Translations under genes and position numbers: made by a program
The notes under the pieces: generated by a model
The model's input: the letters and a program-made list of their open reading frames with translations, nothing else
Database searches by the model: none
Told to the model about the DNA's origin: nothing
In this document: piece by piece, positions 1-63,852 of the stretch
Position numbering within the stretch: the stretch's first letter is position 1
Layout of the letters: the number at the start of each line of letters is the position of its first letter
DNA from: Aplysia californica
Taxonomy: Eukaryota
Direction of reading: 5' to 3'
Assembly (NCBI RefSeq): GCF_000002075.1
Contig: NW_004797315.1
Coordinates: forward strand, 346,733 to 410,584
DNA length: 63,852 nt

Positions 1-11000: not shown

Positions 11001-14000
11001 GGGGAAGAAAAGTCGACAAGTGAGCCAGTACGACAATATGTCGCCTGTCAAGATGCCGCTGAAAGCAAGAGATCTGAACTGTGACGCAGTCGTTAATGCA
11101 CTGAATGACCTCAACTCGCTTAATGTTAAGAACACCGAAGGCTTGTTTGCAAAAACTCTGCCCGCTTTGTCGACTGAAAATGTCAAAAACTCCGAGATGG
11201 GAAACAAGTTCAATTTTCCAGGGAATTTCAACATTGGTGGCTCTCACCCGGACCCCAGGAAGTCAGAGGGCAACTCGGTGGGTAGCTCCAGCGGGGCCTC
11301 TCATCGCAAGCCCCTCGGCCAGCACAGCTTCATCAGCTACCAAAAACATCAGCTGGCGTTCCCCGCCGGGCTGGTGAAAAACCTCAAGTGGATTAAATTG
11401 GACGAGTCGGCTATTGGTGAGTTTCCCAGTACAGATTATATATTTGCACAACTTAAAAAAACCTACGGACTACGTCGCGACCTCAGTGCTTTCTTGTCAT
11501 ATCTCCATTTTTTAAGTTTTAGTTGTGGATGGTAGGCGGGTGCTCTGGTGTGGTTTGCTTCTTCTTTACTATCAAACATCTGTCTTCCTTATCTCCCCTT
11601 CTTCTTTTTTATGTTTGTTACTCTCTTGTAACACCTCTAATCTTCTGGTGCTCATATGACCTAAGCAGTTGCGAGCGCCGTAAAAATTCTACTAAAACTT
11701 GAAAAAACGAAGTTTTAATCTGTGTTTTACGGCACTTGCAACCCAATAAGGTCATATAAGTGCTAAAGATTAAAGGGGTTACAAGAGAGTAACAAACATG
11801 AAAAAGAAGAAGGGCAGATAAAGACGATTGATGTTTGATAGGAAAGAAGAAGCAAACCACACCACACCACACCAGAGCACCCACTAAACACTCATATCTC
11901 CGTTTTTAATAATAGTGAAAGCAGTTCATAACAAATAGTGAGCTTATGAAGAAGTCACATTTTCAGTTTTAAAAAAATGGAGATATGACAAGAAAGCACT
12001 GAGGTCATGAAGTGTTTACATGATTTTGTGTTTTCGACAATATGACCATTGCATTTGCTGGGCATGTCAATGCTATTTTTAAAATATAGATAATTGTTGT
12101 GTTTTGTTATGGTTACTAAATTGCTCGTCATAAGCTAAGCTCTTATCTTCTTACCTTCTGAAAATTCTGAAAGGGTTCTTCTTTTCTCTCCTGATAATTA
12201 TGACTTCGAAGACAAAGAGGTGAAAAAACTGTGGACTGCCTCCTTGATCTAGGTTGAGTTTTCTGTAAAAGAATGAATGTCACTACTACTGAATTTCATT
12301 TTCATATTGATGGCTCATTTCCCCTTCTTGATGTAAGAATTTTGCAGTATCGGAATGGTGTATCATATGTACAAATGGGCACTATCATCATCCATCTTTA
12401 TTTCTTTTGTCTCCCCCTGAAGAGTTAATCCTGGATTTGTGTTTCTTTGATAGTTTTTGTCCTTTCCGATTGATGGTTGCCACGGTTTTCCAGGCTCTTT
12501 TTTGGGACCGTTCAGAAACAATAATCTGTCCAGCAGGAATTTACTCAACATTTACGCTTTCTTCTTTATCCTCAGGTGAAAAGGAAAAAGTATTATGAAA
12601 GCATCATTTTTATACAAAGTACCTTTTTATTTTGTAAAGAATTTAAAAAAATTAGTTTTACATCTTTCTGCCTGAGAGGATAGCACGTTTTTGTATGACC
12701 TCCTATATATGGTCAATTTTGCCCTGTAATTGCTAGCACGAGTAGGTGCATGTTTCACTGTGTGTCATATGGACAGACAGATGTGACTTGGTCATTCAAT
12801 GTGACAGCTATCTTGCCAGACAATAAATTATTTATAAACCCCCAGTTTATTTATTGCTCATACTCACTGGTCATTGCCAGTCAGGTTTAGTTCATGCTTT
12901 TTTCCATCCAACATAAAAGCGTAGTTCGGCCAGTGTTTGCACTGAATTATAGTTAGATAAAAGCATCTTGCATCTTCCCCCATGTATAAAAAAATTCAGC
13001 TTGGGAACCTCCATTTTGTATTTTTGAAAGTGCACATCATTACGTGTGGCTCATCAAAATGAGGCTTGTGTTGCTAAAAAAATGGGAGCCGTCGTTTAAA
13101 TAATCTATTTTGGATAGCGTGGTTTCAAGCTGTTGCCAAAGCTTTGCTTCATAATCTTTTCATATGAAGAACTCATCAGCTTTAAAAAGTTGAATTGGTA
13201 AGGCGAAAGAACTAGATTTTTTGCAAAACTTGAGCCTCATTTTGACTTTCTGCGTCCTGTAGTATGATTTGTTGCTGTCTGGGGCTGTTTTTACCTTTTT
13301 TTATACATGTTTAGGTGTGCCATATATATGTTCCCTAGTTTAGAAACGATCCAACTATTATATCATAAGACATACATCGCAGGCTGGAGGCAAAAATCAA
13401 GTTTTATGACAATTTTAGCTGTTATTGCATGTTGATTTAAGTCTAAGTTCATAATTTTTTTAAATGTTGTGTAGGCTACATGTCTGAAAGTCAGAAATGC
13501 TTCCAAAGTACTTTATGATCAGCCAAACATCTGTTACAAGTCAAGAAGTTGCTTGTTTTTCTGAAAGAATTCTAAAGCTTCTACATTAAATGTGGGCTTA
13601 TTGTCATGGCTCTGATAGTAGGAAAACAGTCAAGGTAATTTCATAACAAATGTACACAAAGTTTATTTCTCTTGAATTTTGCACCGTGACACGTGGACAT
13701 TCTTATAAAAACTATATTTCTTTATCCTCGCAATGCTTGAGATGCCATCAGTTATTATTTTAGAAATGTTCACCGAAATACACTTTGTTCACAAGGAAAA
13801 TAACTCAGGTTTGTTTTGAGTCTTTTAGTATCCAATGTTTAATCTTCTTTGTATTTGATTTTTCAAAATCAAAATTTCTGAAGCTGTTGCTGGACCTCTT
13901 GAGAGTGGTATTTTTGTTTTTGCCAAATTTGCTGCCTATTTTTGCATGTTTTGGAAGCATGTTGTCACTTGTTGCTCAAAACTGAAAAAAATAATTTTTG

Positions 14001-17000
14001 TTTAATTAAATTAATGCTTTAACTTGTTTTTTTAATTGTCGATATCTCCAGAAGGAAAGCTCTTTGATTGCCAATGTCTCTTTAAGGAAAGTTCTTCGTT
14101 TGCAGATATCTCCTTTAGAAAAGCTATCTTGTAAATATCTAAAAGAAAGTCCTTCGAATTATACCGATTCTGTTCCTCTCAGAAAAGTTCCCGCACTGTG
14201 TGTGGACGAACATCGACCTTGGGAAGTCCAAAGTGAGGCCGGACTTTGCCCAGGTGGAGGAGACGTTCCGCGGAAGAAGTCAGTTAGACGAAAACTCTGA
14301 GGTACGTTATTCGTTATTACTCTCTTGCGGTTATGTTACATTATGAGAACACAGTTCTTGTTCATTTATGAACTTGTACTGTGGGTGCTTGTTGGATACT
14401 CTGGTGTGGCTTGCTCCTTCTTTCCTGTAAAAAATCTATCTTCTCTATCTCCCCTCCTTTTTTATGTTTGCTACTCTCTTGTAACACTTCTAATCTTCGG
14501 CACTTATATGACCTTATTATTTTGCTAGCACCTTAAAACCTTAGTAAAACAAAGACTTGTACTTGCAAATATGTAAAGCGTCTAGAGCTGTGGGCACACT
14601 GGAGTAGATGCTATAAAAATGATCTACATTATTGTTAGTTGTTGTTGTTTTCAGATCTCTTTAGCTGCGAGCATTTCGCTCGACATTATTAGTATTTCAG
14701 GGTTCATATGGGTTTGAAAAACTCTTGGAATTTTGGGACATTGGCAAAGTTTTTGGAAAAGCCTTGGAAAAACAAATTTTTAACTAGATCTATTGTAAGA
14801 ATATTTCCTTGCTAATTCTGAAGTGTTCCATAATGTATTTTTGCATGCTGAACGAGAAATTTTCTTTTGAAATGACATGTTTTTTGTCTTGGAAAAAAAA
14901 TCTGGTCTTGAGAGCTCTTGGAAAAGTCTTGGGGGGTCTGTGGGTGGTTGACGGGTGCTCTGGTGTGGTTTGCTCCTTCTTTCCTATCATTCATCTATCG
15001 TCCTTATCTCCCCTCCTCCTTTTTTGTGTTTGTTACTCTCTTGTAACACCTCTAATCTTCGGCACTTATATGACCTTTTTGTGTTGCAAGTGCCGTAAAA
15101 CTCTTACTAAAACTGGACTTGAAAACTAGGAAAAGTTCGTGAACAAAAAAAATCTCCTGCTCATCGTGTTTCCTTGCGGGTTCCGAATGTTGATCTGTGC
15201 CGCTGTCTCCCCGGCAGATGCCACTTCTGAGTCGCAGCTCACGGCTCAACCTGAACCTGTTCCTGAACCGCCTAGAGGAGGAGCCGGCGGAGCTTGTGCG
15301 GCGACTCGTGCGCGTGGACCGCCCCCCACTGGCCGTCGCCTTCATGAAGCACTTGATGGATGTGTTGCCGGAGGACGAAGAGGTTGGTTAACAGTTTCTC
15401 GTTACGATATTAAATCAGCCCGAGGGGGGGTGGTGGCGTAACCGTCACGTTTTGGAGAGATCTTTGTCATCATAGTTTTTAAGTTTGGAATTTCCTGTCT
15501 TGACACTTTGCAGTCACACAGCCAGCAGTACAAAATACCCCATCTGGTCACCCAGCCAGGAGAGTGGCTGCAACGGCCTTCTCGGGCCATAACGGATAAT
15601 TTTCACTAGCGCATTAATTATTGCGCCAAGTGAACTCAAAGTGTTAAAGAAGAACAGAGCATTTTGTCAGTATATTTTTACATAATCTGTACCGTTTTTT
15701 CCCAATAAAAGATTACTTTATATTAAATCATATGTGAGACAGCATGGTGAAATCATCAGGCGCTCGTCAAAATAATAAAAGTAAAAGTGAAGAAACTGGC
15801 ATTTTTCCGCAGGTTTGGGAATTTTTATCAAATGTTTGTTTTCGGCTCTACACCTTTTATACCCATCAAAATCACATTTCAGTTTTGGATTTTAATGGAA
15901 AAACATTGATTAAATGCATAAGAGATATAAATATTCAGTTTCCTCATGCGCTCAAGCTAAGGAAATACCTAAACTTTGGCAGCCATTTTCTCGCTACATT
16001 TACCTCTGAAACCAGGCGAACCCACCTCCATCAATCGCAAATATCCTAGATAAATGGGTATTGTTTCATCAAAAGCAAGGTAAATGGACAGGCTTTAAGC
16101 TAGATGATACCAATAACTCCACTGGTAAAAATTGACCGCGTCGTGATACATCATGCAGGCCTGATAGGGTATATCTCAAAATAATAAAAGCTGATGACTC
16201 TGTTGTTTTTCTCCCCTTTCTTTAATGTTGTCATATGTTGTCTGTATGTGCAATATACCGTGTGGTGAAGAGCCCACGTTCAAAGATATAGAGGGGGTTA
16301 AAAGAAGAAATGTTTTCATACAGTCTTGCATAGCCAACTGATTTTCAGATCCCAAATTTTTTCTTGATATGTTTATATTCTTTGTATTCAAAACACGCTC
16401 GTAGTGAAATTCGATTTATAGCAAGAAGATTTCCGCATCCTGACAATTTTGCTATGTATATGTGCTAGACTATTTCCCCATTCGACACTCTCCCTGTCTC
16501 AGATTTTGCTGTGGGTGGTTGGCCGGTGCTCTGGTGCGGTTTGCTTCTTCTCTCCTTTCAAACATCTGTCGTCATTATCTCCCCTCCTTCTTTTTTGTGT
16601 TTGTTACTCTCTTGTAACACCTCTAATGACCTTTTATTGTGTTGCAAGTGCCGTAAAACACTTTCACTTACTAAGACTTTTCTAAGTATGTACACTCTCC
16701 CTGTGTCTCAGATTTTTCTATATATCGCTGGTGGAGTGATGAAACCTCGTAACCCTCAATTTTTTCGAAATTCGTTTTTTTGGCTTAATGTCTTCTCCCA
16801 GTCCTTCTTCACGATGTGTCAAAAGCACAAGGTTAAATTAGTAAGAGAAAGTATGAAAAAAACTTAATAAAAAAACCTCGTATGTTTGCCCCCCTGATAT
16901 CCTGGCGTGATGAAACCTCGCAACCCTCACCCGGTGCTCCGATCTGCTTATGCGTGGTTTCATCACTCCCGGTTCGAGAGAGTGGCGTGCTTATACGAGG

Positions 17001-20000
17001 TTCTGGATAAGCCTTCTTTATGAATTAGCTTAATTGAAGCGCTCATAACTGACATTGTCTGGTGCATTTAATGTATCTGACGGAATTAAGAAATATTTCA
17101 TTCTTTCATTCATCCATACATTCATTCATTCTTTTATTCATTCACTTAATTTTAGTCAGTTCAGAAATTCAAATATGGTCATAAGTGAGGTACTTACATT
17201 GTGTAAATATTTTTAAAAATCCATTCATAAGGATGACTAACGTGTTGGTAATCAAGATGTTCTCATCGAGCACAAACGTAGTTAACATTTAAGTTAAGGC
17301 AACAGTCACAACTTGAAATGACAGGTGACGGTAGTCCTTACTAAGACTAGGTGACAGATCTGTGCACTCTCCAGATGTCAACAGGCCATTTTGTTTATCA
17401 AAGAGAAGGTATGGTTTCGCATATTCTCAGACTATTTTAAGTTTTAGTAGAGGTTTTACGGCGCTCGCAACTGCATGAGGCCATACGAGCGCCAAGGGTT
17501 GAATGTCAACAGAGAAGTCCGTACAGGGAATCACACTTACTATGCTCACCTCTCTAGCTTCAGCAGCACAAAGTCTGCTTCGACTACATGTACCAAGGCA
17601 CCCCGGAAATAGCGGGTCACAAGAGTGTGACAAACATACAAAAGAAGTAGAGGAAAATGACGATAGTAAGGATTAGGACAGAAAAAGCTGTTGTAGTTCA
17701 TGCACAGTTATGAGCATGACATTGTTAGATGAGCCCATTTACAATTCTACTGTGCACTAGAACGAAACCCCCCGCCCCATTTGGGAATGGCCTAAAGACA
17801 CTTCAGTCAGTGGCACTGCCCCGGATGAGTCTCAGACTATGAATCCGTTGTGTAGTCGAATCCTTCAGTTGTGGTTGAGACCGAATAGTACTGAACTTAA
17901 CCATGGTCTTGATGACTCTGAAGTCTTTAGAGAATATTGTGACAAATTTGTGCCCCAACAACACAAGTAATACAGACGTTTCCGAATCTGTATTGAATAA
18001 CTCCTTCTAACTGTGCTCATCACCTAGATCTTTATACCCTACACGGGCTGGTTTGGAAACCACTGAGCAGATCACGTTCCATGAATTGACCCCACCCTCC
18101 ATGTCGCAGTCCTTTCCAGGGCTATCCCTGATATGTGGAGATAAGGAAGTATCAGCATCATCCCAGACTGAGTCTGCACCAACAATAGTGTCGCCTGGAA
18201 TCATACCCCAAACTATACTGACGTTTCACAAGGCAGCTGTAAGTCAGATGCTGAATTATTACCTTCGAGGTCACAGCAACACGATTTGTAGACCATACTC
18301 AGGCACCTTAGCCACTTTTCCAGGAGCCTGATCCCGAGACACAGCTCATTTGTGATGCCAGCATAAATGATGCTCCACAGAGGAAAAGAAAGGGTTTTCA
18401 GGAGTGACAACAAATAAACGAAAAGCTTTCCGTGGACCAGGACAAGATCGGAATACATAAAGGTTCAATGAAAAGCCCAACAAAGTTATTGAAACCAAAC
18501 TGCGATTGCAAGAGCTGGACTCTGAAATGTAAAGGGCTCTCTGAAGTTGATAGACATTCTAATTTTGATTTAGTGTGGACCCTTTCATGGGATGACTAGT
18601 GGACCTCAGAGGAGATATTCAGAGACTAACCAGAGAGGGAATACCTTCAAGAAACACTTTCAAAAGGTGGCCATAAGGTGCCAGTGTGTTAAAAGATGTT
18701 CCTGAATTGAACTGGGTTGGATGAATGATTTGTAAGAAACATTTAGAACCAATAATTATCAAAGCAACTCAGATGTCTACAAAATATATGCACAATTCTG
18801 CCAAGGCGGCCTCTCAACAGACCCGGCCTCGATGAAGCATTCAAGCAGAGTAACCTGTCGCTATTCCTGTCAAAGATAGATATTATGTGCGACCTTTGCA
18901 TCAGTCGTGAAGTTGACAATGTGCTGGAGGATCTTTGGAATGCTAACATTCTAGAAAAGGAAGCAGCGCGCAAAGAAAAGGAACGAGATAAATCTGAAAC
19001 CATCAAATCTGTCGCCAGTAATGAACCTAAAACGGCCGTACTTTCAATGGATCTTCAGCATCAGTCTTAGATTACAAAACAAAACTCGCCGTTCATAACT
19101 TTACGCTATTGGATGCTGCAACACGTCAGACTACTTTTTTACGTGTGTCATGAAGCAGAAGGGGGACTTATGGCAAATGAGTTAGCTTCATGTCTATTGG
19201 ATTTCCTGAAGGAAAAACTGGACTTCCAGTAAACCATTACTGACATCGACAACTGTGGTTACCAATACAGAAATGCCACACTAGCCAATGTTTCTCTAAG
19301 CCATTTTTCAACAACAGATGGAAGCACAATTGAACAGAAACATTTTATCAAATGACACACACAAATGGAAATTAACAGTGTGAACTCAACTATTAAGAGA
19401 TCGCTTCGAAAAAAAACGCATCGAGGTCCTCCAAGACTACCTCTATTTCTTCATGATGGCAAGAGCAAAACAAAAAACTTATCAAAATAAATATTTGGAT
19501 CACACATTCTTCAAGGAATATTCTAAGATTCTAAGTGTGGAAGCTACGACAAGTCTACAAGACTAGGTAGAAAAACGAGTGATCCTGTTGTCAGGTGTTT
19601 GAAGTATATCCCAGACATGAACATCCAGTTCAAGATGCACTTGAAGGATGAATGGTCTGCCGTTCCGAAGGCTGGACACAGAAACATAAGGTCCATCCTA
19701 CCTCACAACTCTACACAAAACGTTTAAAGTTCCAACACTTCAAGTACAATCACCTGCAGGTGCTTAAATCTGTTATTGCCAATATGCATCGTCACTTTAT
19801 GACAATTTATACTATTAACATTAATAGTTGTTCATTATGATTCAACATCTCTTATGAAAACCATCTGTAGTGCAAACAGAGACCATATTGCAGAGATTTA
19901 TTATTAATTTGTGCTTTTTAGTAAAACTGGAAGTAACTAGATCTAATCTTGGCAAATTATAGTGAAACAAATTGCATTAATTGCAATCCGTTTGAGGATT

Positions 20001-23000
20001 GAAACATAAATTCTGCTGGTAACACACATTTATTTGACTTCAGTTGGCCGGGAATCGAACTCTAAACCAATTGGTTTTGAATAAACATCTTTATCATTTT
20101 GTGGCGTTTCAAACAACAGACACCTACTGCAACCAAAATGAGCAGCGAGAAAACTCGCAACCCTCAAACTCTGTCCTGATGAAACCTCGCAACCCACCCG
20201 CCGGCTGACTACGTGGTTTCATCACGACAAAAATGTTGTAATGAAACCTCGCATCCCACAGCGTAGCCACATAAACAATAGAAAAGTTATTTTTATGTAC
20301 TAACCACGTTTCTAATGTGTTTTTGTCTATCTGTACCAACTTTGGTTCATATAGGTCATTTTGTTCAAGAGTAAATCAGTTTTTTGTCTCTCCTGTAAAA
20401 TTTTCCTTTCTGGGGTTACGAGGTTTCATCACTCCACCAGCGATATATATATATATATATATATACGTATACTCTCCCTTTGCTTGACTATTTTCCTATT
20501 TGACATTCTCCCTCTCTGTCTCAGATTTTACTATCATGTACGTATACTCTCCCTTTGCTAGATTATTTTCCTGTTTGATTTTGACTTTCTTTCTGTGGGT
20601 GGTTGGCGGGTGCTCTTGTGTGGTTTGCTCCTTCTGTTCCTATCAAACATTTATCGTCTTTATCTCCCCTCCTTCTTTTTTGTGTTTGTTCCTCCCTTGT
20701 AACATCTCTAATCTTCGGCATTTATATGACCTAATTGTGTTGCAAGTGCCGTAAAACTCTTACGAAAAAAAACCCTCTCTCTCTCCCTACTATGTCTCAG
20801 ATCCAGCACCTGAAACAGTTCAATGGAAATCTCCAGAGTCTGGGCCAGGCGGAGCAGTTTGTCCTCCACCTGTCAGACCTGCCAGACTACCAGACGCTCC
20901 TCACCGGTCAGCTGAGGCGGGCCGAGTTCAGCGTGAAGATCCCGCAGCTCAAGGTCGTGCTGGCGAGTACGCTGGAGGCGGCGGGGATCATCTTGTCGCA
21001 CGACGGTTTACGGGAGGTCCTGGCGCTCATCCTGCGACTGGGGAACTTCCTCAACCATGTAAGAAGACTTAATAATAATAATTGGTTGCTTTTAAGGACA
21101 AACGGGCTATCTCAGATTTTGGGGGTTTCCTGAAATCTTGATCTACACCAAAGTGGGCATTGCCCTACCTATAAGAGAAGTTTGGTTTCATTGGTGTGTA
21201 GATATTTGTTTGGTTATAGAGAAAACTCTCATTGTATTTTAAAGAAACTGAACAAGGGGCAAAAACTTTACCTTCAATTTTCTCAAAACAGCATTTTTCG
21301 AGATAGCCCCGTTGTGGCTAAAAGCGACCAATTGTAATATAGCTGGGTTCCTATTCCCACGTGGGTGAAGTGAGGAAAATTCGTGTAAAGTGCTTTTCCC
21401 AAGGACACAACGTCGGGCCCTTAATGGGATATTCCGAGAGCTTAAGCACTAAGCCACCGACTTTCAGTGTGGGTGTTTGTTGGTACTCGGGTGTTGTTTG
21501 CTCCTTCTTTCCTGTCAAACATTCATTGTCCTTACCTCTCCTCCTCCTTTTCTTCGTACGTTTCTCTTAAGTGATACCTCTTATAAATAAGTTATTTTTA
21601 GAACCTGTTTCTTTTCATGTCCAGACTGATCTTGTGCTATAGATTTGTGTTTGTTTGTGTGGTGAACATGTAGAAATGCTTTTGTAGTATTTGTTATAAA
21701 ACAAATTCCGTGGGTAGTTGGCGGGTGCTCTGGTGTGGTTTGCTCCTTCTTTTTTATCAAACATCTATCATCCTTATTTCTCCTTCTTCTTTTTTGTTTG
21801 TTACTCTCTTGTAACATCTCTTATCTTCTGGTGCTCATATGACCTTATGTAGTTGCGAGTGCCGTAAAACCTCTACTAAAACAAACATTTCATGTCCTGA
21901 CTGATCTTGTGCTATGGATTTGTGTTTGTTTGTGTGGTGAACATGTACAAGTGCTTTTGTAGATGAACAAATTCCGTGGGTGGTTGGCGGTGCTCTGGTG
22001 TGGTTTGCTCCTTCTTTCCTATCAATCATCTAACGTCCTTATCTCCCCTTCTTCTTTTTAATGTTTGTTACTCTCTTGTAACACTAATCGTTGGCACTTA
22101 TATGACCTTATTGTGTTGCAAGTGCTGTAAAGCTTACTAAACCTAAAGCCAACTATAACGTCTGAGAAAAGCTTCTTAAGGTTTCCAAAATTGTATGTGT
22201 CCGGTACCCTCAGGGTCAGTTCAACGGTTACGCCAAAGGCTTCAAACTATCCAGCCTGGTGCGTCTAGCAGACGTGAAGTGCCAGGAAGCTGGACACAAC
22301 TTTGTCCATTACTTGACCGGTCTGGTGGACAGCACAGATGACCGCATCCTCTCCTTTGTCAACGAGATCTCCAAGCTGGATAAAGCCATTAGGTAGAGTT
22401 TACCAAAACATGAGACTGGTTTGTTGTAGCATTTTGTATTTATTTATACACTGCAAGTTTTTGTTTGTTAATGGATGCTTTAACCCTATCCGTACGTCGT
22501 GTTTTACTATCGTATCCGTACGACGTGGGGAACTCTGTGCTGCCACTTTTCAAAGAGGAAATTTACTCGTTAATCCGATCCGTATGCTTTGCATAGCAGT
22601 CTGTCAAAATGACTTTGAGAAATACTGAAAAATTCAAAGAGATCTTCGTACTAGAAGTATTCTAAAATGTGAAGAATACAACTGCAGGGATGCAAAATGA
22701 CCCCAGGGCATAGAGATAGGGTTAAAGTAAAATACAGTCAAGGAGAAAAGTGGCTGTGTTAGACAGTAGTATCATTATAATGTGGAAAAAACGCAATGGA
22801 CGAATGACATTTTTCTGATTGTAAGGTTCATAAAGCTATTTGCTGCACATAAAAGAGTGTATCTTATTTTATTTTGCTTTGAATAGTTTATGCAAATGAT
22901 TGTTTGAATAATTAGAATTCCTGAGTACTGTATATGGAATAACTGGAGTTTTTCAAAAGGAATTAAAATTACTGAATCAATTGCTCAAACGCTTTATATG

Positions 23001-26000
23001 GGAGTGAAAATGTTATTTCTGCCCCTCTTTCCAGCTGCAGCCCTTGCGACATAAAGAGTGACTTTGACAAGATCAACGGTCAGATCAACACCTTTGTCTC
23101 CCAGCTGTCCTCTGCCAACACGGTCGTTCAGAAAAGTTTTCACGGCTTCTTGGAGGTAAATCTCAGATGTCTGGATTATCAAACATTGTGAAATGTGTCT
23201 GTAGTTTGTGACCAGATTCAGAGTTTTGTTCTCACCCCCCGGGGCGGTGCTACTGACTGAAGTGTCTTTAGTCATTCCCAAAATGGGGACATTAACCATG
23301 TTCTTATGCACAGTAGAATTGTAATTGTAAATGGGCTGATTCATCAATGTCATGCTCATAACTGTGCCTGAACTGCAACAGGGAACTGCTGCTTTTTCTT
23401 TCCTACTCCTTTCTATCGTCATTTTTTCTCTTCTTTTTTTGTATGTTTGCCACACTCTTGTGACCCACTATTTCCTGGGTGCCTTGATAGTCGAAGCAGA
23501 CTTTGTGCTGTTGAAGCTAGAGAGGTGAGCAGAGTAAGTTGGATTCCCCTTGGCGCTCATATGACCTTATTCAGTTGCAAGCTTCGTAAAACCTTTCTCA
23601 AACTAAACTTAACTCATCCTCTTCCCATTTTTATACCAGCTTTCACTGGATTTCTCTGTGCATGCCGATCGTGAATGATAGGTGTGTATGTTTGGGAGAG
23701 ATTTTCCTGAGTAAAATGAAATAATAAGTAGGTAGTGTCATACCATACTTATTTTGAAAGGTAATAAAACGTATAATTGAAATGTGTAAAAAAATATTTG
23801 ATTAGGCAAAGGACGTAATTGATACTTGTCAGAGAACACACGTCCATTACATGGGAGCTAATAAAAAGACAGACTAAATTTCCGACTTTGAATATAAACT
23901 ATAATAAAATTTGTATTTCAAAAACAGATTCCTACATTCATAAAATGAATGTTACGTTCAATTCCCTGCTTATTCATGCAAAAATGTATGGAATTGTGCA
24001 ATTCTAGTAGATTTTATTATCAATTTTGTAACATCTCTGTGACAATACCAAAGTTTGTAATGTGCCTGGGTTGCGCTTACTTGTCCAATTCTAGATTTAG
24101 ATTTAGACTTAGATCTAGGTCATTATCCTCTTGATTTTCACTTCTCTTGGCTTTCTTTCCCTTTCATTTCAAGAATTTCACTCACTTCCCCATCTTCCAA
24201 CTATCCTCTTTACTATCACTGTAGATTTAGATCTACGAATTATGTCTTTCACGCTTCTTACTTTCGATTCAATCATCACCTGAATCAGAATCTAAAGCTA
24301 AGGGTTCTAAGACAATATCATCTCTGTCCTCAAGTTTACTAAAGAAAAATTCCATAGTCTGTTTTACAAGTTATCCTATAGGGTCGTTTACTACCAGGCC
24401 CAGAAAACATAGCTAGAACTAAAAATGGGTGTGATCATCCTTCGTGTTTTGGTTTCACAAACACACTACTCAAAATACTCCAACAATTTCAATTTTCCAC
24501 CCACTTACGTAGTTATAGACACTATATTTCGTTGCAGGAAGCTTCTACTTTTGAGATTTGTTTATATCTAAACTTAAAACTATGGATCAGGCATTTACGA
24601 ACTAAATAAAGTTTGAGTATAGCCTGTGCTGATGTATCGGTAATGGGCGGAAATGATGCGGTCGCGCTACCGATATATCGGTAATGGGCAGGGAATGAGT
24701 TAACGTTTTGGTCTATAATAATACGGCTCATCGTGCTTTTATTGAGTATCCTGGTCTTTCTCTTTCTGTTGGGATACTGTATCCCTCTCAGTCTGGGTTC
24801 GCCCTGGCAGGCAGAGTCCAAGCCTGCCTCCCAAAACGATCAAAAATTGTGCTGATGGGGATCAAAAATTGTGCTGATGGGGGTGTAAAATCACTTACCT
24901 TTGAAAAAATATACAAAGAAAATAAAACGTTGGTTTCTTGGTACTACATGTATGGGAGGTGATAATTAATCGTAAGATACAGTTGAACTTCTTCTAATGG
25001 TTACCTTTCTGAGAAAAACGAGAGCTCTCTTCCCTCATCATCATCATTTTTTAGGGGGGCTCCAGTGGCTAAGTAAGTAGTGAGTTTAGACTCAAGTAAT
25101 GTCAAGCAAGTATCAGTGACACGGGGATCAGATGGGTGCCGGGTGGTCAGTGGGGTGTGTCCTTGAGCAAGACTCGACAACCCCAGCTCAAAATACAGGG
25201 CGCTGCACCGACAATGGCATGGTTGTAAACTGTTCGGTATTTGTGTAATATTGTGTACTTATGTATGTATTTGTGCTTGTATTTATGTATGTATGTGTTT
25301 ATTATAATTATGTATGTTTGTATGTGTATGTATGTTTGCCATTGTAAACCAAAGTGCCCTTCTGGGACAAATAAAAGTAATTTATTATTATTATTATCAT
25401 TCCCTTTCTCACGCTGCATCAGGGTATAGGCCACGGACAAACACTTTCCACCTTTCTCTATCCTGGGCTAGCCTCTTGATGTTATTCTATGTCTTCCAAC
25501 TTTTCTGTACCCCAATTTCTGTGATTCTTTTCCAGGTTCCACACGGCTTTCCCCTTAATCTCTTATCCTGTGGATTCCAATCCAACAATTTCTTTGTTAA
25601 TGCAGCTGCCTTTTTTCCTGAGAGTATGTCCAATCCATCGCCACCGCCTTCTTCCTTCCTCATCTCTGACTGGGTTCTGTCTTGTTTCGATAACACTTCC
25701 TCGTTGGTGACCCTATCTGTCCATCTGATCCTCAGTAACTTTCTTATACACTTGTTCAAGGAAATCCTCTGCCCTCGCCTCCCGGTTATTGTATATTATA
25801 ATAACATTGTCCTAGAAGTCCACCTAAGACAACCAGTTTTCTCATGGACAATTGTTGGTCGTGGTGCACAATTTTGATTGTACTGTTTTACCATTGTGAT
25901 TCAAGTTTCTAAAATTGATCATGATATTTTTCTTTTTCTATCTTCTATCTCTATCTCTACCTGTGGTATGCTTGGCTCGTTACAGGATGTGAAAAGAGAT

Positions 26001-29000
26001 CTCCGTGAACTGCAGGCTCAGATAGCAGAATTGAAGCAGCAGTCGCAGCGCCTGGCCGAGTTTTTCTGCGAGTCGGAGACGTTTGAGCTGCAGACTTGTC
26101 TCAAGACGCTGCACAACTTTTTCAAAGAGCTCAGGACGTGTAGGCAGGTGAGAAACTCAGGCATTTATGTGACCTAATTGTGCTGCAAGTGCCATAAACT
26201 CTTACTAAAGACAACTCTAAATCATATAACAAATTTCTGTGATTTGAATTCTTCGTTACTCCTAATATGATTTGGAAAGCACTATTCCCAGTGACCCTGG
26301 GGATAGGCCCAGAAACTATTCCCAGTGTGGCTGGGAATAAGTCCGGAACCCACTGGCTATAGGGCTTAGGGCAGAATAGTTCCCAGTGTCACTGGGAATA
26401 GACCCAGAAACTGTTCCCAGTGACACTGAAACAGACAGGCCCATTAGATCTACTCCTGGATCGATAACAACATAATAACAACATTCGATCTACTGTTCCT
26501 TCACTGATCTACATGGGCATGATGGTGATGGGTTACTAAATATACTAGACTATATTTTATGTTGATCTATATTCTAGATACTAGATCTAACTAGACTAAA
26601 GTAGATTGTGGTGTGAGTGGAAGAATTTTTTTTAAAGAAAAAGGAATGGTCATTCTATGCTTGCTTGTTATTCTGTCGTAAATTAAATGTACGTGTTGAT
26701 CTAGATTTAGATCAACATGCGGTTTTTGGAGACCACGGTACAGGACAGGTAGAAATCCTTCCCGATTCTTCTTTCTTCTAGATTCTAGTTCTAATTCAGA
26801 TCTAGATCTATTCTACAGTCAAGTCTAAGCCCTAGGTAAGAGAAGAGAACAAAAGTACTGAACTGAAGTGAGAAGAGAGTCTACAGAGCAAAGACTTCTG
26901 ATTTTTTTTAATGCAAAAGAGTTCTGTTGTCATTGGGAATAGTTTCTGCACCTATCCCCACTGTCACTGGGAATAGTCACTTATATTATTTTAATCTTGT
27001 TTCACAGAGGGGTTCTGACCTACTAGTAATTAAATGAAAATTGAGCTTCTGGAGTTTTTTATCAAAACTATCAGCTGTTTCGTGGCTTCATTTGCATCCT
27101 GCGAGTGGTTGGGCTGCCACAGTTAGTTCTTACATCCTTTCTTTCTATCTGTCACTTCTGTCTCTCTGTTTTGCTCTCTCCCTGCACTAAATGATGGTTA
27201 TTATATCAATGAGCTTATCTTTGCTCAAGAAAATAGACAAACATTTCCATCCTATAAATGTGGGCAGTTGGCAAGTGCTCTGATGTGGTTTGCTCCTTCT
27301 TTCTTGTCACACATCATCAATCATCCGTTTCTTTCCTCCTTTTCATTGTACATACATAACAAAATCTGAGACTGAGGAAGAGTGTACCGGAAAATAGTCC
27401 AGCATTTGGGGCCTCTCTAGTAACATCTTTAATCATCGGCACTTATATATAATCTAATTGTGTTGCAAATGCCACAAAACTTCTTTTATCCCTTCCAGTC
27501 CCATGCGCGTATATTTTCTGCTGCGCTTGTACTTCCCACCGTCCCAAGAGCGTATATTCTCAGTTTCAGGGTGCACTAAATTTGGGCATTTTTCGAAATG
27601 GCAGCGAACCTTATTAAACTTTTATTTTCATAATTGTTCATTTACCTTTAAACTTTGTTATATGTTATTATCTAAACCTTATTACAAAGATACTACATCA
27701 CTTTTTAGAATGCATGCCTCTTTTTCTGAAATACTGCTGTATTGGCTGGAAACTGACTCTAAGGGGGTGCTCAAAAATAGCTGGGGCTGGAAGGGTTTAA
27801 AACCCCAAAGACCCATCCTGTAAATGAGACAAGTTTTTTTATGATCCCTCCAGGAGGTGCATTTGATGTCGAAGCAGAAGACGGAGGCGGTGAGGCACAG
27901 CGATATGTTCAGCCGACAACTGCGCAGGAAAAGCATGGCGCTTCAGTTTGGACAAGAGGCCGGTAGGTTTTTACAACATCGTGTGGAGAACTGGCGTCTG
28001 GTAAAATTGGTGTGACGGTTAGTTAGGCTCCTACGACACTACCTGCAAAAGACATCATGAACTTGATACCTGAGTGGAGAAGTTTCCTTCAGAGAATCTC
28101 GGACTATCGGCTGAGACATTGAATCACATACAGTCGAACCTGCCCTGACGGCCACCTCTATAAGACGGCCACCTGTACAAACGGACACTTTCCATTTCCC
28201 CCCTTGCGTTTTTTCTATATACTTTAACTGTGTAAAACGGGCACCTGTCCAACGCGGCCGCGGCCACTATATTTCAACACACAACCCCTATCACACAAAG
28301 CAAAAACACCTGTCTTAGACGGCCATCTTAGTGACTCCATTACGCTTTGTCATAAATTGTGCATTAGGCCCTGGCGTTGTGGGTGAGCCATCATCTAAAA
28401 ACCTGTCGTTGCTAGGTAGTCCCTCCAACTGATCATGTTGTGTAGGCCCCTCCCACTGTTGACCAATAGGTAACAAAATTAATTTACAGCTGCTGGTGAG
28501 GTAAGCATGTGATCCATCATAACCCATAAGCCCCGCCCAGAACCCATACACAAATCGCAAGTGAGATGAGTGGTCACTATTTTATTTACCCAGTCTGTAA
28601 CAAAGTAACAATGGACGTCAACATGAACTTGTGATAGAAGCGTCGCTTGTTCTCCGAGTGGTAGTACGGGTGTTTGTTTAACCATAGCACTTGATCCCCC
28701 TTGTCTGACACATTTCGTTTTATTGTCACCCGTGCACAAAAGCAGCAACAAAAGAAAAGAAAACCCAGCGAAAACAACAACAACAATCAACAATGCAACT
28801 ACCTTCGGTTGGGACCTCAGAAAGGAAGAGTTTGTTTTCTCAGAAAGGAAGGGTTTGTTTTCTTCATCTTGATCAGTCCTGCCTAAGACGGCCACCTGTC
28901 ATATACGGCCACTTTTCTCATTGACAATGGGTGGCCGTCTTACACAGGTTTGACTGTATATCGTCCTTATAACTCTTCCTCCTTTCCTGTCAAACACCTA

Positions 29001-32000
29001 TCGTCCTTATCTCTTCTCCTCTTTCCCGTCAAGCACCTATCGTCCTTATCTGTCCTTTTTCTTTCCTTTCAAACATCTATCGTTCTTATCTCTCCTCCCT
29101 CTTTTCTTTGTATGTTACTCTCTTATAACATCTCTAATGTTCGGCACTTGTGTAACGTAACTGACTTTACTGTGAGAATAAACATTCTATATTCATGTAT
29201 CTATACAACTCTAAAGGTCTTGCAGTAAATGATGCATCTGATGTGATCTGTACATTGTCAGATTTACTTTTTTTTCTCAAATTGAATTTTAATGAAGGTA
29301 ATATATAATCTAATTTCTATGTATACCTGCATGTGTTTTTACGGTCCTGTAGAGCCAAGAAAAATTACCGTCTGGGACAATAAAGTATTAACTTATCTTA
29401 TCTTTGTGTTGCAAGTACTGTAGAACTGTTTACTAAAACGAAACTGATTCAGTTTTTTGCGTCTTTGTGTGTTCCAGGTGCCAGTTCGTCTATACTGGAG
29501 GACAAGCGACAAGTGATTGAAACAATCGTGACCGAACTTCACCGAGGCAACTTCAACCCGGCACTGTCCATGGCAGCGACCGCCGCTCACAACGGACTTC
29601 CTCCTACGTCTCTATCGGTCTCGCGCCGCACAGAAGCGGCCAGCAAATCCCCGCGCGTCCAGCCCGCGCCCCACTCGGCCGCCACCACCACCACGCCGGA
29701 CCGAGAGCTGAACCCGATGGAGCTAAGCCGCATCAGTCTGATGGGTACCCCGATGATGAACCGACCGAGCAGCGAACTCATCGACGACGAACTCACCATC
29801 AGCACGCTCAAACTGGGCACCAGACTTGTCACCAGTTCAGGTCAGTTTTGGTTTTCGTCATGAGACATAAGTAAATAAAAGTTAACTTTTGCTGCATGCC
29901 AAAGCCAACACACACACACACACACACACACACTGTTGACACACACACACATACCCTCAAGTTAAATTTCGCTCCATGCCACAGCCACACGCCCCCCCCC
30001 CCCCCCCCCCCCAAATCAAATGACCAAAATTTTCGTTAAAAATTTTTTTTCTCATCGCTTTGCAAAACTGCCGTTGGATTGCTGCTGTGTGCTTGCATGG
30101 TGATGTGTTCCACTTTCTCAACTTTGTGTCTCTTAGACACTTACATCATGACCTGTTTGTGGTGCAGGTACTGTAAAATTAAAACTCACACTTACACTAA
30201 AAAAACTAAAACACAACGTGCTCCTCTTTACTCAAACAAGCAGCCTTTTACTTTGAATCATTTCAAGTTTTCTTCGTTTTTTGGGTGCTCTGGTGTGGTT
30301 TGCTTCTTCTTTCCTATGAAACATCTATTGTCCTTATCGCCCCTTCTTCTTTTTTATGTTTGTTATTTTTTTGTAACAGCTCTAATCTTCTGGCGCTCAT
30401 ATGACCTTATGCTGTTGAGAGCGCCATAAAACCTCTACTAAAACTAAAAACTTTTTTTTTTTGCTGCAGTGAAAAACATTGCGGACACGGCCGCTAACTC
30501 TGGCAAGGAGAAAGCCCCAGTTATGGCCCTTCCCAAACAGTTAGTACGTACGGCCATGCAAGGCACCAAGAGGCACCACCGTAGTCGCAGCGACCTGGCC
30601 AACTCCAGCAGCGTGACTGGCAAGTGGATTAGGTGTGTAACTTAACTAGAGCCACAGTTCGCGACCCCAGTGCTTTCTTGGGGGGCTCTCGTGGCCTAGA
30701 GGTTAAGGTGTTGACCTCTCATTCAAAGGTCCCGGGTTCGAATCCGGGTAGCGACCGAAAAATTTTCTTCTCTAAAATTGTCTCCTTTCACCTCCTTTCC
30801 TGCTCTCTAGCAATATTCTGTCGTCTGCTTTTGTCTCCTCTTTCTGCCCCCACCCCCTCATCTCCCTTGCCCCCTCCTCTGGGCTCCTGACTCTTTCTGC
30901 AGCCTTTCTACTGCTACTCCTTGACTCCTTCTTACAGCTGTCTTTCTACCACACCCCTGATCTTCTGGTAGGAAAGATCTACACCTAGCCTTCTCGGACA
31001 AGGGCGAAAAATCTCGGAGTGCCCGTGTGCAAGTTGTGCACGTTAAAGATCCCTTGGTGGTCTAAAATCGATAAGAGTAGGCTTCGGCCGCCACCCGGGC
31101 AAAATTCAAAATTTCCTACCAACGAAAAAGTATTAGGTGTGTCCCGCGCGCTCATATGACCTTATGCAGTTGCGAGTGCCGTAAAACCCTATACTAAACA
31201 AACAAACAAACAAGTGCTTTCTTGTCGTATCTTCATTTTTAATAACAGTGAAAACAGTTTATGACAAAGAGTGAGCTTAAGAAGAATTCACATTTTCACT
31301 GTTTAAAAAAAAGGAGATACGACGAGAAAGCACTGAGGTCGCGAGTTCCGTTCTTGAGCTTCTGAGTTTTAGTGTCATCTGGTGGTGATATAGAAAAGGT
31401 TCTGATGATGGTATAGAAAGAGTTCTGATGATGGTATAGAAAGTGTTCTGATGATGGTATAGAGTGAGTTTGATGATGGTATAAAAAGTGTTCTGATGAT
31501 AGTATAGAAAGGGTTCTGATGATGGTATAAAAAGTGTTCTGATGATGGTATAGAAAGTGTTCTGATGATGGTATAGAAAGAGTTTAATGATGGTATAGAA
31601 AGGTTCTGATGATGGTATAGAAAGGGTGCTATAGAAATAAGCGTTCTGGTGGTGGTATAGAAAGTGTTCTGGTGGTGGTATAGAAAGTGTTCTGGTGGTG
31701 GTATAGAAAGTGTTCTGGTGGTGGTATAGAAAGGGTTTGATGATGATGTAGAAAGTGTTTGATGATGGTATAGAAAGGGTTCTGATTATGGTATGTAAAG
31801 TGTTCTGATGGTATAAGAAAGAGTTCTGACTGATGATGGTATATATATCTGGTGGTGTATAATAAAGGGTTCTGATATGGTATATAAAAACTTCTGATAG
31901 TATATAAATACCAAATTCTGATTGTATTTACAAAGGGTTCTAATATCTTAAATAAATATTAAGCTGGTATATTAATGATTTGACGATATATAAAGGTCTC

Positions 32001-34222
32001 TGATGATATAAAGGGTTTGATGGGTAGAAAGGGTTCTGCTGATATATATATATATGTATATATATGTCATGACATGATGGAATCAGGTGCTCGTCAAATT
32101 TTGGGTTTGTGGAGTTATTGGTATCATAAAGTTTGTTCAGTTGTCTTGCTATCAGTGAGAAAAAAGTCCCATCTATCTTGAATAGAAGTCAAAATATTTT
32201 AGATTAAAAAAGGTGGGGTCGCCTGGTTTCAAAGATAGAATTAGCGATAAAATACCCTCCAAAGTTTGATTATTTCCATAGCTTGATAGTCCGTTGAAAC
32301 TGAAAACTGACTTTTTTGTGCCTTAAATGAAGAATGTTTTTCTGTAAAATCCACCTAGAAATGTGTTCTTAATTGGACAAAAATTGTGTTATAATGCCAA
32401 AGAAAAAAAATTCGATGAAAAATGCCAGTTTCTTCAATTTCATTATTTTGACGAGCGCCTGATTTCACCACGCTGCTTCACATATAGGGCTGTGTTGGTG
32501 CATATAGTGTTCTGATACCGTACTATATATATGAAGTGTTACGGAGACTTTGGTTGTGCTAACCATGAAGTCAATGAGCAGAGCTATCAGTGCTTTATCC
32601 GAGGGTGGAAGTACCCACCTGCTTTAGTTTTAGTGAGAATTTTACGGCACTTGCAACACAATAAGGTCATATAAGTGCCGAAGATTAGAGGTGTTACAAG
32701 AGAGTAACAAACACAAAAAAGAAGGAGGAGAGATAAGGACGATAGATCTTTGATAGGAAAAAAGGAGCAGACCACACCAGAGCACCCGCCAACCAACCAC
32801 TCCCACCTGTTAGTGAGAGTTTACAGTGGTCCAATATGCAATAATGTTCCCACCATGACAGCGATTCCTGCTGTGCTGTGGAAAAAGTGTTTCTGATGGC
32901 TTTGTGAGTTTTGTGTATAGAACTATAATAAAGTCTTATTCTACTTGGGTGTTTTTTCCCCCAATATTTAGAATTTGAATTTTGACAAAATATTTCTTGA
33001 GCGCATCATGTAACTGATAAAAAAAATTGCAATTAAAGAAAATGTCAAAATTTTGGGCTCAATTAAAAATACGTCTGAACAGCTAGCCAGCATTATGTTT
33101 TGTCACCGAGGATTTCATCATACTGCCATCCACCATTTTCTCCCCTCATTCTGAGGATCATTTTGTAAGGCACATGGGGAAATCAGGCGCTTGTCAAAAT
33201 AATGAAATCAGAGAAATTGGCACTTTTCTGTCTGTATGGAATTTTTTCCAGATTTTTTTTTGTGGCTCAACACTTTTTACGTCCTTTTGAAAAAATATTT
33301 ATTTGTGGAAATTACTGAAAAACGTTGATTAATGCCACAAAAAATGTAAATTTTCAGTTTCCGAGGACTCTCAAGTTATGGAAGTGACTTAACTTTGGCC
33401 GCAATTTTTTCCACTAATTTATATCCTCTGAAACCAGATGTCCACCACCTCCTTCAATTACTAATATTTCTCTATTAAAGTTAGTTTGGTATTTTTTAAA
33501 CACCAAATGCAAGACAAATGAACAAGCTTTAAGATGTTACCAATAATAACTTCATATGCCCAAAAATTGATGAGCACCTGATTCCACTGCCTCACGACCC
33601 ATTTTGTTCATTTTGAGACATGACTCAACTTTTACTCCTGGTGATAACACCTAGCTATGACTACTACGGCAGGTACCAGGATCAGCTGACCAGAGAGCAA
33701 CTACATGCGAAGGCTCCACTTGCGCGACCTGAAAGCTCGATGACCTTGGCAACCTTGAACCTAGAGGCCCGGGGGCACAAACACATTTATTCCCAGCCCA
33801 TGGCTCTCGTCAAAGGCCCCACCGTCGCGCTTCCCCCGGAGGAAGAGATAGAACTACCGGCAGACTTCATCCGCAGCGGGAGGAAAGGAGAGAGGAAGTC
33901 GGCGCTCTCCAGCTTCTTCGACCGTCTCTCCAAACGTGTGCTGAAACCTCGCCACCCTGACCACAACGTGGGGAAGGGAGGAGGGGGCAACGAGCAGGGA
34001 AAACAAGCCGGAGTGAAAAAGAATAGCGAAGAAGAAAAAGGAGTGCTGAAGAGGGGCTCGTCAGGTGAGGGGGGGAAGTCCAACAAATCAAAAGGCAGTG
34101 TTAGTGACGAAAAAGAGAATGTATGTGGGACCAACGGTCCGACTGAAATAAACCCGTTTGACAGAAGCAAAAAGAATCCAATTCGTCTCTCTAATCGCTT
34201 GAAAGGAAAGATTATAAAATAA
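1857..34222 (+). CDS. INF2: Inverted formin-2 (INF2)-family formin, spliced gene span; 18 coding exons, 3981 nt, about 1326 aa; DID-linker-FH2-DAD-like-basic tail
   Basis: Exons joined by hand at GT/AG sites give one open frame. Segments align by eye with INF2: PSVQMYFALRSRLE, GLDSLLDSL...DAILQMDCLSCVRAVLNS, RFSVIVNEL, RVRNELIG, KNLKWIKL, LNLNLFL, ILRLGNFLNHG...AKGFKLSSL, LAEFFCE. Orthologue versus paralogue cannot be decided here. Confidence 0.9.
2774..2966 (+). CDS. Formin exon 2 (DID)
   Basis: TTTCAG|EFVSLDGLDSLLDSL...VRKLLK G|GTTTGT, phase 0 to 1. Confidence 0.9.
2974..3160 (+). mobile_element. ~170-190 bp short retroposon (family S1), full length
   Basis: Starts AGTGGGTGGTTGGCGG, ends in the stem-loop and A-rich tail; 11-bp TSD AAAGGTTTGTG at 2963-2973 and 3161-3171. 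Confidence 0.88.
3244..3384. mobile_element. MITE family A (~135 bp, near-palindromic)
   Basis: Degenerate copy of the element at 36807-36942. Confidence 0.7.
3635..3812 (+). mobile_element. S1 retroposon copy (GGCACTT/AAGTGCC stem variant)
   Basis: Matches the S1 consensus; flanked by TTTTTTGTGG repeats. Confidence 0.85.
4061..4176 (+). CDS. Formin exon 3 (DID)
   Basis: CCTAG|(G)MDIVNTLPRKLVLEILSAVAVYS...ETHK|GTAC. Confidence 0.9.
5205..5364 (+). CDS. Formin exon 4 (DID/FH3)
   Basis: CTCAG|RENHLYHRFSVIVNEL...RVRNELI G|GTATGT. Confidence 0.92.
5490..6235. mobile_element. Non-autonomous Tc1/mariner-pogo-type element (family B), one end missing
   Basis: TA|CAGTCAAACCTG terminus; reverse-complement homologue of 28131-28956. 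Confidence 0.8.
6435..6508 (+). CDS. Formin exon 5
   Basis: TTTCAG|(G)LGLLDVLTFLQREDSDEVLFIQLQ|GTATAT. Confidence 0.9.
6553..6941. mobile_element. MITE family C (~440 bp), runs into the gap
   Basis: GTGGTGAAATCAGGC...TCAAAATAATGAAATC start and AAAATTGACGAGTG end, as in the other copies. Confidence 0.75.
6942..7082. other. Assembly gap
   Basis: Run of N. Confidence 1.
7315..8000 (+). mobile_element. Retroposon cluster: 5'-truncated tRNA-SINE body (7315-7460), family S2 copy (~7467-7820) and S1 copy (7822-8000)
   Basis: Similar to 9905-10120, 17436-17829 and the S1 consensus respectively. Confidence 0.8.
8025..8126 (+). CDS. Formin exon 6
   Basis: TTTCAG|VFQEKKHEDE...DLSSPQDLTDAIQAK|GTAC. 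Confidence 0.9.
8161..8285. repeat. 20-bp minisatellite x6 with alternating C/G (40-bp higher-order period)
   Basis: TGTGTTAGCTGTGTC(C/G)TGCT units. Confidence 0.95.
8345..8592. mobile_element. Head-to-head pair of partial S1 copies (- then +)
   Basis: 8345-8432 is the reverse complement of the S1 body; 8431-8592 is forward. Confidence 0.75.
9604..9686 (+). CDS. Formin exon 7
   Basis: GCTAG|VFGGSKMVCFVNILQDLLALETLEKEK AG|GTGAGG. Confidence 0.88.
9905..10125 (+). mobile_element. tRNA-derived SINE with CORE/V-like and Meta-like segments
   Basis: A box TGGCCTTGTGG, B box GGTTCGAGCC, then GTTGTGTCCTTGGAAAAGGCATTTTAC and CCTTTCGGAAATGGACG...TTAAAC. Confidence 0.75.
10306..10367 (+). mobile_element. 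Tail-only (5'-truncated) retroposon insertion
   Basis: Stem-loop plus A tail between 10-bp TSDs AGAGTTCTGA (10296-10305, 10368-10377). Confidence 0.85.
10539..11416 (+). CDS. Formin exon 8 (end of FH3, long S/D/N/K-rich linker, start of FH2)
   Basis: TTCACAG|(R)DKIWQLLERHV...PAGLVKNLKWIKLDESAI G|GTGAGT; lies within ORF 10402-11535. Confidence 0.9.
11476..12008. mobile_element. MITE family A interrupted by a tail-to-tail S1 pair (11526-11700 +, 11715-11884 -)
   Basis: CGCGACCTCAGTGCTTTCTTG ... CAAGAAAGCACTGAGGTC termini. Confidence 0.8.
14183..14301 (+). CDS. Formin exon 9 (FH2 lasso)
   Basis: CTCTCAG|(E)KFPHCVWTNI...PDFAQVEETF...NSE|GTACGT. Confidence 0.9.
14381..14553 (+). mobile_element. 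S1 retroposon copy
   Basis: Matches the consensus; TSD-like ACTTGTACT on both flanks. Confidence 0.8.
14940..15112 (+). mobile_element. S1 retroposon copy
   Basis: Matches the consensus. Confidence 0.85.
15218..15382 (+). CDS. Formin exon 10 (FH2 knob)
   Basis: GGCAG|MPLLSRSSRLNLNLFL...LPEDEE|GTTGGT. Confidence 0.9.
15733..16150. mobile_element. MITE family C copy
   Basis: Same termini and body as 35306-35747. Confidence 0.7.
17436..17829 (-). mobile_element. ~395 bp short retroposon (family S2), full length, nested in Sola1
   Basis: 11-bp TSD TCTCAGACTAT (17425-17435, 17830-17840); ends in the shared stem-loop and ACTAAA tail. Confidence 0.88.
18840..19800 (+). pseudogene. Frameshifted Sola1 DDD transposase remnant
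   Basis: Across frames: LSLFLSKIDIMCDLC, VLSMDLQ, YKTKLAVHNFT, HEAEGGLMANELASCLLDFL, IDNCGYQYRN, EQKHFIK*HTQMEINSVNSTI. Confidence 0.8.
20596..20770 (+). mobile_element. S1 retroposon copy ending 30 nt before exon 11
   Basis: Matches the consensus. Confidence 0.85.
20801..21058 (+). CDS. Formin exon 11 (FH2)
   Basis: TCTCAG|IQHLKQF...LGQAEQF...ILRLGNFLNH|GTAAG. Confidence 0.93.
21084..21329. mobile_element. MITE family D (~245 bp), AATT TSD
   Basis: GGTTGCTTTTA...TAAAAGCGACC termini; other copies at 44692-44936 and 60394-60644. Confidence 0.8.
21468..22147 (+). mobile_element. Three S1 copies with a local duplication of about 100 bp of flank
   Basis: Copies start at about 21468, 21710 and 21976; spacer TTTCATGTCC.GACTGATCTTGTGCTAT... 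repeated at 21613 and 21888. Confidence 0.8.
22214..22392 (+). CDS. Formin exon 12 (FH2 post)
   Basis: CTCAG|GQFNGYAKGFKLSSLVRLADVK...LDKAI AG|GTAG. Confidence 0.93.
23035..23155 (+). CDS. Formin exon 13 (FH2)
   Basis: TTCCAG|(S)CSPCDIKSDFDKI...FHGFLE|GTAAAT. Confidence 0.85.
23231..23610 (+). mobile_element. S2 retroposon copy (internal deletion)
   Basis: Homologous to the reverse complement of 17436-17829. Confidence 0.8.
25381..25760 (-). mobile_element. RTE-clade LINE 3' fragment
   Basis: NKCIRKLLRIRWTDRVTNEEVL...DWNPQDKRLRGKPCGTWKR is a typical RTE C-terminus; (TAA)n tail. Confidence 0.8.
25986..26147 (+). CDS. Formin exon 14 (end of FH2)
   Basis: TTACAG|DVKRDL...LAEFFCESETFELQTCLKTLHNFFKELRTCRQ|GTGAG. 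Confidence 0.92.
26280..26975. repeat. Element bounded by CTATTCCCAGTGAC direct and inverted repeats (probable non-autonomous DNA transposon)
   Basis: Motif and its reverse complement recur at 26281-26425 and 26930-26975. Confidence 0.5.
27854..27962 (+). CDS. Formin exon 15
   Basis: CTCCAG|EVHLMSKQK...LRRKSMALQFGQEA G|GTAGGT; phase-compatible with neighbours. Confidence 0.82.
28131..28956. mobile_element. Non-autonomous Tc1/mariner-pogo-type element (family B), complete
   Basis: TA|CAGTCGAACCTG ... CAGGTTTGACTG|TA; internal ACGGCCACCT repeats. Confidence 0.85.
29478..29840 (+). CDS. Formin exon 16 (DAD-like motif and low-complexity tail)
   Basis: TTCCAG|(G)ASSSILEDKRQVIETIVTELHRGNF...LVTSS G|GTCAGT. 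Confidence 0.85.
30283..30450 (+). mobile_element. S1 retroposon copy abutting the exon 17 polypyrimidine tract
   Basis: Tail CTACTAAAACTAAAAA lies directly before CTTTTTTTTTTTGCTGCAG. Confidence 0.85.
30470..30632 (+). CDS. Formin exon 17
   Basis: T-tract then TGCAG|(V)KNIADT...RHHRSRSDL...GKWI AG|GTGTGT. Confidence 0.82.
30681..31212 (+). mobile_element. tRNA-derived Meta/MESC-type SINE (family S3) inserted in MITE A (30660-31343)
   Basis: A box TGGCCTAGAGG, B box GGTTCGAATCC, GCACGTTAAAGATCCC...AAGAGTAGG core, shared 3' stem-loop, (AAAC)n tail; 12-bp TSD AGTGCTTTCTTG. Confidence 0.88.
31385..32040. repeat. ~22-bp minisatellite GTTCTGATGATGGTATAGAAAG, decaying toward the 3' end
   Basis: Many tandem units, with a GGTGGT variant block at about 31645-31735. 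Confidence 0.92.
32065..32482. mobile_element. MITE family C copy (opposite orientation)
   Basis: GGAATCAGGTGCTCGTCAA ... TTGACGAGCGCCTGATTTCACCAC. Confidence 0.75.
32622..32801 (-). mobile_element. S1 retroposon copy
   Basis: Reverse complement of the consensus; 8-bp TSD CCCACCTG (32614-32621, 32802-32809). Confidence 0.88.
33165..33597. mobile_element. MITE family C copy
   Basis: Same termini and body as the other copies. Confidence 0.7.
33673..34222 (+). CDS. Formin terminal coding exon 18
   Basis: GGCAG|(R)YQDQLTREQ...NRLKGKIIK*; an alternative in-phase acceptor at 33654 would start the exon at 33655; AATAAA overlaps the stop. Confidence 0.8.
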
Positions 34223-35305
34223 ATCTTTTTATTCTTGAGGGTTCCTTTATAATTGAATCGTCTGTTGTGAGTTTTGTTCCTTTTTCTATTCTGACTTTGC
34301 TTTTTCTACGAAAACTGTCTTTGCATTTGCCATAGTTCCTGTTTTTTGTTTTGCATGATTGTTGTAGTAGGGCTATGGCCAGAGTGTGTTTATATTTAGC
34401 ATTTTCCTAGTGGAACCAAATTCGTTTGAATTGTACATATTAAGCAATTTTTAAAACTTATAATGACATGTGGCAGCGCACAATATGATTTCGGTTGTTG
34501 ATATTCCATAATTTAAAAAATCAGCTAAAAGAAGAAAATATGGTTGTAGCGTCCTAAAATGTTTAAAAGTAAGAATAAAGATTAAATTAAATAAGTTTAT
34601 CAAACAGAAACTTGTGATTTGCTCACAAATGTTTCTCTTTAATAGAATCTGATTTAGAAATTGTAAACTTTTAGTACTTGAAGTAAGTAAACTTAAACTT
34701 AGTTTTCTCTCAATTTTTTTGGGGTCATCAGCTATGCCCCCCTGCTTCTCCCTTCTGTTTATCAATCAGGAAATGATAACTCCTGAACCATTCATAACAA
34801 TAAGACTCCATTTGTCAAGTTCATTAAAAGTAAAAGAACTAATTTGTTGTGGTAATTAGATCATGACAGTTATACTTCTTGGCTCGTGTCTCCTTTTGAT
34901 TATTATCAGACAAATTAGGGTTCTCAGAAGTAGCTAAAAAGACTCGGCTATTTTTAAAAGCAAATAACATTAAACTTTAATTCAATGAAATATTAATTAA
35001 AATTGTCTTTTTTGCTTCATGCATATTTTGTTACTTTGTATGGTTTTACTTACTTATTTTCCTTGAAAGATAATTTCACCATTTGATGCTTTTTTTATTT
35101 AAAAAAAAACTCTTTTTGTATTGTGTACTACTGTTGAATGTTGGACCCAATGCAGGGTACAGGGCATAAAGCTAAAAAAAAGACTGAAGAAATACAATAA
35201 GAGAACTCTGCGTATTTGACCAACTTAATTGTAATATTTCTCTTGTCTACATCATCTTGTTCTTGTGTCCAGGATGGAGAATGCAATACATGAAATAAAT
35301 AAATG

Positions 35306-35747
35306 TGAGGCATAGTGAAATCAGGCGCTCGTCAAAATAATGAAATCCGAAGAAAAGGATATTTTTCCACTAGTTTGGATATTTTTATCAAAATTTTGTT
35401 TTTTGGTTAAACACCTTTTATGTTCATAATATATGAAAACACATTTCCATGATAATTTTACTTTAAAAAACCTTGTATAACGGCACTAAATATGTAATTT
35501 TCAGTTTTCGGGGACTCTTATACCTATTGAAGTTACAAAACTTTGGTTGCCGTTTTCTCATTAATTTAACCACTGAAACCAGGCTACCCCACCTTCTTCA
35601 ATCGCAAATATCTCCATTTCTATTCAGGCTAGATGGATATTTTTCTCATTGAAAGCAAGGCTAATAAATAAGCTTTCAGATGATACCTATAACTCCATCC
35701 ACATGCTCAAACATTGACCAGCGCCTGATTCCACCACGTCGTGACAC
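35306..35747. mobile_element. MITE family C copy
   Basis: GTGAAATCAGGCGCTCGTCAA ... TTGACCAGCGCCTGATTCCAC imperfect TIRs. Confidence 0.78.
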
Positions 35748-36806
35748 AAATTGTTACATAACACACGGTACGTCAGTTACAGAGGTACCGGGCACGCATG
35801 TTTTATTGTGCTGTAAGATAACTTGTTTTTCCCTAGTCAAGTGACAAATTTTTACATCTGTGATTGCTTATTTATTATTTTTTTTACGGCATTTTCTTTT
35901 TTGGGTTCTTTTGTTTTTGACTTTTACACATTTTGGGGGTGATTGGTGTTTTTAAGCTGAGAGGAGCGTTTCCGTAAGCTTTCAGCATATGTATGTATAT
36001 TTGTATGGATATTGTACACATGAACATTGATGGACAGGGCATCACAAAGTCAATCAAAGCATAAGGGCTGAAAGATTTTTAAAAACTTTGCTTTCTCTTT
36101 CTTGGTTGTTTGTATTCATCACATTTATCTGTCGGAGCAGGAGCTGTGTTGACCAGGTGTGGGCAAACTACGGCACTCTTGCCGGATCTGATTCTCGAGG
36201 AGTTTCATACTTTTTTATCTCACGAAATGCCCTTGAGTGACAGAGTGACACATGCTGCAGTGTCAGTTACGTCTCACTTCTGAGAATGTGGGCATTTCAA
36301 ACAATTTCACCCAATTTTCTTCTGCTTTAGCCTGCAAGATATTCGAAATTGCTTCATCTGGCGCATAGTCTGGCTGGAGACTTTGTCATGTTTGCCCATG
36401 CCTGCTGTAGACCCAGTAGGCTACCCTACTGTCCCACTGCTGTTGTTTTTGAGTTTCTTGTAGGGAAACGTTCTCTGCCATTTTATAATATAATAATGGT
36501 CTTCGTGTTTTGATCATGACTGAAGTTGTTTCAGATTGTTGGACCAAAGTCTGTACAAGATAGTCAATAATACAGTGGAGTCTGCTCAAACCGATCACAG
36601 TTTTAAAGGATTTAATCGGAAAACAATGGTACACAAAACCCTAAGAAAATCCAGCAGTCTGTCATACTTCTCTGGAAGTGGAATCCACTGTATGCGTTGC
36701 AGTATAAACTAAACCATTGTGGCTGGATGTTGGCCTTATGATTGCTAAACTTACATAGAATATAATTATATGATGTATTTTGTAATACTGTAGATGTGAT
36801 TTTCTC

Positions 36807-36942
36807 CGCGACCTCAGTGCTTTCTTGTCGTAGCTTTATTTTTTTAAACCGTGAAAACAGTTCATAACAAAGAGTGAGTGTAAGAAGTCACATTTTCACT
36901 GTTCAAAAAATGGAGATATGACAAGAAAGCACTGAGGTCGCG
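36807..36942. mobile_element. MITE family A, intact
   Basis: TIR CGCGACCTCAGTGCTTTCTTGTC / GACAAGAAAGCACTGAGGTCGCG. Confidence 0.85.
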
Positions 36943-39900
36943 ATGTGTGTGTTTACTTGACAACTTTTTATAAACAGAACAGGACTCTCAGTTGTAGTAA
37001 CGGAAAAGGTTTAGTGGTTACTATTTGCTTGCTTCTCTAATCAGAATTTAAATGCAATGTATTATTATGAGCACAGACTTTATTGAAACCCAGATTTAAT
37101 GTGTGCATTTTGTAGATTTAGAGCGCTGTGTGTTCTTTCTGTAGATTTAGAGCGTGTTGTGTGTATTTTGTAGATTAGGAGCATGTTGTGTAAATTTTCA
37201 GTTTGGTCTGCCGACTTCTGAGAAAAGTTTTTGGCGATGCTGTGGGTGAGGACTTACTTGTACGGTACATTGTACCAGTGCTTTTGCTGGAGGTTTATTT
37301 TGTATGTCACTATCAACTGCCAGCTGTTCAGATGTATTAAGACCAAAATTTGAAAACATAGGCTAACTTTTTTATTTGCAGTTTCTTTATCTGCAGTATT
37401 ACTCGCATGGCATATTTTGCCAGAGAACTAATTCAAATTGTAAATGAAATGTAAAAAAAAAAAAAGGAAAGATACGTAAAGGAAAGAACAAACCAGCCTT
37501 TTCTCTATACTCTCTCCTGAAAAGTTCAACTCTCTGGGCTTTAAACAGCTGAACAACTTGCAGATGATACGGAACTGGTGCTTACTTCAAAGTCTTTGTG
37601 ATGTCACGGTGCTTTTTACCTCATGCCTGTTCTCGGATCTGTGCCTTTTGCTGGGAACAACACCTTTCTTTTTTGCTGTGTATTTTTTTCCTTGTAACTT
37701 AAATTGTAGATAGCTCTGGAGATGTTTGTGGAGTAGTTTTGTTTTCTGTAGTAACTTTGTGGAATGTTAATGTTCCCTGCCTTTGACTGATGGTCAGTCT
37801 CTGTCTGTACATAATGTATACTAAACTTGTCCCAGCCGTGTGTGTGGCTGTTGTTATGATGACACAATCCATGACTTCTTCCGTAACCTGTAAGTGAGAG
37901 TGAGAGATGGGAGTTATGCCAGTCAGTATTTCATTCAGTCTTATAATCGTCTTCTTCTTTCTTTTATCCGCCGCTTACATCCTTTTGGGTGTCGCGGGAA
38001 GTCTTATAATAATCATACAGTTATATTATATATACATATATTGTCGGCCAGCTTTATTCAGCCCAAAGTTTTAAAGAAAAAATTTGTAGCAGTTTCTTAA
38101 TCTGGTGTCGGTTGCGTATGCCCGAGGAATATTTCTTAGAAATTCAAATTCTCAATGCAGAAAAAAGCAAGAAAAGATACATGGTAAAGAAGGTATAAAT
38201 GTTAAAAGAATTAACCTTTTTTTTCTCTCTCTCTCCTGAAAAATGCTTTCTATCTGGGATTAGGACAGTTACACAGCTTGCCGGCAATATGAAGTTTTCT
38301 CATGGCGTGTCACGTCAAAGCTTAACTTGTTCTGTGTCACGTACTGTGTCGTGACAGCTCGACCTGTCTGTTGGATCTATTTGGTAGCTACTACTAACAA
38401 CATGTATTATCTGAACAAAACAAAGTGGCTTTTCTTTTTGTATGAAGTAAATGTCTGCACTATTACGATTCACAAATGATATGTACCTATCGTGCCTTGG
38501 TAACTTATACAACATGTCTGTGTGTAACCTTCTGTTCGACAATCATCCATAATTATATCGTAATTATTGCAATGATTAAAAAATGTCTGTAATTAACGGA
38601 ATCAGGAAGATACACAAGGTTCGTGAAATATTTAGAACTTTTAGAAATGCACAGTTCGTTTTCTTAATATATATTTTGTTTAGCTTTCTTCGCCTGTCAG
38701 TTTAGAGTAAAGAAATATTGAGTTTGTCATCTGTCCTATATTGTCTTGTAATGGAGACTGACTAGATGTTTCAAGAGAGATATTGAATTTTTCACTTGAG
38801 AAACTTTGTGAAAAGGGGGGGGGGGGGTGTCCCCTGTTGCCTCTGATGAGAGCATTGGTTGTAACCTTATCTTTGATATCTAGTTAGTACAAAAAGGGAA
38901 CACTCAGGTCCGCCCACCCCCCCTCCATTGTAAGATCCCAAACCCAGCAGGTTAAACACAGGTTGATTCTGACTATGTATCAGCTCCATGAAACTGTGCT
39001 TTGATCCAGACCAGCAGAAAGCTATTTGGACTTTCATCTCACACAGGCTGTGTTTTTGGAAGCATTCAAAGCCGCATTAAGAGATGCCTTTCTTAGCGTT
39101 TCATTAATGAATGTTGATGAAATCCAAAGAAAGGTAGGCAGTCATATTGATAAGATTCACATGACATATTTATTTGACTGCAAAAATGTTATATGTGCCT
39201 GATTTTGAAGCGACTTTGATGTCCGAAATCATTATTCACTACCTATTTTTACCATGTTGTGATTGTTTGTCCTATGACGAATATTTTCAGTGGCCACACA
39301 CACAAATCCATCAACATCTGACTGAATTATAGCCATTTTAAGGTAACTCCTTCAAATGGGTTTGGGGGGGGGGGGGGGGGGAATCCTTTGGGTACTGAAA
39401 GGGTTAAGTGTTATGATCCTCTTTGCCAGGTAGTTATGGAGTATATTTTCCCTTTCTGACTCTGTCTAGTGTTCTGTTGTGATGGGGGTCAAAGTATCCC
39501 AGCGCTTCGATTTCTTTGAAATAAACTAAACTGCATCATGTCTAGCAACACTAGGCCGAAGGGCTAGAACCCAGATGGCCGCTGGATTGGAAAAGTAAAG
39601 TCTAGCAAAAAGACATTTATTCTTTTAATGTAAGGAACAACAGTAATTAAACATGCTATAAATGCATCGTTGACGGAAGCTCAAAAAATTTGTGATGGCA
39701 GAAGAAATCCTTACTTAGACTGAGACTTATGACAATCTGTTACAATCAGAGGGGAGAAATCACCTGGCTGAGGTTGTACGTTGAACTGGCCAGTATGCAT
39801 GGAAATTAAAATGAAACATGTAGGTTCTTATTGTGGTAGCTGTCAATTTTTTAACTTGTTATTGTCATTTAGAGCCACCAAGGAGTGACCTCTTATTGAA

Positions 39901-40714
39901 GACATCTTTATTATTGTTGTTATCATTATTATGGCAATTTATGAAAACTGCTAAAATTAACACATCCAGAAAATCTATGGTGACCATTGATAGACAGTAC
40001 AAAATCTAGACATTATTTGTGTATTCAGAATGTAAATTCCATGTTGATAAAAACGTAATGATGGCTTCAAACTTAACAGTACGGCAGAGCATGCAAACAT
40101 TACAAAGTGATAAGCCAACACGTTATGTATTATTCATGTCCGGACCTTTGGCCAGTGAACACTCTTGTCATACACTATGCAGAACCAAGATCGCAACAGA
40201 ATCTGCTGCTTTAAAGTATCTCAATAAATTTTTAAAAAGGAAATATACGTGTGTAATTTTGAGCATAATGTGTATTGCTCAAGTTCAGGTCTTTTGCTCC
40301 TCAAGCATAATGAACAGTGGCACATACATTACATGTATAATCTTGGATTTCATTTTCACAGTTACAAGTTACAGTGAAGTCTACTTTAAACCGAACATGG
40401 TTAATCAGAAAACTGGTGGTAAACTGAAAGAAACAAAATCTTCAATTTTTTTTCTTCCCTTATTCTATTTGAGCAATCTCGCTAATCCAAAAACACGGTT
40501 ACACTGAGGACAATCCTGTGGAACCACAGATGTGGTCAAATTTAACAGTACAGACTTCACTGTAAATGCATCTCAGAATCTCATTTCACCATTTTCCTCC
40601 TACATATAATAGTTATGAGTACAACATTCCAAGGAGTTATAAAAATCTACCTGTTATTATATTGTTGAAAAATTACACCCTTCCTGTCAGTATTTTGCTC
40701 ATTTCAAGTGTGTT

Positions 40715-41240
40715 CCTTTTTTTATATATCAAGTCTGTTCCTTAAGATTACTGAAATATAGCAATATATTATCATTAACTAGGTCAGTAACGGTATGTTT
40801 ATTCTTCATTTATTTGCATCAGGCCTGTTCCATAATATTGATAAAATATTAGTGATATCAAGACCATACACGGTATAAACAAGTTTATTGTCCAATTATT
40901 TGCATCAGGCCTGTTCCATAAATCAAATTATTGAAATATATAGCAATATCAACAAGATCTTCACTGTATAAACATGATACCGTAATTGTTCAGATATTTG
41001 TATCAGGCCTATTTCCATTTATAAGATAATTGAAATATGTAGTGATATGAACATGATTTATACAGTATAAACTTATAAGTTATTTATTGTTCGGTCATAC
41101 TATCAGGTCTGCTCCATAAAATTAATGAAATATAGAGTGATATCAATAAGATCTATACGATATAAACATGTTTATTTGTATCCCGCCTGTTCTATAAAAT
41201 TAAAGAAACATATAGCGATATCAACAAGGTCTATCCAATA
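40715..41240. repeat. Degenerate ~90-bp tandem repeat, about 6 units
   Basis: Recurrent ATCAGGCCTGTTCCATAA...TGAAATATATAG.GATATCAACAAGATCT. Confidence 0.75.
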
Positions 41241-44200
41241 TATATATATAATATATATAATATATATATAGTCATGGACACAGTTGCTTCCACTCTACTG
41301 AGGGCCCGTGCTGTCAAATATTTTCTCACTGAACACTATTTGATGGTATATCATGTTATAAGGGAGTAGGTGTATTGTTTTGACTCTGTTACCATTAGGT
41401 TATTTTTAAGAGGCGGTTATGTTATAAATGTTATGTTAGTAATATTAGAAATATAACATTGTTCATTGTTTGAAAGAAAAACGTTTTTTTTCCACATCCA
41501 TCAAGTAAGATCAACTACAATTTTACAATATCCACAAGGTCCTTTTGGAAATCTCCAAAATCATTTTCAGTTCGATTTTTGTTATTTACAAAAGTGTCAT
41601 GGGCAGCTTTATTTGCTAGTAGTATTAAAAAGTCAGTTGGCAAAACATAGAAATGACATGCTGGAAAAAACAATTCTCTTTCACCCCCCCCCCCCCCCCA
41701 ATATTTTTTTATTCTCGCTGCCATCACCAAGATAAACTAAACAACACTTGATTTCCTCATTTCAGTATTTTTTCTTTGCCATTCACATTTTATCATTTAC
41801 AAATGTACACGTTTTGATCAAATGTGAGACATGATGACAAAATTTGTTACTTTTCCCAATCTACTACATGTAATGGAGTAATGGAGCAACATTGAGGCTA
41901 AATTTATAAATTTCAATTGATACCATTTTCTTCTAGTGTAACATGTTTTTATCATTTTATATTGATAAATTGTACAGATTCCACCTATAAATTCAGTGTA
42001 TCTATTTCCATGTATGGCTAAGTTCCCGGAAGTACCCTATTTTGTCAGCATGCCTCAATAATTATTTCTTTTAATAAGCTTTGATAAAAAAATCTCTCAA
42101 ATTCCCAGAGGGTAGTTAATGATAACAGTCAGCCATGGAGGAAGTGGTGTTTTTACCATTGCCAACATTGCCTTATGAGTACATGTTTTGATTTATCATT
42201 GATTGCATGCACAGCATGTTGTTGTGTGTGGGATACTTGAGATCTACTTACATCTGATTTTTTTAAAACAGGTGTTGAGATTTGAGGCACCAACACTGAT
42301 TTTACCAAATTTGATTCAATGTCTTTCCTTGGACTCTAGAGAAAAAAATGCGGAAAAGTAAATAATATGTTAAGTTATAGTTGGCCTACTCAAGGTTTAT
42401 TTGTTTATGAGGTTCCTAATGGAAGTCACGCAAAAAATTTCAGGAACCAAAGAATTGACGAATTTATCTTAATTAAAAAAAGGTCGTAGAAATACACATA
42501 GCATGTAGCAGCATTTTTTTAAATGCCCTTTTGACGAGAACAAATTCTTTTACTTACAATAGTGTACTTAAGGCTGGCTTAAATGTTACTCTCTTCACAT
42601 GTGATGTTTCCCCAAGATTGAGGCAGCCAAACAATATGTTATAATTGTGTTGATGAATCAAAGAAAATCTTAATGTTAACAACTTTTTTTTTACCTTGAC
42701 AAGTTTACACTTTTCTCTGATCTGAACACTACTATTAATGCTAAAATTGTGCATGCCATCATGTATAAAGATGTTTGGGTTTTTTTTCACCAGATTATTG
42801 TACGTGAGACATTTTTATACATGTACTTACTTCCAGATACGGTTGTGTTTTGGGTTGCTGTCTTAGCAAAACATTTTTACATAATTTATAGATCTATGTT
42901 TTTCTCCGCGCTTTACTTGGATTTTTGCCTTTTTTCCCTCTCGCCTCAGGATTTTGTCTTCTTTTGTGCTTTGCATTTCTGATTTAAGGGGTAGAATTTT
43001 CCTCTCTGTACAATAAATCTTTGCTGCTTCTCAGAAGGTACTGTGTTCGGACCTTCCTTTCATGATAATCAGACTATTGTACAGATACTGTATGTGTGTG
43101 TGTGTGTGTTTACTTCAACAGTCCAAGACAGCCACCCTCTGACGAGGAGAAAAGTGGTAGTCTTACACAGGTGGACGTCTCCAGTCTCCGACTGTGTGAT
43201 TATGATATTTTAATATTTTGAAAAGGTAAGCGGGGAAGTGGTGGTTTGTATTGGTAATTGTCTTAGACAGGTGGCCGTTAGAGTTAGAGCAGGTTTCATT
43301 GTACACTCTGGTTCTCAAGCCTTAAAAGTAATTCTACAAAAAATTAACTGCCGAGTAATAATAGAAAGAAGAAGAAAAAGTTTTAGACTAGAGCTACCTA
43401 ATACACAACTTGGCTTTGTTCCTGGATAGGGTAGGCCTACCCGAAAAGCTATATATTGTCACCTTGCCTTACTAAAGTAAAGTTAATGGAAAGATGCTCA
43501 GAGGCAAAGAAAGATCTACTTTAAAAAAAATGCTTTATTGAAAAAATCATGAACAGGCTTTTGATATGGTGAACTATTTAAAATTTTGGAAATGCAAGAG
43601 ATAGAAAGGCTTGAAAATTTATTAGGAATCTGTACTGGGACCAGAATATTGCATTGCGAATCTCAAGGGAAGTACAGCAAATATTAAAACAATTGAAGAG
43701 GACTACGGTAAGGCTATGTCATGTCACCAGACTTTTAAAACATGCACAGTGAAACAATTCTTAGCAGAAAGTCCATGTCTGAAGAAATTAAAAGAATAAC
43801 ATCAGATAATAATAGGTTGATGATAGTTTCAATACATGAAGCAGATTCAGAAAATTTGAGAAAATGACCCTCCTTTGCTTCTACTTCTAGATTTTGTTGA
43901 GACAAAATGGGAACGTAAGGGGTTATTTTCCAATGTGTAAAGAAAACTGAATGCTTGGTACAATGTAATATCTTTTTTTTAAAAAGGCAGTCAAATTCGT
44001 AATCTCATAATTTAAGATGAAAACAAATAAAATTAACATTCTAAAAAAGTAAGGGCTGTTTACAACAGTTTCATCAAAATGATTTAATTCCTGAAAGTAA
44101 AAAAATTTTAATGAAAACCAAAATACAAGTACTGTAGATCTAGGTTTTAAACAGCTATGTGTTGTCAACCCTTGCATAAAACTGAATGCTGGACAATCCC

Positions 44201-44691
44201 TATAGACGGTGAAAATAAATAAGAAGTGACAGAAACATGGTTACTTAGTCAGAGGAGACTGTCCACATAAGAAAAACAAATTGACCTTTCACCTGAATTT
44301 AAGCTGCACTGAATGAGCAAGTATTAAGTAAACATTACAAATGACCGCTTATATTCATACAATGCACATTGAGGACCTACAAATGAGATTAGACCAATGA
44401 CAACTGTGCTAAGGGCAAGCAAAGAAGAGGCAAAGAGAAATTAAGGGAAGACATTGCAAAATAATGAAAACATAAAATGCGACAGTGGTTTACAATTTCC
44501 TGAAGTAATTCTTCAAAAAGCAGAGACTGACAAAGATTGAGGCCTATTGTGGCATGGCAAGGGATGGGGGGGGGGGGGGGGGGGGCGCAACAGACGGACA
44601 TGGCCACAATGGCAGGTGAACTGGCAATGTGAAATTCCTGTCTGTACTAGAATTGATAAGAAATTAATACAATAAATCACATAATTTATAT

Positions 44692-44936
44692 GGTCACTTT
44701 TAAGGACAAGCGAGCTAATCTAGATTTCGGGGGTTTCCAGAAATCTTGACCTACACCAAAAGTGGGCATTGCCCTACCTATAGGAGAAGTTTGGTCACAT
44801 TGGTGTGTATATTTGCTTGGTTATAGAGAAAACTCTCCTTGTCTTTAAAAGAAACAGAACAAGGGGTAAAAACTTTATCTTCGGTTTTCTCAAAATATCA
44901 TTTTTCGGGATAGCCCAAGTGTACTTAAAAGCAACC
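44692..44936. mobile_element. MITE family D copy
   Basis: Homologous to 21084-21329. Confidence 0.8.
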
Positions 44937-45559
44937 ATAATAATAATATGTGGTCTGGGTAAAGGATGAAACAAAAGTTATCCAAAAAGTAGCAGCACAT
45001 AATGACGGTTTTGTTCAGGCTGTCCTGGCCGTCAGAGCGGGTGTTTACTTCAGTGCAGAGCGCCCGTTCTGTACCCTGAAGCTGCATGTTAGTGGTTCCT
45101 TTGGGGCCAGGGGTTACTGAAATGTTGGCCACCGACTTGGGTGCAGGAGCTGTACCGAGTAGAAGTTGTTCCCGCATCTGACCCGGACATTGGGGACTGC
45201 CTTGTTAGCTTGAGACAACTTCATGGGCCTTCGACATACATATACATGTATTGTGGTAGGTGGCCAGTTCCTTTCCACACGCCGCATTTACTCCCCAACT
45301 CGAAGTCAGGTACCCATCACTGCTGGGAGATCCGTTTCTGACCTGTACAAATGTACCGAGTATCTGTGATGATTAAATCTAGCTCTAAAGGTCGTGGTGG
45401 TTTGTCCGGGGTGAGCCAGGCCCTGTAAATGGTTGACAGACAGCAGAGCACGGTCAGTCTTTTTCCAATCTACTTCTATCATTATCATCATCATTATAAA
45501 CAAGCTAAAAGTGTAAAACTAAGAAATACATTCACATATTTTTTTTATCTCCGTTTGTG

Positions 45560-46687
45560 TCATAATGCATCACTCGTGGGAAACAGCAATAGAAAAAGTT
45601 TCCGCCCTCTGTTCAGGTGAGGATAGTCCCCGATGAGAGCACCACGGAAATGTGCAGACGCATGGTCGACAGCGTCCGAAAGTTGCCTGGCACTTCGAGG
45701 GTAGAATTGTATCACAGCTTTCCCATTTGGCCTGAGCACTCTCCGCAACGATGAGAAAAACAAATCTAGTTGCTTATGTCTGTCTCCGTAAAACAACCAC
45801 TGGAGGAAAGAGATGCTCACAGCAATGTCAAACAAGTCTGAGCGAAAGGGAAGGCCATGTTTGATATCGTATCGAACAACGTCTGCAGCAGACGGTCTTG
45901 ACGCACTCTTGCCACAATAGATACATGCAGTGATACCCTTAGGTCCAGACACAGCAGAGTTTGATAGTCGTAAAGAATCACAACTACTACATGACGTCAT
46001 GTTTTCTCCATTGGCGGAGCGGCTGTGGAAATAGTTGGTAGAACCGGCGGTAGCTCTGCCCCCAGCTTCACACACAGGTTTTTGATAGGTGTAGAAAGTT
46101 GTTCTTGTGCGCTGGATATTTTGTCGACAGTTCACGAGGCTACCCTCATTTACATCAACACCAACACACACACCAGGACCTGCCATAGACATCAACGGCA
46201 CGGTACTGTGTCCATCTCCACATCCAATGTCTAAGACAAACTTATGGTTCTCAGACTGTGAAACATTTGAAGCTTTTCTTTCAGCTTCCGAGGTAAATGT
46301 CTCCAGAATCCCCCAGGCTGACATAACTAGTTCCGACTGAATGCTCTTTGTCCTGGTATGCCTCAAGGCTGACTCAGCATGTACCCTGTCGCTCATGATC
46401 CCATCACCCTGTGCTAACAATTCTGGACGTCTCTGAAATCCTCCTTTCAAATTTTTCACCTTGAATTGACTTACATTATCACTGAATTTGAACTCATAAG
46501 GAATATACAAGGCGTTGTTTTGGGTGTTTTTAAATACAAACACTCTGCGATCTTGCTTGTGAATTGATGCATAGTGTTTTTTACCTCGAACTATCACTTT
46601 CATCCATCTCACATATATTTCTTGGACACAGTCTCTCTTTTGGCACAGTGTGTGGAAAGGATTCAGGAATAGATGACAACTCTTCAT
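45560..46687 (-). CDS. BUD23: BUD23/WBSCR22-family class I SAM-dependent methyltransferase, divergent probable paralogue, 375 aa, single coding exon
   Basis: Motifs RRPE, IQ, VLDIGCGDG (motif I), VGVDV, D...GLPFR...FD..VSISFLQWL, FFSSL..VL, AVIQFYP and DYP...RKLFLLLF follow the BUD23 order; acceptor TTTTGCAG and an in-frame TAA lie just upstream of the ATG. Confidence 0.88.
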   Translation of the reverse strand: MKSCHLFLNPFHTLCQKRDCVQEIYVRWMKVIVRGKKHYASIHKQDRRVFVFKNTQNNALYIPYEFKFSDNVSQFKVKNLKGGFQRRPELLAQGDGIMSDRVHAESALRHTRTKSIQSELVMSAWGILETFTSEAERKASNVSQSENHKFVLDIGCGDGHSTVPLMSMAGPGVCVGVDVNEGSLVNCRQNIQRTRTTFYTYQKPVCEAGGRATAGSTNYFHSRSANGENMTSCSSCDSLRLSNSAVSGPKGITACIYCGKSASRPSAADVVRYDIKHGLPFRSDLFDIAVSISFLQWLFYGDRHKQLDLFFSSLRRVLRPNGKAVIQFYPRSARQLSDAVDHASAHFRGALIGDYPHLNRGRKLFLLLFPTSDAL

Positions 46688-48210
46688 CTCTTAATTCTGC
46701 AAAACAGATCAATTCAAAGGCAAATCAGTGACATTGGTAGACATTCTAAGCAGACTCTAAACACAAAATGTAAATGAAAATGTGTTTTTTTTCTTAAGAA
46801 ACATCAAAATAATATTTAAAAATTGTTAGCAAGAAGCTAGACGCCACTCCCCACAAGGAGATACAGTATAACACGGATAGGTCGAACACAGAAGACTTGA
46901 AATAACACATTCATAGAGCTGTGCATACAGTCCTGTTTTTTTTTTTTCTTCTTTATCTTTTTAAGATATCCTTCGAACTACGGATCCCTTGCGCTCGAAC
47001 TACCGAGGTCGGTCCAGATGAATTCGAGCTATCTGTGTTATACAGTATTCAGAACAAGCTCGCTTTCTGTGACAACTAGCAATATGCCCAAACTGTACAA
47101 CTACAATTATAAAGTAGGCAAGTAAAATTGTTCTACAAACTAAACTTGCAAAGAATATTCAGATAACAAACTATTGTAACAAAATGCCAATATTTGTATT
47201 ACAGGAATTGCAAACAATCTTTCTGCCTGTGGCCTATGTCTTATAATTATACGACAGATGACAGCTAGGAGCATAGATTTGTAAACTGTAGTAGACATAT
47301 TTTGCAAAATTAAAGTAAAAATAAATGTGATTATGTGCACACAGGAATGTCTTGTGTTGTGTATGAATTAAGTATTATACTATTTGAGCAGCGAGAAAAG
47401 GACTCCTATGGAAAAAAGAGAACTAAAGGATGGCAGAATTTATAAAGGCACTTACTTACATTTCCAAATACAAATTATAAAAATATGCTGAAAATTCATG
47501 CAACATAGATTACCAAGTGATGTAAGAAGCAACAAAAGTGAGAAAATCTTCTCTAGGAAATTCCAGTTTGGACAGTATTCTAACCCCCACCCCCTTTCCA
47601 CCTTCTAAACCTCACCCCAAATTTCTATAAATAGGCCCCAGGATAGTATGACAAACATGCTTCTGTATTGTAAATTAGAAGACCTAGTGAAACAGTTAGG
47701 TATTTGGATGATGCAATCATCAGACAATCTGATCCTGAACCTGGTTCTCAGGTAAGGTAGTGATTATCTCCCTTTGTGCACCTGGTTTCTACTCAGCAGA
47801 CAAAAAAAACAAAACAAAAAATCATGGTAGTAGCTAGCCTACATGAGCATGCAGTCATGCAGCAACTTTTTTCAACAGCTGTCCCCATTTGTGTGATTTT
47901 TAAAAATTCAGGTGTCAACCTGGGCCCAATCTTTGTTGGGCACAATAATTTTTATGGGGCCTGCAGGGGAACCATGTTTTCTTAAAGGACTAGACTATTT
48001 AAAGAATAATAGATTATAATTATAATTTTAATGTGTCCTCTTTGGCAGTCTGAAGAAAAGGCCAGAGATAAGGGATGATACAGATTATTCAAAATGAACA
48101 ACCTCCAAGTTAGCAACTGGAGTTCGGAAGAGAAGGTTAGAGGTCAGAATTCTGGACAAAGTTCTTGTCAGGTTATTTTGATACATATACATTGTAATTC
48201 TATCCTCTCT

Positions 48211-48344
48211 NNNNNNNNNNNNNNNNNNNNNNNNNNNNNNNNNNNNNNNNNNNNNNNNNNNNNNNNNNNNNNNNNNNNNNNNNNNNNNNNNNNNNNNNNN
48301 NNNNNNNNNNNNNNNNNNNNNNNNNNNNNNNNNNNNNNNNNNNN
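48211..48344. other. Assembly gap
   Basis: Run of N. Confidence 1.
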
Positions 48345-48665
48345 ATCAGAGATGATACAACATATCAAAAATCCAAAGTAGACTCCACCCCCAAAAAAAT
48401 TGCTGCATAAATGTTCAAATGTATACACTACTACAATACTTAGACTATGTATAGCCTTAGGCCTATATATTTAATTTAACAATAAAAATGTAATAATCAT
48501 TTTCATTTAATCATTAGTATAGTAGGCTATTTAGCAAGTTAGGTCCATATATAGGCCTACTGATCCTGCTCAGACTACATGCAAGAAATATCTAATCTTT
48601 TTCAAGAGCTTCCCTAAACATACGGATTTCAGAGAACTACATTTTTTTTCCTCCAAAGATAATTA

Positions 48666-48850
48666 GTGGGTGGTTGGCAGGTGCTCTGGCTCTGGTGTGG
48701 TTTGCTTCTTCTTTCCTAGCAAACATCTGTCGTCCACCCGCCCTTCTTGTTTTTTATGTTTGTTACTCTCTTGTAACACCTCTAATCTTTTGGCGCTCAT
48801 ATGACCTTATGCAGTTGCGAGCGTAGTAAAACCTCTACTAAAACAAACAA
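48666..48850 (+). mobile_element. S1 retroposon copy
   Basis: Matches the consensus; TSD-like AAAGATAAT flanks. Confidence 0.85.
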
Positions 48851-49124
48851 AAAGATAATAAAATAAAAAGTTATAATTAATTTAATAGAAATGTGAAATA
48901 ACCTAACCACGAACTCGAGCAATTGACGGCGTGAAGAAAATTTCACACGTTTCACTCCGTTCAGATTGATCCTTACAAAAAAGTGGAGAGCTATTTGACT
49001 GTTCAAGAGGGTACATTATTTAAATCTGTCACTGATTCTCTTATTTTTTCTTCAATTGTTTATTTCTCCAACAAGCCAATGCCGGTTATCCTCTATTTCA
49101 TCATATTTTCTACTTGAGATGGAA

Positions 49125-49440
49125 GCCGCCATGATAATTTATAAAAAGTTTTATCGGACATAAGTATACGACTCTCTACGTTCAACACAACGATATTTTG
49201 ATTGTGAAGAATAAAATATTGAGTTCATACTCTTGATATGATTTATTTACCTACATTAAGGTGAAATCTATTCCCATTTTTTCTTATTGACTAGTTATTC
49301 TCTGCCTTAACGATGAAAGTATCAAGTTTAGAGTCATTAGTTATCCTGTCTCAATTTTTAAACAGCATTGAATGAATGCGGAACAGTGTATCACAGTACA
49401 TACAGTGTAGTTGTAGTGTGAGTCTGCTGCAATCATGGCG
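49125..49440. promoter_or_regulatory. Candidate bidirectional promoter shared by the methyltransferase (-) and HARS (+)
   Basis: Divergent YY1-like CATGGCG motifs at 49125-49133 (-) and 49434-49440 (+), about 300 bp apart; candidate - strand donor GTTAGG near 48907. Confidence 0.5.
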
Positions 49441-49527
49441 GATAACGATAAGAAATTACAGGAAAAGATAAAGAGTCAGGGTGAACTCGTGAGAAAATTG
49501 AAAGCTGATGGTGCTGATAAAGCGAAG
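49435..49527 (+). CDS. HARS: First coding exon (WHEP domain helix 1) of an aminoacyl-tRNA synthetase, most likely cytosolic HisRS
   Basis: MADNDKKLQEKIKSQGELVRKLKADGADKAK|GTAG; QG.LVR.LK is the WHEP signature; length and phase-0 intron position fit HisRS exon 1; WARS or GARS are less likely alternatives. Confidence 0.8.
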
Positions 49528-49779
49528 GTAGAGTATAGTTCACCTTTCATTAGTCTGGAATGTTTAATCGACTGTATCTCTCTTTGTTTACGTGTAATGT
49601 AGCAGACCAGTAGTTTGATTCAGTCTGGCAGCTGTCACTCTCTCTCTGGCCTCTGCTGTCACATTTTTGTCGTCATTCTCTAAACAAATTTTTGACTTGG
49701 GAAGTTGAAGGAATCTCACTTTAGTACCTGTCTTTAGAGCTGTCCTTATTTTTCCATGAATGTAGTAGTCCCCTGGCAC

Positions 49780-52080
49780 ATGACCTTCTCACCGCGGGTG
49801 AGAATAGCCTTTATAGCGCAGGTGAGCCTTTTTTTGGCTATTCTCACTCGGTGTGCGTCACCGTGTTAGGCCAACCAGTGCAACGTTCACCGTGAACATA
49901 TGTACCAGTGCTCTTGTGTTGAAAGCGTGCAGTTTTGTCTCTGGGCAGTGAGAGAGAAAGAGAGGGGAAGGGGAGAAAGAGAGAGAGAAGAGGAGTGGCG
50001 AGAACTTCCGGGCAAAGCAAAATGGCGACCCATGTAGTTCGGCTCGTTTCGAAAAGTGAAACAATCGTAGCATCTTTGTAGACGACCAAATTAATATTAT
50101 TTTGTGCTATAACATCATTTTTTTCTTTGTTTTTGCTAATTTGATCTCATCCACACTGACAATTTATTCAGAAATTTATGAAAAACAGGTCTTGTTTCCA
50201 GGGTTCCCGCGGCCTCCTTGAATTCAAGGAGTCCTTGAAAACTGCTTGAATTTGCATTCAAGGAAAAATATCCTTAAAAACTCCTTGAATTTGCTCTCAA
50301 GGAAAAATCTCCTTGAAAACTCCTTGAATTTTGCCAGATCGGACAGGAACACGTGTACAGGGTGACTGCCAAGCACCGGGAATCCCGGGGGCCCCTGGAA
50401 TTACCCGGTCATATGAAAAAAATCGATGAGACCCGGAATGCAGCGGGAATTTGAAGAAATCTGTAAATCGCCCCGGGAAAATACATAAACGTTCTCGAAT
50501 ATTTGAAAACGAAATCCGATATCGTCCTTGAGTTCATTTTTGCCGGTCGCGACTGTGATATAATTCATCCGGCCTATCCCGGCCCGAGAGTACATTACAG
50601 GTGGTTATGGCGGCAACAAGTGGAAGTGTATGTGCGACGTGCGATACCGAAGTTCAATCGGGAAAAATCAAGATCTACTTTCGCTTTCGTTACCACCTAG
50701 AAATTTGCCGGTAGGACTTATAGTAGTCTGATAGCGCAACATTTGTAACATGCAGGTTCTGCATTACAAACGCTGTGTCGCCATGAAAATAAATCGTTTG
50801 TCCTGTGCTGTCACTTGTGGAAAGAAAAAAAAGGTTATACAAGCTTCTTGTCGGGCTCGCCATCGTGACCGGTCATTGAACCTGTGCATTTTTTTTTGGG
50901 TCACATCGTGAGTATCGCGATGGTTGAGGTCCCCAAAGTTCCTGCAAAGTCTGAGCGCTGCGAGTATAGGACTCAGGAATGGGGGGATTATTGATTTTTT
51001 TTAAAAGTCGCACGCTGGGGAAAGGGGGGATGACAAAAACTAAACTTGGAAGCAGATTTTACTTTTCAGAATTTTGATTACTACGATCTAGATCTAGAGC
51101 TCTCTGCAATGCGCGCGTTGGTGCAGGCCTTGTATGGAATCGGGATCTGTCGTACTCAAACCTTGTAAGCCATGTGTTTGTAACTATAGGGTTACCATTT
51201 CATTGGGTAGAGGTGATAGTAAATTATTATATGTATTGTATTCCATATTTGAGCTTTCTGTTCAAGATTTTCAGTGTCACTGCATCTTGCCCTTCCACAG
51301 TTTTTACACCTCTCACACTGAATAGGTCTACTTGAGACGTTCATGTTATTACTCTACTTTAAATAGTTAGAGTAATAAGTTTTATCTTTCACGTTTATTG
51401 TATAAACCTTGACACCCAAACTGGTTCTTGACAATGGATATTCTGGTTCTAGGCCTTTTCTCAGGCTCAAAGCAAGATTCATTTTTATATATAGTTTAAT
51501 ATAGGGGGAATATGATGAGGGGAAAATATAAATATAAACTAAGTAAGAACTGACTGAAATACCTAAGTCACAGTATTCCAGTGCCACACTGCTGACATGT
51601 TGCTGACTGGAATGTACCTACATGCGTGCGTGCACACCATTCTGTGTGTATATATATTAATATATAAATATATAAATGAAGCATGCACTGTCATTGTTAT
51701 GTAACATGCCCCTGGAGAATGGATGAGGCGCCCCCCCCCCACCCCACCGGAAAATTGAGAAGCCGGGTTGGCAGTCACCCTGCGAACAGTTTTTGTAGGG
51801 AAATCGAAACTATGATATGATTCTTTTCGGACAAGTGTAGACCTTCGAAAATAGGCTTTTGTTATGAATTTCTTGACCAAATCTCCTTGAATTTTGAAAT
51901 TTTCTCCTTGAAACCTCCTTGAAATCTCCTTGAAATCTCCTTGAATTTGGTGGGAAGTTCATGGCAGGAACCCTGTGTTTCACACCGGGTGAGAAAAGCC
52001 AGTGCCGACAAGGTCACAAGTCTCACCCGGGGTGAGAAGTCGCTTTATTTTTATTCTCACCCAGGGTGAGAAAAGCGACT
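49780..52080. repeat. Older element with TCTCACC...GGTGAGA palindromes, split by the hAT-like insertion
   Basis: Palindromes at about 49786, 52021 and 52054, with half sites at 49841 and 51987. Confidence 0.45.
50199..51975. mobile_element. Non-autonomous hAT-like DNA transposon with 6-bp TSD
   Basis: CAGGGTTCC...GGAACCCTG termini, TGTTTC on both sides, multiple subterminal TCCTTGAA repeats. Confidence 0.82.
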
Positions 52081-55000
52081 TCCTTTTTTATTAATAAAGT
52101 GACTATTTCTCCGAACAGTCGGGAAAATTATAAACTTTCAACACCTCTATAGTGTCTATTTCTCCACACGATTTCAGTTCTCTTGAGATTTTTTTGTCAT
52201 TTGCAAGATTTAAGCGTCATCTTTCATTCTGCCATTCTGCGAGGATTGAGATGAAGTAGCATTTTTTACATCGAATTCAATTTGTAGAGACAGACTAGAG
52301 ATTTACCGAGTCTGTGTACTTCAATTGTGGTTGGGGCAGCGTTCGCGGACTCTATACACTTCATTTGAAAATACCTTCAAAAGGTACTGCAAGAAAACAA
52401 GACTGCTCGACATTGGCAGTAGCCTGTTTTGTATTTTGTCATCCTAAAGCAAAAACTAAAACCGTTCAGCCTTCATGTAGACAAACAAAATAATAATCCC
52501 TCCCCCCCAACTCACCCCCACGCCTCGTTCACCCCTTATCCACACAAACGCACACTCACACCCCCACCCCCACCCCCACACACATACCCACACACACACA
52601 CCCACACACACACACATATGTGCGTGCGGGCCACTCAATTCGCAAATTAACAACTAATCTCGAGAACGGAAACCATTAGAAGAAATGGAGTTAAGTTTAT
52701 TTTCCCGAGCGTTTGGAGAAATAGTGCCGGCCTTTTAAAAATTACTAAAGTTGTAGCGGTTGTGACTTGATACTCTGGCAACACTGTCAGTTTGACTTGA
52801 AATTCGTTTAGGATATCTAGATTAGGTCTACTTTCAAAGCCCTGTGGTTTTTGTTCATTTTTATCCGTTTTACTGGAATATTGACTTTCTATTCGTTGCA
52901 AATAATTAACTATCTAGTCTATCTATTCCCAATTTATGGTGTGGTAATTTCCATGCTCCAGACCAGGAATCAGGGGGGGGGGGGCATGCCTTCCTCAGAT
53001 AGGGGGGGGGGGGGTTACATTCTTTCCGCAACAATTTGATGAACATTTTTTTTTTTTTTTTGCAATTTAAGTTGAAATTTTCTTGAATATAATTGATTTT
53101 TATAAAGTTTTAGTACTTAAGTAAGTGGTCGTGTGATCTGCAGCAGAAATTACTGCAGTTAGACCCCCAAAGCTGTGCGTCTGTGTGTGGGGACTGAGTG
53201 AAAGTAATTTTTTACCATTTTTTCTCTCTTCTAATGTTTTATTGGCGATAGTTATTTCACTTTTAACATTTTTGTGGGTCTTCCCTTAATTGAAAAAATT
53301 AATGTAGGTATAGATCTGTTGGCAAATACTGAGCAAGCATAGAATAATTTTTGTTGGTATTATAGACTCAAACATTTTTATTCGCTCTAATCTTTGGCTC
53401 AGGTGTATTCTTATATTATTAATTATTTAGAGTGAAATTATATGTCTCAAATGCTCACTTTTCTTCTTGTTCTTTATTTTTGTGTGTTATGATTCTGATT
53501 GTTTAGACTGTCCTATATCCTTCATGAATTATTCAAAGTGGCTATGCATACCTCCCATACGCCCTCGCGGCTATGCATACTACGGCCCTCCGGTATGCAT
53601 AGCATCGAGGCTATGTGAGCGGCCCTCCACTTCACATAATAATAATAAGCAAGGCTTTGTAGGCGGCACATACTATCAAACCGAGCACTTCCGACTCTAC
53701 CGAATAACTTTAAAATGAATTAAAGTAGGAAAAAAATATTATTTTACCTCCCCTTACCCCCACCCGCCTTATATTCCCCAAACTCCCAAATCAAACAAGC
53801 TGCAGCCACTAAAAATGACAGTCCCAAGCCTGTTTAATCGCAAGGGAAATTGTATTGTTTAGTATTGAAGGTTGTAGTAGACTAGTAGACCGTCAGATGG
53901 AACAGTTGAGAGACTGGTCCAGTGGTAGGACACAAGTAGAACAGAAACATCATGGTAGACTGTCATGTGGATAGGCACCAAATAATGTTGTATTTATTGA
54001 ATATTTCAGAAAACGGATTTGTATGAATGGCTAATCTAAGTAATAATAGACTTTAACTACTTTAAGAAATCCCTTTTGATAAATTCTTTTTCGATGCCAT
54101 CTCCATCCACCTTCCCTCCTACACACTATTTAACTGTGAAGTGTTCTTGTTCAAAATCAAGGGGAAAATGTTTTTACGTATACTGTTAGTTTTGTTAAAA
54201 ATAAGAACATCCTCTGCTGAGAAAAAAAACAGACTTTTACTTCAAGGTAAATAAAAAATTAGACCATGGTACAATTCTAAATTATCTCTGAGGTCTTCCC
54301 CTAGAAATCTTTCTATTGTAGTACCTAACTAATCTAAAAGCAAGTCTGAGCTGTGCATCAGGGCTCAAATAAAAACTGAGTGTAGGATAATGTTTTTGTT
54401 TTGTTTATTTTGTGCAGTGTCTAGCCCTTGGGTGAATTTGTTTACTCATCAAACACACAATTGTTGAAGTTGACAAGAAATTGTTGGGCTCAGAGGTAAA
54501 ACTGATGCGATGGGTTCAAGACGGAGCTGAAGCATCAACCGACTGACATTTGGTGTGAAGTCTTGTCAGCCAAATAAAGGCTTTGTCTCCTTTTTAAAAA
54601 AACAAATGAAAGACCCGCTCTTCAGTTGGACGAACACAGGTCTGTGGTGTGAATAAGCTGTTGAACGACATTGAAAGCAAATAATTCTGAAAGCCCGTAG
54701 AACAACCTGTGAAGTGCTCATTGTAAAGCTATGCTGTTTTAGTATGGTGGGGATTTGTTTTCTGCACTGAGAAAGTCTCTGAGGAATATCGGAGAAGAGT
54801 GGGCTCTGGTTTTCCTACCTCTGGCAGATACCGTGTGTGCTTTGGTTTGAAGTCTGTACCCCTCTCTTCTATTTCTCGATCACATCACACATGAAGACCG
54901 GTATCTTTTTAATACTGGGCCGTCCTGCTTGGTTCAAATCTACTGTTTTCAACTGTTGTAGATTTCTAGATGAGTTAAGGACATCGTCAACTTTCAGCAG

Positions 55001-55975
55001 ATGTTAACACATGGCATGTTTATCATTACATTTGGTGTGCTGTGAGTTCAGTTAATTTGCTTCCAGGCTAGAGTTGGGTCCAAATTTCCATCAAGTCACT
55101 CTTCAACTTGGATTCATTAAGAAGTGTTCATGTATCTTCAGCACTTGGATGTGTCCTATTTGACGTTTTACTTCGGGGGGGGGGGGGGGGGGGGTCTCAC
55201 TTGTTGTGTAACTTCATTGTGTGGAAAAGCGGCACCAAACCTTGTGGCCACTAGTGGTATTGAAATATCATGGGGATGAATAACAAGTACTGATAAAGGT
55301 GGTGAAGTAGTAGACACATGGCTCGCTTAATGTGGTAGAGGTCTCATTCGCACAAATTGTCACTTCTCTGAGCTGAAGTAATGGGTATAATTTGTACTTC
55401 AGGGTAGACTGCGGAAACTGCAAAAACAAGCACAGCCAATGTAGAATGGGGCTCTTCACTGAGGGTTGCTACATCTTATAATAAAATGTCACACAGCCAG
55501 CTCAGTGTTTCTTGCTACAAGTATTGGGCAAAGGGGAGAGGAAGAATAGGAAGTAAAGAAATACTGACTTGTGCTGGAGGTTTTATTTTCTTTGAGATCA
55601 TTCCTTGTTGGGAGGTAGGAATTCCTTGTTGGGAGGTAGGAAATGATATGGTGGAAGGGTGGGGAGGGGGAGGGGCTGAAGGGAGGCTGAAAATATAGGC
55701 ATGAAAACAAGTGTCCAACTCAAAAGTCCCCGTGCTGCATCTGGCACGGGGAACAATTATTATTATATATCTGGCCTGAGAGGGAATTTTAGGAGGTCCA
55801 AAAAATCTCCATAATAATGATAAAACTCAAACATAACAAACTTGTGGATTAGGAAAGAATTCCAACTTTCAGCTCTGACAAATTGACGTGAGGAGCAAAT
55901 TTTGGCTTGACTTTATTTGTTATTATAATGTTAACTTTTAGTCTGTTTTCATTTTTATTGTTTAAAAACAGTTAT

Positions 55976-56320
55976 TGGGTGTTTGGCGGGTGCTCTGGTG
56001 TGGTTTGCTCCTTCTTTCCTGTCTAACATCTATCGTCCTTTTCTCCCCTTCTTTTTTGTGTATGTTACTCTCTTGTAAAAAGTCTGAGGTATCCACAGTC
56101 TCTTTGTGAGATACGTATAAGATGATGTGGGTGGTTGGCGGGTGCCCTGGTGTGGTTTGCTCCTTTTTTCCTATCAAACATCTATTGTCTAAAAGTTATC
56201 TTTCCCCCTTTTAAAAAAAAAAGTTTTTTACTCTCTTGTAACACCTCTAATCTTCGGCACTTATATGACCTTATTGTGTTGCAAGTGCTATAAAACCCTT
56301 ACTAAAACTAAACTAAAAAA
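55976..56320 (+). mobile_element. Two S1 copies (partial 55976-56078; full 56126-56320)
   Basis: Match the consensus. Confidence 0.8.
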
Positions 56321-57545
56321 CAGTTTAGTAGTTTTCCACCGCTCAATGAGTGTTTTGTGCACCCAGTTTGGTCGGTCACCTGAAGGGTTATATTATATTT
56401 GAGTTTGCTTTCTGTGTGAAATTGAGTTTGACACCCCGTGGTGGAGACAGAAAATGTTTTATCAGTGGTGTGCCTGATTGATGTCAGCGTAATTGATAAG
56501 GGAGTGTGTCAGGTGTGTAGTTAGTGGGTCATGGTGCGCATGTTTCGGGGCATGGTGGAGTTTGATGGTCTGAGGTCAGTTATCTCAGCTCGTAAATTCC
56601 CGCAGCAGCCGTTTCGTTTCTTCTTTTTTTTTTTATGATCATAGTTTATGATGGCCGTATATCTCCTCTGTCATTCTGCTGATGTTGTAGGGTATGATAA
56701 TCATTTTGCCTTTGTGAGCAATTTGTTCTTTTCAATTTGAAAATGACAGCTGTCTTTTTTTGCCTGTGTAAAAAAGAGAGTATTTATAAAAGCAGGAATT
56801 TTGTGCTCTGAGACGCGGCGTAACTTCGGAGTGATTAAAGCTGGTGGCAAACTGAAGCATGCTATTACCAGAGTTGGATGGGTTTTGCTAGTCAGAGATA
56901 ACTAAAGAATGGTCTCGGTGATTTCAAACAATCGTTGGTCCTTGAGATAATTGACAATTTAGAAGTGATGTCGATCGCTTATGCACGGCTATTTGTTTTG
57001 TTCCAATTAAAGGAGGGTTTATTGGAGAAAGCACTTCTTGTACTCTGTCTAGTAGTAAATGAAACAGTTTCACCTTTTTTCTTCCCCACTGATGCTACTG
57101 TAGTTGCCACCAGAGCCATGCATTGTTTTCATATGTGTTAAATACGAACATTTCATTGCTGAACTGTGTTCAAGATATGTCACCTGTTGTTCCGTGACCT
57201 CAAAAAGCAGAGAAGGATTTAATGTCAAACAGACTCCCTGTGTGCCCTGTGGTTATTATTGCTGTTATTTGGCTGCTCTACAACACAGGACTTTTTTTTA
57301 AAAATATCAGTGATAAAGGGAATTCTTGCCCATTATCTCTCAGACAACTATTTTTGGCACTCCTGATATCAGCTGTTGACTGTTTTGAATTTAAATGATA
57401 AAGTATTCCACCGTCAAGACAGCTGCTACTGTTTTTAATGAGCTAGTTTCTGTTACCTGAATTGTGAATCTGCAGGGAAGTTATTGTGATTGTGGAGAGA
57501 AGTTTTCATTAGCTGAATTGTGATTGTGCAGGAAAATGTAAGAGA

Positions 57546-57776
57546 ATGGCTACTTCTAACTGTGCTGGACGAGAACACGTGCAGGAAAAGTTGTTGGCGT
57601 GGAAGAGTAAAGAGCCTCCCTGGGATTACGAATACCACGAGCGAGATATCGTCATATCAGATTTGTGCCCCATGTTTAAGAGAACCAGGATCAGTCGCTT
57701 AATGAATGAAATCCACGAACGGATAGTTGCGATCAAACAGAAGTATCCGCGAGACCCAAAGTTGCGCAAAGCCAAG
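57546..57776 (+). CDS. Candidate alternative first (or cassette) exon of HARS, 77 aa, unknown function
   Basis: AGAATGG start context, coding-like composition, ends LRKAK with strong phase-0 donor AAG|GTAACT. Confidence 0.55.
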
Positions 57777-59095
57777 GTAACTGTTGCTTAGCCTGCCCAC
57801 TCTGCTAAGTCCTGATGGCTCAATTTTACTTGCCTAAAACTTCATAGAAGCCATATATATTATGATTTATATCTTATTTTGTTCTTTCAAGAGCTTGATT
57901 AGAGAAAAGTTTGCTTGCACTTTAATTCATCTTAACTAAATAATAGTAGAACTCCTCTGAGATGTGTATTAAGGAAACCAGCATGCACATCAGTTGGGCA
58001 GTTGTGTCATACTATCTGAGGTTTGTAGAATTACTGAACAAATTGTTTGAGCATCTCAAGAATTTCATTGAGATTCGCCTGTTACAGTTGTGTGTGCTTT
58101 ACATCAACAGTTCGCCGTTCCAATGTCTATTTGAATCCTATTTCTCACGCCGGCTAGTTTGGAAGGAATTCTGTACCGAGCGACAATATGAAACAGTAGA
58201 ATAGAGAGTTATGGTTTAAGGTAAGAGTAAGGTTAGGGGTCGGGTCAGTGTTAGATTTAGGTGGTTTCTTTATAAATTGTGTTTGTTAGGGTGGTCGCCC
58301 GTTACAGAAGTCTTTCCACTAGTTTGATTCATCTTTCAACAAATGTGACCAGCTGCCACAGTGGTTTTCTTTTTTCGTTTGTGTTCTTTTTATAAATGGG
58401 TGCTTGTATTTGAGAGGATGTTGTGCATTGAATGGGCTCGTATGCATAAAACATGTCGTTATGTACTCTGTCAATTTTTTTTTCTAGAGAAGTGGTTTTT
58501 ATTGTCATTATTGTTGTTGGTGGTGGTGTTGTTATAATGTTATTGTTATTAAAGCTGAGACAAAACATGTCAATACAGAGATGATAATTAGGATTAGTTT
58601 GGCTGAAAGGTATTACTTTGAATGCAGTACATGTATGATATAGAGAAAATAGGGAAGGAGTTCCGCAGAGGGACGGTACTTACCGTGACACGGTCCACCG
58701 AGCAAACTTTACAAGAGTTAGGGTTAGGGTATACCCTGCTCAAAATATCCCCTCTTTTGTGTTTTGTTGGTCGGCCGGCCCTCTGTACAACTCCTTCCGA
58801 AAATAGTAACTGGGGCTTGAATCAACTGAGTAGCTTATAAAAATGTGTGTGGTGTAGTCTAAAACACAGACTGGGGATCTGCACTGTATTCTCTTTCCCC
58901 TTTTTGCTTTATCCGTTTCTCACCAGATTTGCTGACAAAGGAATATTTTTCTGCTTTGCTTTGCATATCTTGACGGTGTTGTTGGTGTGATCTGTGACTT
59001 CTTCTCACGGGACCTGTGTTATTTCTTCTTGTGGCCCTGACCCTCGTTCCTTCACTCGGCTGTTGTGGACGCTGGTCACTTACACTTTACGCAAA

Positions 59096-59206
59096 ATGTG
59101 GACGACTGTGATGGCTGTGCGGCGAATATGTCATTTCCACCTGCGAACTCTGCGACGTTCTGGACTTACGCTGCCCTATTCCTCATGCCGATACCTCTGC
59201 TCTCAG
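59096..59206 (+). CDS. HARS: Alternative first exon encoding a mitochondrial presequence (mitochondrial HisRS isoform)
   Basis: AAAATG; MWTTVMAVRRICHFHLRTLRRSGLTLPYSSCRYLCSQ is Arg/Ser/Thr-rich with no acidic residues; consensus phase-0 donor CAG|GTAAGA. Confidence 0.7.
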
Positions 59207-59545
59207 GTAAGAGATTGGTGTGGATGAGTGCGATGATGGGGTGTAGTTTGGGTGTGAGAGATTGGTGTACGGTTCATAGCTGTTTATCTTTTGGCGCTGT
59301 CGCAATGTGTTTATTGTTCTTAGCTCTTTTTCTAAAAAAGAAGAATAAATGTTTTTACATCCCTATCAACACAATTTAGATCGTTTTGAAGGCAGACTTC
59401 TGACCCAGCATGTCAGGGCCAACCAATTCTGAGAGGGGTACAACAACCTAGAAAAAGGACTGAGATACTCTGTAACATTTCTGCTTTACAAGTCCGAGGT
59501 ATCCAGTCTCTTTTTGAGATACGTATAATATATATAAAAGAAGAT

Positions 59546-59720
59546 GTAGGTGGTTAACGGGTGCTCTGGTGTGGTTTGCTCCTTCTTTCCTATCAAACAT
59601 CTATGGTCCTGATCTCTCTTTCTTTTTTTAATGTTTCTTCCTCTCTTGTAGCACCTCTAATCTTCTGCCCTTATATGACCGTATTGTGTTGCAAGTGCCG
59701 TAAAACTCACTAAAATATAA
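59546..59720 (+). mobile_element. S1 retroposon copy
   Basis: Matches the consensus. Confidence 0.8.
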
Positions 59721-59925
59721 AAACGTGGATAATAAGATGGTTAATCATAGCAGTTTGTGATAGAGTTTTAATGAAAGCAAGTTCTGGGCACTGTGGCTGA
59801 AGTCAGTGACTCTCTGATGTGTCCATATAGTGTGCCAGACAGGTAAATCACTGACTTTCTGATGTGTCTGTCGAGTGAGACAGTGTGTCTGTCAGAAGTC
59901 AGTGACTGCCTAGTGTGAGTCGATA

Positions 59926-59928
<3 letters not shown>

Positions 59929-59989
<61 letters not shown>
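59929..59989. repeat. (TG)n microsatellite
   Basis: About 30 units. Confidence 0.97.
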
Positions 59990-59990
<1 letters not shown>

Positions 59991-60393
59991 TGTTCACAAA
60001 GTGTCTTTCTATTAGTTAGGTAGAGGAGATTATAACACAGTGCATGGAGGTTCAAAAGTTCTTTGCTGACAGGGAATTTTTTAAAATTTTCACCTCTGCG
60101 AATTCCTTGGATTATCATTGTCTTACTTTTGAACTGTCTGTTGCATTTTATTTACATACTTTTCTCATGGCTTGAGAACGTGCTCTCTGTATGATAAGCT
60201 CTTTCATAAAATTCCTTGACCAAGATTGTCACAAGCAAAACAAAATTGCAAGAAGAGTAAAATCCTCTTTGTGAAAGTGTCGTGGTAAATTAGAACATCT
60301 TCTCCCTCCCCTTCCTTTTGTACACCATCATAATAATATTGTTTCTACATGTGGTATATAGCTTCACAACGGTGCATGCCACGCTATCCATTT

Positions 60394-60644
60394 GGTCGCT
60401 TTTAAGCACAAGGAAAACCCCCCACTGTTTTGAGAAAATTGAAGGTATCGTTTTTGGACTCTAGATCTAGTTACGTTTCTTTAAAAGACAAGGAGAGGTT
60501 TCTCTATAACCAAACAAATACACACACCAATGATATCAGACTTCTCCTATTGGTAGGGCAATGCCCACTTTTAGATTTAGTGTAGGTCAAGATTTCTGGA
60601 AACCCTCGAAATCTGGGTTAGTCCGCTAGTCCTTAAAAGCGACC
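60394..60644. mobile_element. MITE family D copy (opposite orientation)
   Basis: GGTCGCTTTTAAG ... CTTAAAAGCGACC. Confidence 0.8.
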
Positions 60645-60965
60645 TTATCTGACCAACAGTGATTTCTGTTCTTTCAAGATCGTCGTAAGACGTTCTTTAC
60701 AAAAAGGTGGGGAATAGAAATAGAATGAGAATAAAATGTTGCTTGTGGTCGTATGTCGTATGTGAGTATGCAGGGCTCCCCTTTTCAGGCAATCTTAAGA
60801 GATTCCTTCACCCTTTGGTTTCCTGTCTTAAGGGGTATTTAAACCCTTGTTTTAGGAACCTAAAGGGTTGTTGGTTGTCGGTGTTTTTCTGTTCATGTCT
60901 GACGAACTATTCCTCCAAAGTCAATTGTCTCCTAATTGTATTGTAAAAATGTTGGCGTGTAACAT

Positions 60966-61005
<40 letters not shown>

Positions 61006-61360
61006 NNNNNNNNNNNNNNNNNNNNNNNNNNNNNNNNNNNNNNNNNNNNNNNNNNNNNNNNNNNNNNNNNNNNNNNNNNNNNNNNNNNNNNNNNNNNNNN
61101 NNNNNNNNNNNNNNNNNNNNNNNNNNNNNNNNNNNNNNNNNNNNNNNNNNNNNNNNNNNNNNNNNNNNNNNNNNNNNNNNNNNNNNNNNNNNNNNNNNNN
61201 NNNNNNNNNNNNNNNNNNNNNNNNNNNNNNNNNNNNNNNNNNNNNNNNNNNNNNNNNNNNNNNNNNNNNNNNNNNNNNNNNNNNNNNNNNNNNNNNNNNN
61301 NNNNNNNNNNNNNNNNNNNNNNNNNNNNNNNNNNNNNNNNNNNNNNNNNNNNNNNNNNNN
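61006..61360. other. Assembly gap between (TC)n and (CA)n tracts
   Basis: Run of N. Confidence 1.
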
Positions 61361-61645
61361 CACACACACACACACACACACACGCACGCACACACACGCA
61401 CGCACACACACCCAAACCAGAAAAAAATCCTGATTCATTCTTCATAGCCATCCCAGGGTTCACATTCCAGTTTTTCCAAACTGTCGATTTTTTTCCCTCG
61501 TGAGAATCTCACAAGCCTCTTGGATCACTTCCTTCTCATCAAATGAAAATGCCTCATGCTTGCTTTTATGCCAAGTGATCAGTTTGTTGTTAACAGCTTT
61601 TGTGGTCAATGAACTGCGAGTACTGTATTTCTGACATAGACAAAC

Positions 61646-62161
61646 GGGGCTCTCGTGGTCTAGAAGATAAGGTCTTCGCCTCTCACTCAAAGGTCCCGAT
61701 TTCGAATCCGGGTAGCGACGGAAACATTTTCTTCACTAAAGTTGTCTCCTTTCGCCCCTTTTCCTGCTCTCTATGTTCTGTCGTCTGCTTTCGTCTCCAC
61801 TTTCTGCCCCCACCCCTCACCTCCTTTGCCCCTTCCTCTGGGCTCCTGACTCTTTCTGCAGCCTTTCTACTGTTTCTCCTTGGCTCCTTCTTACTGCTGT
61901 CTTTCAACCACACCCCTGGTCTTCTGGTTAGAAAGATCTACACCTAGCCTTTTCGGACAAGGGCGAAAAAATCTCGGGGGTCCCGTGTGCAAGTTGTGCT
62001 AGTTAAATATCCATTTGTGGTCTAAAATCGACAAGAGTAGGCTTCGGCTGCCACCCGGACAAAATTCTAAATGTCCTACCCACTGAAAATGTTTAATGTG
62101 CCCCATGCACTTATATAACCTTATGCAGTTGCGAGCGCCATAAAACACCTACCAAAACAAG
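61646..62161 (+). mobile_element. S3 tRNA-derived Meta/MESC-type SINE, second copy
   Basis: Colinear with 30681-31212; 9-bp TSD GACAAACGG. Confidence 0.87.
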
Positions 62162-63001
62162 GACAAACGGCGATTGCCCGTTGTCAAATCATTGACTCGG
62201 CTTCGGGATAGAGAATGGGGAAAATGGTGCTTGCCGGACGCACACCACCTACATTTTAAAGCGCATGCCTATGCAGTTGCGAGCGCCGTAAAACCTCACT
62301 GAAACAAAAGACGTACGCCAAGTAATGCCAACCCCCGAAACGAAATTTTAAAGAGTAACGCTCACGCACCGCCAAAACTTTAAATAGTTTAAGGGTGTAA
62401 TCTGCTGTACGCACACCTGTTCGGAATGGGGAGCCCTGGTGTGTGAAAAGCATTGTCATGGTATCCTTGTTGTGGTTAGTAAAAAAAAACAACTACTATG
62501 AAGCTGTTGTTCGTACATCTTTTAAAAGTGTTTTTTTCTTTCTTCATTTTTTGTTTTTTTTTTGGTGCTCATGACTGTGGTGGGGATGGTGGCGTAGTAC
62601 TTTGAAAATCGTGGTGGACAGGGGTTCGTTTCCTGTTCACTGTCATCTTAATTCAGAGTTGCATTTTTGCGAGCACATTTTTAGACAAAGTCAGTTCATT
62701 TTGGATATATCCCCGATAAAGTTGTAATTGTATAAGTAACGTTATTTTTATTTTAAATAAATGTTGGCCAAAATCAAGCGGTGCTGTGAACGTTTGTGAA
62801 TGCAACCAACTTGTGTTTTGTGCGCTCATATGACCTTATACAGTTGCGGGCGCCGTAAAACTCTTACTAAACTAAACAGATTGCACTTACAGTCGAACCT
62901 GCTCTAGCGACCACCTGTCCCAAACAATCACCTGTTCAAACGACCACCTATTTCCCCCCCCCCCCTCTTTGTGTTTTTAAAAGAGATGTTATGATAATGA
63001 G

Positions 63002-63172
63002 TGGGTGGTTGGCGGGTGCTTTGGTGTGGTTTGCTCCTTCTTTCCTATCAAACAAATATCGTCCTCATCTCTCCTCCTTTTTTGTTACTCACTTGTAACA
63101 CTTTGGCATCTATTCTTCGGCACTTACGTGACCTTATTGTGTTGCAAGTGCCATAAAACGCTTACTTAAACT
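63002..63172 (+). mobile_element. S1 retroposon copy
   Basis: Matches the consensus. Confidence 0.8.
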
Positions 63173-63349
63173 ATAATAAAGACACTTTCAAGGAGGACCA
63201 CCAGCCAAAGATGACCGCGCAGTTGCAAGCGCCGCAAAACCCTTACTGAACTTTTAAAAAAATATTTTTTTGAAGATGGCCGCTTTTCTCCGGACAGTAG
63301 GTAGTCGTCTCGAACATGTTCGCCAGTAATGTGTTTATTTTTTTATATT

Positions 63350-63735
63350 ATTATAGTAGAGGGTTTTACGGCGCTCGCAACTGCATATGGTCATATGAGC
63401 GCCAAGGGGTGGGTGTCAACAGAGAAGTCTTTACAGGGAATCAGACTTACTCTGCTCACCTCTCTAGCTTCTACAGCACAAGGTCTGCTTCAACTATCAA
63501 GGCACCCCGGAAATAGCAGGTCACAAGAGTGTGACAAACATACAACAGAAGTAGAGGAAAATGACAATAGTAAGGATTAGGAAAGAAAAAGCAGCAGTTC
63601 CTTGTTGTAGATTAGGCACAGTTATGAGCGTGACATGAATCAGCCCATTTACAAGTCTACTGTGCTTGAACGAGAAATGTCCCCCCTTTGGGAATGGCCT
63701 AAAGGCACTACAGTCAGTGGCACTGCCCCGGGGGA
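63350..63735 (-). mobile_element. S2 retroposon copy
   Basis: Colinear with 17436-17829. Confidence 0.85.
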
Positions 63736-63852
63736 TAAATAATAATACAGATAAACAATGCAGAAAGTGCACGGTGGTGATGGCATTTGTGTCATGACTC
63801 AGTGGAATCAGGTGCTCGTCTGTTTTGGGGCATATGAATGAAGTTATTAGTA

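What the first reader, a model, noticed from the sequence alone, without database searches (positions are those of the whole stretch)
45560..46687. Intronless, remodelled BUD23-like methyltransferase: possible second m7G RNA methylase
Seen: the BUD23 motif order is kept in one uninterrupted 375-codon frame. It has about 85 extra N-terminal residues, about 75 inserted residues, and ends six residues after KLFLLLF. Known: canonical BUD23/WBSCR22 (18S rRNA m7G, TRMT112 partner) starts close to RPE and has a basic C-terminal tail, which is absent here. Inference: a retroposed or ancient paralogue kept intact, possibly with a different substrate or compartment.
Basis: partly seen in the sequence, partly recalled or inferred. 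Interest (0 to 1): 0.7.

Follow-up and report, generated by a model that had tools for sequence, protein, structure and literature searches.

The report
Second BUD23, likely mitochondrial, in molluscs
This gene, likely from a sea hare, is an old second copy of the ribosomal-RNA methylase BUD23, also found in other molluscs and an annelid; it lacks the nuclear-targeting tail and carries a leader that likely sends it into mitochondria, where it would add a methyl mark not among the five known on human mitochondrial small-subunit rRNA.

Summary
The 375-codon frame is real and folds like BUD23 (Z 21.7). It is not the genome's BUD23 orthologue: a canonical multi-exon BUD23 lies on contig C1314, and trees reject a recent copy (AU p=0.00015). 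The paralogue occurs in gastropods, a bivalve genus, a cephalopod and an annelid. All members share a ~37-residue module before RPE, and nearly all lack the basic NLS-bearing tail. SAM, guanine-pocket and TRMT112-contact residues are kept; two canonical-specific loops are remodelled. The 75-residue insert is a variable, lineage-limited disordered loop. Only the coding region is intronless: spliced contigs show a 5'-UTR intron. The first ~45 residues are basic and acid-poor in 36 of 37 members, like mitochondrial presequences. Best reading: a mitochondrial BUD23–TRMT112 enzyme making m7G at the 12S guanine aligned to the 18S target. Location and substrate are untested.

The parts
45560..46687 (-). 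Single-exon coding sequence of the BUD23 paralogue, 375 aa
   Evidence: contigs of runs X4, X18, X19 span it without a joint
46550..46687 (-). Residues 1-46: basic, acid-poor leader, predicted long helix 18-43, ending in a K-H-Y-A-S motif; likely mitochondrial presequence (inferred)
46439..46549 (-). Residues 47-83: family-specific module (strand, strand, short helix; pLDDT about 90), absent from canonical BUD23; role unknown
46421..46429 (-). RPE motif (87-89), the start of the BUD23 core
46211..46231 (-). SAM-binding motif I, D153-G159 (D153, G155, G157 in 44 of 44 family rows)
45893..46090 (-). Variable insert, about residues 200-265, predicted disordered (pLDDT <50 at 214-255); long only in heterobranch-like members
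45827..45883 (-). D269, R282, D287 = yeast Bud23 D94, R107, D112, the three electrostatic Trm112 contacts
45797..45817 (-). SISFLQW 291-297 (S293, Q296, W297 = yeast S118, Q121, W122), guanine-pocket segment (role recalled, not from a call)
45698..45709 (-). QFYP 327-330 (Y329 = yeast Y159; Y in 44 of 44 family rows)
46691..46693 (-). In-frame TAA two codons upstream of the ATG, inside the exon: the ATG is the first possible start
46697..46712 (-). 3' splice site of a 5'-UTR intron (pyrimidine tract and CAG; AG at 46697-46698)
   Evidence: contigs of X20 and X4 stop matching at 46697 and run on for 154 and 494 nt elsewhere; X7 stops at 46696
49435..49527 (+). First coding exon (WHEP domain) of histidyl-tRNA synthetase, head-to-head with the paralogue, 2.7 kb apart; neighbour, not part of the gene

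Best explanation
This is a spliced, conserved second BUD23 gene of molluscs and at least one annelid; its protein lacks the C-terminal nuclear tail, is likely imported into mitochondria by its basic N-terminal leader, and would there, likely paired with TRMT112, N7-methylate the 12S rRNA guanine that aligns with BUD23's 18S target. Shown: the intact frame, BUD23 fold, separate canonical gene, family range, loss of tail, conserved SAM, pocket and TRMT112-contact residues, remodelled loops, and presence of the aligned guanine in this genome's 12S rRNA. Inferred: import and cleavage of the leader near Y39/A40; TRMT112 binding; catalysis; the substrate. Also inferred: the new module and changed loops replace contacts that canonical BUD23 makes on the pre-40S particle with contacts on the mitochondrial small subunit. 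Rough odds: functional paralogue 0.97, mitochondrial 0.65, 12S guanine as substrate given mitochondrial 0.6.
For: Paralogy: canonical BUD23 on C1314 with nine in-frame GT-AG exons plus a basic last exon. 21 family rows split from 25 canonical rows at 98/93. Query plus canonical as a clade is rejected, p-AU 0.00015; nine gastropod-like rows plus canonical, p-AU 0.0005. Range: Elysia, Plakobranchus, Candidula, Physella, Lymnaea, Biomphalaria, Bulinus, Babylonia, Littorina, Haliotis, Gigantopelta, Patella, Mytilus, Argonauta, Owenia. Tail: 43 of 44 family rows have <=20 residues after the last strand; 41 of 46 canonical-type rows have >=42. Human BUD23 without its C-terminal domain is cytoplasmic and does not rescue yeast (PMC4516353, passages). 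Leader: K+R 17.4%, D+E 3.5%, against 11.9% and 9.6% in the rest. Net charge is >0 in 36 of 37 and >=+3 in 35 of 37 rows with a leader of at least 12 aa. An R/K-x-[FYL]-[AST]-type motif plus net >=+3 occurs in 20 of 37, against 7% of 405 non-coding Met-started peptides. These features match the description of targeting peptides in PMC12050285 (passages). Catalysis: D153, G155, G157, D178, S291, W297, Q327, Y329 in 44 of 44 rows. TRMT112 contacts D94/R107/D112 (PMC4678810 section 20) are kept in the query; family D 26, R/K 41, D 37 of 44. Human TRMT112 has a mitochondrial matrix pool (PMC13539109 section 31). Substrate face changed: PxxR after QWL in 0 of 44 against 35 of 46; aromatic-Y after RPE in 9 of 43 against 43 of 45. 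The 18S GGAAUUCCCAGUAA stretch aligns to 12S GGACUUAACAGUAA, 63 against 61 nt before the conserved CGCCCGUC.
Against: No targeting predictor or experiment was run. The leader is rich in K (9.5%) and poor in A (2.3%), unlike the A/R/L/S enrichment in PMC12050285. Single leaders are not unusual alone: 19% of control peptides reach net +5, and the query's +7 has p=0.06. The cleavage motif was chosen after looking at the alignment, and 12 of its 20 hits are related heterobranch-like rows. Mytilus (2 rows), Gigantopelta and P0026 have no leader as annotated, and P0101 has net 0. In heterobranchs the basic patch also fits a K-K/R-x-K/R nuclear signal. The target guanine is universally conserved (recalled), so its presence says little. 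The tyrosine 10-11 residues before the invariant Q, kept in 44 of 45 canonical rows, is present in 25 of 43 family rows and absent in the query, and residues 91-110 have pLDDT 66-67, so activity may be reduced. Two poly(A) read sets of about 1.5 Gb each gave depth 0-0.1 over the coding region. Of 8 sequence differences seen in the coding region, 5 change the residue.
Confidence: 0.4

Rival explanations
1. The protein is mitochondrial but acts mainly as a small-subunit assembly factor, or methylates another mitochondrial RNA (tRNA, mRNA, 16S), not the aligned 12S guanine.
For: Same leader evidence. Catalytically dead Bud23 still supports ribosome assembly (PMC7758049 passages; PMC5372719 passages). 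The RNA-facing segments are remodelled, and the lid region is degenerate in gastropods.
Against: SAM and pocket residues are invariant in 44 of 44 rows across distant molluscs and an annelid, which argues for retained guanine methylation. The closest fold by a wide margin is BUD23 (Z 23.8 against 18.4 for the next, Mytilus model).
Confidence: 0.25
2. It is a second nuclear or cytosolic enzyme for the same 18S guanine (a tissue- or stage-specific back-up, or a specialised-ribosome enzyme), with the basic leader serving as a replacement nuclear signal.
For: Pocket and TRMT112 contacts are kept. Heterobranch leaders hold K-R-F-K/R-K-like patches. Read depth is very low in two poly(A) samples while spliced contigs exist in others, which would fit restricted expression.
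Against: The tail needed for nuclear location and function is gone. The canonical loop after QWL and the aromatic-Y motif after RPE are lost. Leaders of Littorina, Babylonia, Haliotis, P0043 and P0051 lack such a lysine cluster and are acid-poor along their length.
Confidence: 0.22
3. It has left RNA metabolism and N7-methylates a free purine or other small molecule.
For: The Bud23 active site resembles xanthosine methyltransferase (PMC5372719 passages), and rRNA-specific loops are lost.
Against: RPE, the invariant Q117, a basic residue five before it (38 of 43) and K363 (43 of 44) are kept, along with the TRMT112 contacts. All six top structural rows are Bud23/BUD23.
Confidence: 0.08
4. It is a decaying retrocopy of BUD23 with no function.
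For: Single coding exon; near-zero reads in two runs; 5 of 8 observed differences are non-synonymous.
Against: Orthologues with invariant catalytic residues across gastropods, a bivalve genus, a cephalopod and an annelid. A recent origin is rejected. Spliced contigs exist.
Confidence: 0.02

Closest known systems
Yeast Bud23 / human BUD23 (WBSCR22) with Trm112/TRMT112, 18S rRNA m7G1575/G1639 methyltransferase (PDB 4QTT, 4QTU, 7WTT, 6G4W)
   Same: Fold (Z 21.7, rmsd 2.4, 174 aligned to 4qtt_B), motif order, SAM motif, SxSxxQW and QFYP segments, RPE, and the three electrostatic Trm112 contacts.
   Different: No PF12589 basic tail or NLS. An added leader and ~37-residue module. The loop after QWL is about 5 residues shorter and lacks PxxR. 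The lid region after RPE is diverged. Single coding exon. Only 37% identity to this genome's canonical BUD23 over the best 115 columns.
Human TRMT11-TRMT112 (m2G10 on mitochondrial tRNAs; PMC13539109)
   Same: A TRMT112-partner methyltransferase imported into the mitochondrial matrix together with TRMT112: the precedent for the proposed mechanism.
   Different: One dual-located gene, a THUMP-domain tRNA enzyme making m2G. Here a dedicated paralogue of BUD23 is proposed.
Mitochondrial 12S rRNA methyltransferases TFB1M, TRMT2B, NSUN4, METTL15 (PMC7379855)
   Same: Proposed compartment and RNA class.
   Different: They make m62A, m5U, m5C and m4C, the five 12S marks listed for humans. None makes m7G, and none is a BUD23 relative (family membership recalled).

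Membership tests
BUD23/WBSCR22 family (homology) | Class I SAM-methyltransferase fold closest to Bud23 | tested here: met
   Bud23/BUD23 chains are the top rows by sequence and structure
BUD23/WBSCR22 family (homology) | RPE, IQ, DIGCG, SxSxxQW, QFYP, K of last strand | tested here: met
   present in the query and in 40-44 of 44 family rows
BUD23 orthologue (nuclear 18S m7G enzyme) | Starts at RPE and ends in a basic WBS_methylT tail carrying the NLS | tested here: not met
   NLS role from PMC4516353 passages
BUD23 orthologue (nuclear 18S m7G enzyme) | Groups with canonical BUD23 and is the genome's only copy | tested here: not met
BUD23 orthologue (nuclear 18S m7G enzyme) | Canonical loop after QWL (PxxR) and aromatic-Y motif after RPE | tested here: not met
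   0 of 44 and 9 of 43 family rows against 35 of 46 and 43 of 45; both absent in the query
TRMT112-dependent methyltransferases | Electrostatic contacts equivalent to Bud23 D94, R107, D112 | tested here: met
   D269, R282, D287 in the query; D269 is replaced (mostly by H) in 18 of 44 family rows
TRMT112-dependent methyltransferases | Physical complex with TRMT112 | not tested
Mitochondrial matrix proteins with a cleavable presequence | Basic, acid-poor, helical N-terminal leader with an R-2/R-3-type end | tested here: inconclusive
   composition fits across the family, but it is K-rich, the motif was chosen after the fact, and four rows lack a leader
Mitochondrial matrix proteins with a cleavable presequence | Import and cleavage | not testable with these tools
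   needs a targeting predictor and an import assay
rRNA m7G methyltransferase | Methyl transfer to N7 of a small-subunit rRNA guanine | not testable with these tools
   only the aligned guanine was located

The most novel reading that the evidence does not exclude
Molluscs and annelids have re-routed a copy of the nuclear ribosome-assembly enzyme BUD23 into mitochondria. With a new N-terminal module and mitochondrial TRMT112, it writes a eukaryote-type m7G mark in the P-site of a bacterial-type ribosome: a mitoribosome modification and assembly factor that vertebrate-centred studies could not have found.
Probability: 0.38. Interest if true: 0.82.

Novelty: new variant of a known kind. Interest (0 to 1): 0.62.

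Why it matters
BUD23 is treated as a single-copy nuclear enzyme, and the five methyl marks listed for human 12S rRNA include no m7G (PMC7379855 passages). A conserved, tail-less paralogue with a presequence-like leader gives one sharp, cheap prediction: an m7G at a named guanine of molluscan mitochondrial 12S rRNA. If true, a cytosolic-ribosome modification was transplanted onto the mitoribosome in a large animal clade. Even if the substrate differs, databases label these proteins '18S rRNA methyltransferase' or 'uncharacterized', so they form an unrecognised second BUD23 subfamily with a domain addition of its own.

Tried and rejected
TRMT112 complex prediction: the predictor was not available, so binding is untested. 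Idea that the new module replaces TRMT112: not supported, since all three Trm112 contact residues are kept in the query. No coordinates were returned to see where the module packs. The module matched nothing in the PDB searches (aligned ranges start at residue 46 of the Mytilus model and about 86 of the query) or in the ESM Atlas (best 0.81, no family). It was not folded alone, so its fold is open. PF12589 search of the genome found nothing, but the control rang nowhere either. The canonical gene was found instead with protein P0032. The exons between its ninth and last exon were not found. The look-up of sequencing runs listed no holder on record as RNA. dN/dS could not be computed: no DNA of close relatives was obtained. 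The metagenome scan returned 80 loci (the best 80 of 504), none with the module at E<0.1, and those with a readable start look canonical. Age of the duplication: family plus this genome's canonical gene as one clade is not rejected (p-AU 0.076), so an origin within animals stays open. In the 84-row quick tree the family sat beside long-branched unnamed BUD23-like proteins (support 88), which may be long-branch attraction, and 9 of the 10 looked up had no name. Rfam did not recognise the mitochondrial 12S, so it was aligned pairwise. The Bud23-Trm112 structure paper was not held. Literature searches that showed no description of this family: BUD23+paralog+mitochondrial (31 papers, 20 listed), mitochondrial+12S rRNA+m7G+mollusc (1, with no BUD23 or WBSCR22 mention), mitoribosome+m7G+rRNA modifications+small subunit (9), BUD23+mollusc (0), BUD23+G1338 (0), Bud23+R27E (0), WBSCR22/duplication/lophotrochozoa (10 listed of 1,210, none with WBSCR22). 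Subscription journals are largely outside this library.

Full report
OBSERVATION. The frame is there as described: ATG at 46687 to TGA at 45560 on the minus strand, 375 residues. Pfam gives only general SAM-methyltransferase families and not the BUD23 tail family PF12589. The best solved-structure matches are yeast Bud23 (E 4.6e-19) and human BUD23 (E 4.4e-15). An AlphaFold2 model built on 90 sequences (mean pLDDT 79, pTM 0.76) aligns best to Bud23 (4qtt_B, Z 21.7, rmsd 2.4, 174 residues). All six top rows are Bud23/BUD23, and the next fold is at Z 17.3. The genome is probably a sea hare: its TRMT112 last exon is 100% identical to the protein NCBI names from Aplysia californica.

GENE STRUCTURE AND EXPRESSION. 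On the minus strand the ATG is preceded by a pyrimidine tract, CAG and nine bases that hold an in-frame TAA. Contigs from runs X20 and X4 match the gene up to 46697 and then continue for 154 and 494 nt on sequence that is not the adjoining genome; one from X7 stops at 46696. That is a spliced 5'-UTR intron, and it shows these contigs come from RNA. X18 and X19 read through the site (to 46890 and 46803), so unspliced forms or DNA are present there, and X1 is probably DNA. The coding region is one exon. Against strong expression: two poly(A) raw-read runs (about 1.5 Gb each) gave depth 0-0.1 over the coding region. About 95% of the reads laid from them ran on into unlike sequence, so they mostly reflect repeats. 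The upstream exon was not placed. The nearest gene start upstream is histidyl-tRNA synthetase, head-to-head at 49435 (WHEP exon; later exons with TPK, RYDLT, GRYREFYQC and GGRYD motifs), so a shared promoter is possible but not shown.

A SECOND BUD23. The query has one match in the genome, itself. A canonical BUD23 query finds a second locus on C1314. There, nine GT-AG exons join in frame from an RPE at residue 6, and a last exon ends in the basic tail motif. Homologue searches returned 29 proteins and 39, and a profile search of 1.84 billion representatives listed its best 150 of 7,248. Named members come from Elysia, Plakobranchus, Candidula, Physella, Lymnaea, Biomphalaria, Bulinus, Babylonia, Littorina, Haliotis, Gigantopelta, Patella, Mytilus, Argonauta and the annelid Owenia. 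Five deep members (P0043, P0049, P0051, P0066, P0101) are unnamed. In a careful tree of 46 hand-picked rows (204 columns), 21 family rows are separated from 25 canonical rows at 98/93. Holding the query, or nine gastropod-like rows, together with this genome's canonical gene is rejected (p-AU 0.00015 and 0.0005). Holding the whole family with it is not rejected (0.076). The duplication therefore predates the mollusc-annelid split, and could be either within animals or older.

WHAT IS KEPT. I compared 44 family rows with 46 canonical-type rows, picked by hand from the 150 listed for moderate length. Q117, D153, G155, G157, D178, S291, W297, Q327 and Y329 are invariant in the family. S293 (43), Q296 (42), R87, E89, P356 and K363 (42-43) nearly so. 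By the alignment, S293, Q296, W297 and Y329 are yeast S118, Q121, W122 and Y159. Their role as the guanine pocket is recalled, as the structure paper was not held. The three electrostatic Trm112 contacts of Bud23 (D94, R107, D112; PMC4678810, section 20 part 1 read) are D269, R282 and D287 in the query, kept as D in 26, R/K in 41 and D in 37 of 44 rows.

WHAT IS CHANGED. (1) The tail: 43 of 44 family rows end within 20 residues of the last strand; 41 of 46 canonical-type rows have 42 or more. In human BUD23 this region holds the NLS, and the tail-less domain is cytoplasmic and does not rescue yeast (PMC4516353, passages). (2) Two segments typical of canonical BUD23 are remodelled: PxxR after QWL in 0 of 44 against 35 of 46, and an aromatic-Y pair after RPE in 9 of 43 against 43 of 45. 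A tyrosine 10-11 residues before the invariant Q is in 25 of 43 against 44 of 45 and is missing in the query. That these segments face the RNA is inference. (3) A module at residues 47-83 is conserved (T55 in 33 of 41, F/L75 in 41 of 41, G83 in 34 of 41). It is modelled as two strands and a short helix at pLDDT about 90 in both the query and the compact Mytilus protein (mean pLDDT 92). A profile of it hits 52 of 308 session proteins at E<=0.001, all family members, 41 of them in the training set; the next hit is E 1.5. None of 80 metagenome BUD23 loci scores under E 0.1. (4) The insert is not a family trait: the D178-D274 span is 33-107 residues in the 16 heterobranch-like rows and 20-33 in the other 28, and it is predicted disordered. 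(5) A leader precedes the module. It differs in sequence between lineages but not in make-up: K+R 17.4% and D+E 3.5%, against 11.9% and 9.6% in the rest of the same proteins; net charge is positive in 36 of 37 rows with at least 12 residues. Non-coding Met-started 40-mers from this genome have K+R 11.8% and D+E 6.4%. A cleavage-like motif with net charge of at least +3 is in 20 of 37 leaders against 7% of 405 controls. The motif was defined after seeing the data, and the rows are related. Targeting peptides are described as positively charged, D/E-depleted, helical, typically about 35 residues, with R-2/R-3 ends (PMC12050285, passages). The leaders fit this except for being K-rich and A-poor. 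Four rows, including both Mytilus proteins, have no leader as annotated.

MECHANISM. Loss of the nuclear tail plus gain of a variable basic leader is most simply a change of address to mitochondria (inferred, about 0.65). TRMT112 is available there in human cells (PMC13539109, abstract and section 31 read), and the contacts for it are kept. The pocket is intact, so a guanine N7 methylation is the likely chemistry. BUD23's known target lies in the P-site region of 18S rRNA (PMC3484107, abstract start in a search listing). This genome's 18S and mitochondrial 12S (contig C4332) align at GGAAUUCCCAGUAA / GGACUUAACAGUAA, 63 and 61 nt before the conserved CGCCCGUC, which places the matching guanine at C4332:9745. 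That the second G is the m7G site, and equals E. coli G1338, is recalled. I commit to m7G at this 12S guanine at about 0.4 overall. The rivals are a mitochondrial role with another substrate or mainly in assembly (0.25; catalytically dead Bud23 still supports assembly, PMC7758049 and PMC5372719 passages), a second nuclear or cytosolic 18S enzyme (0.22), a small-molecule purine methylase (0.08) and a dead copy (0.02).

COMPARISON AND NOVELTY. It works like BUD23 and belongs to the BUD23 family by descent, but fails the tests for a BUD23 orthologue (tail, tree position, canonical loops). The five methyl marks listed for human 12S rRNA are m62A twice, m5U, m5C and m4C (PMC7379855, passages). Seven literature searches (listings only, plus passages of PMC8662637, and PMC9849454) showed no description of this paralogue. 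The library lacks most subscription journals, and no supplements were read. The scan's own notes held nothing similar by sequence or place. By words they held only reports of duplicated Bud23 in Asgard archaea, which I did not test. Verdict: a real, apparently undescribed second BUD23 subfamily; new variant of a known kind; interest 0.62.

Noticed in passing
window 49435-49527 (+); further exons in L017-L018 (G000:C45 about 415.9-428.9 kb): Histidyl-tRNA synthetase lies head-to-head with the paralogue; its first coding exon (WHEP) is followed by a gap of about 20 kb before the next exon found. A contig of run X18 covers 48860-49529, which could hold overlapping 5' ends of both genes.
   Followed up: partly
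window about 5.2-34.2 kb (+): Exons of a formin gene (FH3 at 5181-5570, FH2 at 20735-21130), converging on the paralogue's 3' end.
   Followed up: no
G000:C3224:3025-3090 and 6371-6436; G000:C640:180000-180065: The TRMT112 family matches three places over the cut-off; the two on small contig C3224 read the same last exon and may be an assembly duplicate or tandem copy.
   Followed up: partly
window 57513-57791 (+): A 92-codon open frame inside the HARS gap with a weak Furin-like match (E 7e-4, below cut-off); could be a repeat remnant or an alternative exon.
   Followed up: no
proteins P0105, P0119, P0129, P0133, P0153, P0155, P0162, P0163, P0164, P0170, P0171: Other divergent BUD23-like proteins without the module form long branches near the family; the ESM Atlas lists a 585-aa BUD23-like cluster mostly from green algae. 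Further second-BUD23 lineages may exist.
   Followed up: partly
proteins P0002, P0003, P0180: The query's closest relatives have RPE changed to RLE or RFE and GGF changed to ASF or SSF, a sign of continuing divergence in this sub-lineage.
   Followed up: no
window 31371-31904: Tandem array of a 23-base unit, about 20 copies, inside the formin gene region.
   Followed up: no

Follow-up and report, generated by a model that had tools for sequence, protein, structure and literature searches.

A single HisRS gene of Aplysia californica contains three exons that each open with an ATG, and one of these, which carries a putative mitochondrial presequence, is not a first exon and belongs to an internal cassette spliced behind either of the two exons upstream of it. 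It is quite probable that all three exons are joined to one shared exon, that the stop codon of the cassette hands translation over to the mitochondrial ATG, and that exon 1b is a first exon with a second promoter, from which a cytosolic HisRS with its WHEP helix 1 replaced is made. The front end of HisRS appears to be swappable beyond the two forms already known. The window, that is, the whole stretch of DNA analysed, spans 63,852 nucleotides (G000:C45:346733-410584), and the labels 1a, 1b, 1d, YR and DGG were coined in this analysis.

One HisRS gene with a shared second exon

The initial annotation, made from the DNA of the window, had described three ATG exons ending in phase-0 GT donors, and all three were recovered letter for letter, with ATG, frames of 31, 77 and 37 open codons, phase 0 and GT donor (Table 1). 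It had also assigned them to one HisRS gene with one downstream acceptor. This assignment held, as the donors at 57776 and 59206 read into the same exon 2 and the genome returned a single HisRS match, the query being one 60-aa catalytic exon and the assembly possibly incomplete. Exon 2 had been expected either beyond the window or in the stretch of N at 61006-61360. The former was right and the latter is rejected: searching the genome for WHEP brought up helix 2, matched weakly, at 5.4 kb beyond the window, which led to exon 2 at G000:C45:415960-416046. This exon has a phase-0 acceptor and encodes WHEP helix 2 and the LKTPK end, as expected beforehand. Further downstream, the 60-aa exon is identical to A. 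californica HisRS XP_012934679.1, all 485 of the 485 body residues of this protein (PF13393, PF03129) map to 13 exons, and the HisRS catalytic and anticodon-binding domains are encoded in frame. The alternatives named beforehand, in which the downstream exons would belong to WARS, GARS or some unrelated gene, are rejected on these grounds.

Table 1. Exons and other features of the Aplysia HisRS locus; positions are counted from the first letter of the window unless a contig is named.
Feature	Position	Strand	Characteristics
Exon 1a	49414..49527	+	short leader, ATG 49435, WHEP helix 1, 31 codons, phase-0 donor
Exon 1b, likely alternative first exon	57423..57776	+	ATG 57546, 77 codons, phase-0 donor
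Internal cassette exon, 280 nt	58927..59206	+	polypyrimidine-CAG acceptor, phase-0 donor
Predicted mitochondrial presequence, 37 codons	59096..59206	+	N-terminus of 522-aa isoform XP_012934679.1 (P0007)
Intron	59207..63852	+	leaves the window at its 3' end
Exon 1d (candidate), 28 codons, DGGVHKSI motif	G000:C45:411912-411995 = L002:1328-1411	+	ATG, Lys-rich tail, phase-0 GT donor
Exon 1d, then exon 2, then 12 further HisRS exons	stop at G000:C45:432869	+	beyond the window

The coding part of exon 1a (49435-49527) had been read as WHEP helix 1, and it indeed matches positions 1-23 of Pfam WHEP-TRS (E 4.8e-8); on its own it reaches 33.3 bits against PF00458, for which the cut-off is 32.5, helix 2 being supplied by exon 2. 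It forms the N-terminus of the 516-aa cytosolic HisRS XP_012934681.1 (P0121). Contigs of runs X5, X8 and X11 begin at 49414-49417, and those of X5 and X8 depart from the genome 2 letters past the donor of exon 1a, as a joint with exon 2 would cause. From the named model and these contig ends, we infer that exon 1a is spliced to exon 2.

These contigs come from a list of 24 runs, 20 of which contain exon 1b; seven of the 20 were examined, all of them as assembled contigs. The seven were chosen for containing exon 1b, and their RNA nature was guessed, none of the runs being registered as RNA; since introns are empty in places and the joints are GT-AG, the runs behave as transcript data. Contig depth is a poor measure of expression. 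The junction types present are exon 1b to exon 2, cassette to exon 2, exon 1b to cassette and exon 1a to cassette. An overhang of 28, not 27, letters was also observed in X10 and X4; it hints that the joint of exon 1a with exon 2 is missing from these two assemblies, contigs being unable to show absence.

An internal cassette carries a predicted presequence

The three ATG exons had been proposed to be interchangeable first exons. The shared acceptor agrees with this proposal, but the exon with the presequence turned out to be part of a cassette that starts at 58927, to which upstream exons are spliced in X10 and X20. The AG at 58925-58926 is the exact point at which contigs of X8, X10, X11 and X20 join the genome. 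In X10, exon 1b is joined to the cassette by a GT..AG joint (57776>58927), and the same run also contains exon 1b joined to exon 2, so that inclusion and skipping of the cassette are found within one run. In X20, the loose contig end at the 58927 acceptor is the 3' end of exon 1a. The cassette donor at 59206 reads into exon 2 in four of four runs (X8, X10, X4 and X20), as judged from loose contig ends.

Read in the frame of exons 1a and 1b, the cassette has two codons followed by a TGA at 58933-58935. It holds no ATG before 59096, and the ATG at 59096 is in frame with the HisRS body. With the cassette included, the upstream frame becomes a uORF of 33 codons from exon 1a or 79 codons from exon 1b, both of which end 160 nt before ATG 59096. 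There are further upstream ATGs, namely a second uORF of 27 codons in the 1a form and several more in the 1b form. An mRNA with exon 1b and the cassette could also be a target of NMD.

The downstream ATG likely makes the mitochondrial enzyme, targeting being predicted from a composition that is presequence-like. The 37 residues contain six Arg and no Asp or Glu, and have a hydrophobic moment of 0.62. All five variants found in the presequence fall at third codon positions, and four of them are synonymous. The exon matches no Pfam family, and N-termini with ends similar to the presequence are present in other molluscs and in amphioxus.

According to the reading that we favour, exon 1a would carry the housekeeping promoter and exon 1b a second promoter, active in some tissues or stages. 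Skipping of the cassette would give the cytosolic enzyme, with 516 aa from exon 1a and 562 aa from exon 1b; its inclusion would turn the upstream frame into the uORF and give the mitochondrial enzyme of 522 aa, ATG 59096 being reached through reinitiation or leaky scanning. All isoforms share the same catalytic body, so that the differences expected between them concern WHEP-dependent contacts and not chemistry. The named models carry the 1a and the presequence N-termini.

Exon 1b and the explanations considered for it

The initial annotation had claimed that a further N-terminal exon exists in addition to those of the cytosolic and mitochondrial forms, and the contigs bear this out. Letters of the junction between exon 1b and exon 2 were read in X8, X10 and X4, which belong to three studies (P1, P4 and P2, respectively); these are three of the four runs in the set with junction letters, and three of the seven overall. 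The contigs with exon 1b have depths of 86, 70 and 10 in the spliced runs. In the other four of the seven (X5, X9, X11 and X20) exon 1b is unspliced, its contigs entering the intron at a depth of 3-4. It follows only tentatively that exon 1b is restricted to some samples, since contig depth reflects expression poorly and the presence of exon 1b was the basis on which the runs were selected. Its 5' ends lie at 57423-57492 in six of the seven runs, and X10 extends beyond 57380. Exon 1b is likely a first exon under an alternative promoter, standing in for WHEP helix 1, and its predicted product with the HisRS body has 562 aa.

Exon 1b likely codes for protein, as judged from its start context, codon usage, frame length and lack of variants. 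A start-stop uORF (57536-57541) precedes ATG 57546, which stands in a strong context. The codon usage of the exon outscores 95 of 96 intronic open frames, with a model trained on 485 codons only. Among 20,000 Markov simulations, 0.13% produced an ATG frame of at least 77 codons without a stop before the donor. In X8, there are no variants in the 231 coding nt of exon 1b and 12 in 627 nt of neighbouring contigs (Fisher p 0.04).

Exon 1b matches no Pfam family. Scored on the canonical WHEP profile, it contributes nothing beyond exon 2 (as high a score arises in 256 of 2000 shuffles), and it is no more amphipathic than usual (562 of 2000 shuffles do as well). The AlphaFold2 model of exon 1b alone, from a single sequence, is poor overall (mean pLDDT 52.6), its best-scored part being a helix at residues 49-66. 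In the favoured reading, this modelled helix may lie against the exon-2 helix, the two forming a variant of the WHEP hairpin.

It is rather unlikely, in our estimation, that exon 1b is a real alternative leader whose 77 codons are young and functionless, the frame being open only so that a new promoter yields a working HisRS. Such a leader would account for the blank homology searches: no homolog was found among longer proteins (four candidates) or among 1.84 billion 50% representatives, the Atlas gave no usable match, a search of the genome returned only exon 1b itself, and none of the gastropod N-termini examined, which include the annotated isoforms of six other gastropods, resembles it. 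These blanks are weak, because protein searches cover cluster representatives only and an isoform would hide under another HisRS. The DNA upstream of exon 1b is low in CpG (o/e 0.11-0.44 vs 0.8-1.3 at exons 1a and 1d), which fits a functionless leader, as does the poor fold confidence. Likewise, some in-frame ATG open to the donor occurred in 28% of the simulations; a frame as long as that of exon 1b is far rarer, and the coding-like codon use and the coding part without variants also speak against the absence of function. Far less probable still is that any transcript starts with just one of the three exons, each under a promoter of its own. Three phase-0 donors do reach one acceptor, and the contigs are compatible with a minor start inside the cassette, but the contigs that stop at its AG in four runs, together with the upstream exons spliced there in X10 and X20, contradict such an arrangement as the main route.

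A further explanation concerns ancestry and is compatible with the favoured reading of a second-promoter first exon: by its sequence, exon 1b may derive, through divergence, from a helix-1 exon that was duplicated long ago (YRxxVxxGxxIKxLK) and that serves as a third N-terminus in amphioxus, in sea urchins and in one or more lophotrochozoan-like animals. We regard this origin as a tentative possibility, somewhat short of even. The 116 N-termini sorted from the isoform clusters of 30 of the HisRS matches comprise 64 of WHEP type, 8 DGG, 11 YR and 33 others, the latter presequence-like by eye. All three YR-type sequences tested (the type occurs in amphioxus, echinoids and P0178) align with Pfam WHEP across both helices at scores under the cut-off, and amphioxus P0143 has a predicted fold of two helices (15-37 and 43-59). 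BLASTP aligned exon 1b with P0143 at 12 of 33 identical residues, ungapped and adjoining the exon-2 junction (pairwise E 0.004), and with P0177 at E 0.043. Against exon 1b, four of nine YR N-termini beat all but at most 25 of 500 shuffles, a level reached by none of 21 WHEP, none of 18 presequence and one of 6 DGG N-termini; for a hairpin profile of the YR type, 19 of 2000 shuffles reach the score of exon 1b. However, YR-likeness was tested post hoc (best p about 0.01), three of the four YR sequences in its favour are congeneric, and the four sea-urchin sequences show nothing. A helix-only YR profile gave exon 1b 1.9 bits (84 of 2000 shuffles), below ordinary WHEP exons, an earlier YR profile gave E 3.3, and the conserved Gly of the motif is His in exon 1b. 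A search for a YR-type exon elsewhere in 30-69 kb of the locus found none (best E 1.7).

Further N-termini and known systems

The first reading of the locus was incomplete: gastropods conserve a further candidate first exon, which sits between the cassette and exon 2, a short way beyond the window. N-termini of the DGGxHKSI type are annotated in Biomphalaria, Physella, Bradybaena, Babylonia, Littorina and Pomacea, and a profile built from these six other gastropods returned a single match over 30 kb (E 5e-7), and a phase-0 GT follows in the same frame. The DNA upstream of this exon, 1d, is CpG-rich. The DGGxHKSI isoforms share with exon 1d the motif, the Lys-rich tail and the phase-0 junction; they are automatic annotations that carry no function, and they are unrelated to the 77-aa exon. 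The 1d form is not among the Aplysia cluster members examined (two of three), and an Atlas search with the DGG N-terminus gave no usable match. Going by its sequence, exon 1d is likely a fourth first exon of Aplysia HisRS. As it lies beyond the cassette, it could only give a non-mitochondrial form, which would be a cytosolic-only protein of 513 aa (predicted) that lacks helix 1. One extra first exon would be kept across distant gastropod lineages.

The YR isoforms of amphioxus, echinoids and P0178 have another helix in place of WHEP helix 1, at the same junction; their likeness to exon 1b is weak, exon 1b being longer and devoid of the conserved Gly. Annotations of other invertebrates also include third N-termini, so the Aplysia locus is not alone in having one. 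A broader and doubtful proposal is that the phase-0 intron splitting WHEP is an old socket for swappable modules. A different helix 1, switched by promoter, would be common to amphioxus, sea urchins and lophotrochozoans and would be the 77-aa exon in Aplysia, where its promoter would replace the housekeeping one for both cytosolic and mitochondrial HisRS in some tissue or stage; gastropods would add a second conserved form, WHEP-less, with a basic and possibly nuclear-targeting tail.

The dual-targeting design is already known, and the extra N-termini are partly present in automatic annotations; a search of openly available full texts found no published work on these extra N-termini. With the extra first exons, an essential enzyme comes in naturally occurring versions whose only difference lies in the WHEP appendix. 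The WHEP appendix of human HARS is associated with protein contacts, with the binding of tRNA and with epitopes of autoantibodies (PMC9956352), and comparison of the isoforms makes the role of this appendix testable.

A single gene for HisRS is also described in worm and fly (PMC10196762, PMC4826098). In human KARS1, inclusion of exon 2 brings in a stop codon that closes the exon-1 frame and, downstream, a new start followed by a presequence, according to a review of LysRS (PMC7600831); the inclusion design is the same as in Aplysia, in a different synthetase with no split WHEP domain. According to Waldron et al. 2017 (PMC5608375), zebrafish hars produces two transcripts that differ by a cassette, exon 2, and localisation was demonstrated. 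Aplysia resembles it in having a single gene, a WHEP-ATG exon 1 and a cassette with an early stop and a second, mitochondrial ATG, whose skipping leads to the cytosolic form. The presence of the zebrafish design in a mollusc suggests that this design dates far back among bilaterians or had two origins. Unlike the zebrafish gene as covered there, the Aplysia locus has exon 1b also feeding the cassette and a candidate fourth first exon downstream of it, and mitochondrial localisation, seen in zebrafish, is predicted in Aplysia. The Aplysia cassette measures 280 nt and that of zebrafish hars 309 nt.

Annotated and candidate N-termini at the exon 2 junction

A candidate fourth first exon of the HisRS gene, lying beyond the window, encodes the motif DGGVHKSI together with a Lys-rich tail, and the DNA upstream of it is CpG-rich (observed/expected 1.34). 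In the isoform cluster listing, a DGG-type N-terminus (DGGxHKSI) is found in all six of the six gastropod species that have three annotated HisRS N-terminus types. The YR type (YRxxVxxGxxIKxLK) is a distinct third N-terminus, accounting for 11 of the 116 classified N-termini, and its carriers are amphioxus, echinoids and the protein P0178, whose nearest relatives are Capitella and gastropod HisRS. The proteins concerned are P0017, P0143-P0145, P0148, P0105, P0106, P0162, P0165, P0168 and P0178. As modelled, the YR-type N-terminus together with exon 2 rebuilds a variant WHEP hairpin.

The butterfly HisRS isoforms P0153 and P0191 have extra sequence of ~90 aa at this junction, inserted between one WHEP helix and the other; a weak Arc1p_N-like match (E 7.6e-5) was detected in one of the two.

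The 5' ends of exons 1a and 1b

Within the 77 aa of exon 1b (57546-57776) there is a faint internal repeat, the score of which was reached by 18 of 2000 shuffles, and a start-stop uORF sits 10 nt upstream of the ATG. The X10 contig covering this exon (1063 nt) extends upstream past window position 57380, beyond the mapped interval, so that in this sample 1b may have a more extended leader or be preceded by another exon. At exon 1a, the X11 contig at window position 49417 carries 23 letters that depart from the genome immediately past the AG at 49415-49416; these non-genomic letters are either adapter or an unseen non-coding exon upstream.

Neighbouring genes and repeats

Features of the window and of the adjoining DNA
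Feature	Position	Strand	Details
Candidate fourth HisRS first exon	G000:C45:411912-411995 (genomic contig) = L002:1328-1411 (DNA past the window)		28 codons
SAM-dependent methyltransferase frame	window 45563-46690	-	376 codons, uninterrupted; PF08241, E 6e-13
Formin-like gene exons	window 10378-34219	+	FH2 matches 20735-21130, 25878-26174
Interspersed repeat	window 55976-56312		very high copy; thousands of contigs attracted

The methyltransferase frame is divergent to HisRS exon 1a, ~2.7 kb apart. The formin-like assignment is based on the two FH2 matches, the other long frames of that interval being only candidate members. Copies similar to the interspersed repeat are found again across the locus.
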